From assembly GCA_010909165.1 (NCBI GenBank), contig MU008173.1, positions 1,178,001 to 1,242,000 of the forward strand: DNA of 64,000 nucleotides, read 5' to 3'. The translations under genes were made by a program, and so were the position numbers. This DNA comes from Anthoceros angustus. Its lineage: Eukaryota > Plantae > Anthocerotophyta. This document shows, in pieces, positions 1-64,000 of this stretch. The notes under the pieces are model-generated. The model was not told the DNA's origin. It did no database searches and saw only the letters and a program-made list of their open reading frames with translations. Positions within the stretch are counted from its first letter, which is position 1. Every line of letters starts with the position of its first letter.

Positions 1-24
1 TCATCTTTGCTACTCAAGCAATGT

Positions 25-918
25 TTATAAAAATGTTTCCGGAAACAAGAGCTTCAATCTGGATTTGAGAGACTCTTCAATCGTGGTTGGTTCGGCCATT
101 GCTCCATTTCCGACGTCTCCACAGGCAAGCAATTTCGGGATAGGATTAATTATCATAACACCAAGTTCTTCAAGAACCTTCAAATGCGGCTTGGTAAATG
201 GACTGTCCCACATCAACGTGTTCATAGCAGGAGCAACAAAGAACGGCTTCGAAAAATCCCAAGCTCGCACGATGCAAGTCACTAAATTGTCACAAATGCC
301 ACTTGCAACCTGCAAAAGAACAGAAGCAGTGAGAACATTGAACAGAGCCTTCTCGACACTATGCACCTGCGTACGCTAATAAAACGTAAACGGACTGCGA
401 CCTGCACAAAGTCCTGATGTAGGCCTACATCTCAATATACCAGACACAAGTCTAGCATGTATGAGGACGACACCAAAATACTCTTGCACATAAGGAGGGG
501 TCAAAGTTAGAGTAGATCTCAAATCTTCGACAGTGACAAGAATGTGCGTGACCTCCAACATACTTCGAGACGCCAGTGTGCAATCACAGGGAGCTCTAAC
601 CTTAGCAAGCGTGTTGGCAGAAAGAGGGGCAATGACTAAGGCATCGGCCCATCGCCTGAGCTCGATATGAAGCACAGTGTCCCCTTTCTTCCTCCAACTT
701 AACCACTCGTTCTCATCGGTGTACAATCCAACACCGGGTGACAGAGAGCTGGAGTCGATGAAGTGCAACGCAGACTTGGTGACTACAACGGCTACCTCCG
801 CCCACTGCGAGATGCCGTTAGCAAGCGTAGTGAGCTTTATGGCTGCTACGCTTCCCGTAGCCGCAACGATGACGCGGGGCTTCCTGGGCTCGAAATTGGA
901 ACCGCCGCCAGACGCCAT
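25..918 (-). CDS. HAL3: Phosphopantothenoylcysteine decarboxylase (HAL3/PPCDC flavoprotein), intact, 2 exons (918-601, 309-25), 200 aa
   Basis: Spliced translation MASGGGSNFEPRKPRVIVAATGSVAAIK...VLHIELRRWADALVIAPLSANTLAK|VASGICDNL...PAMNTLMW...LACGDVGNGAMAEP matches plant HAL3 motifs. GT..AG intron 600-310 in phase 0. Catalytic His (VLHIEL) and Cys (ACGD) are present. Confidence 0.94.
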
Positions 919-939
919 GCGGCCACAAAACCTAGCCCT

Positions 940-1245
940 CAAGGCACGCAAGGCGCCGGTCGAGAAGATCCACAAGCGGGATGTCACAAACCTCTTGCCG
1001 AAAGCAAGCATCCAGCTGACACTTCACCACATTGCACTGTCCAAAGAATTTAGCCACCGGATGCTCGTCATCACCACTCTTGAACTGCTTGATGATCTGC
1101 ACAGGCAATTTGCAGACTCCACAAATCGCATCCCAACCGCTGGACATACGAGGCATCCTCAAGCGAGGAAATTCAAACGTCCGAGCAACCACGATGCTTG
1201 TGCAAACCCAGCAACTAGCTGCTGCGGGTTTGCCCTAGATTGCCA
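940..1245 (-). pseudogene. CMC2: Degenerate CMC2 (twin CX9C) copy upstream of intact HAL3
   Basis: Colinear with 54132-54450 but lacks the ATG-containing segment. Exon-2 KRC has become KSG (one Cys lost). The whole of exon 3 plus part of the spacer is deleted (junction near 935-940). Confidence 0.82.
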
Positions 1246-1737
1246 CCTAGGTGTGATAGGGTACTTAACCTGTTTTTATTTTTAACTAAAGCCAAACTTC
1301 TAGTTTTCTAAATCGCGATAAGAGTTTCCATGCTCCTTCTTATCTCGTGGCAACACACTATCGGAAGTTGTTTTTGAGACGGCAGATTGTGCTTTGAGCT
1401 TGAGAATTTCTTGTCTTGGTAATGATATTGTTGCACCATTTGTGGCTGCAAAGGAGTTTCTCAATAGTCTAGAGGTCGATGTGATCGTTCCTTCAACCTT
1501 CCTGCTTGGAAAGGATTTTTGGTAGAGAGCACATATTGATTATGACTTTTCACTCCATGGATGATCGCCTCCAGTCATAACCACGAGCATAAGCGTATCA
1601 AACCACACCGCCAAGGAAGACTGGTAGCAATCAACAGCTGCATACACACGGATGCAGCTGAAAAGGAGGCTTACTCACTTGGCAGCGAGAAGTCCTTTGC
1701 TTCCAGTTGTTAAATAGAGCATTGCAGACGGACAACT

Positions 1738-1880
1738 CAATTACATATCAATGAGGATCTTACACCATTGTACTGGAAGGCTAAGAAGGAGAAGTTACTC
1801 GCTTTTAAAGCTACTCGTGCTCCAATCAAGAGGCTTTCTTTCGTGGGGACGATTTGGTGGTGTTTAGCCCATTTTCATTG
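1738..1880 (+). mobile_element. Possible LINE ORF1-like remnant
   Basis: Reads QLHINEDLTPLYWKAKKEKLLAFKA. An INEDLT-type motif is typical of LINE ORF1p C-termini. Short and unsupported otherwise. Confidence 0.3.
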
Positions 1881-1958
1881 ACATTGTTGGTTGATTGAAG
1901 ATTATTTGTCTTGTTTGAATTTTACCTTTGCATTCGTCTAGACCATTTTACCACAATC

Positions 1959-2427
1959 CATGTAGTTGCCATATTTCAGTCCCACAACGGAAATCCGTCA
2001 TTAGTGAACTTCAATAAAATTCTTCTTCTACTACTAACTTATGACAAATTTATCGTGATCTCGTCCTCCCCTTTTAATACCTACATTTTACATAATTTCT
2101 AAACGAAGGAACCTTCAAGTAAGGTCTATCGTCTTCGACAATACTCATACATACAGTAACAACCTATGTGGCCATACTTGAAATCCTGCTCATATATAGA
2201 GACTAGGTCATTGCTCAAACTCCTACTCTTTACTATTATATTCTATTATAGGAGAAAGAATTTCATTAATGAATTATTATTTTACATTAACCTCCAATAC
2301 AAGCAAACAAGTTTATTGAAAATGCAGCAAACAAGTTTATTGAAAATGCGATGTAGAAGAAGAAAAATTGTATTTAAGTTCACTAAGGACGGTTTCCGTC
2401 ATGGGACTGAAATATGGCAACTACATG
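1959..2427. repeat. Inverted pair (about 75 bp arms) of the stem-loop/AATAAAA/(TTC)n module
   Basis: 1959-2035 CATGTAGTTGCCATATTTCAGTCCC..CGGAAATCCGTC..AATAAAATTCTTCTTC is the reverse complement of about 2350-2427. No TSD found. Confidence 0.75.
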
Positions 2428-2919
2428 TTTTAAAAGAAAGATATGTGTTTCCTTTTCCTTGAACTATAGACTTCACTACTGAAAGGATGATTTGGTTTCC
2501 TTGTAAGAGTGTTTCTAGAAAGCCAACTTTCATACGTATGACCTCTCTACATTGCAGTTCGAGTCCAATTCGATCACAGTTCAGTTATAATTTAGTTTGC
2601 CATGCAGCAAATTGAACTGCATCAACTACTACACGAACACAATTTAACACGGCCTACAGTTCGCTGACTTGGCGCTGTACAATTCAACTCACACCCAACT
2701 ACCCGGTGAATTGAACTATTAGGAAACTCACTCATGTACAACGCGGCTATGCCGCAAGCGCGGTGGCTTGGACGTGAACATAGCAAGTGTGGGTACAAGC
2801 GTGTGTGGGCCAGCGATGTGGCGATGTCACAGGATTCCACCTTCACGCACATTGCGGAGCGGCAAGGAGGCGAGCACACCAAGCTACACCCCAGTGTGTT
2901 GATCACCAATTCAACATGC

Positions 2920-3155
2920 AAACTCAAGTCTTGCCTCCGAGAGCCGAACCATCACTATAGGGAAAGGGAATTCCGGGGATGGATTTGAGCTGAAGGCACA
3001 AAAACTCAACCCTTGCCTCCGAGAGCCAAACCATCACCACTGGAACACTCGGGATGGAGTTGAGCTGAAGGCATGGAAACTCAAGTCTTGCCTCCGAGAG
3101 CCGAATTATCACTGCAGGGATAAGCGACATTGGGGATGGATTTTAGCTAAAGGCA
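2920..3155. repeat. Minisatellite, about 3 units of about 75-80 bp
   Basis: AACTCAAGTCTTGCCTCCGAGAGCC...GGGATGGA(T/G)TT(G/T)AGCT(G/A)AAGGCA repeated three times. Confidence 0.85.
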
Positions 3156-6100
3156 AGCATTTAGGCAGTAGGATGCACTGTCTAGCGGAGCGTCTACCAC
3201 ACACAGGACATTTGGATGCATTCGGATGACATTTGTTTCTTTATTAGAAAAAAATTTCTAATAGGAAATCAAGAAAATGTTTGAGAAACCCTTTTGTAGT
3301 TATTTTGTTTGATTTGTTTATAGGAATTTTGTATTTCTAGGAGCCCGTTCTAGCGCATCTATTGCCAGATTGTTGCAAAGCAATCATCGCACGCTAGAAC
3401 GGCCGCCAAGCAAAAATATCTTTATAAAATCATATAGAATTACAATATGTTTCTTGGAATTTTCTAAAATACAAGAATTCTGGCCAAATGAATGGCCGAT
3501 CCTCAGGACGGGCATATGCGGCCTGGATGGCATAATCGCCAAATACAACCTGGTGCGCAACGCAGAAGAAGAAGCTCACGATCTTCACCATCGCCCGCCT
3601 CCACGAGGACTCCTCAAAATCTCCCAAATGTGCAACCTGCTATTGTTGGTAACGGCAATCTTCGGGGTTTCCTAACCACAAACGTAGCACCGCACACCAG
3701 CATATCACATTTAAGTTCTAGACTAGAATCCTGATGACATGTAGATGCTTTTGAAAACATAAGTCGAAAAATTGCTGCTCTTTCTGAGGACTTACAATCA
3801 TTGCTGGAGCAGGTTGGTCACTTGGATTTCAAATTGCTTGCTTTGTTAAAGCTCGCTTCTTGCTAACCTCGCAATCGAGGGATGTAAGCATGCTACAAAA
3901 CTAACAAGCATCATAAATTTGAGCATCCAAACTCGTGTCCATCATGCATGACCTATTCCTTTAATCATTTGGGAGATTAGGAAAACACAACATAAAGGAA
4001 AAGGTAGATAGGAGATGGTCAATTTGCATGTGCAGACCAACGATAACCCATCTTACCTCAGAAAACAGCGGGCAGCCTACCCTTGATGCACTTGTAGCAT
4101 CATAACTCTTCTGAATCCTCACACTGTTAACGCAAAGGATCACAGTGCATTAGAAATTCATCCATCACATCCTCACCGTGAGGAGGAAAACATGGGTGAC
4201 GCTAATTTAGCGGGAGGGATTTTAGGAAAAGGATAGATTCGGGGAGATTATGACATCTGGGTACTTAGAATGCGGAGCACTTCAAAACAAGCGTGGCCTT
4301 GGGTAAATGGAACATCAAAGTCCTCGATCATTGGTACCCCTCACCGATCAAGGCACTTGATGCTTGGAATACAAAGGATGAAGTGCGTTCCTCCTTGAGT
4401 GGTCTCACCGACATGTTGAGACAGACTTGCAAAACCTCACCGATATTTGGACGCTGCTCCAAAGTCTATTGCCGGAACAGATGACACAAGTCAAATGACG
4501 CCTTCGCAACATACAAAACTTGAAGATGAAAGAAGGAGAATCCATTGAAAACACTTGACTACCTTTAGATCCCTAGTCTCCAAGTTTGAAAGTGCACGAT
4601 AGTGTGAAGGATCGTCTCATCCTTCATTTCATGATGTCACTCCCAGTCTTGGTCACATTTCGACCTCATTCAACACCTCGCAACTACAAGGCGAAGATTG
4701 CCAAGGTGCAGTGTTGATCTCCCAAAACAACATTTGCGAATTAGTGGGAGCTTCTTCGTGAAGAAGTCACAAGAGGACAATTCAAACGTCAAAAAGAAGC
4801 TTTGTACACCAACAACAAAGGAAAGGGCAAAAGCCCAACCCGAGTGAGCAGAATACCTCAAGTGTGCGGCTCACAACTTCTCCGGAAGAAGCCCAAGAAG
4901 GCTGGAAAATGCCATGGTGCCAAATTCCGTGCCATTGGGAGTCCGAGTGTCGAAGAAGCCCCGAGTACCTCGCAAGGAGGGCAACTCCACTTCACGACAC
5001 ATGTTGTGGTGACTAACAAGGCTCTACCGCAGCCCTCACCGTAGGGACCAGGAGTTTTCCTCACCCTCTAACCCCACATGCTTGTTTGCAAATACCAAGG
5101 CAAACCCATACTGAGTGGTTCCTTGATACAGTGCAACTGCCTTTGTCTGTTTAAGTTCATTCGTCACATACAGGTTAGTTCAAAACATATTTGTTTACCT
5201 AGGTGACGATAGCAGGCTTGTGTGCCCTGGTGTTGGCACTGCTGTTTGTCATCCTTCAGCACGCCTTGCTTACAGACGTGTATCATGTGCCTGAAATGAC
5301 CAGAAACTTGATTTCTGTTAGGAGGTTGAATATGGATAATCATAGTCACATCCTCTTCACTCCGGTAATGTAGGATTATAGATGCTTTTGATCATCGCAA
5401 AATCCTAGCCTATGGATCATCGACCATGATCTCTTTAGATCCCTCTAGTCTCCAAGTTTGAAAGTGTCTGCGCAGGTGTGAAGGATCGGGGCTCTCATCC
5501 TTCATTTCATGTCACTCCAGTCTTGGGCACATTTCGACCTCATTCAACACCTCGCAACTACAAGGGCGAAGATTGCCCAGTGCAGTGTTGACCTCCCAAA
5601 ACAACATTTGCGAATTAGTGGGAGCTTCTTCGTGAAGAAGTAACAAGAGGACAATTCAAACGCCTGCAAATGAAGCTTTGTACACTAACAACAAAGGAAA
5701 GGGCAAGAAGCCCAACTTCGAGGTAGACATACACCGTGTGCTAGCACTCGCAAGGAGCTTCTACGAAGCCAAGAAGGCCGGAAAGTGCCACCCAAATTCC
5801 GTGCCATTGGGAGTCCGAGTGTCGAAGAAGCCGGAGTTCCCTGCAAGGAGGGCAACTCCACTTCACGACATGTTGTGGTGACTAAACAAGGCTTACTGCA
5901 CACGTAGGGACCAGGAGTTTTCCTACCCTTGCTAACCCCACATGCTTGTTTGCAAATACTCAAGGCAAACCCATACAGAGTGGTTCCTTGATACAGTGCA
6001 AAACACATCTGTTGACAAGTTCATTCGTCACACAAAGTTAGTTCAAAACATATTTGTTTACCTAGGTGACGATAGCGTGCTCGGTGTGCCCCGGTCACGG

Positions 6101-8743
6101 CTGTCGCCGCCCTTGCATCACACTCTTGCTTACGATGTGTATCATGTGCCCGAAATGACAAGAAACTTGATTGCTAGAAGGTTGAATATGGATAATCAAA
6201 GTCACATCCTCTTCACTCCGAGAATGTAGGATTATAGATGCTTTTGATCATCGCAAAATCCTAGCCTATGGATCATCGACCATGATCTCTTTAGATTGCA
6301 CACCACGCCACCTAGCTTCAAAGTCCTACGTTCGAGACAACAGTAGCAGAAGAAGAAGCTAGGTTATGGCATGCACGCTTAGGTCACCCTCACGAAAGTT
6401 GCAAAAACTAGTTGCTAGTGACCTATCTGATGGTAAAATTGGCGCTTGCCACCCTTACCTCTCTGTGAAGCGTCTGTCCAAACGTCATCACAACCTTCAA
6501 GAACAAGCTCCTCACGAGCTTCCGAAGTGCTTGAACTTGTGCACATCGACATATGTGGGCCACTCACCCTCAATTGGTGGTGGCCGATACTTACTGCATT
6601 TGACAAGACGAGATTTGTCATGGCTTACATCTTAAAAGCTAAAAGTGAATGTTTCTCTTTGTTCAAAGACTACATGAAACTTGTAGAGAGATGGATGTGA
6701 AATCGAAAGTCCTACGTTCGATAATGGTGGAGAATTCACATCCAATGAATTTCACACCTACTGCAAGGACGAAAGGATATGCAGACAACTTACAGTGTAT
6801 ACGCTGCAATAGAATGGCGTTGCCAAGCGCTTGAACTTGATCTTACAGGAGATGGTCTCCTCTATGCTTCACCAAGCCTCTTTGCCACTATCCTACTGGG
6901 CTGAAGCCCTTATGACAGCTGTGTATCTACGTAACATACAAAACTTGAAGATGAAAGAAGGAGAATCTATTGAAAACACTTGACTACCTTTAGATCTCTA
7001 GTCTCCAAGTTTGAAAGTGCCGCAGATGTGAAGGATCGGGGCTCTCATCCTTCATTTTCCTCGATGTCACTCCAGTCTTGGTCACATTTCGTGACCTCTT
7101 TTCAACACCTCGCAACTGCTAAGGAAAATCGCCAAGGTGCGTGTGTTGACCTCCCAAAACCACATTTGCGAATTAGTGGGCGCACTTCTTGGGAAGAAGT
7201 AACAGAGATGCTTTAAGCGTGCAAATGTAAAGAAGCTTTGTACACCAACAACAAAGGAAAGGGCAAAAGCCCAACTTCGAGGTAGAGAATACCTCAAGTG
7301 CTAGCACTCGGAGCTTCTACGAAGAAGCCAAGAAGGCCGGAAAATGCCACTGGTGCCAAATTCCGTGCCATTGGGAGGCAGTGTCGAAGAAGCGATGAGT
7401 TCCTAAGGAGGGCAACTCCACTTCACGACACATGTTGTGGTGACCAAACAAGGCTCTCACCATGTAGGGACCAGGAGTTTTCTTCTCACCCTCTAACCCC
7501 ACATGCTTGTTTGCAAATACCAAGGCAAACCCATACAAGTGGTTCCTTGATACAGTGCAACGCATCCGTTTTCTTTAAGTTATCATTCACCACATATGAG
7601 TTAGTTCAAAACATATTTGTTTACCTAGGTGACGATAGCAGGCTTGTGTGCCCTGGTGTTGCCACAGTCAAGCTGTCAGTCCCTTCAGGCATCACGCTCT
7701 TGCTTACAGACGTGTATCATGTGCCTGAAATGACCAGAAACTTGATTTCTGTTAGGAGGTTGAATATGGATAATCATAGTCACATCCTCTTCACTCCGAC
7801 AGAATGTAGGATTATAGATGCTTTTGATCATCGTAAAATCCTAGCCTATGGATCATCAGACCATGATCTGTTTAGATTGCACACTCACATCAGTCACGCC
7901 AACGCCAGCCTAGCTTCAAAGTCGCAGACAACAGGGTGGAAGAGTAGGTTATGGCATGTACGATTAGGTCACCCTCACAGCGCAAAGTTGCAAAAACTAG
8001 TTGCTAGTGACCTATACGGTGATGGTAAAATTGGCGCTTGCCACCCTTACCTCTGTGAAGCTGTATGTCATCCAACGTCATCAAGCGACCTTCAAGAACA
8101 AGGCTCCTCACGAGCTTGAGTGCTTGAACTGCTCGACATATGTGGGCCACTCTCACAGCCCTCAATTGGTGGTGGCAGATACTTCCTTACATTCACAGAC
8201 GACAAGACGAGATTTGTCATGGCTTACATCTTAAAAGCTAAAAGTGAATGTTTCTCTTTGTTCAAAGACTACATGAAACTTGTAGAGAGATGGACAGGGA
8301 AATCGCTGAAAGTCCTACGTTCAGACAATGGTGGAGAATTCACATCCAATGAATTTCACACCTACTGCAAGGACGAAGGGATATGCAGACAACTTACAGT
8401 TGTGTATACGCTGCAATAGAATGGCGTTGCCAAGCGCTTGAACTTGATCTTACAGGAGATGGTCTCCTCTATGCTTCACCAAGCCTCTTTTACTATCCTC
8501 GGGTGAAGCCCTTATGACATGTATCGTAACATACGCCCTACAAGCTGCCGTGCTAGGACAGACCCCCTTTGAAGCTTTCTATGGCAGGAAGCCAGCTATC
8601 CAACATCTTCGCACTTTCGGATGCATCGCTTATGCCTTCATCCCTAAGGTCAAGAGGACCAAGTTAGCTGCCAAAGCCAAGAAATACCTCATGTTAGGGT
8701 ATACTGAAGGTATAAAAGCCTACAAGCTATATGATGTACCTCA

Positions 8744-11700
8744 AACAGTGTTTCTCAGCATAGGGGTTTGTCTCCGAACCCCATTTTGGCCCCAACCATC
8801 CAGAAATGCACATGTCTCATTTCACTGCTTTGATGAACCACAGCCCATGCATCCGAGCCCAAGAAGACCTAATGCCCACCGTCCGCACAAATGCGGACAC
8901 ACCTTTGTACCAAGTGGCGGATACTTCCTTACATTCTGCAACGACGAGATTTGTCATGGCTTACATCTTAAAAGCTAAAAGTGAATGTTTCTCTTTGTTC
9001 AAAGACTACATGAAACTTGTAGAGAGATGGATGGAAATCGAAAGTCCTACGTTCGAGACAATGGTGGAGAATTCACATCCAATGAATTTCACACTCACCA
9101 AGGCGAAGGATATGCGACGACAACTTTCTGATTGTGTACTGCAATAGAATGGCGTTACGCTTGAACTTGATCTTCGGAGATGGTCTCCTCTATGCTTCAC
9201 CAAGCCTCTTTGCCACTATCCTCGGTCAAGCCCTTACTGTGTTATGTATCGTAACATACACAAGCTGCGTGCTAGGGCAGACCCCTTTGAAGCTTATGGC
9301 GAGGCGACTATCCAACATCTTCGCACTTTCGGATGCATCGCTTATGCCTTCATCCCTAAGGTCAAGAGGACCAAGTTAGCTGCCAAAGCCAAGAAATACC
9401 TCATGTTAGTATATCTTGAAGGTATAAAGCCTACAAGCTATATGATGTACCTCAAACAGAGCATATAGGGTTTGTCTCCGAACCCCATTTTGGCCCCAAC
9501 CATCCGTAAATGCACATGTCTCATTTCACTGCTTTGATGAACCACAGCCCATGCATCCGAGCCCAAAGAAGACCTAATGCCCACCGTCCGCACAAATGCG
9601 GACACACCTTTGTACCAAGTGGCGGATACTTCCTTACATTCTGCAACGACGAGATTTGTCATGGCTTACATCTTAAAAGCTAAAAGTGAATGTTTCTCTT
9701 TGTTCAAAGACTACATGAAACTTGTAGAGAGATGGATGGAAATCGAAAGTCCTACGTTCGACAATGGTGGAGAATTCACATCCAATGAATTTCACACTCA
9801 CCAAGGCGAAGGATATGCGACGACAACTTTCTGATTGTGTACTGCAATAGAATGGCGTTACGCTTGAACTTGATCTTCGGAGATGGTCTCCTCTATGCTT
9901 CACCAAGCCTCTTTGCCACTATCCTCGGTCAAGCCCTTACTGTGTTATGTATCGTAACATACACAAGCTGCGTGCTAGGGCAGACCCCTTTGAAGCTTAT
10001 GGCGAGGCGACTATCCAACATCTTCGCACTTTCGGATGCATCGCTTATGCCTTCATCCCTAAGGTCAAGAGGACCAAGTTAGCTGCCAAAGCCAAGAAAT
10101 ACCTCATGTTAGTATATCTTGAAGGTATAAAGCCTACAAGCTATGATGTACCTCAAGCAGAGCCGGCATAGGGTTTGTCTCGAACCCCATTTTGGCTAAC
10201 CATCCGAAATGCACATGTCTCATTTCCTTTGTTTTCAATGATTTGCGAACCCACAGCCCATGCATCCGAGCCCAAAGAAGACCTAATAGTATGCCACAAA
10301 TGCGGACACACCTTTGTACCAAGTGGTAGGATGGTAGCACTTATGCTCCAAAGAGCGGAGTGCGCCAACGTCCGACTTATACTCCAAAGAGGTGCAATAC
10401 ACCGGGTTTGGAGAGGGTTGCGTCAATACTTGTGTAGGCAAGCACTTTCGCTCAAGTTGCTTGTGCACACTTGCCACCGCACCAACACTCACATCAATTC
10501 TCTTTTCAAACCCCGTGATTGAGCAATCCCGGATGGCGGGCATACCATCGACTGGCCCCTCGTGTCGGAGATAAGCCGCACTTAGATCTGCGGCATTGGG
10601 CGAAATTGGGTAAAGGATGGTGAGGCCTCCTCAACCGTTCTTGATCAAACTCTTGAGCTTACATTTCTTCTTGTCAAGTCCATCCGCTTTCAACCTTAAT
10701 CTATCCATGGGTGGCACATGGAGCAAGTCGGATCTTAAATTCAAAATCTCTGGCGAAGCTTGGCTATAGTTCTCTGAACACCTAGCCATTTGTAGTGGGC
10801 GTCACGGTGGGTATAGAGCGGTCCTCCTTGAGCCTCATGAAATACTCACCATTTGGTCAAAACCCCACTCGGGCGACCCCTCTTTCTTCAGATACTCTGG
10901 CTCTCACTAGGGCTCGCGGTGGCGAGCGGATGCTCTCTTATACTTGTGTTCATCAAGCAGGCTTACTCAAGGAAAATCATCTATTCTATTTATTTTCTTG
11001 CTTCTCTGCAAAACATTGTGAAACATTATCGTCTTCAAAAGGTTGGCCATTAGAAACCACCATCATACATGTCGAATTTTGGAAAATGTAGCTCATCTAG
11101 AAACCAAGGCCTATGCATCTATCGTGCATCAAACTCGAATGAGCGGACATTTGGCGCACCAATCAAAGAGATCCAAATGCAAGTCATCGGAAGGGCACAT
11201 AGAGTAAGGCCAAAAGGTTTTACATGTTGTATACAAAGCGAATGTGGGAATATAACATCAACCAACAAATGATTTTCAAAAATAATATTCATGACTTTAC
11301 GCCTAGATCTGGGATGATTTACAAATTTTTCAAACCACTAAAATCAACACTCCATCCTAGTATTGATACGCCTCTAGGTTGTATGTGGAGTTGTTACAAA
11401 GTTTTCAAAGCGCCAAAAACAAGCAACCATCCTAGTACTAATCCGACCCAAGAGTGCTTAACAAGTTCTAAAGCACCAAAGTCAAGCACCCCATCCTAGT
11501 ACTAATCCGACCCAAGAGTGCTTAACCTTGGAGTTCTTATGCCATTGAGTCTATCTGCACCTATCCCGAGATATGCTTAAAGACAAACAATATATATATA
11601 TATTTGCGGGGCGTACATCCACCATTTCCATCTCTGGCGCCCACAAGATTGGGGTCTCTCAAAAAATGCGCCGACGCAGGCTTTAGCAGACTCGCGCCAA

Positions 11701-12274
11701 TGTGCGAGCGTCCGGCGCATTGTTCCAATTCCTTCTATGTTTTCACTCTAACAATGGAGATCCTGTGGTTGTGTACTCACGATGCACGGGCGTCAGCTAC
11801 TTTTAGAGTCGTAGTTTGGTCCTCTCGAGATGGCCATGATCGGGCTATCGGTTAATGTTCTCTCACAATTCGCGGACGTCCGGCGCGATTTACTCTTTTA
11901 CTTGCGGTGCTACTTTTGCGTGTTGGTTGCGCCGGACGTCCGCAGCTTGGCTTGTTGGACTAATTTTGTTTGGTTTTGCCCACTGCTCACCCCGCTAGGA
12001 AGTACTATCGCTGCGAAAGAGGTGTTTAGGATTCCTAGCACATTAAAATCCTTGAAATCCCTTCCTTGTGAAGGTGAAATCCATGAACCTTCTTGACCAA
12101 CATTAGCGTAAGTATTCACGAGAAAATAACATGGTCAATGTCTTTCAGTACATGTCTAAAGAGTGGTTTTGCTAAAGATGATGCATTTTGGTCCGTTTTC
12201 GGGGGTCATTTTTTGGTCTTTAGGGACCCAAACCCTTTTTATGGAGAATAACCCCTATGCTGAGAGACGCTGTT
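8744..12274. mobile_element. Non-autonomous TIR DNA transposon (AACAG...CTGTT ends, 4-bp TSD CTCA) inserted in the A1 integrase region
   Basis: 25-bp TIRs 8744-8768 and 12250-12274 match at 23/25. CTCA on both flanks. Removal restores the copia frame KLYDVPQNKVVYARSVTFDE. Span includes duplicated copia segments; no transposase recognised. Confidence 0.85.
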
Positions 12275-14796
12275 CTCAAAACAAGGTGGTTTATGCACGC
12301 AGTGTGACCTTTGATGAAGGTCGACTTTGGCAGCAAGTGGGAGCTACTCCCACACAGGAGGACTTTGATCTTTCTGCCTTGCCTGACGTCACTGTTTTTG
12401 ATGATTCTGCTCTTGAGGAGATTGCTCCTGCGGGGGGGGAAGAACAATAGCAACACGATGATCAGGAGCAAGCAGATGAAGCTGAAAATTTTGCTGAAAA
12501 CTTGCAGCAACAACCTCCTCCAGAACCTGAACCAGCTGACCTTTTACCTGAACCTGATCTACCAGACCCCGATCCAGACATTGATGAGAATCATGCTGAG
12601 GACGATGACAGCGATGCAGAGGGTGAACCTGAGTTTTTACCCCTACATCCTGAAGACCCACCACAACCTGAGCGTCGTTATCCTGCAAGAGAAAGATGGG
12701 CACTGACACACCGATCACGGGACTTTAGAAACAATTACTAATGCTACTTCCTCGGATCCTATCGAACCTCAATCCTATGAAGAAGCTCTTAGCCGTCCTG
12801 ATGCTGCAGAGTGGAAAAAGGCAATTCAATCAGAATATGATTCGCTGATCAAGAATGGAACTTGGGAACTAGCCAAGTTACCTCCTGATCGCAAGGTGGT
12901 GTCTTGTAAGTGGGTTTTCAAAGTGAAGGTAAAGGCTGATGGAACTTTTGACAGGTACAAAGCACGACTCGTAGCTCGTGGCTTTTCGCAAGTGCCTGGC
13001 CTTGATTACTTCGAAACATATGCTCCTGTGATGAAGCTGGCCACTTTTCGCACAATCTGTGCCCTGGCAGCACATCAAGACTATGAGTTAGATATGTTCG
13101 ATGTAAAAACAGCTTTTCTACATGGCGAGTTGGACACGAGATCTATATGCGACTGCGAGGATCACAGTAAAGGGCAAGGAAGATCATGTCTGCTTATAAA
13201 AACCCTCTATGGCAAGCAATCAGCATTAGAGTGGAATCTGTCTCGACAAGAAGCGCGGCACTTGGTTGTGGAATGAGTGCAGCATCAGACTCTGATCTCT
13301 GGTGTGATGTTGTGTGCTATCTCAAAGATGTCGTTGATGATCGATTCTATCTGCAATAGCCCCACATTCATCACCAAAGTTAACAAGTCGCTATCTACCA
13401 AGTTTGAAATGACTAACCTTGGAGCACTTGTGAGTCAGCCTGAACTTTATTGGAGGGATAGGAAAAGCGGATCTATATCTCTCACACACCTCGATACATT
13501 AGAGTGTCTTTGAGCAACAGCTTGAAGGATGCAAAACCAAGAATGACGCCCATTGCCTTGTGGACGAAGTTTAGCAAGTCGATGAGTCACGAAACACAAA
13601 AGGACATAGATGAAATGAGGTCACCCTCGGGAAGGGTGTTGGGAAACTAATCTATGCAGCCAACACCACAAGACCTGAAGTTGCCTACACCACTAGCGTA
13701 CTCTCGCAATATCTTGAAAATCCTGGTCAGACCCACTGGATAGGGGTTAAGAGAGTTGTTAGATACCTAAAAGGAACATTAAACATATGGTAGCAGGAGG
13801 ACCTATATGCTGGTCCAGCAAAAAGCAACCCACCGTTGCTACATCAAGCACCGAGGCTGAATATCGCGTTCTTACAGCTGCAGCCAAGGAGATTGCGTGG
13901 TGCAAATTGATGTTTAAGGAACTTGGGCTGCCACTTCCGACCTGTACCATGATAAAGACGGACAACCAGGGGTCAATGAACTTGGCTAAAAATCCTGTAT
14001 TCCACTCTAGCACGAAGCACGTGGAGGTGGAGTATCATTTTATCAGGGACCTCATCAAGTCAGGACAAATCACGTTGGAATATATACCAACCGCAGAAAA
14101 TCCAGCAGATGTGTTCACTAAGCCCCTCAAGGATGCAAAACCAAGAGCATTGCCATTGCCTTGTGGAAGTTTAGCAAGTCGATGAGTCACGAAACACAAA
14201 AGGACATAGATGAAATGAGGTCACCCCCAGGAAGGGTGTTGGGAAACTAATCTATGCACCAACACCACAAGACCGAAGTTGCCTACACCACTAGCGCATC
14301 CTCGCAATATCTTGAAAATCTGAGTCGGACCCAATCGGATAGGGTTAAGAGAGTTGTTAGATACCTAAAAGGAACATTAAACATATGGTAGGGAGGACCT
14401 ATATGCTGGTCCAAAAGCAACCCAGTTGCTACATCAAGCACCGAGGCGAATATCGCGTTCTGCACCAAGGAGATTGCGTGCAAATTGATGTTTAAGGAAC
14501 TTGGGCTGCCACTTCCGACTGCATACCATGATAAAGACGGACAACCAGGGTCAATGAACTTGGCTAAAATCTGTATTCCACTCTGTAAGCACGTGGAGGT
14601 GGAGTATCATTTTATCAGGGACCTCATCAAGTCAGGACAAATCACGTTGGAATATATACCAACCGCAGAAAATCCAGCAGATGTGTTCACTAAGCCCCTC
14701 AGTAGGGATGCACACTACAAACATATGAGAAGTCTGGGCATGGGCAGCCATGAAGGCTACCCAGATGCCCTACCTACCAAACCCTAGCCTACAAAG

Positions 14797-15463
14797 CTAG
14801 GTGCAGCCCCAATCGTTACTGTCATCATCTGAACCATCAGTGCCATAATCCACAGGAGACTCAAATGATCTCATGCTGACTGAAGGGGAAGAGTTTGAAA
14901 TTTGCTCCCATGAGGCAGGTCTAACAGACTCCGAATTGAAAGTCTCCCCACCAGAGCGAGGTGAATTTCTGGCCTTTCTCTCCTGGTAGGAGATCTTCTC
15001 CTTGGTCTCCTGGCTCTCTTCTTCATCAAGGCGTTCCTCGGACCACAGCCGAGTGAGTGGGAGCAAGCACACAAACATGGTTAGGCATGTACACAAGGAT
15101 ACAAGCGGGGGCTGCAGAAATGAGCTTGTTCAAGCTAAATAAGGCAACAGGGAAGATTGCCACAAATGATTCAGGCAACTTACTGTAGAAACTGACAACG
15201 TGTTTGTCAAAGCCTGGGAAATTCTGGACACGTACTCGTATCATCTTCAGACCTGTGGTTATGCACTTGTACCAAATTGGGCTTCCTGGCCACCGAGCTG
15301 AGCCAAGGGTGACTATTCTCGTCTCCGACAAAATACCTTTGGGCTCGGAAACTGCGTGGAGGTGTGTCTCCAGGCATAGCGAAACTCACCTCTCACACCG
15401 CGGGCATCAAATGTAGCTCGAGAAAACAACCGCTTAGGCCGGGTGCAGGAGTGGACCTCCCAT
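14797..15463 (-). CDS. Antisense accessory ORF of copia A1 (frameshifted), unknown function
   Basis: Pieces LFSRATFDAR..GEFRYA / SETRIVTLGSARWPG..WYKCITTGLKMIRVRVQNFPGFDKHVVSFYSK / acidic tail. Conserved with the A2 copy, with synonymous-biased substitutions. Confidence 0.65.
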
Positions 15464-15942
15464 CTCGGCTCTTCTGCGAGGCCGTGGCCTCTGCCGCGGA
15501 TGCGTACCGCAGTGCCGCTCCTCAAGCACAACTTTTGTTGTTCCTTTAGGCTCGCCTGGGGCGCCAAGTGCCGGTTGCGGCTCGCCGCTCGAGCCGCCAC
15601 GCCTTCACTTCACTGCAGGCGGAGGAGGCTATTCTAGAAAAGCGAACTCAGAGTATCCCTCCGTAGACACGGCGCTGCGGGTGAACCATCGGACTAAGAT
15701 GAAGACATCTGCTAGGCACCTCGGTCACGCTCCGGTGTCGTGATGTAATGAAGACGGAACGAGCAAGCTAATATGCTCATGGCACACCGTGGGACCGCCG
15801 TAGTCGCTCATTACGCCTGCTGGGGCTTGCTGGGTTGTCAACCCGGTACACACACACACGCACTCGAGCTCAATAGCCGCAGTTTCACAAGGTGCTCATG
15901 GAGAAGAAGATCGTACACTATGCAATAATCAACAAGTGGGAG

Positions 15943-16193
15943 TATTGAAGATAGGGTGTTGAGTTATTACTTAGAGTTTTAATATATACGGTTATATAGT
16001 ATGTGTATATAGCTTTATTTAAATAGCTTACCCTTTCATTAGGGTTGCGTCCCTAGGCCAAAGGTCATGTCTCTTGGCTACTAGAATAAGTCTAGTTGCT
16101 ACAATTAATACTTACTTATGTCTTTATGCACATATATACAATAATGTAATTGATAAATACTCAATTGCTTTGCACCATTATCATATTTCCACA
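15943..16193 (+). repeat. 3' LTR of copia A1 (TATTG...CCACA)
   Basis: Follows the PPT; aligns end to end with the A2 LTRs. Confidence 0.9.
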
Positions 16194-16629
16194 CTGATGT
16201 TCTTTGAATCTTTGAAAATGTATGCTTACCAAGCTCTGAGCTTCGCATCCAATGAACCCACTCCCACTGTGATTCAATCACTATGCATCTCGTAGTGGCG
16301 TGAGGAATCTTGAAGAGTTTCTTGAGCTCTCGGCGCTTTCAACCCAGTTTGTCATAGTGGCATAAGCAAGCAGAGGCATAAACACATTGTTAAATGCGCG
16401 TTGGCAAGCTTTCTCAGACATGCTCTAACCGGAAGAGAGTGCAAGAAATTTGAGACACAGTTGTGTGATAAACGCAAAGACATTCACTAGGCGAGAAGCC
16501 GCACGAAATGCAACAAAACGTTCGAGGGTTTCGATAACTCATGATGAAACCATCTACCTACCTATGAGAATTGTGTCCTCTCCATGTGCATGATAAAACG
16601 GGCGCGGTCTGCTGGCCCCCCGGAGACAT

Positions 16630-16735
16630 GAAGAAGAAGAAGAAGAATTTTATTTAAGTCCACTAAGGACGGATTTCCGTCATGGGACTTGGTACTGCAT
16701 AACTTGGACCATGTTGTGCCTAAGGTATACTCGGC
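16630..16735 (-). mobile_element. LINE-type 3' end module (stem-loop, AATAAAA, (TTC)n)
   Basis: Reverse strand CTTAGGCACAACATGGTCCAAGTT..GTACCAAGTCCCATGACGGAAATCCGTCCTTAGTGGACTTAAATAAAATTCTTCTTCTTC closely matches 51240-51331. Confidence 0.7.
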
Positions 16736-17169
16736 TCCTTGGTAACCTAGCTCACATCGATTGCCATTGACGAGGAAGGCCCATTGCTCTCCGGGTTTGG
16801 TTGATTTTTGGTTGCTTTGCTTGTTTTGGCATATTTTCTTTTCCGAGAAGCAGCTTCCAACTTTAACAACGGTTCCACAGCTGGGACTCCCTCGAAACTT
16901 GAGTTTTCTACTCCAGCCCAAGGATATGAAGTGCCATGGTGGGAAAATGAGGTATGTAAAATGCAAAAGGCACTCTATGGCTCCTTCTCCCCCATTACTT
17001 TTTCCACCGGACTTACCTTGGTCCGCTCCTGAGTTTACTCCGGAGTTCCCGATGTTGTCCGACACGGATCCTTTCTTCGACCCTTCTTGTCCGTCGTAAC
17101 ACAGCCCATTCGTCCTTATTTCCCCTTTTTCCGCCTTAAGAGTTCAGACAATGCCTTGAATGGTTTCCC

Positions 17170-17290
17170 CAAGATGTTGTTGTTTCAGTGATGGACTTCT
17201 CTCAGAATTACGCATTTGGAGTCCAGAAAACAAAAAAACGCGCCTATTACCTTCCTAAGGGGGAGTCTACATTTCTTTCCTTGTCCACAA
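17170..17290 (+). mobile_element. Sola2-like DDE transposase fragment
   Basis: Reads DVVVSVMDFSQNYAFGVQ...LVH, resembling the DF(A/S)ENY motif I associate with Sola2 transposases. Very short. Confidence 0.38.
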
Positions 17291-17294
17291 GGAA

Positions 17295-17789
17295 GTGCTA
17301 CCTATGTGGCTAAAGTATTCCAAGACCATGCCAAATGCTGGCCAGGACTGCAATTCGGCAATTGAAGCTTGGCATGGCTTCTTAAAGTCCATGTTGAGCC
17401 ATGATTTTATGCGTCTGCGAGGTCGGCGTATGGATTGGTTGCTCCATACACTGACGGATATAGTGTGCAAAGTGTATTGGCACAAGCACTTTACAAAACA
17501 ACATGGCTTCAAGCACAATGCAAAGCAAGAGGTGATTATCGAAAATGCAATTAGGGGCTCTCTTTCCATACCTGACAACCATGTCACACTTTTTACCAAC
17601 GATCAAGAACCAGCTCTTGTGAAAAGCTCCACAGATCAAAGGCTGAACTACACTGTTTATAATCCTATAGGGGACTGGGCATGCTGCAATTGTCCAAGAG
17701 GAATGCAAGGCTTTTTCTGCAAACACCAGGCAAAGGTATTACGCATAAGGGCAATTGCATTCAACTCGGGACCTCCTTCGTGTATATAA
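17295..17789 (+). mobile_element. MULE transposase, C-terminal part with SWIM zinc finger
   Basis: VLPMW...GQDCNSAIEAWHGFLK (catalytic Glu region) and CNCPRGMQGFFCKH (SWIM). Confidence 0.8.
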
Positions 17790-18623
17790 TGTACTTCAAC
17801 GAACACTGAACCTTGTCCCGTAGGAGAGGACACAACATGTATTGGAGGGGTGCAAGCTTCAAAGAACCCTCAAGCTATGCCACGGAAATGCACTTACATA
17901 GATTGGGAGCATACCATTCAGACAATGCAGGATCTCGTACGATCTGCAGATCCTTCTTTGCTTCAACATGCATATGCTGGAGCCAACATTCTGTTGTGTC
18001 AACTACGATAACTGGAACCCCGATTAGGTGGAGCACAAACTTTGAATTCCATTGAGCTCAACAAAATGGACAATGGCCTCGGCGATAGTTTGAAACGGAA
18101 AAATCCACCGAGCGCATGCCTGCTCCATCGGCTATTGGAGTCAGAGTGGTGGGTCCCAGGACTGCAGGCATGCTTGCATCAATAACGTGACAAGTTTTAG
18201 GCTCCGCCCACGAGGTACATAGTTCTATAAGATAATCAAGTCTTTGTCAAAAGTCATTGCCTGACTGTGGGACTCAATGTCATACATTTTTGACTTGTTA
18301 TCAATGATGATGTATCATCAACTTTGCTAAAATCTCATTAAACATATGCATTGTGTGTATGAACCAAAAGGTTGAAGATCTTATCCAAAAATAGCTATAG
18401 AATAGACTAGTCTTCAATTCTACCCCTTACCACATTACAACTAGGAGGTTGCCAGACAGGTCACATTCTAGAAGTCTGTCTTTTAGCCCTTCCATAGTTT
18501 TGGTATTTCCACACTAGCCCGTCCATAGTTTTGGTATTTCCACACCTTCTAGAAAGTCTACATTCGAGCCCTTCCACAGCCCTGGTATTTTCGTAAGTAA
18601 ATGCAGACTAAATTCGAATAGAT

Positions 18624-19199
18624 TTAAGATTCAATAACTATTTCGTTAAGCATTGGTGAAAATTCTTTGTCAATACTCATTCTATCAAAGGGACAAGTCC
18701 TTGAAGTTAAAAACCAATTGTCAATACATTTACTATGAAATAAATGAGAACACTTTGGTAATCTTCTTACTACTTGTCTATCTACAAATTGTTCCAAGCA
18801 TATGCCACATTCTTCATCTAGATCCACTTCATTCTTGTATGACGTGAAAGGAATAATTTCATGCAGTTCAGCTACAGTGATGTCAAGATGTTGATGCATA
18901 TATCCAACTTCTTGTTCTTGTCTCAATCCTTCTTCATGCAGCAATTGTATAGTTCGATGCTGACGATTTTGATCAGATGTCCTACTAGACAATGATGGGA
19001 ACCATAAAGATATCAGTTGTCCACACAACAATGCGAGGCGTCCAAGCCAGCATAAAAAGAAACTTGCGATGAGTATTTCAACTCCAATTGGAAATCCAAT
19101 AACTATATTGCTACCCATCTGCATTTGATTATTGCTACCCATCTGCATTTGATTAATAGTTGCATTATTTGTAGTTTCCAGCAAGCTAATTGTTGACAT
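18624..19199 (-). CDS. ATL-like RING-H2 E3 ligase with N-terminal TM segment, 191 aa, single exon
   Basis: Hydrophobic segment IVIGFPIGVEILIASFFLCWL, GL-x/IP-x-x-x-Y region, and C-x2-C-x15-C-x-H-x2-H-x2-C-x10-C-x2-D RING. Confidence 0.78.
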   Translation of the reverse strand: MSTISLLETTNNATINQMQMGSNNQMQMGSNIVIGFPIGVEILIASFFLCWLGRLALLCGQLISLWFPSLSSRTSDQNRQHRTIQLLHEEGLRQEQEVGYMHQHLDITVAELHEIIPFTSYKNEVDLDEECGICLEQFVDRQVVRRLPKCSHLFHSKCIDNWFLTSRTCPFDRMSIDKEFSPMLNEIVIES

Positions 19200-19852
19200 G
19201 ATTGATATTAATCTATAGACTTATAATAAGAGTAGAAATTATCAAGTCAACATTGGATATAATAATATTTATAGAAATAAACCTGACATGTCAATTGGAA
19301 GAGCCAAAACGCAAAAATAATGAAAGTAATTTATTGAAAATTATATAAAGATACAAACACATGTCAATGTGAATAACCTAAATTAGATGACCATACATGG
19401 AAGAGATGTGATAAAAAAGGATGAGTTTGAAGAAAAAGGATAGATCATAAACATGCTTTTAGGTAACAAAAATATGACATGGTAACATTAAAGCAAATCT
19501 CTTATATACATTGTACACCAACAATGAAAATGTCAAGAGCTAACAAAAGACCACGGCCCTAAATGGAATATAAGTATTAAAGAATACTGAATACTGAAAG
19601 CAGGTCTCGCACCCTTAGGTCTTTTAAGAAGAACTATAAATCAAAATGTGAAGTACTAAATACAAACCAAAAACTAAAAGATCAATATAGTAAGTGTTTA
19701 TATAGGATCATAAATTAAAGGACCAAAAATCTAACTGGTAAATATATGCTAAATATGGACCTAAAACGTCAGAAAAAATAGGATTATAAATACATGAAAA
19801 GACGAAACAAAACCTTGACCCCTAAACGCTTGAGTCTTTTTGGGCCTGTTAT

Positions 19853-20274
19853 CAGAGTGTCATTTTGACCCCGTCCCAAGCTCGGTCCCGGTCCCGGCAT
19901 GTGTTAAAAAACACATGGGACCGGAGGTTCTTCAAGAGTCCGGTCCCCACCCTCGGTCCCCTATTACCCTCGGGGACTGAGGGTTCATAAAAGGTTCGGT
20001 TTAAAATTAATAAATTACTTAATTTTATATCCAAGGATTTATATTTATTATGGACACATGGATATCTTATTATGGACGCAGCTTGCCTGCTGGGCTGCAG
20101 TCTCATGCGGACTCCGCTCCGCAGTCTTTTATATTATTATTTATAAATTATTATTTAATATTTATTATATTTAATGACCAAGGGTCGCGGCACGATCCTC
20201 GCCGGTCCGGACCGGCGTAGCCAGGCTAGGCGGTCCCGGGGACTGAGCTAGTACTCGGTCAAAATGATACCCTG
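19853..20274. mobile_element. hAT-type MITE, 422 bp
   Basis: 18-bp TIR CAG(A/G)GT(G/A)TCATTTTGACC, perfect 8-bp TSD CCTGTTAT, subterminal GGGACC/GGTCCC motifs. Confidence 0.9.
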
Positions 20275-20577
20275 CCTGTTATCCCTTGATATTATTTTTT
20301 AATATCTAATTGATGGAAAATCTCCTCATCCTCATCTTTAAAGGGATAATTGTTATTTTTTAATATCTAATTCATGGAAAGTCTCCTCAACCTCATCTTT
20401 AAAGGCTTGACAATTACGACCATAGTCCAAGCTTCATACACATGTGTTGGGAAAAATGAAAAGCCTAATTCTCAACGAGCCACTTGTTTTCAAGCTCCAT
20501 AGGTAGGAAGTGTCTATGTCCACGGGCAACTTTGCCCTTTGTTCAAGTTTGGCGATTGGTTGTTGAGTGAACTTAAG

Positions 20578-20790
20578 GGGCTTGAGACAGGACCACACCC
20601 AAGCTCCTCACAATATTGATTGTTGAGCAAACTTGAGGGGCCAAAGACAGGACCACACCCAAGCTCCTCACAATATTGATTGTTGAGCAAACTTGAGGGG
20701 CCAAAGACAGGACTACAACCAAGCTCCTCTCAATGCTTGTTGTTGAGCTAACTTGAGAGGCCAAAGACAGGAACGCAACCAAGCCCCTCA
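20578..20790. repeat. 60-bp tandem repeat, about 3.5 units
   Basis: GGGCCAAAGACAGGACCACACCCAAGCTCCTCACAATATTGATTGTTGAGCAAACTTGAG repeated. Confidence 0.92.
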
Positions 20791-21603
20791 CAAAAATTTG
20801 GCCACTTCTGTGGGCAACAAATTTTCAACCAAGAAAATCCAAAAGTTTCAGTTGTACCAATCTTCCGAGGAGGATTCAATAATGAACCAGAATGGCATCT
20901 TTCGGGATTTTTGCATACGATCTGCATTGTGGACGTCGATATAATTGCTTGTTTTCTCAGTCATAAAATTGGGCATGGCCACCAAAGATATCTCATACTT
21001 TGCTCAAAGATGGTATGGTCTCAAAAGGGGATCAAAAAACTTCATAGGATGCAAACGGGAACGTACAATTCATTTCGAGTTAATTCGTTGTTTTGGGGGA
21101 GCAAAGATGGCATGGCCTCAAAGGGAATCAAAAAAATTCAGAAAATGCAAATTGAGACATACGACTCATTTTGAGTCAATTTGTCATTCTAGGGTTTAGC
21201 GATTAAGAAGAATTTTTTTTATTTTATAATTATTTATACACCTCGACAGCCCCAAAACAAGAGGACCTAATATGCCACGTGATTCCGACCCAACAAGCTT
21301 TTACTGAAAAATTATTGTTTGTTTTTGAAAAATAATAATAATTGATGTTCTCTGTTGTAAATGGTCTTGCTTTTTTGTGTTTGATGTTTGTGTGCTGCCT
21401 GAAGAATGTTAGGAAAAGAGCTAAGACTTTATTAAGACGGATAATTACGGACACTCCCATACAATATGGATTATACGCATATGTTAGGCAATATATATAC
21501 AATGTTAGGCATATATAATTATATACACATATTGTATAGGATTATTAAGACGGATATTTACTGACACTCCCATACAATATGGATTATACGCATTAGGTAC
21601 ATT

Positions 21604-22775
21604 AGGTACTAGTACAAAAGCACACTTGGACACACCACACCTCACACCTATGTGCGCTTGGCCTTCTATAGTTTTCAGCCTTGAATCCTAGTGGTCACTT
21701 GACTTGGCCTTTACTCTTGGGCTTTCTAGAAGATATTCTCTAGAAGAGACATGACTTTCTAGAAGGTATACAAGTTTGTTATTTTTAGGGCACTCTTCAT
21801 AACCTATTTTAGGGCACTATTTATAACATATTTTGATATGTTAAAATAAATCATTTCTAACAGTCCCACTCAACATATCAAAATTATTCCCTTAGGCCTA
21901 GCATCTTGCTGGGCCTAGCATGTTTGTCTAAAGTCAAGCCTTTGGTCAAAATATCTGCCAGCATGTCTCCTGATATACAATACTCTAGCTTTACCTGCTT
22001 TGATTTTACCTTTTCTCTTACAAAGTGATGTTTCACATGTGGTTGGGTCTAGCATGAAAAGTTGCATTCTTGGCTAAGAAGATGGAACCTTGATTGTCGT
22101 TGAATGTTGTTGTTGCTTCCTTTTACTTGAATTTCATCTCCTTTAGTAAGTTACGCAACCATATCGCCTCCATGACTATCGAGCATGTTGCCATATATTC
22201 TGCTTTGGTAGAGGATATAGATTAATAGTAGGTTTTCTTCTACTATTCCAAGAAATGGCTCCCTTATTCAACATAAACGCATATCCAGTGGTACACAGTC
22301 TGCGACTATCAACATCTCCTACCCAATCTGAATAACAATATCCTATCACTCGGACCTCCTGTTGATGCTCGTGTTGATCCATGAAATTCCATTGCTTTGT
22401 ACCACTCAAGTACCTTATTATTCTCTTCACTGCTTGAAACTAATGTTGTCTAGGGTTAGCCGCAATTGACTTGCAAGTCCCATTGCGTCTGCAATGTCGG
22501 GCCTTGTCCATGTAGATAAATAGGTGAGGTAGATAAATGGCACACTGATAGAGAGTTTTATCTACCTTCTCCCTCTCTTCTTCAGTTGTAGGACGCATCT
22601 CCTTTGAGAGCTTCTCATTCACCACCATTGGTGTCTTCACATGCTTGCACTCTTGCATTCCAAAGCGCTTCAGGACATTCTCAACATATGTCATCCTTCA
22701 TGTTAAAACTATCATTAAGACTCTTCTTTGTACTGTCTAAGAGTTCCAAATCCTTGTTTGCAAGGATTAAATCAT
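21604..22775 (-). mobile_element. Ty1/copia fragment D (RT 3' part, RNase H, PPT, 3' LTR)
   Basis: DDLILANK..SFNMKD, KRIIRYLSGT, SDWVGDVDSRR..TGYAF..GAISWNS; PPT AGTGGGAC then TGTTAG at 21862. LTR far end is approximate. Confidence 0.85.
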
Positions 22776-25713
22776 CCTTGGTTTCAATCTCCCTTAGTTT
22801 TCTTGAAACCTCTAGCTTAAAAGAACTTCTCAATCTTAACATACCAGGGAAGTGCAAATTGCTTAAGGGGCGTAATAGGCAAGTGGGACACGTGGATGGT
22901 ACCGAGTGGAAGACTGACATGCAGCGGACCAGGACCGCAGAGTTGTTAGCGGCCGTTATAGGCAGGTAACCACGAACCAAGGACATGTGCCAAGAAGGCA
23001 GCGGGCGTGAAGTTGCAGTACACAATGCAGGACTGTGGCAGTTACTGGCAGCGAAAGGACGTCTTCCCGCGCATCAATTACGCCTGATGCCCTGGTGCTG
23101 AGAGAAGACCATTTTCCCACGACTTCGGTAGCTTCGCATGCCGCGATAGATACCCGCTCTTTGGCGCTTCTCTTCCGACGTTCGAGCGCAACGCCAGGTG
23201 ACCTTCGTCATCTTTCGGCGCGTCGATTCCTCCGGAGCTCAGGAGCCTCGCAGAGAGCATCACAGCCCTCCATACCTCAGCGACAAAGCGAGCGGGGCGT
23301 GGATATGGGACCCAAGAAGGCGGCAGAGGTCTGGAGCCCTGGCGCTTGGTGGAGAAGAACATTGTGACAAGGCGCTACCCGGATTTTGGCCCATGGCTGG
23401 CCGAAGCAGAGGAGCTGGTGTAGGAGTGACACCTCAACATCTCCCAGACGATATAGACCTTTGACAGCGATGGCCGGAATCCGGAAAGATGTCGGCAACC
23501 AAGGCCGGCCCACTCTAAGAGCTATGGGAGGACCCAAGGAGGTAGACAGCGGAGGTCCTACGGGCGGTTTACAATCGCCCAGCAAAGGAGGTAGGGGGCA
23601 TAGTGCCGGAGCCCCTGAAGGTGAAGGGAAGGGTGGAAGCGGCCAACGTGGCGCTGTTGAGGCCGGGGACGCAGCGCTCCTCCAATGGCTGGCTGATGTC
23701 GGACATGTTCGACCGATGGGTGAGGGCAGTGACGATAATCTGCTGGTCTTCCTGCACGCCCTCTAGAGGGGCAAGAGGGCGGATTGGGGGCGAATCATCT
23801 TTGCCCGGACAATAAGGAGGCGGAAGTCACAATGAGAGGCCTCCGTCGCTTATCCCCTTTAATAGTGCATATATGGGGACACCTCAACCTCAAGGAGGGA
23901 GAGGAGGAACGAGCCTTCTGAGGGTCCCACCAAAGCGGAGTGGAGGAAGCACAGATCAGGACCCGCCAAGGGGCGACGCGCCTAGGAAGAAGAAGACTGG
24001 GAGGGCATCCCGGATGCCATCCGTCTGGAGCGGACCCCCTCCCCCCCAAGGGAAGTATGGGAAGAGATCCCTGCTTCCCTCCTCTTGGTTCCTCCCTCGG
24101 AGCAGCAGTCCCCGGTGGTTGCTATGACGGGGATGGAGTTGGTGCCAGTAGCACCAGCAGTCCCGAGGCCTGCTCCAGACTAGGCGATCGAGCCCCGACG
24201 GACCAGAATGGAAACACGGAAGAGGAAGCAGGCGCCCAACCCCACCGCCCTAGTGACGACCCCGGTGCTCGCTTGCCAACAAGAGTGGGAAAGGTGAGGA
24301 GGCGTGAGGCAGAACGAGACGCCCTGAGCGCAGGGGCCATTGGCAGCAGCCCCACCCGGAGCTGGTCCTCTCCTCGTAGGGGAGAGGAAAGTGAGCCAGC
24401 TCTCGGACTCCTTGACCTCCACCGGACCCGAAGGCGCGCAGAGAAAGAATTGGCCGCGAAGCTCGCCAAGGAGGTCGACGGACCTACTCCGGACGTACGG
24501 ACAGGACCTAAGGGTCCTTATTGGGTCCGGAGTACCCAACCCCGGACTCACTCCGGACTGCGGTATGGCGGTCTTTAACGGATCGGGAGATGCGGCCACC
24601 GGGTGCTTCTTGGGAGCGCCACGGCGGTGGCCGTGGAAGAGACACAGCGTTTGGCGGCCGGGACGCAGCTCCTCCAATGGCTGGGCCGATGTCGGACATG
24701 TTCAGATGGGTGAGGCGTTGTATAATCTGCTGGTCTTCCCGCCCTCTAGAGGGGCAAGAGGGCGGATTGGGGCGAATCATCTTTGCCCGGAGCATGGCGA
24801 GGCCGGAAGGCGGATGAGAGGCCTCCGTCAGGCGCTTATCCCCTTTAATAGTGCATATGGGGACACCTCAACCTCAAGGAGGGAGAGGAGGAACGAGCCT
24901 TCTGAGGGCTGGCTACCCGCCGGAGCGTGGAGGAAGCACAGGACTGGGACGGCCGCGGCGACGCGCCTAGGAAGAAGAAGACCGGGAGGGCATCCTGATG
25001 CCATCCGTCTGAGCGACCCTCCCCAAGGGAAGTATGGGAAGAGATCCGCCTCCTCCTCTTGGTTCCTCCTGAGCAGCCCCGTGGTTGCTATGACGGGATG
25101 GAGTTGGAGCACCAAGAGTCTCCCGAGGCCCGCCTCCAGACTAGGCGATCGAGCCCGACGGACCGTAATGGAAACACGGAAGAGGAAGCAGGCGCCCAAC
25201 CCCACCGCCCCTAGTGACGCCGGTGCCTTTGCCTGCCAAGTGAGTGAGGCAGAGGAGGCAAAGTGAGACCATGAACGAGACGCGCCTACCCAGGCCTTGA
25301 GGCCGGGACGCAGCCCCACCCGGAGCTGGTCCCTCCTCGAGGGAGAGGAAAGTGAGCCGCCTCCTGACTCCTTGACCTCCACCCACCGGCGCCGCGAGAA
25401 AGAATTGGCCGCGAAGCTCGCCAAGGAGGTCGACGGACCTACTCCGGACGTACGGACAGGACCTAAGGGTCCTTATTGGGTCCGGAGTACCCAACCCCGG
25501 ACTCACTCCGGACTGCGGTATGGCGGTCTTTAACGGATCGGGAGATGCCTGCGTCACTGGCAGGCTTCTTGGGAGCGTCACCGGCGGTGGCCGTGGAAGA
25601 GACACGGCGCGTCTTGGCGGCCGTCATGGACGGCATGTTGTGGGGACTCTGCGGAACTACAGAGAAGACCCAGGAAGTGGAGGCCACCAGGAGGCGAATG
25701 GTGGAGCTCCAGG

Positions 25714-27379
25714 AACAGCGTCTGTTTAGAAAGGGGTTTCTCCTATCAAAAGGGGTTTTGGAAAAAATCCCAACCCTATTTCGCCGGAAACTGAAGTTGG
25801 TTTGGTTTTTGTTGGTTTTTGTAGGTGTTCATCCATCGGTTTCGGGCATTCTCGGCTCGGCACCACTTCCTGTCGAGTCATTTACACCGCCTTTATACTC
25901 GTTCATGGCGATTTAGTCGGTGTGATGAAGGGCTTGACCTCATTGTTCCATAATTTCGCATGTCCGTAGTTTCGTGATTTTGTGTGGTTTTTGTATGTTT
26001 TGTATACAGGGGCCTAGGCGTGCATAAGTGCGCGCCTAAACAACGCTATGTGCAAACTTGTGCATGCAATGTGCAAAAAGAGCGCAAAAAATGATCTTCT
26101 AATGGGGAAGCATGTCCTTTTGGCGGTCTGAGGATGTGCCGGAACTCCCGACAAAATAACAAGTAGCAGACATCGGCGGAGGTTCACCTAGACCACTCTT
26201 ATATACCTATCCTATGCCTTAATGTGACAAAGAACACCCTATCCCCTTTTTATTCTTTACGGTGTTTCCGTCTCTTTCGGCGGTGACCTAGTACCGGGTT
26301 ATCATCAAACATGCCCCAAATTGGTGAACAAGTGCATGCACCAGGGGGCGGTGCGCGCACTGTGCAGCAGCGCGTGCACTGGGGCAAGGGGCCGGTGCGC
26401 ACTGCGCGCACTGGGCAGCCTGTGCGCTGTGCACTGGGGCAAGGAGGCCCAAGTGCACACAAGTGCACGCACCCAAGGTCAAGAAGGGCCTGGGAGCATG
26501 AACCCAAATGGTTCATGCCTCCTAGTGCATTCCTAGACGGTTCATCCAAAGAAAAAAAGAACCAAAAGTCTAAAAAAACCCTAAAAACCCCTAAAAATTA
26601 CAAAAAAGTCCAGTTTTTTGAGGCAAGTGCGCGCACTTGCTCTAAAATTTTGACAATTTTTTGAATTTGTTTGTATTTGTTTTGATATTTTTGTTGTTTT
26701 AAAGGGTTCCTTTCGACGTTTTCAACCTTTTTTGTGCAGCTCCCTAATGTGGATATGTTCTTATCTTTTCTTAACCCTCATCTTTTTTCTAGTGGTTAAA
26801 ACTTTGAACTAGTAGTGAGAACCTTTGCATCTTTTGAATCTTGAGACGCTTGGCGGGCCCGCCTAAGTGCACTATGCCACTCTCATTCTCGCACTCAAGA
26901 GCATCGTGCCAAAGAAGATATTATTGTCCCAATGTCTAAGGAACAAAGTCTGTAAAATTCTGAGCGAGAGTATAGTCATAGGATTGACTAGTATGAATGA
27001 AAGGTTGGTGCGCAAACAAGTTTGCGCACTGCAATTACAGCAAGCCCTAAAACTCTAAATGTTTAGATATCGTCAACACCGCAATGATTGCCGATGTTGA
27101 GACCTGCTTAGATGGGCGCGCATAAGTTTGCGAATTGTGTCCAGCTTTGAAAAAGCCGAACGAGAATGGGACTTTAGGTTTTGCCACGACTTGCAATCTA
27201 CAATCTCAAATAACGTGTATCAAAACAATTATTCAAAAGGTTGCGGGTAACATGTCTGCAGAGAAATATCAAAAAGCCTGATTATAGTGCAGATTTTTTT
27301 CAAGTGCAAAAAGGGGTCCGGCCAAGTCCGTGTGCAAAAAGGGGTTCCAGGAGAAACCCCTTTCTAAACAGACGCTGTT
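25714..27379. mobile_element. Non-autonomous TIR DNA transposon (AACAG...CTGTT ends, 4-bp TSD CAGG/TAGG), 1666 bp
   Basis: Perfect 31-bp TIR AACAGCGTCTGTTTAGAAAGGGGTTTCTCCT at 25714-25744 and 27349-27379. Removal restores the host frame VELQGQTEVAQAARKKAE. Confidence 0.87.
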
Positions 27380-28615
27380 TAGGGTCAAACGGAGGTGGCA
27401 CAGGCCGCCAGGAAGAAGGCGGAGTCCCTCGCCAGAATTGAGGAAGAGAAGCGCCGGACGGCAGAAACAGAGGCAAGGTCCGCCTAGCAGGACAGGGCTA
27501 GGGTGCTCCAACTGTGCGAGGAGCTGAAGCCCGCCCAGGAGGCACACGCGCGGGCAGAGGACCTGAGCGAGCAAATGAAAGCAGCCAGGGAAGCCGCGGA
27601 GGGAGCACGCAAGCAGGCGGAGGAAGCCAGGGAGCTGGTGGAAAATGCAAAGCGAAGAGCAGAGCCAGGCGCAGGACGCTCAGCTGAAGGGGACCAAGGA
27701 AGCGGAGGCGATTGCCAAGACCGACCGGGACCACTACCGTTGGGACCGGAATCGCTGGAGGGAGGCGGCAGGAGCGGCCACAGCAAGCCTGAAGGTGGAG
27801 TAGGCGGTCGCAGAGCAAGCACGCACGGTCCATGGAGAGGAGATGGAAGTGCGGATAAGGGAGCTGGGAGATCTCCGGCTGCAGCTTCAGGAGGTGGAAG
27901 AGGCATGCCGGGAGATGGAAGGGCAGAAGGAGACCCTGGAGCTGCGACTCCAGGTGATGGAGGAAAGGAACGGACTCCTCCAAGGGCGGATCGAGGCCTA
28001 GGACCACGAGCGGGAGATAAAGAGGCTCCAGCTCTGCCTAAGAGTGGAGGAAAACCTCCGGCGAAGCACGGAGTTAGACGTCGCTGAGCTTGAGAGAGAG
28101 AGAGCTAGTCGATGCCAGGCCTTTGGCAGAACTCCCGGACGACTAGAGCACGACATGGCGGTCCTGACCAAGAAGATGGCGGATCAGGAACGAGCGCAGA
28201 AGGAAGAGCAGAAGCTGTTGATCCGCCTGCGAAAGGCAGAGGGAGAACTCCAGTCCATGGCGGGGAAGTTGGCAGAGCTGCAGAGGGAGCAGGAAGCGGA
28301 GCGCGCCAACGAGAAGCAGCGGCTCCAGGAGCTAGCAGAAGCCTCCTTAACGGCTTCTCCAGATGCGGCCAGGACCAGGTTGGATGACCTTGCGATGGGA
28401 ACGGCGCGCAAGCGACTAGGGACGCCCAGCTACCAGAGAACCTCTAGAGGCGGGAATATATAGTGCTCCGAACCCATGTGGAGGCCATCCAGCAGGTTGA
28501 CTCAGACTTCGTGTATTATCATGCGGAGCTCCTGAAAGCGGTGGGAGCATTTCACCAAGCAGGTGAGGTCGCGAGATTGCTAGAGGAGTCGTAGGGGACC
28601 TGGAGGGAAGAAGGT

Positions 28616-31600
28616 TATCGTGGTTATCGCGTAGCCAGCCTGAACGTAAGCAGATCCATGATCGAGACCAGGAAAAAACGCGAGCGTAGGCAAAACAGAT
28701 ATCTTCATTGAGGTTCAAAGAAGCATTAAACAAAAAGTGTTGTAAACTGCTTTTAACCTAAGTTAATTACGAAACGATATTGGGTTAGTGTCCGATTAGG
28801 TAATTGCCAATCTAACACGCCTCGCACCTAACGCCAACCTTATCCCGCCGGCCGAAAGCTTGAGGTGAAGCGCTAAGATCCCGGTCTTCACATTCTTAGC
28901 TTGAGTCGCGAACTCACTCAATCGCTATGGCTTGTGCACACCGCGGATCGCCCTCCTAAGTCCCATCCTCACCGCAAGGTGATTAAGGTGAAGAGCACCA
29001 AGCATCTACAATGTGTGAAGATCCGCAACCGAATCGAGAAATGCTGGTAATAGGCGCGTGCCTCTTCCGTGGTCATAACTCATGCCCGCAGCATTGATAT
29101 GGCAATAAAGCTAGATGCTTCGTGAGTCTGATTTGTTTACCTTGATGCTTCATCCAGATCGATTCATGTGTGTGTGTAGGTGATGCGTGATAGGCTCCAA
29201 TAATCACAGGCGTAACACATGTGAGATGTGTTCTCTGTGGATTCCCAAATGCCGCATCTAAACCTTAGGTCATTGCTATGGCATGCTTGTTTTCCGATAA
29301 GTTGTCCCCACAAGCCCAATGTGTCGCGATGTTGTTCATGGGTTGCCTTAGGAAGGCCCTTAGTCAATGTGTCAGCAACATTCTCGTGTGCACATATTGA
29401 AGCCGGATCACGCTGCTTTACCGCTTGACGAATAAAATGGAATCAGATCTCAATGTGTTTCGATCGTGCATGAAGGATAGGATTACTGTGAGAGCAATAG
29501 CGATCGATTGTCGCATGCTAATATTGTGGCTGCCTGTGCTTCCGTGAATGCCCTCCATGAATTGACGGACCCATATGATTTCACGTGCAAGTGATAGGGC
29601 TCCGTATTCCGCCTCACCGAGGAGAGGCTCATCGTTGTAAGTTTCTTAGATTGCCAACCGATGGCGATCCACATGTTGCATAATATGCGCGATGGATTTC
29701 CTCGAATCCACATCACCAGCCACATCCGAATAAGAAGTAAGTATACCCAAAGAAAATTGTATATTTCATAGAGAAAATTCGTGTCCCTTGCGATAACGCA
29801 GGATTCTTTTGACAGGGTCCAAAGGCTTCCGACTGGTTTGAGAGGAACGGGACACGACACCTACGACTGGGAGATGTCCGCCGAGTCCAACCAGCCAAGT
29901 ACAAGAGACTACCATCGCTTCTATAGGGTACCTTTGCCATTTCGCAAAGTCTCTGGGGTTGTTGGCCCTCGATGGATAACTTCTCCGGATGCTATAGGGG
30001 TAGTGACAGGATGTAATGTTGAAAGATTGAATTTGGACAAGAATCGTTCTTATGAAGTGTGCCCGATGGATGGTGACACAGGTCCTATCGTGGCTAAAGC
30101 TAAACCGGATGCCTAAGGCGAACTTCAAGGACCTACATCGGTCATGTCCCATTCTTGTGACAGGCTTTTTCATTTCGCCAAAATGTTGGAATCACTAGCA
30201 AAGAGAAAATTATCATCAACATACAAAGGTAATGATACAAAGTTAGTTCTCTTCATTACATATACACTGCGATCTGCGTGAGAGGTACGAAACCAAGCTT
30301 GCGTAACTTCTTGTGCCTCTTCCGTGGTCATAACTCATGCCCGCAGCATTGATATGGCAATAAAGCTAGATGCTTCGTGAGTCTGATTTGTTTACCTTGA
30401 TGCTTCATCCAGATCGATTCATGTGTGTGTGTAGGTGATGCGATAGGCTCCAATAAGAGCTGCGGCGTAACACGGAGATGTGTTCTCTGTGGATTCCCAA
30501 ATGCCGCATCTAAACCTTAGGTCATTGCTATGGCATGCCGCTTGTTTTCCAGATAAGTTGCCGCCCCGTAAGCCCAATGTGTCGCGATGTTGTTCATGGG
30601 TTGCCTTAGGAAGGCCCTTAGTCAGTGTCGCAACATTCTCTGTGTGCACATATTGAAGCTGGATCACTGCTTTCTCCGCTTGACGAATAAAATGGAATCA
30701 GATATCTCAATGTGTTTCGATCGTGCATGAAGGATAGGATTACTGTGAGAGCAATAGCCGATCGATTGTCGATGCTAATATTGTGGCACGCTTGCTTCCA
30801 AAGTGAATGCCCTCCATGAATTGACGGACCCATATGATTTCACGTGCTGCAAGTGATAGGGCTCCGTATTCCGCCCGCCGAGGAGAGGCTCATCGTTGTA
30901 AGTTTCTTAGATTGCCAACGATGGCGATCCACATAATGGCATAATATGCAGCGATGGATTTCCTCGAATCCACATCACCAGCCAGATCCGAATAAGAAGT
31001 AAGTATACCACTTCAGAATTGTATATTTCATAGAAATTCGTGTCCCTTGCGATAACGCAGGATTCTTTTGAGTCCAAAGCCGACTGGTTTGAGAGGAACG
31101 GGACACGACACCTACTGGGAGATGTCCGCCGAGTCCAACCAGCCAAGTACAAGAGACTACCTCGCTTCTATAGGGTACCTTTGCCATTTCGCAAAGTCTG
31201 CTAGTTGTTGGACGGTCCTCGATGGATAACTTCTCCGGATGCTATAGGGGTAGTGACAGGATGTAATGTTGAAAGATTGAATTTGGACAAGAATCTTATG
31301 AAGTGTGCCCGATGGATGGTGACACAGTCCTATGGCTAAAGCTAAACCGGATGCCTAACTTCTTCAAGGACCTACATCGGTCATGTCCCATTCTTGTGAC
31401 ATTTCATTTCGCCAAAATGTTGGAATCACTAGCAAAGAGAAAATTATCATCAACATACGGTAATGATACAAAGTTAGTTCTCTTCATTACATATACACTG
31501 CGATCTGCGTGAGAGGTACGAAACCAAGCTTGTAACTTCTTGTCGGCTCTTGCATTCCACATTCTTGCATCGCTTCAATCGTATATAGATTTGAAGTGAC

Positions 31601-34600
31601 ATACCTTAGTTGGATCGTAATGTAGCCTTCCGGTTCATTCATGTAAATAGTCTCCTTTAGTTCTCCGTTTAAAAGGCTTAACGTCCATCCGGTGGACAAG
31701 GAGCTTGTGTTTTACAGCATAACTCAAAAGAATCCGATAGATGTCGGCTTCACCACCGGATCGAAAGTTTCAGATAGTCCAAACTCGAACTTGGTATAGC
31801 CGGGCCACTAAAGAGCTTTAAACCGAGCAACCGTACCATCTGGATTTAGCTTCAACTTAAACACCCATTTGGATGTAATGGGGCGTCTATCCGGAGGTAA
31901 GGTCACCAGCTCCCAAGTGTGATTTGTGATGAGGCTATTGTATTCAATCGATGGCTTTTGCCATTCGACTTTGTAAGGGCCTGATAGGGCTTCTTTATAT
32001 GTGGCGGTGTATCCGGAGGATCAAGAATTGAAGCAGCTGCATTTGTAGCTAGAGCTGCTAAGGAAGTCCTTGGTGGAACATAAACAAAGGTGTCACCTGG
32101 TTCATAAGGTGGCTTAATCCACTCTGACCTAGGGCGATGAGACCTAGCTGATCTACGAGGTAGACCCTCCTGTTCATCTACTGCCAATTGTACATGTTCT
32201 TCTGGTTGAGGAATTTCATCTAACTCTGCAGGAATAGCATCTAACTGCGTGGTGGTCTTTAGTTTCATCTACCTCTGCGAGGATCAGGCCGGAGGTTCAA
32301 TCGGAGGGTTATCCAATACATCCGCAGGATCCGTAATGGAGGTGCCGCCGCACAGGTGTTGGTGATCTGGCCCTAAAGGTGCTGCAGGAGCAAGTGATCG
32401 TGGAACTCAAGGAAAATCGAAATATCTATGTCTACTGCCTTCTTCTAAGTGTTGTTGTGAGTATGACCATAAATTGAAGGTTCGACAAGGGTTTGTGGCT
32501 TGTGATCAAGATGAGAGGCAATGATGAAGCTCTCGTTGAAGCTCACACTCCTAGCTATGGTAAGTTGCCGTGTATGTGGGCTATATGCTTGTAGCCCTTT
32601 GACTGCTCGTAATACCCAACAAAAATATGTTTTGTAGCTCGATTGTCCATCTTACCACGCTTCTCCGGTGTGTATGCATAGGTGCGCCAAAGATGCGTAA
32701 ATGGTCGATCTGGGTTTGTGCCCACCCACAAAGGTGTATAGCTGAAAAGTGGCTTTACAGCTGCTCAATATAATTAATATGCTATACCTTCCGCCCAAGA
32801 TCCTTGTAAGTCCTGCGATGAAAGAGTAGCTCGCGTTCTTGCAAAGTGCGATTGTATCTCTCAAAAGATACGAGTTTTGTGGATGATAGGGTACCGTGGG
32901 TTGGTGAATAATGCCCTTCGTCGACAATATGATTGGAAGTCCCGATCGAGGTATTCTTTCGCATTGTCACTCCTTAGTTTCTTAAGAATGCACCTTTGAG
33001 TCTCATAGTTGTACATAATCGAGGAACTTATCATATGTTTGGTGACGATTATGCGAAAATATATATGGCGAATGGCTCCACTCATCTAGGAGCAGAAAAT
33101 AAATTGCCCCACCAAACGATGCTTGACATCGGGCCACATATGTCGATGTGCACCACATCTAACAGCCCAAAGAGCCTTTGTAGGTTCAGGATCATTGTAT
33201 GGCTTTTGTGCCATCTTGCCAACTTGGCGCCTTCACGAAGAGGTGATCATTCAGTTTAAAAGAAACTGGATCCTTGTACAATTCTGGTTTGCTAACAACT
33301 TGACGTATGTATGTTATGCTAGGATGGCAGAGACGATGATGCCAAAGAGAAGTCTTGTCTACATCACTCTTGGCATCACTAGCTGCAGCGTAATTGGTCA
33401 TACTCAAAATGATAAAGGTCATTGTAAGTGATTCCTTCTCCCAATATAAATGAACGATCATGTGTAGATGTTCACACCACTAGGTGTGAAACATACTTGG
33501 TGTCGTGTGTGAACGAGTTTCGACGATGAAGTTTTTCTTCATGCTAGGGACATGGAGGACACCCGACAATGTGATGTGTGTTCCACCTTTCATTGGGAAT
33601 GAGACATCACCATATCCGAATCGCAAGTCCGCTGTCTCCTAGCGACAAATTGGCTAGTTGGTGCTGGCTTGTAATTGATAAATTTGTCTTTAGATTGACA
33701 AATGTGGTGAGTGGCACCGAGTCCAAAACCACATACTTGTATCGGCTTGTAAGTGACAAACATATAGCAAGGATGGTAGGTGGCTTGGAGGCGCCTGTGA
33801 GGAGCCGCTTTGTCCACGAGTCACCATGTTTGTCTCCGCACTGTAAGGCTTCACGGCGAGGCTCTCCACCCGCTTCTTCGCATTCATTTTCGAAATGACT
33901 GGAATTTTGCACGGATGTGCCCTTCTTTTTCTCGGTGTATAAGAGGTTGGTGCGGATAGGGTCTTCCCTTCCTCGACTGCCCTCCCACGCCCTCGCCGGG
34001 TGTAGAGGACATGTGAACTATGTTGCCGACCTCGCAAGAGCAACTCTGGATTCCTCTTCCGAATGCACCAACAACTTGTGAGAAGGTAATATTAGCACCT
34101 CCTGGTTTGCAAAATTAGTTTGAGTAGTAACAAATGCTCTGTAGCTATGTGGCGGGGATGTAAGAAGGATTATAGCCTTCGCTTTGTCAATACATCGCCG
34201 AAGCAAGCTTAGCACGCAAGCTGCGAAATTTATGTAAGTGATGCTCCACACTATCACTTTCCTTCATAAGGCCATAGAATTGTCCGTTGCGTTTATAAGT
34301 GTCGCCCATCCTTGGCTGCGAACATATCCTTAAATAAACTCCAGACCGCTGCATTGCCCCTTGAGTATGTTGTATCATGTTCCTATCAAGAGTCGATAGG
34401 ATTATACTGCTCTTTTATCTTGCTTTTCCCAAGCTTTAATTTGACATCTGCCTTTAGGATTTGCTAATGCTGGATTTGTACTCTTTCCGGTTTACATCCA
34501 TGAGGTCGTGCTCTTCAAGATTGCCTCCATTCAAGCTCCCATTGGGTAATCCGAGCCATTAAACCGGTCCTTATCTTTCATATCCGCTTGAAAGTTGTGT

Positions 34601-35785
34601 TATTAATGGTTGTGTTTGTCCCCATGATTGGAGGTTGAGGTGGAGGAGGTGTATGTGTAAAACGAGGTGCTTTAGGCCTAGGGTACCTATGTGGTGGTGA
34701 CCACATGCGGTTGTGGTACTAACAAAGGTGTGTGCACTACATAACCTATCTAGAAATTTCTAGAGAATTGAGGACTCTGAATCCTCACCGAACATTGTGG
34801 CTAAGGACCCTAATATTTGATCTGCTGGCTTAGGTACTATCATCAAACCAAAAGATGGATTACATCGAGAAATGTTAGGCTTGGAAGCTGAATGAACAGC
34901 AGGTCTGTCCAGCATCTTGGAAATCAGAGAGCTGTGTGCAAGATGATCGATTGCATGGTAACTTGTGACAACTTCTTGGTGAGAATACCTATTTGCTTTT
35001 GTAGTTGGATCCGATCTTTCCTATATTTATTGGGCTATATGCGCTTGGTGCTTAAGGATGCCTACCGTAATGTTCAAGTGCCTAATTGCTATGTTGTTTG
35101 GTTGTGATGGATGGTGTTGTGAAGATGCAGGGCGGAATACATGCCGGTCTTCTACACGCAATTCATAGCAACAATTACAATTGCATGCTCGCTAGGAGAA
35201 GGTGGATCATAATCTCTTGAAAACCTATCTCTATTCTATTCCTTGTCATGGTGCGATCGCTTTTCATGGGCGTTTTGATTACGGTCCCACTTGCTCAAAG
35301 CTCACGGAATTGCTTACGCAAGGTAATATAAAGCGCTTTTCTTCCTCCTTCCAAGGGATACTCATAGGTGGTGCTTTTCCGGTGGACGCGTGTTCTTTGC
35401 CACTCCATGCCGCTAATGTAATCGAAAAATGCGCCTAATTGCTGCACCCAAGGATCCGATCCTTGTGATCACCGAGTATGCAGATCGCCTAGGGTTTTCG
35501 GCCTCCTATGGCGGATGCCGCTTTCAATTTGATGGTGCACCTCATACCGTATGGGATCCGTACTCGGTCCATGGTGCTCGATACCATATCGTGGTTATCG
35601 CGTAGCCACCGAACGTAAGCGGATCCATGATCGAGACCGTGAAAACGCGAGCGTAGGCAAAAGCAGATATCTTCATTGAGGTTCAAAGAAGCATTAAACA
35701 AAAAAGTGTTGTAACCGTTTTTAACCTAAGTTAATTACGAAACGATATTGGGTTAGTGTCTGATTAGGTAATTGCCAATCTAACA
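28616..35785 (-). mobile_element. Full-length Ty1/copia element B with about 200-bp LTRs and 5-bp TSD AAGGT
   Basis: LTRs 35785-35587 and 28817-28616. PBS TGGTATCGAGC at 35586-35576. gag, integrase (LRSDNAKEY, HIDICGP), RT (RFKALLVARLY region), RNase H. Contains a 1.25-kb internal duplication (about 29060-31540). Confidence 0.92.
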
Positions 35786-38700
35786 AAGGTCTCGGGGAGA
35801 GCGCAGCTGTGGGGAATCTGGCCACTTTGTTCAGCGACAAGAGCAGCAGCGAGGAGGGCCAGGCGGATGGGAGGCGACCAGAGGAAGACAGAGGAGCGGC
35901 AGCGACATGGCAAGAGGTAGGTCCGTTGCACCCAACGCCCGGCGTGGGGGGTGTAGAGGAGAGCTCCTGAGGAGGAGGGGTTCTAGAGGAGGCGTCGAGG
36001 AGGGGAGCTTGGAGAGAGGAGATGACGGGGGATTGAGGAACCCGAGGAGCGGCGGCACATGGCAAGAGGTAGGTCCGTTGCACCCAACGCCCGGCGTGGG
36101 GTGTAGAGGAGAGAGCTCGAGGAGGGGTTCTAGAGGAGAAAGCGCCTGAGGAGGGAGCTTGGAGAGAGAGAGGGGGATGATTGAGGAACCCGGGGAGCGG
36201 GTCGCAAGGAAGCCAGCCATAGGGGAGGCTCGGGACTTTGGAAGTCCGGAGAGGAGGTCTTAAGTCCAATGGATCGACTAAGAAGGAGAGACGGACCAGT
36301 CCGGACTCGGGAAGAGAACGAACCCAGAGTCAACTCAAGAGGAGAGAACGGACCCGGTCCTGACTCGCTTTAAGAACCCATTCTCGTCCCATTTTCCCTC
36401 CCCTCACTTGGTTCCTTTGCTCCTCTCTCCTATTGCCCTCGTCGGTACCCATGGGTGCCTAGTTGAGTTGGGCGCTCGGGTGTGGATTGCGCACCTCCGC
36501 TGCTCCAGTCGCCGTCCAATCCAGGCTCTACATGCCTTCCACGGAGTCTCGCTAATCAAGGCCCGCCCAGCCCACCTGCTGCCGAGCTCCCGCCGGAAGA
36601 GCAGGGATCCCGAGTCCTCCACACCTGCTATCACCACCATGCATTAGGGTCCGTCACCAGAACCTGGATCAATCTCTCCAGAGTAGTCCGCCCGCTCGGT
36701 GACTCGGGACTCGCGTTAGCACTGGACACACAAGGATTTGCAAATGTAACGTGGCATCAACCCCAAAAGAAAGATCACTTTACTTGAATGGCAAAACCCC
36801 TCTTATACTACGTCCTAAGGGAGTGCCTTTATTACACTCCTAATTCGGCCTTATGGCCAACTCACTATGCACGAGCAAGTGGCCTTCCACTTCCGGCGTG
36901 GTCCTATCTATTGAAGATAGAGTGTTGAGTTATTACTTATAGTTATTATATCTAGCTATCTAGTGTATGTGTGTATATAGCTTTAATTTATTTAGCTTAC
37001 CCTTTCATTAGGGTTACGTCCCTAGGCCAAAGGTCATGTCTCTTGGCTACTAGAATAAGTCTAGTTGCTACAATCAATTTACTAATGCTTTCTTGTATTT
37101 CTACAATAATGTAATTGATAAATACTCAATTGGTTTGCACCATTTCCATATTTCGTAATGGTATCGAGCAATGCTAGGTGCGATTGCATGGTAACTTGTG
37201 ACAACTTCTTGGTGAGAATACCTATTTGCTTTTGTAGTTGGATCCGATCTTTCCTATATTTCTGGGCTATATGCGCTTGGTGCTTAAGGATGCCTACCGT
37301 AATGTTCAAGTGCCTAATTGCTATGTTGTTTGGTTGTGATGGATGGTGTTGTGAAGATGCGTGACGGAATACATGCCGGTCTTCTACACGCAATTCATAG
37401 CAACAATTACTGCAAGTGCGATATTGTTAGGAGAAGGTGGATCATAATCTCTTGAAAACCTATCTCTATTCTATTCCTTGTCATGGTGCAAGATCGCTTT
37501 GGCGCTTTTGATTACGGTCCCACTTGCTCAAAGCTCGGAATTGCTTACGCAAGGTAATATAAAGCGCTTTTCTTCCTCCTTCCAAGGGATACTCATAGGT
37601 GGTGCTTTCCAGATGGGCCGCATCGCCCCATGCCGCTAATGTAATCGAAAAATGCGTCTAATTGCTGCACCCAAGGATCGATCCTTGTGATCACCGAGTA
37701 TGCATCGCCTAGGGTTTTCGGCCTCCTATGGCGGCGTATGCTTTCAATTTGATGGTGCACCTCACCGTATGGGATCCGTACGGTCCATGGTGCTCGATAC
37801 CATATCGTGGTTATCGCGTAGCCACCGAACGTAAGCGGATCCATGATCGAGACCGGAAAAACGCGAGCGTAGGCAAAAGATATCTTCATTGAGGTTCAAA
37901 GAAGCATTAAACAAAAAGTGTTGTAAACTGCTTTTAACCTAAGTTAATTACGAAACGATATTGGGTTAGTGTCCGGTAATTGCCAATCTAACAAAGGTCT
38001 CGGGAGAGCGCGGTGAATCCGCCACTTTGTTCAAATGACAAGAGCAGCAGCGAGGAGGGCCAGGCGGATGGGAGGCGACCAGAGGAAGACAGAGGAGCGG
38101 CAGCGACATGGCAAGAGGTAGGTCCGTTGCACCCAACGCCCGGCGTGGGGGGTGTAGAGGAGAGAGCTCCGGAGGAGGGGGTTCTAGAGGAGAAAGCGTC
38201 GGAGGAGGGGAGCTTGGAGAGAGAGGGGGAGATGACGCAGGGGGATTGAGGAACCCGGGGAGCGGGTCCAGGCAAGGAAGCCAGGCCATAGGGGGAGGCT
38301 CCGGACTTTGGAAGTCCGGAGGACTGAGGAGGTCTTAAGTCCAATGGACTGGACTAAGAAGGAGAGGACGGACCCAGCGGTCCGGACTCAGGAAGAGAGA
38401 ACGAACCCAGTAGTCCGAACTCAAGAGGAGAGAACGGACCCAGCGGTCCGGACTCAGTTTAAGAACCCATTCTCGTCCCATTTTCCCCTCCCCCTCACTT
38501 GGTTCCTTTGCTCCTCTCTCCTATTGCCCTCGTCGGTACCCATGGGTGCCTAGTTGAAGTTGCGTCGGTGGGTGTGGATTGCAGCACCTCCGCCGCTCCG
38601 TGTCGTCCAATCCAGCTCTACATGCCTTCCACGGAGTCACAGCAGCTGGCCTCGGCCCACCGCTGCCGAGCCCCACTGGAAGAAGATCCCAGTCCTCCAC

Positions 38701-39254
38701 ACCTGCTATCACCACCATGCATTAGGGTCCGTCACCAGAACCTGGATCAATCTCTCCAGAGTAGTCCGCCCGCTCGGTGACTCGGGACTCGCGTTAACCT
38801 GGACACACAAGGATTTGCAAATGTAACGTGGCATCAACCCCAAAGAAAGATCACTTTACTTGAATGGCAAAACCCTCTTATACTACGTAAGGGAGTGCCT
38901 TTATTACACTCCTAATTCGCCTTATGGCCAACTCACTATGCACGTCTGCGAGCAAGTGGCCTTCCACTTCCGCGTGGTCCTATCTATTGAAGATAGAGTG
39001 TTGAGTTATTACTTATAGTTATTATATCTAGCTATCTAGTGTATGTGTGTATAGCTTTAATTTATTTAGCTTACCCTTTCATTAGGGTTACGTCCCTAGG
39101 CCAAAGGTCATGTCTCTTGGCTACTAGAATAAGTCTAGTTGCTACAATCAATTTACTAATGCTTTCTTGTATTTCTACAATAATGTAATTGATAAATACT
39201 CAATTGGTTTGCACCATTTCCATATTTCGTAATGGTATCGAGCAATGCTAGGTG
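34948..39254. repeat. Head-to-tail duplication of about 2.1-2.2 kb (B 5'UTR and LTR, host C, A2 5' LTR and PBS)
   Basis: Units 34948-37180 and 37181-39254; junction microhomology CGATTGCAT. Confidence 0.9.
39233..39244 (+). promoter_or_regulatory. Primer-binding site (initiator tRNA-Met type) of A2
   Basis: TGGTATCGAGCA directly after the LTR; the canonical plant iMet PBS is TGGTATCAGAGC (one A missing). Confidence 0.85.
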
Positions 39255-40537
39255 CGATTGCATTCACAAGAATGCACATTAAATTGTGCACATGTTGATG
39301 TGCATAAAATGTTCTTTGTGTTTGTTTCTTGATTAGAAATTAGTTTCTAATAAGAAATCAAGAAAATGTTTGAGAAACCTTTTGTAGCTATTTTTGCTTG
39401 ATTTGTTAATAGAAATTTTGCATTTCTAGAGCCGTTCTAGCGCATCATCGCCGATTGTTGCAAAGCAATCATCGCTAGAACGATCAGTATGGCAAATATC
39501 TTTATAAAATCATATAAAAATTACAATATGTTTCTTGGAATTTTCCAAAACACAAGAATTGCCAAATGAATGGCCGATCCTCGTGACGGGCAGAGGCCCG
39601 GATGGCGCCATCGCCAAATACAACATGGTGCGCAAGAGAACGCAGTGAGAAGAACTATCACGATCTTCACCATCGCGCCGCCCACCGAGGACTCCTCACA
39701 ATCTCCCAAATGTGCAACCCGCCATTGTTGGTAACGGCAATCCTCGGGTTTCCTAACCACAAACGTAGCACCACATACCAAAGATCACACATTTAAGTTC
39801 TAGACTAGAATCACAACAATGACATGTAGATGACGCTTTGAAAACATAAGTCGAAAGCTTGCTGCTTCGAGGACTTACAATCGTTGTCGGATCGATTGGT
39901 CACTTGGATTTCAAATTGCTTGCTTTGTTGAGGCCTCGCTCTTCTTGCTAACCCCGCAATCGAGGGATTTTGTAAGCATGCTACAAAACTAACAAGCATC
40001 ACAAATTTGAGAATCCAAACTCGTGTCCATCCCGCATGACCTATTCCTTTAATCGGGAGATTAGGAAACACAACATAAGGAAAAGGTAGATAGGAGTTGG
40101 TCAATTTGCAGTCGACCAACGATCGAACCCATCTTACCTCAGAAACGGCTGCATTGCAGCCCATCCTGATGCACGTGTAGCATCATAACTCTTCTCGAAT
40201 CCTCACACCGTAGCTTCACAGTCACACAGTGCATTAGAAATTCATCCATAAAATCCTCACCGTGAGGGGACTAACGATCCCTAAACATGGGTGACTCTAA
40301 TTTAGCTGGGAGGGATTCAAAGAGAAGGATAGATTCGGGGCGATTATGACATCCGGGTACTTAGAATGCGTGGTGCCCTTCAAAACAAGCCAGGCCGGGT
40401 TCATGGGACGTCAAAGTCTCCTGTAATCGTGGCACCCCTCACCGCGATCAAGGCACTTGATGCTTGGACCATAAGGAGCGCACAGCCTTCCCACGGAGTG
40501 GTCCGTCGATCGACATGTTGAGAGACTGGTTGCAAAA

Positions 40538-42360
40538 CCTCACCGATATTTGGACGCTGGCTCCAAAGTCTATTTTGGAACCGATGACACAAGTCAAATG
40601 AGATCAACATACAAAACTTGAAGATGAAAGAAGGAGAATCCATTGAAAACACGACTACCTTGGATCCCTAGTCTCCAAGTTTGAAAGTGCACAGGATAGT
40701 GTGAAGGACCGCTCTCATTCGCATTTCATGATGTCACTCCTCGAATCTTGGGCACATTTCGTGACCTCATTCAACACCTCGCAACTACAAGGGCGGAAGA
40801 TTGCCCAGTGCAGTGTTGATCTCCCAAAACAACATTTGCAATTAGTGGGAGCTCTTCTTCGTGAAGAAGTCACAAGAGGACAATTCAAACGTCGTAAAAT
40901 GCAAGCTTTGTACACTAACAACAAAGGAAAGGGCAAGAAGCCCAACTGAGGTAGACAAAATACCTGTGCTAGTAGCTCGCAAGGAGTCTCTACACCAAGA
41001 AGCCCAAGAAGGCTGGAAAGTGCCACCGTGCCAAATTCGAGGCCATTGGGAGTCCGAGTGTCGAAGAAGCGAGTACCTCGCAAGGAGGGCAACTCCACTT
41101 CTCGACACATGTTGTGGTGACTAAACAAGGCTCTACTGCACCTCACCGATATTTGGACGCTGCTCCAAAGTCTATTTCCGGAACCGATGACACAAGTCAA
41201 ATGACAAAGACTTCGCAACATACAAAACTTGAAGATGAAAGAAGGAGAATCCATTGAAAACACGACTACCTTCGATCCCTAGTCTCCAAGTTTGAAAGTG
41301 CATGTGATAGTGTGAAGGACCGTGCTCTCATTCTTCATTTCATGATGTCACTCGAATCTTGGGCACATTTCGTGACCTCATTCAACACCTCGCAACTACA
41401 AGGGCGGAAGATTGCCCAGCGCAGTGTTGATCTCCCAAAACAACATTTGCAATTAGTGGGAGCTCTTCTTCGTGAAGAAGTCACAAGAGGACAATTCAAA
41501 CGTCGTAAAATGCAAGCTTTGTACACTAACAACAAAGGAAAGGGCAAGAAGCCCAACTGAGGTAGACAAAATACCTGTGCTAGTAGCTCGCAAGGAGTCT
41601 CTACACCAAGAAGCCCAAGAAGGCTGGAAAGTGCCACCGTGCCAAATTCGAGGCCATTGGGAGTCCGAGTGTCGAAGAAGCGAGTACCTCGCAAGGAGGG
41701 CAACTCCACTTCTCGACACATGTTGTGGTGACTAAACAAGGCTCTACTGCACCTCACCGATATTTGGACGCTGCTCCAAAGTCTATTTCCGGAACCGATG
41801 ACACAAGTCAAATGACAAAGACTTGCAACATACAAAACTTGAAGATGAAAGAAGGAGAATCCATTGAAAACACGACTACCTTCGATCCCTAGTCTCCAAG
41901 TTTGAAAGTGCATGTGATAGTGTGAAGGACCGTGCTCTCATTCTTCATTTCATGATGTCACTCGAATCTTGGGCACATTTCGTGACCTCATTCAACACCT
42001 CGCAACTACAAGGGCGGAAGATTGCCCAGCGCAGTGTTGATCTCCCAAAACAACATTTGCAATTAGTGGGAGCTCTTCTTGAAGAAGTCACAAGAGGACA
42101 ATTCAAACGTCTGGTAAATGCAAGCTTTGTACACTAACAACAAAGGAAAGGGCAAGAAGCCCAACTCGAGGTAGACAAAATACCTCGTGCTAGTAGCTCG
42201 CAAGGAGCCTCTACACCAAGAAGCCCAAGAAGGCGGAAAGTGCCACCGTGCCAAATTCCGTGCCATTGGGAGTCTGAGTGTCGAAAGAAGCGAGTACCTC
42301 GCAAGGAGGGCAACTCCACTTCTCAGACACATGTTGTGGTGACTAAACAAGGCTCGGCTG
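40538..42360. repeat. About 600-bp gag segment in three tandem copies inside A2
   Basis: Units start at 40538, 41141 and 41752 with the identical junction CCTCACCG. Confidence 0.92.
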
Positions 42361-45300
42361 CAGCCCTCACTGTAGGGACCAGGGAGTTTTCCTACCCTCT
42401 TGCTAACCCCACATGCTTGTCTGCAAATACTCAAGGCAAACCCATACAGGAGTGGTTCCTTGATACAGGTGCAACAGCGCACATCTGTTTCGACAGAAGT
42501 TCATTCGTCACATACAGGTTAGTTCACAACAGATTTGTTTACCTAGGTGACGATAGTAGGCTTGCGTGCTCTGGTGTTGGCACCGTCAAGCTACCTGTCC
42601 CTTCAGGCATCACACTCTTGCTTACAGATGTGTATCATGTGCCTGAAATGACAAGAAACTTGATTTCTAATAGAAGGTTGAACATGGATAATCAAAGTCA
42701 CATCCTCTTCACTCCGATGTAATGTAGGATTATAGATGCTTTTGATCATCGCAAAATCCTAGCCTATGGATCATCTCGACCATGATCTCTTTAGATCGCA
42801 CACTCACACCATCATGCCAAGGCTAGCCTAGCTTCAAGGTCGCTCGAGAGCAAAGCAAGAAGAACAAGCTAGGTTATGGCATGCACGCTTAGGTCACCCT
42901 CACAGAAAGTTGCAAAAACTAGTCGCTAGTGACTGTGTTGATGGTAAAATTGGCGCTTGCCATCCTTACCTCTCGTGAAGCCTGTGCTGTCCAAACGTCA
43001 TCAAGCCTTCAAGAACAAGACTCCTCACGAGCTTCCAAGTGCTTGAACTTGTGCACATCGACATATGTGGGCCACTCCCTCAATCGGTGGTGGCGATACT
43101 TCCTTACATTCACAGACGACAAGACGAGATTTGTCATGGCTTACATCTTGAAAGCTAAAAGTGAATGCTTCTCTCTGTTCAAAGACTACATGAAACTTGC
43201 AGAGAGATGGACAGGAAAATCGCTGAAAGTCCTACGTTCAGACAATGGTGGAGAATTCACATCTAATGAATTCCAGACCTACTGTAAGGACGAAGGGATA
43301 GGCAGACAACTTACAGTTGTGTATACGCCGCAACAGAATGGCGTTGCCGAGCGCTTGAACTTGACACTGCAGGAGATGGTCTCCTCTATGCTTCACCAAG
43401 CCTCTTTGCCACTATCCTACTGGGCTGAAGCCCTTATGACAGCTGTGTATTTACGTAATGATCGCCTACACCGCTGCGTGATTGGATGACCCCTTTGAAG
43501 CTTTCTATGGCAAGCCGCCTATCCAACATCTTCGCACTTTCGGATGCATCGCTTTTGCTTTCATCCCTAAGGCCAAGCGAACCAAGTTAGTCGCTAAGGC
43601 CAAGAAGTACCTCATGATAGGATACATCAAGGTATAAAAGCTTATAAGTCGTATGACGACTCGAACAAGGTGGTCTATGCACGAGCGTGACCTTTGATGA
43701 AGGTCGAACTTGGCAGCAAGTGGGAGCTACTCCCACACAGGAGGACTTTGATCTTTCTGCCTTGCCTGACGTCACTGTTTTCGATGATTCTGCTCTTGCG
43801 GAGATTGCTCCTGCAGGGGGGGAAGAACAACAGCAAAATGATGCTCAGGAGCAAGGAGATGAACCAGAAAATTTTGCTGAACATTTGCAGCAGCAACCTC
43901 CTCCAGTTGCAGAACCTGAACCAGCTGACCTTTTACCTGATCCACCAGACCCCGATCCAGACATTGACGAGGATGAGGCTGAAGATGCTCATCTTCTTGA
44001 CAGTGATGCCGAGGTTGAACCTGAGATTCAACCCTTGCCTAAAGCTCCACCACAACCTGAGCGCCGTTATCCTGCAAGAGATAGATGGGCACCGACATCA
44101 AGGACTTTAGAAAACCAACAGCTAATGCAGCCACTTCGGATCCTATCGAACCTCAATCCTACGAAGAAGCTCTTAGTCCCGATGCCGCAGAGTGGAAAAG
44201 GCAATTCAATTAGAATATGATTCACGATCAAAATGGAACATGGGAACTAGCTAAGTTACCTGGACGTAAGGTGGTGTCTTGCAAGTGGGTCTTCAAAGCG
44301 AAGGTAAAGGCTGATGGAAGTTTTGATAGGTACAAAGCACGACTTGTAGCTCGTGGTTTTCGCAAGTGCCCGGTCTCGATTACTTCAAACATATGCTCTG
44401 TGATGAAGCCGCCACCTTTCGCACAACTGCCTCGGCAAGACATCAAGACTACGAGTTAGACATGTTTGATGTAAAGACCGCATTTTACATGGCAAGTTGG
44501 ACACAAATCTACATGCAGCCCTCGGGATACAAGTAAAAGGCAAGGAAGATCATGTCTTGCGCCTAATAAAACCCTCTATGGCTCAAGCAATCAAGATTAG
44601 AGTGGAATCTTCTGGATGAAGAACTGCGTGCACTTGGATTCGTGAAATGTGTTTGAGACTGTATGTTTACAGATCCGTGACGTTGTGTGCTATCTCGCAG
44701 GTGTATGTTGATGATTTGATTCTATCCCGCAATAGCCCCACATTCATCACCAAAGTTAACAAGTCGCTATCTACCAAGTTTGAAATGACTAACCTTGGAG
44801 CACTTGAGCTCGGGAATCCTTATTCGAGGGATAGAAAAACAGATCTATATCTCTCACACCTCGATACTGCTAGAATGTGACGCTTGGCTTGAAGGATGCA
44901 ACCAGCGACTCCACCGCCATCCGGATCGAAATTTAGCAAGTCCATGTGTCCCGAAACCAAAAAGGACATAGAAGACATGAGGTCGGTCCCCTACAGAAAG
45001 GGAGTTGGCAAACTTATCTATGCTGCCAACACTACACGACCTGATGTAGCCTACACCACAAGTGTGCTCTCGCAATACCTCGAGAACCCTGGTCAAACGC
45101 ACAGGACTGGTGTTAAGAGGGTGGTTAGGTATCTGAAGGGAACATCCAACATTGGGATTCGATTCAGACACATACCTGGCACACCACTTGAGCTGGACGT
45201 ATATACTGACTCGATTATGCTGGTGACATAGATACACGGAGGTCGTTGTCCGGGTGTCATGGTGGCGGAGGGCCCATATGCTGGTCAAGCAAGAAGCAAC

Positions 45301-45689
45301 CAGCTTGCAACTTCCAAAGACCGTCGAATATCGGGTCCTCACATCCGCGCTAAAGAAATAGCTTGGTGCAAGCTAATGTTTAAGGAGCCGGGATTGCCAC
45401 TCCCTACTTGCACCACTATTAGAACCGACAACCAAGGATCCATGAACTGGCCAAGAACCCCTGCTTTTCACTCCCGCAGTCACGTGGAAGTGGAATACCA
45501 CTTCATTAGGGATCTTATCAAATCAGTCGATTACACGGAGTATGTACCAACAGCAGATAATCCAGCAGATTTGTTCACAAAAGCCCCGAGTAGGGACGCA
45601 CACAACAGCACATGAAAAGTTTGGGCATGGGCAGCACGAGGGCTACCCAGAGGCCAAGCAAAACCAATCCTAACCTAGCCTATGAGCTA

Positions 45690-46529
45690 GGAACAAAATC
45701 ATCTGCCGCATCGGATCATCATAGCTTGAGAGAGATCAGAAGGGACCTCCTACTCACAAGTAGAGGAGTCTCAAATCTTCTCCCAAGATGCATAGCTGTC
45801 CGATGAAGTAGAGAATGTCTCACCACGAGGGCTACCTGAGAGGCCAAGCAAAACCAATCCTAACCTAGCCTATGAGCTAGGAACAGCCCCAATCACCGCC
45901 ATCGGATCATCATAGCTTGGAGAGATCAAAGGGACCTCCTACTCACAGTAGAGGAGTCTCAAATCTTCTCCCAAGATGCATAGCTGTCCGATGAAGTAGA
46001 GAATGTCTCACCACCGAACGAGGGAGTTTCTTCTCTTCTCTCTCGTAGGAGATCCTCTCCTTGGTGCCCGGCTCTCCTCGCCTAAGCTGCCTCGATCCTG
46101 TGAGGGGCGAGTGGTCATAGGAAAAGGTAGTGAATTCATGCCAGACTGCAGGGGTTTAGGAAAAATTGGCAACTAAATGTGGCGTAAAGGATTACGCCCA
46201 AACAGAAGAGTAATACTTACTATAGAAGCTTATGATGTGGTCATCAAAGCCTGGACAGTTCTGGACACGGACTCTCACCATCTTCAGTCCTGTGACCAAG
46301 CACCTGTACCAAACAGATTTCCTGGCAACCGAGCACAACCGAGGGTAACAATTTTCGTCTCCGACGACTCGTTCTTAGGCTCGGGGAACTTGGGTGGTGC
46401 AGGAGGATGTGGCTCGCCAGATGCATACTTGAACTCACCCTTCTCGCACCTGCGGGCATCAAACGAAGCTCGAGAAAATAACTGGCTTACAGGCTGCTGG
46501 GGTGCAGGGCGACGAGGTGGAGCTCCCAT
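45690..46529 (-). CDS. Antisense accessory ORF of copia A2 (frameshifted), unknown function
   Basis: MGAPP..LFSRASFDAR..GEFKYA..SETKIVTLGCARLPG..YRCLVTGLKMVRVRVQNCPGFDDHIISFYSK; homologous to 14797-15463. Confidence 0.65.
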
Positions 46530-47903
46530 CTCTGGTCTTCCTGCAGGGGCTCTTGCTCCACTTGCCGTGCTGCCGCCCGCTCCTCAAGCACGGCGTCGTT
46601 CCTTCTGCCCCTAGGCGCGGCCCGCCAAGACCCACTGTGTCAGAGTGGTTACTCCCTTTGCCTCACTCGGGAGATGGAGGCTCGTTCTAGCCGCAGCGCA
46701 AACCTACCTAGAGCATCCCTCCGTAGACACGCTGGCAGGTGAGGACAGTCCATGCGAAAGATGAAGACATCTTGCCTAGGAGCGCCACGCCTAGAAGTGT
46801 GAAAGAATGAAGACCGGAACGTAAAGGCAAGCTATTATGCTTATGGCACACCTGTAAGGGGCCGCCTTCACACAGAGCTGTTCCATTACGCCAGTCGCCT
46901 GGGTCACAACTGCACACACACACACGCACTCAAGCTCAACCGCTACAGTCTGCACAAGGTGCTCGCGGAGAAGAAGACTGTACACTATGCAATAATCAAC
47001 AAGTGGGAGTATTGAAGATAGAGTGTTGAGTTATTACTTATAGTTATTATATCTAGCTATCTAGTGTATGTGTGTATATAGCTTTAATTTATTTAGCTTA
47101 CCCTTTCATTAGGGTTACGTCCCTAGGCCAAAGGTCATGTCTCTTGGCTACTAGAATAAGTCTAGTTGCTACAATCAATTTACCAATGCTTTCTTGTATT
47201 ACTACAATAATGTAATTGATAAATACTCAATTGGTTTGCACCATTTCCATATTTCGTAACTATCTGCGTCTACGGTAGTGGGGCTGTTGTTGACTACGAT
47301 TAACCCCTCGCGCTGGCAGCCCAATCCCCAGCTCTGGCACCCGAGGAGCACCCAATCGGATGATCCTTGACCCCCAGAGTCCCGCGGAGGCTCTTACCCT
47401 ACCTCTAACCCTGTCAGGCTGCGCCACTGGAGGTGGACTGACAACTGCTGTTACTATTAAGTCCTCCTCCTCGTCTCACGTGCGTGGGACCCTGCTTCAG
47501 TCCGTCCGAGCCTGTTTCTTCCTGGGCTGGTCGAGCCTGACCTTCAACCTCTCCCGCCTCTACCTCCAGGGTCTGAACTACTGGGTTCGTTCCCTCTCCC
47601 TGAGTCCGGACCTTTGGGTCCGTCCTCTCCTCAGGAGTCCGGACCGCTGGGTCCATTCTCTCCTCTTATACCGCGGTGGACGAGCTTGAGACATAATGTA
47701 ATTGTGAGGTTAACCAGTGACAAGGAGGCGCCAAAAGAACGGGCTGTTGTGGTAAGTAACCGCGCATAGGTGACGGGGTACGATAGGTTAGAAGATAGGA
47801 AAACGTGAGTGAGCGGGACAGTCATTCCCTTGGGAACGGACCCCATACTACAACGACACGGGTCCGGTGCGCGCCCGGCTAGCCGTCAGCAAAAGTAGCT
47901 CCA

Positions 47904-48377
47904 CACTCCCTCCCACTGATTCTTAAAGTACTGAATGAACTCTGGAGCTTCTCTTTCATAATCCATGTACATTTGTTGCAGCATCTTCCTGGCCTCAGCT
48001 TCTGTGTGCCGACGATGAGAAACATATATGATGTCACTAAGGCGACTAAAGATTGCCACTCTTGTCCTCCACTGGCTAACCTTAAGCAAGAGGTGACGCA
48101 GCCAACATTTCCTAACATGCCATAAACATAGCAAGATTGGCTTAGCATCTCCCCATGTGGCCCGCAGAGCACCTATTTCAGCAGCAACATCATCCACATG
48201 GAAAGCACTAGGCTGCCATAGTGGACTATATTGCTGCATATGCATTTGAAATGCATACAACCCGCCTGCATGTCCTCCAGTTAATATCTTGCCTTTACGT
48301 TTCCCAATGCTTTGAGATGCCTGGACAGCTGCGTCATTACAAGGTTTCCCCCATTTCCACATCAAATGGCCAAGCAA
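47904..48377 (-). mobile_element. MULE transposase, central part
   Basis: WQPSAFHVDD..AEIGA..ILLCLWHVRKCW..FIQYFKNQWEGV (MULE domain D and CxWH motifs). Confidence 0.8.
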
Positions 48378-48429
48378 AGCTAGACCGGTGAACAGGAATC
48401 AAGCCTTCCATAAATTGAGAACCCATAAA

Positions 48430-48532
48430 CACCCGGACGTCCGGTGCAACATCAACCCACAAACAAAAAACCCGAACGTCCAGTGCACCATCAACCCCGG
48501 ACAAAAACCCGGACATTCGGTGCAGCATGAAC
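48430..48532. repeat. Three degenerate units of about 39 bp
   Basis: ACCCG(G/A)AC(G/A)T(C/T)C(G/A)GTGCA(A/C/G)CAT repeated with A-rich spacers. Confidence 0.7.
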
Positions 48533-48961
48533 AAATGACTCATAAACCAAAAAATGATCATTGGTTACATCCTCGCTATGTCACTGTCTGAGACCTCATG
48601 ACTGTATCCTAGCCAACCTCAAAATTTAGAATCCTGGGCGGGTTGCGATATGGCTCCTCACCAGAGTCCACACCTTCAAGCAAGTCCACCAAATAATCAA
48701 CAAATGCATTAGAAGATTCAACATTGTCGAGATCATCGGAATCAATCTGTTCGTCACCACTTCCTGCAGTATCAATTGGAGGAAGCAAAGCAGGTTCCTC
48801 ACTTGGCTCCGCTCGAAGCTCAAAGATCTTTCTTTTCAACATTTCCACTATGTCTTTACTCAAAGTCCTGTTCTTCGTTAGCTCAAAATAAGCCAGAAAG
48901 ACATTGCCTCTAGCAAGTAGCTTAGGCACACCATGGTACAAGTTGTTAAGTACCAAGTCCC

Positions 48962-51331
48962 ATGCCACTATTTCACTTTTGCCATGCTATCTTCTGCACA
49001 TAAAATCTTTCTCCCTAAACCTTGTCATCCTGTCAAGCTCTCCAACACTACTCCTCGCCACCCTTGGTTTGATGATGAATGCAAACATCTCCGCTTTCAC
49101 ACTCACAAGTGCCTCCGTGCTCTCAATGTCTCATCCAAGTCTCATCATTCACCGCTGTACAAGGCAATTGTCAAGCCTTATAAGGCTCTTATTGCTGTCA
49201 AAAAGTCTGCTTTCTTTTCCTCCCAGCGTGATCGCCTCTTGAGGCTTCTCAGAGAATCTCCTGGTGGTGGTGCTTTTTGGAAGGAGTTCCACTTTCATCG
49301 AACCATCTTATTGGAGGCCTCTCTTGAGCTTATCTATCATGTGCAAACTCTCTTCTTCCGAGAATCTGTTCCCCCTCTTGCGAGATCTCAGGATCCTGGG
49401 AGCTATTCACTCTTGACCTCATTCTGGGGGCCATCAACAAACTCAGATTTGGGAGAGCCTCTGACCCTGAAGATATCCCTGGAGAACTTTTCTCCTATGC
49501 AGCTCCTACTGTTATTGCCCCTCCCTTAGCTGCTTTGTTCAATGAGGCTTTAGTCCATGGATATCATGAGGCATGGTGTTGGAATGACATCCATTCCATC
49601 TTCAAGACAGGTGATCCACAGCTCCCGCCCAACTACAGGTATATCATGGTTGAGTCCATCTTTGCCAAGATCTTTAGCGCATGCTTGGAAATTCTCACTA
49701 CTTCTTGGGCCGAGAATGCTGGGATCAGAGCACAAGGCCAAGCTGGGTTTCGTCCGGAGCGGAATACCTCAGGATAATCTTTTCACACTCATTGCTATTA
49801 TTCAGGAGGCCAAGAGCAGGTGGAAGGACGATCGACATGTTTATGTCTGTTTTGTTGATTTCAAGAGAGCTTTCGACTCTATCTCCCGCGAGAAGCTCTT
49901 TGCCCGGCTTCATAGGTTGGGGTTGCCTGCTCATCTTTTACATGCCATACAGGTTCTCTATGAAAAGGTGAAGGCCAAGATCCGCACTCCCTATGCTGCT
50001 TTTGACCTTTTGGATTTGCTTTGCAATTTGGGAGTCTTGATCATCCATCTTCTCCCAACTTATTTGGCTTATTCATTGATGAGCTGGAGTCTTGGATTTG
50101 TCGGGGACCACAGGCCTCCTCTCCTTGGTATATATTGCTATTCTCCTATATGCAGATGACATTGCTCTTTTGTCCCATTCTCCTGAGGGCCTCCAACAAC
50201 AACTAGACACATTGTCCCGCTTCTCCGCAGCAAGAGATTTGGAAGTGAACTTGAAGAAGACCAAGGTCATGTTTTTCAACCGGCGGGATGCTGTTGAGCA
50301 CAATTTGAAGTTCTTCTATAATGGTGAACCTGTGGAGGTTGTTCGATCTTATGTCTACCTAGGAGGCACTCTCTATGGCCCAACACTTCAGTGGAAGCTC
50401 TCTGCCTCTACTCGCATGTCAAGGGTGTGGCATCTGCTTGTGGGGGTCAGAGACAGTCCTCTAGGATGCACATCAAGGACATCCCCACTCGGCAATGGCT
50501 CTTCAACACCGTTGTTGTTCTTTCGGCTATGTATGCGGCTGAGCAAGTCCTCCACTCTATCCCACCAAATGATGGCGACATTAGACAACAACGGAGTGCA
50601 TTTCCCTTCAATACTTCTCTGCCGATAACAATAGAAGATAATGTCAAATCAAGGATTTTGAAAGGACCTTGCGGTGGTTCCTGTACCTCCCACCCGATCG
50701 GCAGGTCAAGACTAGCTGATGCTTCTACACTCATAGATTGAAATGTTCGACACCCGATGGATCGGCGTTCACATTGAGTGCGCAATTGGTGAAGGCGCTC
50801 GCGAGTTTGAGCATGTAATGTACGTGCAATAAATAGCCTAATAGTGTTCATACATCGTGAACCATCCGTGAACGGGATTACAGTTTTGTAAGGCTTAATT
50901 ACATACGATGCTTGGATGGATGTATGGCCACAGCATTAGGGGATGCACCGGCATCCCGGTGGTAACGGGCAACCGGAGTATGAGTGGTGGGGCCCACGTC
51001 TGCACACACGCGCGCATTAATAACTTGACGAGTTTTAGGAACCGCTTACCTAGTGGCTGAGCTGAACAGAAACAGTTAAGAAATTGAAGGATATTTAAAC
51101 TTTCTTATTAAGGTTGTATGAGGTCCAAATGGCTTAGGCCAAATGGACACACATTTATAAGAACGCCGTGATTAAGCATCCTGAGCTTAGAGTACTTAGA
51201 TGGGGTGCCTAAAGGGAGTGGATGCCCTTGGTGCAAGTAGCTTAGGCACACCATGGTACAAGTTGTTAAGTACCAAGTCCCGTGACGGAAATCCGTCCTA
51301 AGTGGACTTCAATAAAATTCTCTTCTTCTTC
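48962..51331 (+). mobile_element. 5'-truncated non-LTR retrotransposon (LINE) with RT domain and structured 3' end
   Basis: PWFDDEC, QAGFR, FVDFKRAFDS, LLYADDIAL, VNLKKTKVM across frameshifted ORFs. 3' end GACGGAAATCCGTC hairpin (51284-51297), AATAAAA, (TTC)n. Clade (RTE-X/L1-like) not determined. Confidence 0.9.
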
Positions 51332-51512
51332 AATCACCTCACCGGGCGACGGCAAAGACCAGATTCATGCAAATCGTGCAGCAAGGCTTCAAACGACAAT
51401 ACTGAAACGGGACCAGAAGTCCAGGTTTCCTGATCGTGTCTGAAATAACTAGTACATGTGTATGTACATCCTTACCTTCTCTTCCAGGCAAACCACCACC
51501 GTTTCCCCGCAT

Positions 51513-52846
51513 TCAAGCTGCAGTCACGGAGCTTTTTCGTTTTCTTCTTAAGTAGACAGTCCAAGAAAATATTTCCAGTACCAAAGCAATGCCCGCTAGT
51601 ATTGCCAACACTGAAACATACACTTTCCTTTTGCTGCTCTGGTCAAGGCCGACGTGTGCAAAGAGATTGAAGCCAAGAAATATGTTGGTGGTTGCCAGAA
51701 GAATGGCGAGGTAGCCAATTGTATGATGGTAAATATTCCACAGGTAACGAACTTTGTGTTCCCTGTGTGGCCGCAGGACCAGTGCCAGCACCTATCAGTA
51801 TCACACAGCGCAATTGTCAGTTCATCTCGGCATGTATCCTCTTGTCCATGCAAACACAAGAGGAGAAATAAGCACCTGAAGCGTAGATAGCGAGAAGACG
51901 ACTGTGCCAATGGCCCCGTGAGTTATACGTTTGTCATCTCGGTTGTCCACTGCATATCGCAACCCGAGTCCGACAGCCCAGCCTGCCAACCCAAGGACGT
52001 ATCCTGACACTTGGAAGGCTATGTGAGCATAGAACCAGGTAGGGTCAAGAGATTTGAAGGGCCTAGCATATCTGGCCACAATCACTCCTACAGGTAGAAG
52101 GAAGCCCCAGGCCACGGCGTTCAGGATTGCATGATTCTGCACGAAATGGGGGCACAGAGTTTAGTCTGCAGCAACGTTTAGCAGATCCACAGGGAGAAGC
52201 AGAACGCACAGTTACCCACAAATTTGAGCTGCCGGTAAGGATACACTCCTGGAGGGGCAACTCCAGGACCCCTTTTTGCCAGGGAAAAGGTGGAGAAGTA
52301 GTTCTCGTAATCGTTCCCATTATCATGTGCCACAGGTACGCCACCTCTTAAAGGTCCCGAATTCCACAGCAGATTCAAAGACTCAGCACTGTACAAAACG
52401 GAAGCGAAGATCTTCACAGTGTCGCCGCCGAACTCTGCAGAGTAGTTGAGAGCGGTGAACAGTAGCTCCCCGGGGGTGGTGAGCGGCTTGCCATTGTTCT
52501 GGCTACGGCCCATTAGGAAGGGCTTCACAACCGCCAGGCCAGCGGCATCTCTCCAAGCTAGAAAGGCAGCGGAGCCCGACATCCTGGCGGGGTGAAGAGG
52601 ATTGATCCCCCATCCCGACCACCGCTGGGTGGCAGCCATGGTGTGAGCAGTGTAAACAGCAAGCAGCGTACCGTCCTCATAGCTCCACGCGAAGGATGCC
52701 CCGTTGGGCAGGCTCAGGCAAGCACCCAACTTCAAAGCTGTCCCGTTGATCTCAATAGTCTGGCTGCACTGCTGCGAGCAAACCAGGCCCTGCAAAATGC
52801 ACAGCGCAGCAGCTGAGCACCATAGCACTATCACGGAGGATGTCAT
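51513..52846 (-). CDS. DOMON plus cytochrome b561 domain protein (CYBDOM, AIR12-related), 3 exons (52846-52220, 52136-51876, 51791-51513)
   Basis: Signal peptide, DOMON (WSGWGINP..MSGS), heme-ligand His motifs HAILNAVAWG, WFYAHI, THGAIG, WNIYHH; GT-AG introns in phase 0. Confidence 0.92.
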
Positions 52847-53084
52847 CAGGAAATTTCAAAAGGATCTGGCGCTCGAACTGTCACCACCACCTTCACTGAA
52901 GAGTATAGCCCAAGTTCTGTTATCGCGCGATTCACGAAACCCAACTTGCTCTTGCTCCGGATATTCCGCCACGACTTCCACCAGCTGCTTACACACCGTA
53001 CGCATCCGCCCTTGCGGTAGTCTTTTGGTACCCTAAACTCGTAGAGACAGATTCTCGTCTTTACTACACAAGCGACTTCCTTGA

Positions 53085-53940
53085 CAGTATTTCCGGAACC
53101 AGGAGCTTCAACAGGAAGCGTGGTTCGGGCAATGGCTCCGTTTCGGAGTTCTCCAAGGCAAGCAATTTCGGAATAGGATTAATTATCATAACTCCAAGTT
53201 CTTCAAGATCCTTCAAATGCGGCTTGCTGGATGGAATGTCCCAACGTCAAAGAACGGCTTCGAAAAATCCCAAGCTCGCACAATGCAAGTTACCAAATTG
53301 TTACGAATGCCACTTGCAACCTGCAAACGAACAGAAGCAGTGAGAACATTGCACTGAGCCTTCTCTCGACACTATGCACCTGCGTACGCTAATAAAACGT
53401 AAACGGACTGCGACCTGCACAAGGGTGGCCTGCACAAAGTCCTGATGTAGGCCTACATCTCAGTATACCAGACACAAGTCTAGCATGCATGAGGACGAGA
53501 CCAAAATACTCTTGCACATAAGGAGGGGTCAAAGTTAGAGTAGATCTCAAATCTTCGACAGTGACAAAAATGTGCGTGACCTCTGACACACATCAAGACG
53601 CCAGTGCGCAATCACAGGGAGCTCTGACCTTAGCAAGCGTGTTGGCAGAAAGAGGGGCAATGCCTAAGGCATCGGCCCATCGCCTAAGCTCGGTATGAAG
53701 CACAGTGTCCCCTTTCTTCCTCCAACTTTGACCACTCGTTCTCATCGGTGTACAATCCAACACCGGGTGACAGAGAGCTGGATCGGTGTACAATCCAGCC
53801 TTGGGTGACAGACAGCTGGATCGACGTACAATCCAACACTGAGCAAGGGCAGTGAGCTTTGTGGCTGCCACGCTTCCCGTGGCCGCAACGATGACGCGGG
53901 GCTTCCTTGGCTCGGAATCGGAACCACCACCAGACGCCAT
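53085..53940 (-). pseudogene. HAL3: HAL3/PPCDC pseudogene
   Basis: Paralogue of 25-918. About 70 bp of exon 1 is replaced by a 38-bp tandem triplication (53744-53840). ICDN has become IRNN, the PAMN motif is deleted with frameshift, and the ACGD Cys region is destroyed. Confidence 0.88.
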
Positions 53941-53986
53941 GCGGCCACAAAACCTAGTCCCCACAAGACTGCATATAGCAGTGTCC

Positions 53987-54417
53987 TCAGGCGTCAGCCA
54001 CGGTTTGCCCGGCAGCGGGGACCGCAGCCTGCGCTCTTCTGGCACGGAGCCGTTCCTGCGACTTCCTGCTTGCTTCAAGGTTAGCTGCCCGCTTCACCTC
54101 TTTCTGCACGGCAGAGCAGAAAATCAGCTGCCAAGGCACGCAAGGCGCCGGTCGAGAGGATCCACAAGCGGGATGTCACAAACCTCTTGCCGAAAGCAAG
54201 CATCCAGCTGATACTTCAGCACATTGCACTCTCCAAAGAATTTAGCCACCGGATGCTCGTCATGACACCTCTTGAACTGCTTGATGATCTGCACAGGCAA
54301 TTTGCAGACTTCACCCATCGCATCCCAAGCCCTGCACATACAAGGCATCCTTAAGGAAGGCAATGCACTTACGTCCGAGCAACCAGGATGCTTGTGCAAA
54401 ACCAGCTGCGGATGCAT
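53987..54417 (-). CDS. CMC2: CMC2/Cmc1-like twin CX9C mitochondrial cytochrome c oxidase assembly protein, 3 exons (54417-54373, 54288-54184, 54103-53987), 88 aa
   Basis: MHPQLVLHKHPGCSDIIKQFKRCHDEHPVAKFFGECNVLKYQLDACFRQEKEVKRAANLEASRKSQERLRARRAQAAVPAAGQTVADA*; two exact CX9C motifs; canonical splice sites. Confidence 0.92.
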
Positions 54418-54850
54418 GACGGCGCCAAAGGCTGGCCCTAGACTGCCACCTGGGTCTGTACCAGCCCACCTGGTTGGAGGCCGACGTCGTAAACTGGCTG
54501 AAAGGTGAAACACCAGTGAGAGGGATCTATAATTCTATATAGACGAAAACTCAATTTAACATTCCAGGTGTCACGGCCGGGAGTCAAACTCATGCCCTTT
54601 CTGTCTGGAGCCTTAGACCACAAGGCCAAACCGTCCCGGTGTCTATTAACTGATTTTTTTTATAAACATGAATGTTTGAAAACCGCGTTGACCAATACTA
54701 CTACATCTCCAGTTGTCTACACAAAGAACGCAATCCGTGTTTGAAAAGACAGCTTTAACAGTACCAGTTTCGAGAATCGCTATTAGGTACACACAGCTAC
54801 AACGAGAGCGTGTAGTTGTGGCTCCTTTTTTCTTCGTGTCTCCAGATTAC

Positions 54851-57514
54851 TCATCCTCGCCTGCTCCTCCGGCTTCCTCTGGTAGACCGAGTACTGCCAC
54901 CTCTCACAGTATCAGGTGCGGGAATTGCCAATACCGTACCATCGCGGATGTCTTCAAGGTTGGAGTTTTCTATCGTCTTCTGTGCCTCAATGTACACCAT
55001 GCAATCTCTCACCTGCGATCAAATGGCGTTGCCGTGAGCAGCCAGCCATTCTGCACATGCCTATTCAAAAATTCATAGCTCAATCACGAGTACCGAACCT
55101 GTTCTTCTAGGTCAGATATCCGCCTGTCTTTCTCCAAAACAGCAGCTTGATGCCTGCGAAAGAAAAACGCTGGTCTCAGCCCTACCGGACGTTGTAAGCA
55201 TGGATCCTGCAGACGTGTGGGGAATGAGCACCACCATGACACACCTTTCTTCCACCTCTTTCAACTTCCGCTGCCATATTGTTTGATTTTCAGCTAGTGA
55301 CTTGTTCACCTGCAAAATGGAAGGAACTCTTCATAAGGTGGCAAGAGACCGCTTTCCCTTTCAACGGAAAGACCAGATTATGCAGTACCTGCTGCAGGAA
55401 TTTCAATTCCTTCTCCTTAGACTCTATCTTGCCATCCATCTTTTCTTGTAACTTTTGCAGCCTCACCCTAAAGGATTTCTCCACGGCCTCAGAGATGCGC
55501 TGTTCTGTCTCCACCAGCATTCCCTCATAGTGCTGGAAACATGCAACGAACAGACACTGGTGGGCAATTGAGCCTGACTACAGACAGACAACCTTGCAGA
55601 CAGTCAACTTGAGAGTCCTGAGGCTCATGCATAGGCCCCCAGTCGAAAACTAAATATTACCTGTCTCTGACTTTCAAGCTGGGTAGTCAACAGGTGATTG
55701 TATTCATACGAGATCTGCATCAGACAAACAAATCACTCCTTGTTTGCTTGACTTGGGACTTTGCAGTGAGCAGTAAATTGCAGAAGTCAGTGCGCCATTG
55801 ACCTACTGCTTCCAGTTTACTGTCATGGACTGCTTCCATCATGTCTGATCCCCTGCTACATTCACAGCTATCCTCACTGCCTTCCCTGCAAGGCGCTGGA
55901 AGCTCTACAAGCTTTCCATCAGTCTTAGATTGTATCAACCGATGGACATACCCATCCCCCACATAGTCCCACACACGCTGTGTCTCAAGTTCTAGTGAAT
56001 AGCAATGGTTGGTGAGCTTGAAATGATTCTCTGCATGCCCTGCTGCATACCTGCAAGCTCAACAGGCAAGGGCTTCACAGTCAATTCACCTTTCTGAACT
56101 GCCTCTGGCAGAGCACTTTCACTGACAATGAGATCTCGTTACCTCCCACAGCCAACAAACCCACAAATGACACAAATCCAAAGACTTTCGGATGTCCCAC
56201 AAACAGAGCAAGTCGAATTCTGAGAAGTTTGGCAGTACCGGCATACCTGCAAGAGCAAAGGTCAGGTCTCTCACCTTCACAGCATTCAAGCAAAAAGAGA
56301 ACGTTACAGTTGAAGAACTTACTGGACATGACGAGTCTGTCCACTTCGAGATACATGTACTATGAAATGAGTGGTTGCAAACAGTGGTGAGGATTCCACT
56401 AATGTGCTGATCGAGCCTCTCTGTTTATTAACAAGGGGACTGTTAGAAACTTTCAATCCCAAAACACTAGAAATGGCAACTGTGAGTGAGTGGACTACCT
56501 CCGAGAATTTTACAACTCTCGCACACCAGAGAGTGTGGTGACAAGGAAAACATACCAAGGCAGACAGGGCAATTTGGGAGCTCTGTCAGACCAGCTGGAG
56601 GAGTTGAGGCTTGCTCTTCACAATCAGTGTACTGTACATCTGCAGTGTAGACAACATGACAGACCTCTTCCTGTCACAGACATCATGGTTAATTCATCCA
56701 TGTCATTTGAAATCCTTAGCCAGAAGCACTGGACAACACAAGAAAAGCCCTCAACACTTCACTTTCGTGAGAACCACTTGCTATTGTGCCTCTCCTACTG
56801 GTGGATGGGTCAAATTACACTCCGTGGTATCAGATTACACCAAAATACGGACAAGTTGCTAGCTTCCCAAATAAATACCTCCAGCGATGAAAACTTTTTC
56901 CCATTGTAGTGTTGGTAGAAAGCGTCAGCTGAAGCCAGAGAGTCGAATGTCATGAGGACACAAAATCTATCCTGCACGCCATCCGTCCTGAAAATGCCAG
57001 AAGAATAAGAACAAAGGCTTGCCAAGGAAAAACAGAACAACAAAGGAAGCGGACTAGGTCCAAACCTGACCATCCTCATCTTGGAGATGCTCTGCAAAAA
57101 CGATCCTGTGAATTGACAGAAGTCGGATCCGGTCATGTGGTTCGGAACCGCCAGCACACACAGGTGCTCCCTACGGCCATCCTGCACAGAAATTCATGTC
57201 TCAAAAAATCAGCTTGCGCGACAACGCCTGGAAACAACTTCCTCCCCACGTCAACGAACAAAGCTCACCGGAAGCTTATCCACAGACTCGGGATCTATCT
57301 TGGTGTTCCGGAACAAGTGCACCACTCCCCGGGTGGCTTCCACCCTGGGATTGCCTGAGGAAAATCTGAGCGTGGTAATGTCCCCAGAAGTGCCTTCCTC
57401 CTCCACCGGTGCCCCGCTGGGCGATGCCTCGGAATTTTGCGCCATATCCTGGGATGTCATTCCTGACTCGCACTCCAGCACCCGATCCAACGCATACACC
57501 TTCACACTAAACAT
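54851..57514 (-). CDS. BRIZ2: BRAP2 / RING / ZnF-UBP E3 ligase (BRIZ family), about 12 exons
   Basis: FSSGNPRVEATRGVVHL, LAVPNHMT..DFCQF, ELPNCPVCL|ERLDQ, CSVCGTSESLWICVICGFVGCGR, HCYSLELETQRVWDYVGDGYVHRL, coiled-coil C-terminus; exons traced with GT-AG sites. Assignment to BRIZ2 rather than BRIZ1 is tentative. Confidence 0.92.
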
Positions 57515-58288
57515 CACCCTGGCAGCACCAGGGGATTAAAGCAGTACGGTCTCCGATGGGGATCTCTCCTCCAACCCGCATATACCATTACCACCACCAA
57601 ATTGCGAACTTCCGTGTTCTACACATATGCTTCATCTCTGAATCTCCAGTCCCACATCTTGTCCTCCAGGCATCCTGCTCTGCTGCACGTCGAGATGCAT
57701 GCCGCGTTCACTTACGTTTCCATCGGTCTCCGATCCCGATCCAGGTCAGACCGACGGGGGTTTTCGGACCGATTAGGGCTTCCGATTTGGAATCGGCCGT
57801 GTGGGTTTTCGAAGCATTTCAAATTTGGTGCGGGTGTGTGGGGCCTGGGTTATTTGAAAACGCGTTTCAGTTGCATTGCTTTTCTTCCCCGGCGTCATTT
57901 TGAACGACTCGTCTCCCTCAACACGCCGCTCCTCTTGCCTTCAAATTTGCGCGGTGCATGTGCCCGTTTCCGACGGCAGGGGGACAGCTGATACTGCGGC
58001 TTGAGCTGCTGCTGCGCTTTTGCAAGCAATTTCGTGTTGGTGTTTGTTTTTCTTTTCTGTTGTGGGAGGGCTGGAGGGAATTGGAAGGAGTCGGGATACA
58101 GCAGCTGGGAGAGGGGAGTAGTGGAGGTGGTGGAAAGAAGAGGGCCGGGGGAAGGGAACAGGTTTGTGGCTGGCCATTTTTGGTTGTTGCAATTTCCCTG
58201 TGTTTGGGGTGATGTGAGTTTACGACAGCTGAGTGTGTGAGCTGGATTTGGTGCAGGCTTGTTGCGGAGAAGATGGCGATTGTGCGGA

Positions 58289-59440
58289 ATGAGTGGTGAG
58301 CTGGCTGCGATGGGAAGCAGGGGAGGGGAGGCCTCCACCAGCAGGGCGAGCGGGAGGAAGGATGCGGTACAGGGGAAGGGGAAGGGTAAGGGGAAGGGTA
58401 AGGAGCAGGAGGAGGGCTCCGAGCAGAAGCCGAAGGCGGAGCAGTCGAGGAAGGAGCGTCGCGTGCTTAGGGCTCGGTACCGCGATGTGAAGAGCACGAT
58501 TGCGGGGGAGAAGGAGGATTTGGGCAAGGTGGATTCGGTGAAGTTCGCGTCTTTCTACCATGCGATCCAGGATTTGCACCACCTGGTGCAGAAGCCGCGG
58601 GAGCAGATATCGGACGCGGAAGCCTTGCTGGACATGGCGAGCACGTTAGTGGACACGGCGCGCGGGGCGAGCCGGAAGAACCGAGTCTCCCCCTCCGATT
58701 TCGTGGATGCTGTGATTAACAAGTTTGGTCGAAAGAACCGGCGGGGCGGGCAAGATGCGGACATCGACTGGGGCGCTTTGGGGCTGGAAGCTTGCGTGGT
58801 GCTGCCGGAGGCACCGGGGCTGTGCACCATGGTAGGGCCGATGGAGAGCGAGCCCAAGCCGAGGAGAAGTTGCGCTCCCAGAGGCCGCAAGGAGAGGCTT
58901 GGCCGGATGACCCAGCCCGAGGAGGTGGAGGAAGCCTCGGCGTCGGGCGAGAAGAAAGAAACGGACGCCAACATGGAGGTGATGTTCAGCAAGCTGCGGG
59001 GTCTGAGGCGCGTGCGAATGGAGGCCCTGGTGCTGAACAGGGTTTCGTTCGCCCAGACCGTGGAGAACATCTTCTCCTTGTCCTTCCTGATACGAGACGG
59101 GCGGGCGGAGATCACAGTCGGGGACGACGGCAGCAACAGCATCGTGCCGAGGAATGCACCTTCCAACGAGCAGGGCCAGCAAGGTGGGGAGACATCTCAA
59201 TTCGTGCTCAGTGTAGGGTTCAAGGACTGGGAGATGATGAAGCAGATGGTGGAAGACGGCGCAGAAGTAATGCCAAATCGCAGCGGGAGCAAAATCCAGC
59301 CTCCTTCCCACCAAGCCTCCGTCACTCCAGTCAGAATCACCTCCAGGAACAGAGCCAGGGAGACCGCCTCCCAGGAAGAGGCTCAATTGGAGAGGCAGCA
59401 TCACGGGAAGCGCAGGAGGCTTGCGCTCCACGAGAGTTAA
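58289..59440 (+). CDS. NSE4: NSE4 kleisin subunit of SMC5/6, single exon, 383 aa
   Basis: RRVLRARYR, KPREQISDAEALLDMA, SFAQTVENIFSLSFLIRDGRAEI (Nse4/EID and Nse4_C motifs); uninterrupted ORF. Confidence 0.92.
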   Translation: MSGELAAMGSRGGEASTSRASGRKDAVQGKGKGKGKGKEQEEGSEQKPKAEQSRKERRVLRARYRDVKSTIAGEKEDLGKVDSVKFASFYHAIQDLHHLVQKPREQISDAEALLDMASTLVDTARGASRKNRVSPSDFVDAVINKFGRKNRRGGQDADIDWGALGLEACVVLPEAPGLCTMVGPMESEPKPRRSCAPRGRKERLGRMTQPEEVEEASASGEKKETDANMEVMFSKLRGLRRVRMEALVLNRVSFAQTVENIFSLSFLIRDGRAEITVGDDGSNSIVPRNAPSNEQGQQGGETSQFVLSVGFKDWEMMKQMVEDGAEVMPNRSGSKIQPPSHQASVTPVRITSRNRARETASQEEAQLERQHHGKRRRLALHES

Positions 59441-59645
59441 CTCTCAGTTTTCTACCCTAATTTTTGGGCCCCTTGGAAGCGAGCAGCTGTCGTAGCGAGG
59501 TGGGGATGCTAGGCGTCATGTTGCGTAGATGAGCGGGTGTAGCCATATGTAATAGCCCAGGTAGGTAAGGACGAGAACACAGTTAATCAAACACAAAAGT
59601 CACACGCAATGTATATGGCGAGCAGCAGGCCGGAGCAGGGATGAA

Positions 59646-61436
59646 TCAGAGGCGAGAGTCCGGCACGATGCGGACGATGCCTCGGTACGCCTCGAGCGTA
59701 AGGAAATCGTCGAGCTTGTCCTTGAGGCACTGGGCGACGAAGAGCTGGGCGGCCTGGTGATAGCGGCCGCTGCGGAAGTGGGCGGGGCCCACCTCGCGGT
59801 GCACTCTGGCGAGCTCCTCCTCCACGACGCGCCCAAAGAGCTGCCTGGTGACGCGCACGGGGACTGGCTCGCCGTCCAGCAGCGCGCCGTAGTGAATCCA
59901 CTGCCAATTCTGCACCCGACTGATCTCGGCCGTTGCCGCATCCTCCATGAGGTTGTAGAGCGGCACGGAGCCCGTCCCTCCCAGCCACGCCGCCAGGTAC
60001 TGGATCCCAACGCGGGTGTTGAGGCGCAGCCCCTCCAGCGACCGCTTCCCCCTCGGCATCTCAAGCAGATCCTCCTGCGTCGCCTTCACATCGTCCCGCC
60101 GCACCCCCAGCTGGTTCTCCCCCGGCATGTTCTGGTCGAACACCTCCAGCACCAGCGGGATGAGCCCCGGGTGCGCCGCCCAGGTCCCGTCGTGGCCGGC
60201 CCGGACCTCCCGGAGCTTGTCTGCCCGCACCAGGGCCAGCGCCGCGTCGTTGGCCGCCTTGTCGTCCTTGATCGGGATCTGGGCCGCCTGGGATCAAGCA
60301 AGGTGTGTACAGACTCAGTGGGGTGAAAGAGAAGGAAACGCTGGAAGAACATTGTGCAGGGCACCCACCATGCCTCCCATGGCCTGGACGCCGCGCTCGT
60401 GGCACGTCTTGATGAGGAGCTCGGTGTAGGTCCTGAGGAAGCCCTGGGTCATGCCGACCTGGACGCGGTCGGGGAGGAGGCGGTCGGGGTGGTTGCGGAA
60501 CGTCTTGACGAAGGAGAAGATGTAGTCCCAGCGGCCGCAGTTGAGGCCGGCGGAGTGATCCCGCAGCTCGAACAGGATCTCGTGCATCTGGAACACGGCC
60601 GGGAGCGTCTCGATGAGGACGGTGGCGCGGACGGAGCCTCTCGGGCGCCCACGGCGACCTCGGCGGCCTCGAACACGGCGTTCCAGATGGCGGCCTCCCG
60701 GGAGTGCTCCATCTTGGGAGGTAGAAGAAGGCCGCTGCCGCCGTGCTTGCTGCGGAAGGCGCCGTGGTTGTGGTAGAAGTAGAGGCCGAAGTCGACGAGG
60801 GCGGCCACGGCGGGCTGCCCGTCCACCTCCACGTGCGCCTCGCGGAGGTGCCACCCGCGGGGCGCACCATCAGCACGGCGGTCACGTCATTCAGCTTGTA
60901 GCTTCTGTTGCGCTCGGGGTCGTGGTGGGTGATGCTCCCGCCACCGCGTCCTGGAGATTGAGCTGCCCTTGCACCACGTTGTCCCAGGTCGGGGACAGGG
61001 AGTCCTCGAAGTCCGCCATGAACACCTTGGCGCCGGAGTTGAGCGCGTTGATGATCATCTTGCGCTCCACGGGGCCAGTGATCTCCACCCGCCGGTCCGA
61101 CAGCGCGTGCGGCAGCGGCGCGCACGTCCACTGCCCCGCCGCACCTCCTCCGTGGCCGGGTCCCATCCCGGAGCTCGCCCCGTCGTAGCGCGCCTGCTGC
61201 TGCTCCCGCGCCCGCAGGGCGTACTCCACCCGCGGCCCGAAGCCGCGCTGCAGGTCGGCCACGAACTGCAGCGCCCCGCGGGTCAGGACCCGCTCGTAGC
61301 CCGGCCGGAGCGCGCCCCGGATGCGCACTCCCGCTGGGAGCCCGTGCCCGGGCCCGTGCTTGTGGCTATGGTCATGGTTGTTGTGGTGCCCAGGCCCAAG
61401 CCGAGGCCCGCACGGTTCCTGCTCCCCGCCGCCCAT
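59646..61436 (-). CDS. MLS: Glyoxysomal malate synthase; one intron (60368-60288); several apparent 1-nt frameshifts, probably sequence errors; start uncertain (61436, 61490 or further upstream)
   Basis: [58 protein letters not shown]|[17 protein letters not shown]; C-terminal PTS1 SRL*. Confidence 0.93.
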
Positions 61437-62144
61437 CTGCTGATTCTGCTGGTTTCCGTGCCCGAGCAGCACCAAAGCCGTCTGGCGCATCTCTACACCT
61501 GGGCTCCGACCCCAGTGATCGTTCTCCTCTCCCACCTTCTGCCTCGGCGGGTCTGCCTGCGTGTGCATGCACGAGTGCACGCCTGCTTCCCTCACAAGTA
61601 CTCCCCTGCTGAAGTGGCACGCCGATGAGGATGAGCCGGCAGCACCGCCCGCCGAAACCACCTCGCCTCCCGCTCGATCGATCACCCGATTCGCCCCGCG
61701 CTTGCCACCTCTTATCCCCTCCACCCAACTCACACAAAATCTCGCAGCCATGGCGCCGAGATTGTAGCCGTGACCCGTGACCGACGTCCATGTCTGCTGC
61801 TTCTGGAATCCGACGCCCATTGCGGCCGCCACCGCCCTCGAATCTCGAATTTTACCTTCCTCTCTTTAGTTTCATTAACTTATTGTTACTCTTTTAGTTT
61901 ACGAAATGTTAAGACTCTAGGAAAAGTCAGGTAGGTAACAGATTACGTGATGACAAAGCTGACACAAGTTTTTGTCACATGATGCGCAGTCATTGTCGTG
62001 CCTACTATCACCATCTTTGTTGCATACCAATGTGTGTAGTTTGCTGCAATCCAGTGGAGCATGATGAATCGGGAGTAGCAGGAGCAGGATGCATGTCTGA
62101 AGAATGCCAGATGTAGGAGAGGGTTGATGACTTGAGTGCCATCA

Positions 62145-63611
62145 TCATGGCAGGGGAGGGGTGGAGGCGGAGATGAGCTCTTGATACCCGTAGCGAGTTG
62201 GTTGTCGAAACATGTCAGGGGAAGGGGATTGCCTCCCTCTCCTTGTGCGGTGCCTGTTGTATGCGCCCCAGGCAACAAATCCCAACAGTGACAGCAACGC
62301 CAGGCACATGGAGCCGAACACGCCCACAATCAGCCTGCCGTGCATCGTGCCACTGTTTTGTGTTCCGGGCTCTTGTTGGTCTTGTTCTACAATAGATGAT
62401 TCTTTGGCTCTCTTTTCCTGGCTGGCGTCCCCGGACACCAGCACTCCAGGGTGCTCCTGGTCGGGCTCAGGCCAGCTCTGGACGTCGTCGTCCTTGTTAG
62501 GGCTGGAGTTCTCTCTATCCTGCTGCGAGGCAGGGGGGGAAGGGTGTTTGTACGTGGGCTTGTCTTGGTGGAAGGGAGTGATGGTGGCTGGATCATGCTC
62601 GTCTAGATCGTCGTCCGGTTCTTCCATGGCTTGGTGCTGGTCCGTCACAGCCCTGTTGTTGTTGTTGTTGTTCTTGTCGTCGGCATCGAAGTCGCAGAGC
62701 TTGAAGGGATAGCCCTCCTCCCCTTTCCCGCTCCCGAAGCACCACGAGTGGATGAGATGCTTCAGGGGGTTGTCCCCGGCCGAGGAGCTGAAGCCCACGA
62801 ACATGTTGTGGTTCACCAGGCTGCGCAGATCCAAATCCAAGGAAAGCAGAGGCACTGCGGGCCGGGGGCTCCCGTCCCTCCCCAGCCGCACCTCCAGCAG
62901 CTTCCTGAACGCATCGTAGTCGATCCAGGCCAGCAGCCTTTCCCCGCCCGCGAGCCTGACGCCCACGTCGGAAGCATTTCCCGTGGCCACAGACACCAAG
63001 CTCTCGATGTCCACGCCCACGTGGTTGTCGTTGGGGTCCAGAAACTCGGGATTCCAAAAGCAGTCCAACTCCACGGCGAAAACCTGCGGAGCCGATCTCC
63101 GATGCACCCACCCCGCCGCCGCCTCCTGCATCTCGTCCAGCGACACCATCCCCAGAGAGCCCCAGTCCAGAGACACGTTGTCGGGAACCAGGACGAAGGC
63201 GAACCCATCTCCCGGCGCACCCCCCCTCTCCCTCTCCCGCCCCCTCCTCAGCCGTTCCCGCACCATGGAGAAGGAGAAGGCGGTGGAGAAGGAGGCGAAG
63301 GTGGTGCCGTACTCCTCCTCCGTCTGCAGCGGCACCGGCTTCTTCCACAGGAAACGGCCCACTGTCCGCTTCTGGGACCCGGAAAGCTGCACCGCTACGG
63401 AGGAATTGGGACTGCTGTGATCCGGAACCATCTGCGCATCTCCTAGGCTGATGAAGTCATCGTCGCCACCATCGCCTCGGAATGACCCAACAGAGAAGGC
63501 GAATTGGGCACCAGCAGGCGCATCGGACGCCGCTGCGAGCCTGAGAAGCATGAGCAGAAGCAAAGGCGGGAGATGAGACCGCCATCTCCGGCAGCCTTCA
63601 CAAGGACCCAT
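62145..63611 (-). CDS. L-type (legume) lectin receptor-like protein: signal peptide, lectin domain, acidic stalk, TM, no kinase; 488 aa
   Basis: SFSTAFSFSM, PGDGFAFVL, FAVELD..N.EF.DPNDNHVGVDI, AWIDYDA, MFVGFSSS; TM LIVGVFGSMCLALLSLLGFVAWGAY; stop shortly after PTRYGYQEL. Confidence 0.88.
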   Translation of the reverse strand: MGPCEGCRRWRSHLPPLLLLMLLRLAAASDAPAGAQFAFSVGSFRGDGGDDDFISLGDAQMVPDHSSPNSSVAVQLSGSQKRTVGRFLWKKPVPLQTEEEYGTTFASFSTAFSFSMVRERLRRGRERERGGAPGDGFAFVLVPDNVSLDWGSLGMVSLDEMQEAAAGWVHRRSAPQVFAVELDCFWNPEFLDPNDNHVGVDIESLVSVATGNASDVGVRLAGGERLLAWIDYDAFRKLLEVRLGRDGSPRPAVPLLSLDLDLRSLVNHNMFVGFSSSAGDNPLKHLIHSWCFGSGKGEEGYPFKLCDFDADDKNNNNNNRAVTDQHQAMEEPDDDLDEHDPATITPFHQDKPTYKHPSPPASQQDRENSSPNKDDDVQSWPEPDQEHPGVLVSGDASQEKRAKESSIVEQDQQEPGTQNSGTMHGRLIVGVFGSMCLALLSLLGFVAWGAYNRHRTRRGRQSPSPDMFRQPTRYGYQELISASTPPLP

Positions 63612-64000
63612 CACGGAAGCGGCGGAGAAGCAGCAGGAGACGCAGAGCCAGCAAGGGCTGGTGCTGGTGTTGGTGAGAGGGCCTCCGCGTGGCCAGAGTG
63701 GCGCGCGCAGAACGCAGACAACCCACCTGGCGTACCCGCAATGCGCAACGAAACAGGCGCTGAAACCCGTGATGGGTCCCAGAGGCAGGATATGGAGGTG
63801 CCAGCGTGGGTGGCTGTCGCACTGCTCTTCTCCGCCCCTTCCCCCGACCCCCGGACGCATCCTGATAGCTGCGTTTTAACTGCACTATTACCAGCTCTGC
63901 CGTTGCCTGTGAGCTGCTGCGGCGGGGGATCTTTTTCTGATTGTTGCCGGGATTCCTGCTTAAGGGATCTGAGATGGTGCTCGCACTCTGGTAGCTGCAG

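What the first reader, a model, noticed from the sequence alone, without database searches (positions are those of the whole stretch)
25..1245. Reciprocal degeneration of a duplicated CMC2-HAL3 unit (possible fission of a two-gene locus)
The same CMC2+HAL3 cassette occurs twice, both on the minus strand and about 53 kb apart (25-1245 and 53085-54450). Here HAL3 is intact, while CMC2 has lost its ATG, one CX9C Cys and all of exon 3. In the other copy CMC2 is intact, while HAL3 has lost the ICDN Cys, PAMN and ACGD motifs. These lesions are read directly from the sequence. The inference is duplication-degeneration-complementation acting on whole cistrons, freeing each gene from a shared transcript.
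Basis: partly seen in the sequence, partly recalled or inferred. Interest (0 to 1): 0.8.

Follow-up and report, generated by a model that had tools for sequence, protein, structure and literature searches.

The report
Two-gene locus split by duplication
An ancient two-gene unit (CMC2, a mitochondrial assembly factor, followed by HAL3, a coenzyme-A enzyme) was duplicated in this seedless land plant, and each copy then lost the opposite gene, so both copies are now needed.

Summary
Two direct copies of a CMC2+HAL3 unit lie on the minus strand about 53 kb apart, 92-95% identical in their best-kept blocks.

- **Copy A (25-1250):** HAL3 is intact, 200 aa, with His90, PAMN and Cys175 in place. CMC2 has lost its ATG, its GTAAGT donor, one CX9C cysteine and all of exon 3.
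- **Copy B (53085-54455):** CMC2 is intact, 88 aa, with a twin CX9C. HAL3 has lost its conserved core and the PAMN and ACGD motifs, and stops early.
- **Independent contigs:** short-read DNA contigs hold both forms at about 10x each.
- **RNA contigs:** they show HAL3-A spliced behind the CMC2 relic. They also show CMC2-B spliced and running on into dead HAL3-B.
- **Relatives:** a related species has one contig with exon 3, the ancestral cysteine codon and none of copy B's large deletions. CMC2 lies directly upstream of HAL3 in Marchantia, Sphagnum, another moss and an unnamed relative (probably a land plant or alga).
- **Literature:** a 'CMC2/COAC1' bicistron is already listed for green algae (Dupuis 2025).

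Duplication followed by reciprocal cistron loss is therefore well supported. The transcripts, however, still carry the dead partner. Other, more diverged copies elsewhere in the genome were not excluded. An earlier agent of this scan reached the same reading from copy B of this window (s1-258045).

The parts
25..309 (-). HAL3-A exon 2 (94 aa plus stop), intact: ICDN, PAMN and ACGD present
   Evidence: Colinear with AtHAL3a residues 113-192 in 1E20. RNA contig without mismatch (record 10).
310..600 (-). HAL3-A intron (GT..AG), removed in RNA
   Evidence: Joint 306/598 with ends CT..AC on the + strand, and zero RNA depth over 321-560.
601..918 (-). HAL3-A exon 1 (106 aa), intact, His90 equivalent kept
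   Evidence: Aligned to 1MVL residues 14-112.
919..991 (-). Relic of the spacer (919-939) and of the 5' part of CMC2 intron 2 (940-991). The exon-3 deletion junction lies at about 935-940.
   Evidence: DNA and RNA contigs of copy A span it exactly (records 5 and 12).
992..1096 (-). CMC2-A pseudo-exon 2: six amino-acid changes, CX9C Cys lost, now part of the HAL3-A leader
   Evidence: Pfam Cmc1 scores only 17.6 bits, below the cut-off of 22. RNA contig 724-1069 is exact.
1097..1250 (-). Relic of CMC2 intron 1 and exon 1 (ATG deleted, donor GTAAGT changed to GTTTGA), and the upstream end of the homology
53085..53320 (-). HAL3-B pseudo-exon 2: Cys-to-Arg in ICDN, 22-base and 21-base deletions, stop after 35 codons
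53321..53628 (-). HAL3-B intron, 4.8% different from that of copy A
53629..53940 (-). HAL3-B pseudo-exon 1: frame open but conserved core replaced. The tandem 38-base repeat lies at 53744-53839.
   Evidence: Transcribed behind CMC2-B (record 13).
53941..53986 (-). 46-base spacer between the CMC2-B stop and the HAL3-B ATG
53987..54103 (-). CMC2-B exon 3 (38 aa plus stop)
   Evidence: Joined to exon 2 in RNA with the 80-base intron removed (146 against 226 letters).
54184..54288 (-). CMC2-B exon 2 (35 aa), holds the CX9C cysteines
   Evidence: Pfam Cmc1 at E 6e-8.
54373..54417 (-). CMC2-B exon 1 (15 aa, starts MHPQL)
   Evidence: Same 15-codon exon in Marchantia, Sphagnum and another moss.

Best explanation
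**Ancestral state.** CMC2 followed by HAL3 (also called PPCDC or COAC) is an old green-lineage transcription unit. It consists of a small three-exon ORF for a twin-CX9C mitochondrial assembly factor, a short spacer, and then the ORF of phosphopantothenoylcysteine decarboxylase.

**What happened here.** In this organism's lineage the whole unit, introns included, was copied by a DNA-level duplication about 53 kb away. This happened at roughly 5% neutral divergence ago. The copied segment started only about 40 bases upstream of the CMC2 ATG.

**Reciprocal decay.** Once both genes were redundant, each copy decayed in a different cistron.
- Copy A lost CMC2: the start codon, the splice donor, one cysteine and exon 3.
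- Copy B lost HAL3: the core is replaced by a slipped tandem repeat, there are frameshifting deletions, and the catalytic motifs are gone.

**Consequence.** Each essential gene now has only one working copy on this stretch, so both loci are locked in. This is the logic of duplication-degeneration-complementation, applied to whole cistrons. The bicistron has in effect become two one-protein genes. Both still transcribe the dead partner: HAL3-A has the CMC2 relic as its 5' leader, and CMC2-B has dead HAL3 as its 3' trailer.

**Shown:** the duplication, the lesions, their derived state, the unduplicated unit in relatives, and splicing and transcription at contig level.

**Inferred:** that the ancestor used a single mRNA in this lineage, that no other functional copy exists, and that the two survivors are functional.
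For: - **Duplication and lesions:**
- **HAL3-A looks functional:** it is colinear with AtHAL3a in 1E20 and 1MVL over residues 14-192, with His90, PAMN and Cys175 kept.
- **Reads:**
  - DNA contigs specific to copy A and to copy B each have about 10x depth, the same as the unique flank.
  - RNA run X2 has no depth in the introns and a GT..AG joint for the HAL3-A intron.
  - One exact copy-A RNA contig covers 724-1069.
  - A copy-B RNA contig joins CMC2 exon 2 to exon 3 (80-base intron removed) and runs on into HAL3-B exon 1.
- **Related species X3:** one contig at flat depth 11.3. It has the 174-letter exon-3 block and copy-B-like (ancestral) letters at 1027, 1039, 1072, 1075 and 1076. It has only 15 gaps over HAL3.
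- **Constraint:** CMC2 exon 2 shows 6 non-synonymous and 0 synonymous differences, at least 5 of them derived in copy A. The alignable parts of HAL3 show 8 non-synonymous and 10 synonymous differences.
- **Adjacency elsewhere:**
  - Marchantia (L012).
  - Sphagnum, with an annotated 88-aa Cmc1 gene 107 bases upstream (L014).
  - Another moss (L007/L009).
  - L008, an unnamed relative.
  - Green algae, as 'CMC2/COAC1' (PMC11892635).
Against: - Paralogues below 85% DNA identity were invisible to the read laying, and the whole genome could not be searched. A third functional HAL3 or CMC2 is therefore not excluded.
- A third, partial HAL3 exon-2 copy lies just outside the window (records 1 and 9). 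The history is more complex than one clean duplication.
- RNA evidence comes from assembled contigs, which show neither transcript ends nor single molecules.
- Copy A is about as far from the related species' contig as from copy B. The duplication may therefore predate that species split, with later loss in the relative.
- Reciprocal loss is one of two equally likely outcomes for two independent genes, so it needs no special selective explanation.
Confidence: 0.78

Rival explanations
1. Ordinary pseudogene decay without complementation. The organism has further functional CMC2 and/or HAL3 genes elsewhere, so the two lesioned copies are simply decaying duplicates. Their reciprocal pattern would then be a coincidence with no consequence.
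For: - Only copies at 85% DNA identity or more could be seen.
- Land plants often have two HAL3 genes (two Ceratopteris and two Cryptomeria entries).
- A third exon-2 fragment exists.
Against: - The surviving cistrons are perfectly intact and spliced, and are present in RNA contigs at depths of 50-67.
- All catalytic residues of HAL3-A are kept.
- No other HAL3 or CMC2 note exists among about 1970 noted windows of this genome. This is weak evidence.
Confidence: 0.12
2. Assembly artefact. The two copies are diverged haplotypes, or a collapsed or mis-joined repeat, and the lesions are consensus errors.
For: - The best DNA run may be the sample the assembly came from, so it is not fully independent.
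- One base (137) differs between that run and the window.
Against: - Independently built short-read contigs reproduce both forms, including the deletion junction of copy A and the 174-letter block of copy B. Each has about 10x depth, like the unique flank.
- The flanks of the two copies are unrelated.
- RNA contigs carry both forms.
Confidence: 0.03
3. The dead cistrons are kept because they now act as regulatory RNA. The CMC2 relic would act as an upstream ORF or leader that tunes HAL3-A translation. The HAL3 relic would act as a 3' UTR of CMC2-B. The pattern would then be functional remodelling rather than plain decay.
For: - The copy-A leader keeps a 74-codon ORF that ends 13 bases before the HAL3 ATG, and an in-frame ATG at 1011.
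- HAL3-B exon 1 is still an open frame.
- Both relics are transcribed.
Against: - The relics carry deletions, a slipped repeat and an excess of amino-acid changes, as expected for neutral decay.
- At about 5% divergence, open frames can persist by chance.
Confidence: 0.07

Closest known systems
CMC2/COAC1 bicistronic locus of green algae (Auxenochlorella protothecoides UTEX250_A10.26400/26395, colinear in other chlorophytes; Dupuis et al. 2025, PMC11892635, Datasets S2 and S5)
   Same: Same two protein families (Cmc1-like, then PPC decarboxylase), in the same order, on the same strand, with a short spacer.
   Different: - In the alga one locus encodes both proteins, with a spacer of 2 bases.
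- Here the unit is duplicated, each copy encodes only one of the two, and the spacer is 46 bases.
- Presence in bryophytes is not mentioned in that paper's main text.
Gene fission by duplication and complementary partial degeneration (the monkey-king family of Drosophila, Wang et al. 2004; recalled from memory, not read here)
   Same: A composite locus is duplicated and each copy loses a different part, leaving two simpler genes that together replace the ancestor.
   Different: There, one fused ORF was split. Here, two separate ORFs of a two-protein transcription unit are partitioned, and both relics are still visible and transcribed.
Duplication-degeneration-complementation and reciprocal gene loss after duplication (Force et al. 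1999; recalled from memory)
   Same: Complementary loss makes both duplicates indispensable.
   Different: The classical model partitions regulatory subfunctions of one gene. Here the units are whole cistrons.
CDC26-TTM3 bicistron of plants and algae (cited in PMC11892635)
   Same: A small upstream ORF and an enzyme ORF on one conserved plant transcript.
   Different: Different genes, and no duplication-split has been described for it in what was read.

Membership tests
HAL3 / phosphopantothenoylcysteine decarboxylase (Pfam Flavoprotein PF02441) | Flavoprotein domain over the whole protein | tested here: met
   Copy A exon 1 scores E 6.7e-18 (profile positions 2-76) and exon 2 scores E 2.7e-5 (profile positions 77-157), which together are contiguous.
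HAL3 / phosphopantothenoylcysteine decarboxylase (Pfam Flavoprotein PF02441) | Catalytic His90, the PAMN(xxMW) substrate motif and Cys175 of AtHAL3a (their roles are recalled from the literature on 1E20 and 1MVL) | tested here: met
   Copy A aligns with 1MVL and 1E20 residues 14-192 without gaps. H84 aligns to His90, PAMN to residues 139-142, and C63 of exon 2 to Cys175. In copy B, PAMN and ACGD are lost and a stop follows.
HAL3 / phosphopantothenoylcysteine decarboxylase (Pfam Flavoprotein PF02441) | Decarboxylase activity | not testable with these tools
   Needs an enzyme assay or complementation.
CMC2 (Cmc1-like twin CX9C protein, PF08583) | Cmc1 domain above Pfam's cut-off | tested here: met
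   Copy B exon 2 scores 33 bits against a cut-off of 22. The copy A relic scores 17.6 bits, below the cut-off.
CMC2 (Cmc1-like twin CX9C protein, PF08583) | Two C-x9-C motifs | tested here: met
   Copy B has C13..C23 and C36..C46 across exons 1 and 2. Copy A has lost C23 (Cys to Gly).
CMC2 (Cmc1-like twin CX9C protein, PF08583) | Orthology to CMC2 rather than CMC1 | tested here: inconclusive
   - It has the same position and the same 15+35+38-codon structure as the Cmc1-family gene upstream of HAL3 in Sphagnum (88 aa), Marchantia and another moss.
- The algal partner is named CMC2 by Dupuis et al..
- No tree was built. The word-based protein search found nothing.
Green-lineage CMC2-HAL3 bicistron | Same-strand adjacency with a short spacer | tested here: met
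   Spacers are 46 bases (copy B), 76 (L008), 82 (another moss), 107 (Sphagnum) and 159 (Marchantia).
Green-lineage CMC2-HAL3 bicistron | Both ORFs on one mRNA | tested here: inconclusive
   One RNA contig joins spliced CMC2-B to HAL3-B exon 1, and another joins the CMC2-A relic to HAL3-A. A contig is not a single molecule.
Fission by duplication and complementary degeneration | Single intact unit in outgroups, two copies here, complementary derived lesions | tested here: met
Fission by duplication and complementary degeneration | No other functional copy of either gene in the genome | tested here: inconclusive
   No third copy at 85% identity or more, except an exon-2 fragment. The whole genome was not searchable.

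The most novel reading that the evidence does not exclude
This locus may be a snapshot of the general route by which land plants dissolved algal-type bicistrons into separate genes: duplication followed by reciprocal cistron death. The relics may not be inert. The exon-3 deletion in copy A put an upstream ATG (1011) in frame with HAL3. That adds a 31-residue leader with 7 basic and no acidic residues, which resembles an organelle-targeting peptide. A second, relocated HAL3 isoform may therefore have arisen from the wreck of CMC2.
Probability: 0.1. Interest if true: 0.75.

Novelty: new variant of a known kind. Interest (0 to 1): 0.55.

Why it matters
Two-protein messenger RNAs are common in green algae and rare in seed plants, and how they were lost is not known. 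Here the intermediate state is still readable: both daughter loci, their complementary lesions, and RNAs that still drag the dead partner along.

Comparative evidence fits repeated, lineage-specific break-up of this unit.
- The unit is intact in Marchantia, Sphagnum and another moss.
- It is absent at the Physcomitrium, Selaginella and angiosperm HAL3 loci examined.

The case gives a concrete, testable system for several questions: what happens to translation of a downstream ORF when the upstream ORF dies, what happens in the reverse case, and how duplication can lock in two copies of a small locus.

Tried and rejected
- **Paper searches.** Searches for CMC2+HAL3, for PPC decarboxylase+bicistronic, and for bicistronic+hornwort found nothing relevant. 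Gallaher 2021 does not mention the pair in its main text, and its supplements are not held.
- **CMC2 protein search.** The word-based search with the CMC2 reading frame (ATG through the open intron 1 to the stop in intron 2) found no candidates.
- **Reaching beyond the window's left edge.** I tried this by looking up the exon-1 ORF (379-1011), which is not on record. The third exon-2 fragment could therefore not be read.
- **Cluster look-up.** It gave no names for the unnamed relatives.
- **tRNA-like string.** A string upstream of copy B (about 54560-54650) is not a tRNA by ARAGORN.
- **Loci without CMC2.** Angiosperm-like loci L001-L006, L003, Physcomitrium (L010/L011) and Selaginella (L013) have no CMC2 upstream of HAL3 even at relaxed thresholds.
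- **Retrocopy origin rejected.** Both copies keep their introns.
- **Spliced models.** They were searched exon by exon, by reference.
- **Not used.** The large representative search and structure prediction were not needed.

Full report
**1. What is in the sequence**

The window is eukaryotic, with spliced genes, GT..AG introns and 37-66% G+C in 2-kb windows.

MAFFT and the repeat finder show two direct copies of about 1.3 kb on the minus strand, at 1-1250 and 53000-54455. The best blocks are 92-95% identical and the spacing is about 53.1 kb. Homology starts only about 40 bases upstream of the CMC2 start. At the other end it runs to the window's first base, so the downstream end of copy A is cut by the window.

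**2. Gene models (minus strand)**

Copy A:
- HAL3 exon 1 is 918-601 (106 codons). The intron is 600-310. Exon 2 is 309-25 (94 codons plus stop).
- Both exons match Pfam Flavoprotein over contiguous profile positions.
- They align without gaps to residues 14-112 and 113-192 of Arabidopsis HAL3a in 1E20 and 1MVL. His90, the PAMN motif and Cys175 are all kept.
- Upstream lies a wrecked CMC2:
  - The start codon is gone through a 9-base deletion.
  - The donor GTAAGT now reads GTTTGA.
  - Exon 2 (1096-992) has six amino-acid changes, including KRCH to KSGD, which removes a CX9C cysteine.
  - About 170 bases are deleted, covering the end of intron 2, all of exon 3 and half of the spacer.

Copy B:
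- CMC2 is intact. Exons are 54417-54373, 54288-54184 and 54103-53987, giving 88 aa with two C-x9-C motifs and a Pfam Cmc1 match.
- The HAL3 ATG follows 46 bases later at 53940, but this HAL3 is dead.
  - Exon 1 is still open, but its 22-residue conserved core is replaced by 2.5 copies of a 38-base unit.
  - Exon 2 has Cys-to-Arg in ICDN, a 22-base deletion that removes PAMN, a stop after 35 codons, and a second 21-base deletion.

**3. The lesions are real, not assembly errors**

I laid Logan contigs of four public runs on window 1-2400 at 85% likeness.

- **DNA run X1 (same organism).**
  - One contig spans the exon-3 deletion of copy A exactly (724-996).
  - The copy-B form appears as a joint with 174 extra letters.
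  - Contigs specific to either copy have a depth of about 10, the same as the unique flank (1089-1442 and 2161-2321).
  - This argues against collapsed repeats or half-depth haplotypes.
- **Run X2 (same sample) behaves as RNA.**
  - It has no depth over the HAL3-A intron or over the relic of CMC2 intron 1.
  - It has a joint at 306/598 with GT..AG ends.
  - One exact copy-A RNA contig covers 724-1069. HAL3-A messages therefore carry at least pseudo-exon 2 of CMC2 as leader.
  - A copy-B RNA contig links CMC2 exon 2 to exon 3 and continues through the spacer into HAL3-B exon 1. It has 146 letters where the genome has 226, so the 80-base intron is removed.
  - Both survivors are thus transcribed and spliced, and both still drag the dead partner.
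  - Contigs cannot show transcript ends or single molecules.

**4. Direction of change**

A related species (run X3) gives one 2544-base contig at a flat depth of 11.3.
- It covers 12-1212 and carries the 174-letter block.
- It has copy-B-like letters at 1027, 1039, 1072, 1075 and 1076. These correspond to the Leu, Glu and Arg-Cys-His states.
- It has two extra bases at the damaged donor.
- It has only 15 gaps over HAL3, too few to include either of copy B's deletions.
- The small gaps of copy B's exon 1 (754-811) are also absent from it.

This relative therefore appears to hold a single unit with neither set of lesions. The lesions of copies A and B are both derived.

Rates:
- CMC2 exon 2 differs between A and B at 6 non-synonymous and 0 synonymous sites.
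- The alignable parts of HAL3 show 8 non-synonymous and 10 synonymous differences.
- The HAL3 introns differ by 4.8%. With a borrowed plant substitution rate this suggests a few million years, which is inference.
- Copy A is about as far from the relative's contig as from copy B. The duplication is therefore about as old as that species split and could predate it.

**5. The unit is ancient**

- **Green algae.** The supplement of Dupuis et al. 2025 (PMC11892635) lists an Auxenochlorella bicistron named 'CMC2/COAC1'. It pairs a Cmc1-like protein with a PPC decarboxylase and has colinear pairs in five other chlorophytes.
- **Bryophytes and others, from my own tblastn on fetched loci.**
  - *Same arrangement.* Each of these loci has the same three-exon CMC2 directly upstream of HAL3:
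    - Marchantia polymorpha (L012, spacer 159 bases).
    - Sphagnum troendelagicum (L014), where an 88-aa Cmc1 gene is annotated 107 bases upstream.
    - An unnamed moss (L007/L009, 82 bases), whose HAL3 is 82% identical to that of Physcomitrium.
  - *Partly fused form.* The unnamed relative L008 has a CMC2 in which exons 2 and 3 are fused, 76 bases upstream of HAL3.
- **Loci where CMC2 is not upstream of HAL3.**
  - The Physcomitrium patens locus and its transcript contig.
  - Selaginella, where hexokinase ends 64 bases upstream.
  - Several angiosperm-like loci.

The unit also seems to have been broken several times independently.

**6. Mechanism and its rivals**

The simplest account has three steps.
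- A DNA-level duplication copied the whole unit. The introns are kept, so it is not a retrocopy.
- Both genes were then briefly redundant.
- Each copy then lost a different cistron, which makes both copies necessary.

Reciprocal loss is one of two equally likely outcomes for two independent genes, so it needs no special force. What is notable is that the ancestor was a two-protein unit and both halves of the split are still legible.

Rivals:
- A further functional paralogue elsewhere would make the pattern inconsequential. This is not excluded, because paralogues below 85% identity and the rest of the genome were out of reach.
- Assembly artefact is unlikely for the reasons in section 3.
- The relics might be kept as regulatory RNA. 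This is possible but unsupported.

**7. Identity of the organism**

HAL3-A is 62-73% identical to every named land-plant and charophyte HAL3 and close to none. Earlier notes of this scan call the genome a probable hornwort. I did not verify this independently.

**8. Relation to earlier work of this scan**

Note s1-258045, on copy B of this same window, reached the same reading: a split remnant of a CMC2-HAL3 bicistron.

I then tested its claims about algae, mosses and liverworts myself. They hold, with the exception that the Physcomitrium locus lacks CMC2.

**9. Procedure notes**

Noticed in passing
Just left of window position 1 (outside the window); seen through, records 1 and 9: - A third, partial HAL3 exon-2 copy, with its splice acceptor, lies about 32 bases beyond the window start, downstream of HAL3-A.
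- Compared with exon 2 of copy A it has about 21 substitutions and 21-22 gap letters.
- It is present in DNA (depth about 10) and in RNA (depth about 21).
- The 32 linking letters are absent from the window but resemble copy B's downstream flank.
   Followed up: partly
L009:5220-10700 (unnamed moss, ENA ERZ25073694 ctg130523): - This moss has a second, inverted CMC2 copy (726 bases, 96.6% identical, all three exons).
- That copy is placed directly upstream of a Bud13 gene.
- There is also a second copy of HAL3 exon 2 (282 bases, 97.5%) 1.4 kb downstream of HAL3.
- The CMC2-HAL3 unit has therefore been partly duplicated in another lineage too, possibly giving CMC2 a new downstream partner.
   Followed up: partly
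window 919-1011 (-): - The exon-3 deletion puts an ATG at 1011 in frame with HAL3-A.
- This adds 31 residues with 7 Lys/Arg and no Asp/Glu, which resembles a presequence.
- This ATG lies within the exact copy-A RNA contig.
   Followed up: partly
window 932-1192 (-): The CMC2 relic of copy A is still an open frame (86 codons from GTG, 74 from the ATG at 1156). It reads through the in-frame intron-1 relic and ends 13 bases before the HAL3-A ATG.
   Followed up: partly
window 137: DNA run X1 reads A where the window and RNA run X2 (recorded as the same sample) read G, in both contigs that cover the site. This may be a strain or individual difference; it is unexplained.
   Followed up: no
window 1360-2080 and 1959-2034 / 2353-2427: - Directly upstream of copy A lie very high-copy repeats, with DNA contig depth up to about 12,000 against about 10 for unique sequence.
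- There is also a pair of 76-base inverted repeats, with relatives at 16632-16689 and 51276-51329. This is probably a MITE family.
- The original promoter of copy A may have been displaced.
   Followed up: no
HAL3 exons versus intron, copy A against copy B: Synonymous sites of the alignable HAL3 codons differ by about 15% (10 of about 66 sites), but the intron differs by only 4.8% (14 of 291). Several changes are C-to-T at CpG. This is unexplained; it may reflect methylated gene-body CpGs or conversion in the intron.
   Followed up: no
window 40604-42260, 8583-10148, and 7583-8477 vs 42501-43394: There are tandem arrays with periods of 611 and about 705 bases, and dispersed repeats at 90-94% identity between the two HAL3/CMC2 copies. 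This is probably transposon material and was not examined.
   Followed up: no

Follow-up and report, generated by a model that had tools for sequence, protein, structure and literature searches.

The segment at positions 8744-12274 of the window (the whole 64-kb stretch of DNA analysed), here called E1, is almost certainly a real, old, non-autonomous terminal inverted repeat (TIR) transposon with a 4-bp target site duplication (TSD), and to judge from its termini it is most likely of Sola1 type. It is inserted in the pol gene of a Ty1/copia element, has a relative with the same termini elsewhere in the window (E2), and owes 1.4 kb of its 3.5-kb span to a later tandem triplication of its left junction. 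Since a survey of ORFs and Pfam matches found no transposase in E1, in E2 or in the remainder of the 64-kb window, the superfamily is assigned from end signatures only.

Ends and target site of E1

A repeat search returned one long inverted pair between 8500 and 12500, with arms at 8744-8775 (plus strand) and 12243-12274 (minus strand) that are 32 nt long and 88% complementary (28/32). The right arm is an exact match to AACAGCGTCT-N8-AGGGGTT, and the left arm carries two C-to-T changes relative to the consensus AACAGCGTCT shared by the ends, as expected of an old, methylated insertion. In the 64-kb window, the 25-nt TIR core was found on either strand only at the two E1 ends (0 expected from 100 dinucleotide shuffles). 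Read directly, the four bases outside the left arm (8740-8743) and outside the right arm (12275-12278) are both CTCA. An initial annotation of this DNA had described a TIR transposon with AACAG...CTGTT ends and a 4-bp TSD, and both the TIR pair and the exact CTCA/CTCA duplication were recovered here. Flanks of 3 nt are unequal in E1 (TCA vs CTC) and in E2 (AGG vs TAG). PIF/Harbinger and CACTA, with 3-bp TSDs (TWA or other), were rejected, as the 3-nt readings fail in both elements.

E1 splits the integrase C-terminal SH3-like domain of its copia host. The left part of this domain (8514-8743, plus strand) matches PF25597, the retroviral polymerase SH3-like domain, with an E value of 3.5e-20 over profile positions 1-52 of 73, and the match ends exactly at the insertion; the copia pieces to the left and right of E1 were searched separately. 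Host ORFs upstream contain Pol_BBD and gag_pre-integrase domains. On the other side, the pol frame resumes at 12279-12450 (plus strand), as seen from the ORF and from alignment to a second copia copy, A2. The ORF leading up to the left end (...KAYKLYDVPQ) and the one continuing from the right end (NKVVYARSVTFDE...) have the same phase relative to CTCA, and removal of E1 together with four bases restores the copia frame, which bears out the argument of the initial annotation that a 4-bp TSD does so. Frame restoration in E1 and E2 alike requires a TSD length of 1 mod 3.

The paralogous copy A2 spans the site without E1: positions 6933-8734 of the interrupted copy (A1) align with 41827-43656, and 12280-13786 with 43664-45152. 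A2 is a diverged member of the same copia family and has one codon fewer at this point, so that it does not by itself fix the TSD length. The empty site, which had also been cited in favor of a 4-bp TSD, thus confirms that the element is absent from A2 and leaves the length of the duplication to other evidence.

A second element with the same termini

E2 is a non-autonomous element of 1666 bp at 25714-27379, bounded by perfect 31-nt TIRs (25714-25744 and 27349-27379). It is flanked by CAGG at 25710-25713 and TAGG at 27380-27383, a 4-nt duplication in which three of four positions agree and the fourth differs by one C/T transition. When AACAGCGTCT-N8-AGGGGTT was searched with up to three mismatches, four sites were found in the window against 0.11 expected, and all of them are the ends of E1 and E2. 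The E2 interior has no similarity to that of E1. Removal of E2 with 4 nt joins two coiled-coil-like frames (...RRRMVELQ, then GQTEVAQAARKK...), which is weaker evidence than the copia frame, the stretch being GC-rich and having many open frames. The window contains no paralogous copy of the E2 site that lacks the element, and a search of the window for further AAC-ended TIR pairs with a TSD returned just noise beyond E1 and E2.

To the left of E2 lies a tandem duplication of approximately 990 bp (23715-25623), in which 23715-24660 and 24705-25623 are 83% identical. This region is GC-rich and contains coiled-coil-like ORFs with no Pfam match, and E2 appears to have inserted into a coiled-coil-like reading frame of it. 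The interior of E2 is rich in GTGCGC/GCGCAC, with 11 copies where 0.5 are expected, amounting to one third of the copies in the window. Many of these motifs sit within short palindromes such as AAGTGCGCGCACTT, and they may form a putative protein-binding array.

Probable assignment to Sola1

AAC...GTT ends together with a 4-bp TSD of non-fixed sequence have been published for a Sola1 family: the curated autonomous Sola1 element of Ectocarpus, Sola1-1_Ec32, is annotated with AACCG-CGGTT at its termini and with 4-bp TSDs that tend to end in A (PMC12477816 supplementary file 3). E1 shares the AAC...GTT ends (AACAG in place of AACCG) and the non-fixed 4-bp TSD, and its CTCA fits the bias towards a final A. 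The likeness, which was drawn from the published description only, does not extend to size or content: Sola1-1_Ec32 is 21.5 kb long, has a TIR of 282 bp and carries genes for a transposase and a ParB-methyltransferase, whereas E1 and E2 are gene-less elements of 1.7-2.1 kb with TIRs of about 32 nt. The closest transposase to that of Sola1-1_Ec32 is a moss Sola1 (PMC12477816 supplementary file 3). The initial annotation had held that no eukaryotic superfamily joins AAC termini to non-specific 4-bp TSDs, in a comparison that listed Sola2 and omitted Sola1. Sola1-1_Ec32 does join them, and the proposed novelty therefore fails the annotation's own test, a match of the termini to an already described family.

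The host range of Sola is compatible with this placement. Within Sola, TSDs are 4 bp long and termini vary widely, and the elements are present in moss and absent from angiosperms (PMC10741241; PMC9804982); a review gives the Sola1 of Physcomitrella as the Sola of plants (PMC9033089), and Sola1 is the type of Sola known from seedless plants. This moss element (Physcomitrium/Physcomitrella; Repbase Sola1-1_PPa) resembles E1 and E2 in its seedless land-plant host and in the 4-bp TSD of its superfamily.

Insect Sola1_NA MITEs are likewise short non-autonomous derivatives with a 4-bp TSD that are mobilised in trans, but their TIRs start with GGACCG where E1 and E2 have AACAG, and their TSDs are AWWT or AWDT, the former having been called a hallmark of Sola1 (PMC3845634). 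The AWWT preference is absent from E1 (CTCA) and E2 (CAGG/TAGG), which are two sites only. It is not universal within Sola1, as the TSD of Sola1-1_Ec32 is described only as ‘biased towards ending in A’. Sola1 termini are not uniform either, as E1 and E2 have AAC...GTT like Sola1-1_Ec32 and unlike the insect GGACCG. To judge from the missing AWWT preference, the plant and brown-algal Sola1 lineages may choose their targets differently from those of insects.

Word searches of the literature returned no paper on Sola1 with AAC termini. When metagenome, prokaryotic-genome and viral collections were scanned with the TIR pattern, they yielded 52, 50 and 1 matches, respectively, all of them single and unrelated, with no inverted pairs and no plant DNA among them. 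These matches are attributed to chance because their N8 and downstream sequences are dissimilar and none form inverted pairs.

Sola2, Sola3, Ginger1, Chapaev and Academ have all been reported with 3-4-bp or 4-bp TSDs, and E1 could in principle belong to one of these known superfamilies, although we regard this as unlikely. Chapaev elements have CAC ends, and we know of no report of Academ or Chapaev from land plants. Ginger1 and GingerRoot resemble E1 and E2 in being TIR elements present in seedless plants, with a 4-bp TSD in Ginger1. They were rejected because Ginger1 ends in TG...CA and GingerRoot in TA...TA, compared with AA...TT in E1 and E2; they further differ in TIRs of 40-270 nt and, for GingerRoot, in a 6-bp TSD (PMC6839031). 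Sola2, which has GRG/GGC-type termini and a 4-bp TSD, was rejected on account of the AAC termini of E1 and E2; the Ectocarpus family Sola2-1_Ec32 ends in GGCGG (PMC12477816 supplementary file 3).

That the AACAG...CTGTT elements of seedless land plants represent a cut-and-paste superfamily as yet undescribed, moved by a non-Sola1 transposase and resembling the Ectocarpus Sola1 ends by coincidence, is quite improbable. Such a superfamily would accord with the lack of a transposase linked to E1 or E2 and with TSDs that are not AWWT. A curated Sola1 family with the same AAC...GTT ends and 4-bp TSD argues against it, as does the occurrence of Sola1 in moss (PMC9033089).

The initial annotation had named hAT as the superfamily that might overturn its description, and this reading fails. 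In E1 and E2 an internal CAG follows the terminal AA, and E1 could be read as hAT, in which case its termini would be CAG...CTG and its TSD 8 bp long (ACCTCAAA / TTCTCAAA); the 8-nt flanks outside CAG/CTG then agree at six of eight positions. This agreement is coincidental and results from the chance sequence of the target, CTCAAA. The corresponding flanks of E2 agree at just four of eight (TCCAGGAA vs TTTAGGGT), although hAT elements require an 8-bp TSD, and all four termini retain AA/TT although the two target sites are unrelated, which indicates that the AA is element sequence. E2 thus rules out hAT, with its 8-bp TSD outside YARNG/CAG termini, and we give a hAT origin of E1 almost no credence.

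With Sola1 as the preferred assignment, the AAC-ended, 4-bp-TSD elements of this genome are better filed as Sola1-type non-autonomous families than as unknown.

Anatomy of the termini

An alignment of the four ends of E1 and E2 resolves the terminus into blocks. The outer block AACAG.GT.T is invariant and is followed by an 8-nt spacer that is specific to each family; the inner AGGGGTT (positions 19-25) is again invariant, with TCTCC following after 1-3 nt. Motifs resembling AAAAGGGGT recur inside the TIRs. In E2, a direct copy lies 19 nt inside the left TIR and two inverted copies lie inside the right TIR; in E1, there is one inverted copy on the left and one degenerate direct copy on the right.

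Because the two blocks are conserved between E1 and E2 while spacers and interiors are unrelated, we infer roles for them. Cleavage and strand transfer would take place at the outer 10 nt, AACAGCGTCT, and the inner AGGGGTT, repeated subterminally as AAAAGGGGT, would be a putative transposase binding site. The combination of AACAGCGTCT-N8-AGGGGTT with subterminal AAAAGGGGT offers a compact candidate recognition site for plant Sola1 transposases.

Past nt 25-32, the resemblance of the E1 left end to the E2 right end, and of the E1 right end to the E2 left end, is not clearly above that of shuffled sequences. The best pair past nt 25, E1 right with E2 left, scores exactly as high as the best of 300 shuffles, and similarity of the ends beyond nt 32 is at most suggestive.

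Tandem triplication of the left junction

The left end of E1 was found by repeat and alignment comparison to be present three times. The original left end comprises 174 nt (8744-8917, plus strand) and extends to a GTGG duplication breakpoint. Together with the adjoining copia segment 8172-8743 it forms a tandem unit of approximately 0.7 kb (U1, 8172-8917), of which two extra copies occupy 8914-10326, with the joins between units lying in shared GTGG. The first extra copy (U2, 8914-9622, plus strand), which is not part of the original element, consists of the copia copy to 9454 and a degenerate second E1 left end from 9455. The second (U3, 9619-10326, plus strand) consists of a third copy of the copia fragment to 10155 and a degenerate third left end from 10156, which runs on into the true E1 interior. 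Both extra left ends, at 9455 and 10156, carry deletions within the TIR. With 1.4 kb of the 3.5-kb span thus due to the later triplication, the original E1 was about 2122 bp in length (8744-8917 plus 10327-12274).

Identity at substitutions is 96.8% between U1 and U2 (59 gap columns), 96.2% between U1 and U3 (80 gap columns) and 99.0% between U2 and U3 (29 gap columns). As U2 and U3 are the closest pair, the order of events is insertion of E1, a first duplication, and a recent second duplication.

Since tandem duplications abound in the region and the units differ mainly by indels that could be assembly noise, E1 might be suspected of being no transposon but an inverted repeat arisen by chance, or an artefact of assembly or recombination within a rearranged copia element. 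This is extremely improbable given the 32-nt TIR and its exact 4-nt TSD, the copia domain interrupted precisely and in frame, the paralogous site that lacks the element, and the presence elsewhere of a second element with identical termini.

The remaining interior of E1 (10327-12242, plus strand) is non-coding and includes a triple repeat of 64-75-nt units (11319-11526), a (TA)n run and palindromic motifs. The longest ORFs in the E1 interior encode 83-115 aa; the ten longest had no Pfam match below an E value of 0.09, and an Rfam search of the interior gave no match. The initial description of an interior of roughly 2 kb without recognisable coding capacity thus holds as regards coding (ORFs of 115 aa or less, no Pfam or Rfam match) but not as regards structure, as the span is not approximately 2 kb of unique DNA plus ends and 8914-10326 consists of tandem copies. 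Three GGACGTCCGGCGC-type motifs with the 10-nt palindrome CGGACGTCCG inside occur within 250 nt at 11696-11951, in both orientations.

Proposed history of E1

We envisage E1 as a dead cut-and-paste DNA transposon that is non-autonomous and most likely belongs to the Sola1 group. Being gene-less, it would have been moved by a DDD transposase encoded elsewhere. The element, at that time about 2.1 kb long, inserted into the copia element within the coding region of the integrase C-terminal SH3-like domain, and repair of the staggered 4-nt cuts produced the duplicated CTCA. Two tandem duplications of the left junction followed, the first older and the second recent. In each, a stretch of approximately 0.7 kb across the junction (copia flank and first 174 nt of E1) was copied in tandem with the join at GTGG microhomology, probably by slippage or unequal exchange.

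Surroundings of the elements

Both copies of the copia family carry internal tandem duplications of the gag-protease-integrase region with 81-88% identity (4434-8534 in A1 and 40606-42797 in A2). Examples in A1 are 4502-5440, which is similar to 5433-6296 and 6927-7877, and 5433-6939, which is similar to 6988-8534. In A2, units of about 610 bp start at 40606, 41211 and 41827. Local tandem duplication seems to be unusually common in this stretch, or else the assembly is noisy.

A repeat of approximately 45-110 nt containing the palindrome GACGGAAATCCGTC occurs three times, at 1987-2031, 16619-16727 and 51238-51346. Two of them, at 1987 and 16680, bracket copia A1 in inverted orientation at a distance of 14.7 kb. 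As their homology passes the apparent ends, these repeats are probably not TIRs but pieces of some other repeat family.

The region 58000-64000 is GC-rich (60-66%) and gene-bearing, with an ORF containing an Nse4 C-terminal domain, an N-terminal fragment of malate synthase, and a 571-aa ORF with a legume-lectin domain. The domains found across the window (legume-lectin, DUF568, Nse4, malate synthase N-terminal and copia) are consistent with a plant.

Follow-up and report, generated by a model that had tools for sequence, protein, structure and literature searches.

The locus analysed here lies in a 64,000-nt stretch of DNA from the hornwort Anthoceros angustus (the window) and consists of a small gene, CMC2, followed closely by a reading frame of HAL3 (PPCDC) type. 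Read directly from the bases, the minus strand carries an ATG at 54417-54415, a TGA at 53989-53987 and a second ATG at 53940-53938. A sequence-only reading had placed the CMC2 stop 46 nt upstream of a HAL3 start on the same strand, and both the bases and the splicing confirm this geometry. The features of this copy, called copy 2, are the following.

54373..54417, minus strand: CMC2 exon 1, with the ATG at 54417-54415; 15 codons
54184..54288, minus strand: CMC2 exon 2, 35 codons, holding three of the four cysteines of the twin CX9C motif
53987..54103, minus strand: CMC2 exon 3, containing the stop TGA
53941..53986, minus strand: inter-ORF spacer, 46 nt
53629..53940, minus strand: HAL3 relic exon 1, 312 nt, frame open, about 36 codons scrambled (aligned to copy 1)
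53744..53839, minus strand: 38-nt tandem repeat, 2.5 copies, which took the place of the segment coding GISQWAEVAVVVTKSALHFID
53321..53628, minus strand: HAL3 intron, 308 nt, 95.2% identical to the copy-1 intron
53064..53320, minus strand: HAL3 relic exon 2, with two deletions, a premature stop and a garbled Cys-loop region

CMC2 of copy 2 is intact. Its three exons, spliced as 54417-54373, 54288-54184 and 54103-53987, encode 88 aa, and its introns of 84 and 80 nt are both GT..AG. A first exon of 15-16 codons is also found in Calypogeia, Sphagnum and Marchantia. The cysteines are spaced C13-x9-C23 and C35-x9-C45 and are kept across the CMC2 alignment (A1). Against the Pfam family Cmc1 (PF08583), copy 2 gives 3.6e-7 and 30.6 bits (cut-off 22), a score taken on a piece with intron 1 still inside; for the orthologues, the values are 62 bits (L010) and 54 bits (L014). 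Plant homologues are 59-64% identical and carry the NCBI name COX assembly mitochondrial protein 2. The cysteine spacing and the Pfam match thus bear out the identification of the upstream cistron as the twin-CX9C protein CMC2. A word search with the intron-containing CMC2 query (window:54127-54417) gave no match, and the intronless L010 ORF as query did give matches. Downstream of the CMC2 stop, the spacer contains a 6-codon mini-ORF (53974-53954) that ends 13 nt ahead of the HAL3-type ATG. A tRNA-like appearance at 54560-54640 was discarded, as a tRNA scan found no tRNA there and Rfam gave only sub-threshold snoRNA noise. The small exons of the upstream neighbour, a gene of BRAP2-like appearance, had no match in a Pfam search.

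A second copy of the same unit, copy 1, occupies positions 25-1250 of the window.

919..1250, minus strand: CMC2 relic, forming the leader of copy-1 HAL3; exon 2 relic at 992-1096
601..918, minus strand: HAL3 exon 1, intact, ATG 918-916; Pfam Flavoprotein 6.7e-18
25..309, minus strand: HAL3 exon 2, intact, stop 27-25; spliced protein 200 aa

This HAL3 (25-918) is the sole intact one within the 64-kb window, and it matches the Flavoprotein family PF02441 with 65.2 and 24.3 bits over positions 2-157 of 162. The CMC2 in front of it has lost its ATG, and its Cys23 has become Gly. A deletion of about 170 nt (53964-54133 in copy-2 coordinates) took the end of intron 2, the whole of exon 3 and 23 nt of the spacer.

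The order of the two genes is shared widely. HAL3 follows CMC2 on the same strand, at a distance of 46-351 nt, in liverworts, mosses, this hornwort, two close relatives (B and C) and an alga-like streptophyte. The tandem has a 107-nt spacer in Calypogeia (L003) and a 159-nt spacer in Marchantia (L012), is present in Sphagnum (L009, L038 and L041), and keeps an identical exon structure across bryophytes. RNA-type contigs with both ORFs complete and intronless are L010/L011 (75-nt spacer), L026 (287 nt), L031 and, from three runs, L014-L016 (351 nt); the taxa of L014 and L026 are inferred. These spliced two-ORF contigs, found in mosses and the alga-like streptophyte, are what the sequence-only reading had proposed to seek in the transcriptomes of relatives. 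Liverworts, mosses and close relatives share the tandem order and the exon structure, so the pairing is not a matter of chance. With respect to the criteria for a conserved green-lineage bicistronic locus (taken from PMC7896298 and PMC11892635), the CMC2-HAL3 unit has both ORFs on the same strand, a short inter-ORF distance and colinearity in other species. In protein trees, the CMC2 and the HAL3 of the window both lie on long branches. The leaders of HAL3 transcripts L004-L008, 126-1094 nt long, contain no CMC2; since the tree groups these transcripts with ferns and angiosperms, they have no bearing on bryophytes. The P0130 contigs L019-L024 carry monocistronic CMC2 and group with the conifer Cryptomeria.

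An orthologous pair is on record in green algae. 'CMC2/COAC1' is a listed bicistronic locus of Auxenochlorella protothecoides (UTEX250_A10.26400 / UTEX250_A10.26395; PMC11892635 Datasets S01, S02, S05), with colinear pairs in Prototheca cutis, Chlorella sorokiniana (PacBio), C. vulgaris, Nannochloris and Coccomyxa (PMC11892635 Datasets S01, S02B, S05). It appears in the supplementary tables only and is not discussed in the main text (PMC11892635). The earlier statement that no CMC2-PPCDC pair was known is therefore outdated, given Auxenochlorella and five other trebouxiophytes. The algal and land plant units share a Cmc1-like ORF followed by a PPCDC flavoprotein on the same strand, a short inter-ORF distance and an upstream ORF without in-frame Met. 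In Auxenochlorella, in contrast, the inter-ORF distance is 2 nt and no AUG precedes ORF2 (PMC11892635), whereas bryophyte spacers span 46-287 nt and several out-of-frame AUGs are present; in addition, the hornwort unit is duplicated, with one cistron lost per copy. No report of a CMC2-HAL3 bicistron in land plants was found in the literature. The land plant unit is a new member of a bicistron class already published in trebouxiophytes.

The RNA evidence consists of short-read de Bruijn contigs, not single molecules, and a contig across two genes is not proof of one transcript. The X1 contigs are from the same species, spliced, and at least 99% identical to the window. Record 4 (429 nt, 0 mismatches) runs from 54261 to 54184 and then from 54103 to 53753, with CMC2 intron 2 spliced out, and so joins CMC2 exon 2, exon 3, the 46-nt spacer and the HAL3 relic as far as 53753. 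Record 2 covers HAL3 relic exon 2 (52890-53277) with 0 mismatches, which establishes that the lesions of this exon are real and transcribed. Depth is 0 in bin 54339-54505, leaving CMC2 exon 1 and the 5'UTR of copy 2 without contig coverage, and there is none in bin 53337-53503, inside the copy-2 HAL3 intron. Record 3 is a spliced HAL3 contig of copy-1 type. The copy-1-type contig crosses the deletion of about 170 nt (joint 53957->54132) and extends at least 116 nt on its upstream side. These same-species contigs thus verify the suggestion that copy-1 HAL3 still sits behind a decayed CMC2 leader, as the HAL3 mRNA has the CMC2 relic as its leader. In relative C, a spliced 588-nt contig connects CMC2 exons 2 and 3 to HAL3 across the spacer. 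In relative B, the loose ends of a genomic-type contig code for an intact HAL3 segment.

The intact unit would be transcribed into one mRNA from a single promoter upstream of CMC2. CMC2 would be read from the first AUG, whose context is weak in most species: L010, L026 and L014 have C at −3 and C at +4, whereas the window has G at −3. The HAL3 AUG may then be reached by leaky scanning past the CMC2 AUG, as shown for algal bicistrons, or by scanning that resumes after very short out-of-frame intervening ORFs. The number of AUGs before HAL3 differs among species when set against expectation. L014 has 1 against 7.2 expected (about 650 nt) and L026 has 4 against 9.6; L010 has 6 against 6.1 and the window 4 against 4.8. 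The hornwort and Sphagnum-type counts equal the chance expectation, so that pure leaky scanning in the algal style is unlikely there. Apart from one case in Sphagnum, every AUG in between starts an ORF of 2-32 codons that terminates ahead of the HAL3 AUG. An in-frame internal AUG in CMC2 was found in none of the tandem-bearing species examined; seed-plant CMC2 proteins do contain an internal Met. In streptophytes, HAL3 would be translated from a two-ORF mRNA.

The same contigs could arise from two overlapping but separate units, in which the HAL3 start site lies inside CMC2 or the spacer, CMC2 is polyadenylated inside or after HAL3, and assemblers merge the mRNAs. Contigs are the only transcript evidence, AUGs are not depleted in the bryophyte CMC2 regions, a difficulty for translating a second cistron, and the fern-like and angiosperm-like HAL3 transcripts L004-L008 are monocistronic; all of this is consistent with separate units. 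We nevertheless judge that arrangement unlikely. Spacers of 46-107 nt are too short for a terminator and a promoter together. Although copy 1 is missing exon 3, the end of intron 2 and half of the spacer, it is still expressed, its leader reaching 116 nt or more upstream of the deletion. Contigs with both ORFs carry a 5'UTR of 97-377 nt (n=7, several runs, at least 3 species), the in-frame Met is missing from CMC2 only in tandem-bearing lineages, and the algal orthologous pair has PacBio support.

The streptophyte adjacency could be independent of the chlorophyte CMC2/COAC1, or could have several origins within bryophytes, rather than descend from an ancestral green-lineage unit. Such independent origins would fit the unlinked CMC2 and HAL3 of Mesotaenium (judged by scaffold names alone), the lack of a Chlamydomonas entry in Dataset S02B and the spread of spacer lengths from 2 to 351 nt. 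They would also fit vascular plants, as the tandem was not found in the four genomes searched (Selaginella, Diphasiastrum, Adiantum and Capsella, with flanks of 4-10 kb). Against this, trebouxiophytes, the alga-like streptophyte, mosses, liverworts and this hornwort have the same families in the same order and on the same strand, and the exon structure does not vary throughout bryophytes. Repeated loss is easier than assembling the same pair repeatedly, and independent origin is therefore, in our estimate, rather improbable.

The shared two-cistron unit is no longer whole at the locus studied here. The ORF from 53940 opens with the true HAL3 N-terminus and remains open over 139 codons, past the exon junction, yet the enzyme behind it is lost. 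The out-of-frame repeat replaces about 36 codons of exon 1. A 1-nt insertion at about 53729 shifts the frame; the extra base is absent from copy 1 and from relatives, and the contig of relative C has no such frameshift. In exon 2, a 22-nt deletion between 53244 and 53243 removes PAMNTLMW, a premature TGA stands at 53215-53213, a 21-nt deletion lies near 53117, and downstream of the premature stop ACGDVGNGAMAEP reads ALENSETEPLPEP. The catalytic and substrate motifs of PPCDC/HAL3 enzymes, known from work on AtHAL3a, are the PxMNxxMW block and the ACGD cysteine loop. Both are lost in copy 2 and present in copy 1. Exon 1 of copy 2 matches PF02441 with 32.4 bits (profile positions 2-76) against 65.2 for copy 1, exon 2 had no match in a Pfam search, and copy 2 as a whole lacks a full-length PF02441 match. 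Where HAL3 sites vary, relatives B and C share the state of copy 1, and the derived changes are in copy 2. By its sequence, HAL3 at 53940 is a pseudogene, and the gene should be marked as such in annotation.

This decides between two parts of what the sequence-only reading had proposed. Its naming of the downstream cistron as the CoA enzyme HAL3 is upheld by the N-terminus and the PF02441 match, but the second cistron is not intact. Its candidate bicistronic locus holds in that an old two-cistron unit is present and contigs cross its spacer; a working bicistron today at 53938-54417 does not. For the locus itself to be a working bicistron, the ORF at 53940 would have to yield active PPCDC, and in its favour the 139-codon ORF is transcribed and still has both VLH.ELRRWAD and the N-terminal nucleotide-binding stretch. 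The replaced codons, the missing PAMN block, the garbled Cys-loop region behind a premature stop, the halved Pfam score and the derived state of copy 2 make this very improbable.

The two copies are complementary. Copy 2 (53.0-54.4 kb) has retained CMC2 with HAL3 decayed, and copy 1 (25-1250) has retained HAL3 with CMC2 decayed, so neither 53938-54417 nor 25-1250 has both ORFs intact. An assembly artefact (haplotigs or a mis-joined duplicate) is a general possibility that hardly merits belief here, since the copies are 86-95% identical and thus not near-identical, lie 53 kb apart on a single contig with different large lesions, and are each matched exactly by separate same-species RNA-type contigs. 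The sequence comparison instead shows a duplication of about 1.3 kb that postdates the divergence from relative B, which differs where copies 1 and 2 agree in the HAL3 intron. Upstream of the CMC2 ATG, the copies are homologous for only about 45 nt, so that no long promoter was visibly carried along in the duplication. A search for the parental copy through the upstream flank of relative B yielded a 30-nt loose end that matched neither copy.

The locus is thus likely to be one of two daughters of a CMC2-PPCDC (HAL3) two-cistron transcription unit that duplicated recently, namely the one that kept CMC2. Today, copy 2 would function as a CMC2 mRNA with dead HAL3 in its 3' part, and copy 1 as a HAL3 mRNA with a uORF-bearing leader; duplication and complementary loss would have resolved the bicistron into two single-gene loci. 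In duplication-degeneration-complementation, duplicates each lose a different ancestral sub-function, so that both must be kept. The complementary loss between the CMC2-HAL3 copies is of this kind, but the sub-functions lost are whole cistrons of one mRNA and not regulatory modules or domains. No earlier example of a bicistron resolved by duplication and reciprocal cistron loss was found in the literature. The chances seem evenly balanced that CMC2-PPCDC is an ancestral green-lineage bicistron, kept in trebouxiophytes, at least one zygnematophyte-like alga and all three bryophyte groups and lost in vascular plants, and that this hornwort presents the first documented natural un-fusing of a eukaryotic bicistron. 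If this is true, the un-fusing would show that co-transcription of CMC2 and PPCDC is dispensable.

Conserved two-protein nuclear mRNAs are few in land plants, and CDC26-TTM3 is the standard example. CMC2-HAL3 adds a second unit, apparently spanning green algae to mosses, liverworts and this hornwort. CDC26-TTM3 is a bicistronic transcript of plants and green algae in which both ORFs are translated (PMC11892635). Both units place a small conserved protein upstream of an unrelated metabolic enzyme on one mRNA, are conserved in the green lineage and have mRNA features expected to trigger nonsense-mediated decay. They differ in that CDC26-TTM3 is retained in flowering plants and no CMC2-HAL3 turned up in the four vascular plant genomes searched, and in that translation of both ORFs is shown for the former, whereas the latter is known here from sequence and contigs. 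A further precedent, given correctly in the earlier reading as a CX9C-type uORF ahead of MIC1, is conserved-peptide uORF homology group 8 of land plants. In this group a small CHCH (twin CX9C) ORF precedes a Mic1-like main ORF, an arrangement attributed to the stable transcriptional fusion of two formerly separate genes (PMC2075485, PMC2276209). Here too, the upstream cistron encodes a small mitochondrial-type twin-CX9C protein and the gene behind it is unrelated. The group 8 protein is CHCHD7-like (PF06747), in contrast to the Cmc1 family of CMC2, and the two systems also differ in downstream gene and in taxonomic range, which for group 8 includes angiosperms.

Bryophyte CMC2 upstream of HAL3 should not be dismissed as a uORF in annotation. 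Marchantia, Sphagnum and Anthoceros offer models for translation of a downstream ORF when the upstream one is about 74-100 codons long and not AUG-free. The unit is intact in close relatives and split in this hornwort, a natural experiment that lets one ask if linkage of a mitochondrial assembly factor and a coenzyme-A enzyme has functional meaning. In the freed cistrons, possible changes to examine are start context, leader uORFs and exposure to mRNA decay.

The sequence-only reading had taken a CMC2 stop 46 nt before a HAL3 start as a candidate bicistronic nuclear locus. CMC2-HAL3 is a genuine and old two-cistron unit whose transcripts cross the spacer, but at this locus, copy 2, the HAL3 cistron is dead. 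The locus is best filed as a land-plant example of an arrangement known in green algae, with an unusual outcome: duplication, then complementary loss of one cistron per copy.

On the minus strand, bases 54417-54415 read ATG, 53989-53987 TGA and 53940-53938 ATG. Base reads and splicing thus make the claimed geometry (CMC2 TGA, gap and HAL3 ATG on one strand) exact. The CMC2 introns of 84 and 80 nt end in GT..AG. Short introns of 76-129 nt, together with 48.7% GC, are in keeping with a hornwort genome. A profile search matches the CMC2 piece to Pfam Cmc1, and its AUG has a purine at −3. The features of copy 2 are as follows.

54417-54373, 54288-54184 and 54103-53987, minus strand: CMC2 exons, spliced product of 88 aa with two CX9C pairs
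53986-53941, minus strand: inter-ORF spacer, 46 nt
53744-53839, minus strand: 38-nt tandem repeat, 2.5 copies, replacing a ~23-residue segment after the N-terminal nucleotide-binding stretch of HAL3
~53729, minus strand: one extra base in the HAL3 relic, 3' of the tandem repeat
Minus strand: 22-nt deletion in the HAL3 relic, PAMNTLMW block gone
53215-53213, minus strand: premature stop in the HAL3 relic

The lesions were read off an alignment with copy 1, in which the ORF at 53940 appears as the true beginning of HAL3 in a decayed state. The cysteine-loop region is also garbled. Pfam scores for exon 1 are 65 bits in copy 1 versus 32 bits in copy 2, while exon 2 scores 24 bits in copy 1 and has no match in copy 2. 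Two lesions disturb the frame of the relic (53213-53940, minus strand), yet one frame of 139 codons is still open and spans the exon-exon junction before the stop, an outcome expected by chance alone in roughly 6% of cases. Speculatively, ribosomes on this frame would clear the junction and might thereby protect that CMC2 message against nonsense-mediated decay.

Self-comparison of the window reveals a direct duplicate of ~1.3 kb.

53121-53963 versus 88-941: duplicate pair, 86% identity
54132-54406 versus 940-1212: duplicate pair, 91% identity
918-601 and 309-25, minus strand: HAL3/PPCDC of copy 1, intact, 200 aa, one 291-nt intron
53964-54133 (copy-2 coordinates): ~170-nt deletion in copy 1, removing the intron 2 end, exon 3 in full and 23 nt of the spacer

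The CMC2 of copy 1 has also lost its ATG and carries a Cys23 to Gly change. Copy 2 is without a working HAL3 and copy 1 without a working CMC2, and decay has therefore been reciprocal. The HAL3 introns of the two copies are 95.2% identical, and that of relative B differs mostly where copies 1 and 2 agree, so the duplication is younger than the split from B. Upstream of the CMC2 ATG, homology between the copies continues for ~45 nt and then stops (regions 54418-54660 and 1213-1260), and the DNA upstream of copy 1 is AT-rich and unrelated. Both surviving proteins have evolved much faster than orthologues of other plants. On protein trees, CMC2 (53987-54417) lies on a very long branch of 0.6 changes per site and copy-1 HAL3 (25-918) on one of 1.03, versus family medians of ~0.15.

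Transcript evidence consists of contigs rather than single molecules. Run X1 is from the same species, and its contigs match the window at ≥99% identity; these are without the GT..AG introns of neighbouring genes and are therefore RNA-derived. Record 4 (429 nt, 0 mismatches) holds 78 nt from CMC2 exon 2 joined, with intron 2 removed, to exon 3, and continues past the CMC2 stop and the spacer into the HAL3 relic, to 53753. Record 2 matches 52890-53277 with 0 mismatches, which shows that relic exon 2 is transcribed and that its lesions are genuine. X1 contigs leave CMC2 exon 1 of copy 2 uncovered. Contigs with copy-1 variants have the HAL3 intron spliced out and span the deletion junction, extending 116 nt into the CMC2 relic. 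The start of the copy-1 HAL3 mRNA must therefore lie in this relic or further upstream, bearing out the proposal that this HAL3 still sits behind a decayed CMC2 leader. That leader holds a 15-codon uORF starting at 1071 (1071-1024, minus strand). Through the ~170-nt deletion, relic AUG 1011 (minus strand) shares its frame with the HAL3 AUG at 918, and no stop separates the two. Initiation there would extend the protein by 31 Arg/Leu/Ser-rich residues, none acidic, that look like a presequence.

The relatives retain the intact unit. Relative C (~88% identity) has a spliced 588-nt contig that links CMC2 exons 2 and 3, the spacer and HAL3; the frameshift is absent, and the contig differs from copy 2 in sequence across the scrambled segment. 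Relative B has an unspliced, genomic-type contig matching 53842-54326 whose loose ends encode an intact HAL3 segment. HAL3 homologues were found further afield by word search, and their contexts were then inspected.

Calypogeia fissa genome: three-exon Cmc1 gene 107 nt upstream of HAL3
Sphagnum troendelagicum genome: CMC2-HAL3 tandem, 107-nt spacer
Marchantia polymorpha genome: Mp_6g03370 (Cmc1) precedes the HAL3 exons by 159 nt
L038 and L041, Sphagnum-type genomic contigs: arrangement repeated
L010/L011, RNA-type: CMC2 87 aa, spacer 75 nt, HAL3 233 aa; both ORFs complete, intronless
L026, RNA-type: CMC2 80 aa, spacer 287 nt, HAL3 254 aa; both ORFs complete, intronless
L031, Sphagnum, RNA-type: CMC2 partial, spacer 107 nt, HAL3 235 aa; intron 1 retained
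L014-L016, RNA-type, three separate runs: CMC2 100 aa, spacer 351 nt, HAL3 224 aa

Two-ORF transcript contigs, which the bicistronic proposal had suggested looking for, are present with both ORFs complete in L010/L011, L026 and L014-L016. The last three (L014:98-1426) come from runs ERR12684107, ERR12684108 and ERR12684111 of a GC-rich streptophyte, and the L014 proteins cluster with those of the zygnematophyte Mesotaenium in protein trees, an alga-like placement. The tandem was not seen in Selaginella, whose HAL3 has the end of a hexokinase gene 65 nt upstream, within 8 kb in Diphasiastrum, within 10 kb in Adiantum and Capsella, or in flanks of up to 3 kb at the remaining ~40 CMC2 loci from plant-associated metagenomes. 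In the Marchantia polymorpha annotation GCA_003032435.1 (L012:5978-10086), the HAL3 exons and a downstream BSD2-type cysteine-rich domain form one 428-aa product; this is a read-through gene model or else an annotation error.

The probable mechanism is a single mRNA with both ORFs, made from a promoter ahead of CMC2, on which HAL3 would be reached by leaky scanning, aided by reinitiation after very short ORFs. CMC2 of tandem-bearing species has no internal in-frame AUG (alignment A1); seed-plant CMC2, monocistronic where checked (A1, L019-L024), has internal Met residues, among them one at the HKHP-M-C position. Selection against in-frame AUGs before a second cistron would be expected to leave such a Met-free CMC2 in tandem lineages. 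AUGs ahead of HAL3 are out of frame relative to it or within the spacer, and the ORFs they open (2-32 codons) close before the HAL3 AUG, with a 6-codon ORF in Sphagnum the sole exception. In L010, L026 and L014 the CMC2 start lies in a weak context, with C at both −3 and +4. The HAL3 AUG of these three contigs is preceded by a purine at −3; its +4 position is G in the two moss contigs and A in L014. L014 has one AUG in ~650 nt between the two starts versus 7.2 expected; there is no such depletion in the hornwort (4 versus 4.8 expected) or L010 (6 versus 6.1).

For land plants, literature searches turned up no report of the pair. The earlier statement that no CMC2-PPCDC pair is known is nonetheless overturned by green algae: the supplementary tables of PMC11892635 list, as CMC2/COAC1, an Auxenochlorella protothecoides bicistron of UTEX250_A10.26400 (Cmc1-like, 276 nt) followed by UTEX250_A10.26395 (PPCDC), a pair absent from the main text. 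It has a 37-nt 5'UTR, 2 nt between ORFs and no AUG before ORF2. Colinear pairs occur in Prototheca, Chlorella vulgaris, Nannochloris and Coccomyxa, and that of Chlorella sorokiniana has PacBio support (PMC11892635). Mutagenesis of other loci demonstrated leaky scanning as the route to second ORFs in algae, and the same paper reviews CDC26-TTM3, including how it interacts with nonsense-mediated decay (PMC11892635). The CX9C-uORF precedent ahead of MIC1 is sound: in land plants, the small ORF of CPuORF group 8 is of CHCH type and precedes a Mic1-like gene (PMC2075485).

Around copy 2, the upstream neighbour's mRNA extends to 54634 or beyond, so that the promoter and 5'UTR of CMC2 have no more than ~215 nt. 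The downstream neighbour (51500-52846, minus strand) is spliced and expressed, with a DUF568 (DOMON-type) domain (Pfam 6.9e-10) and membrane-spanning later exons that resemble cytochrome b561. Its ATG at 52846 lies ~45 nt past the last transcribed base seen of the HAL3 relic (52890).
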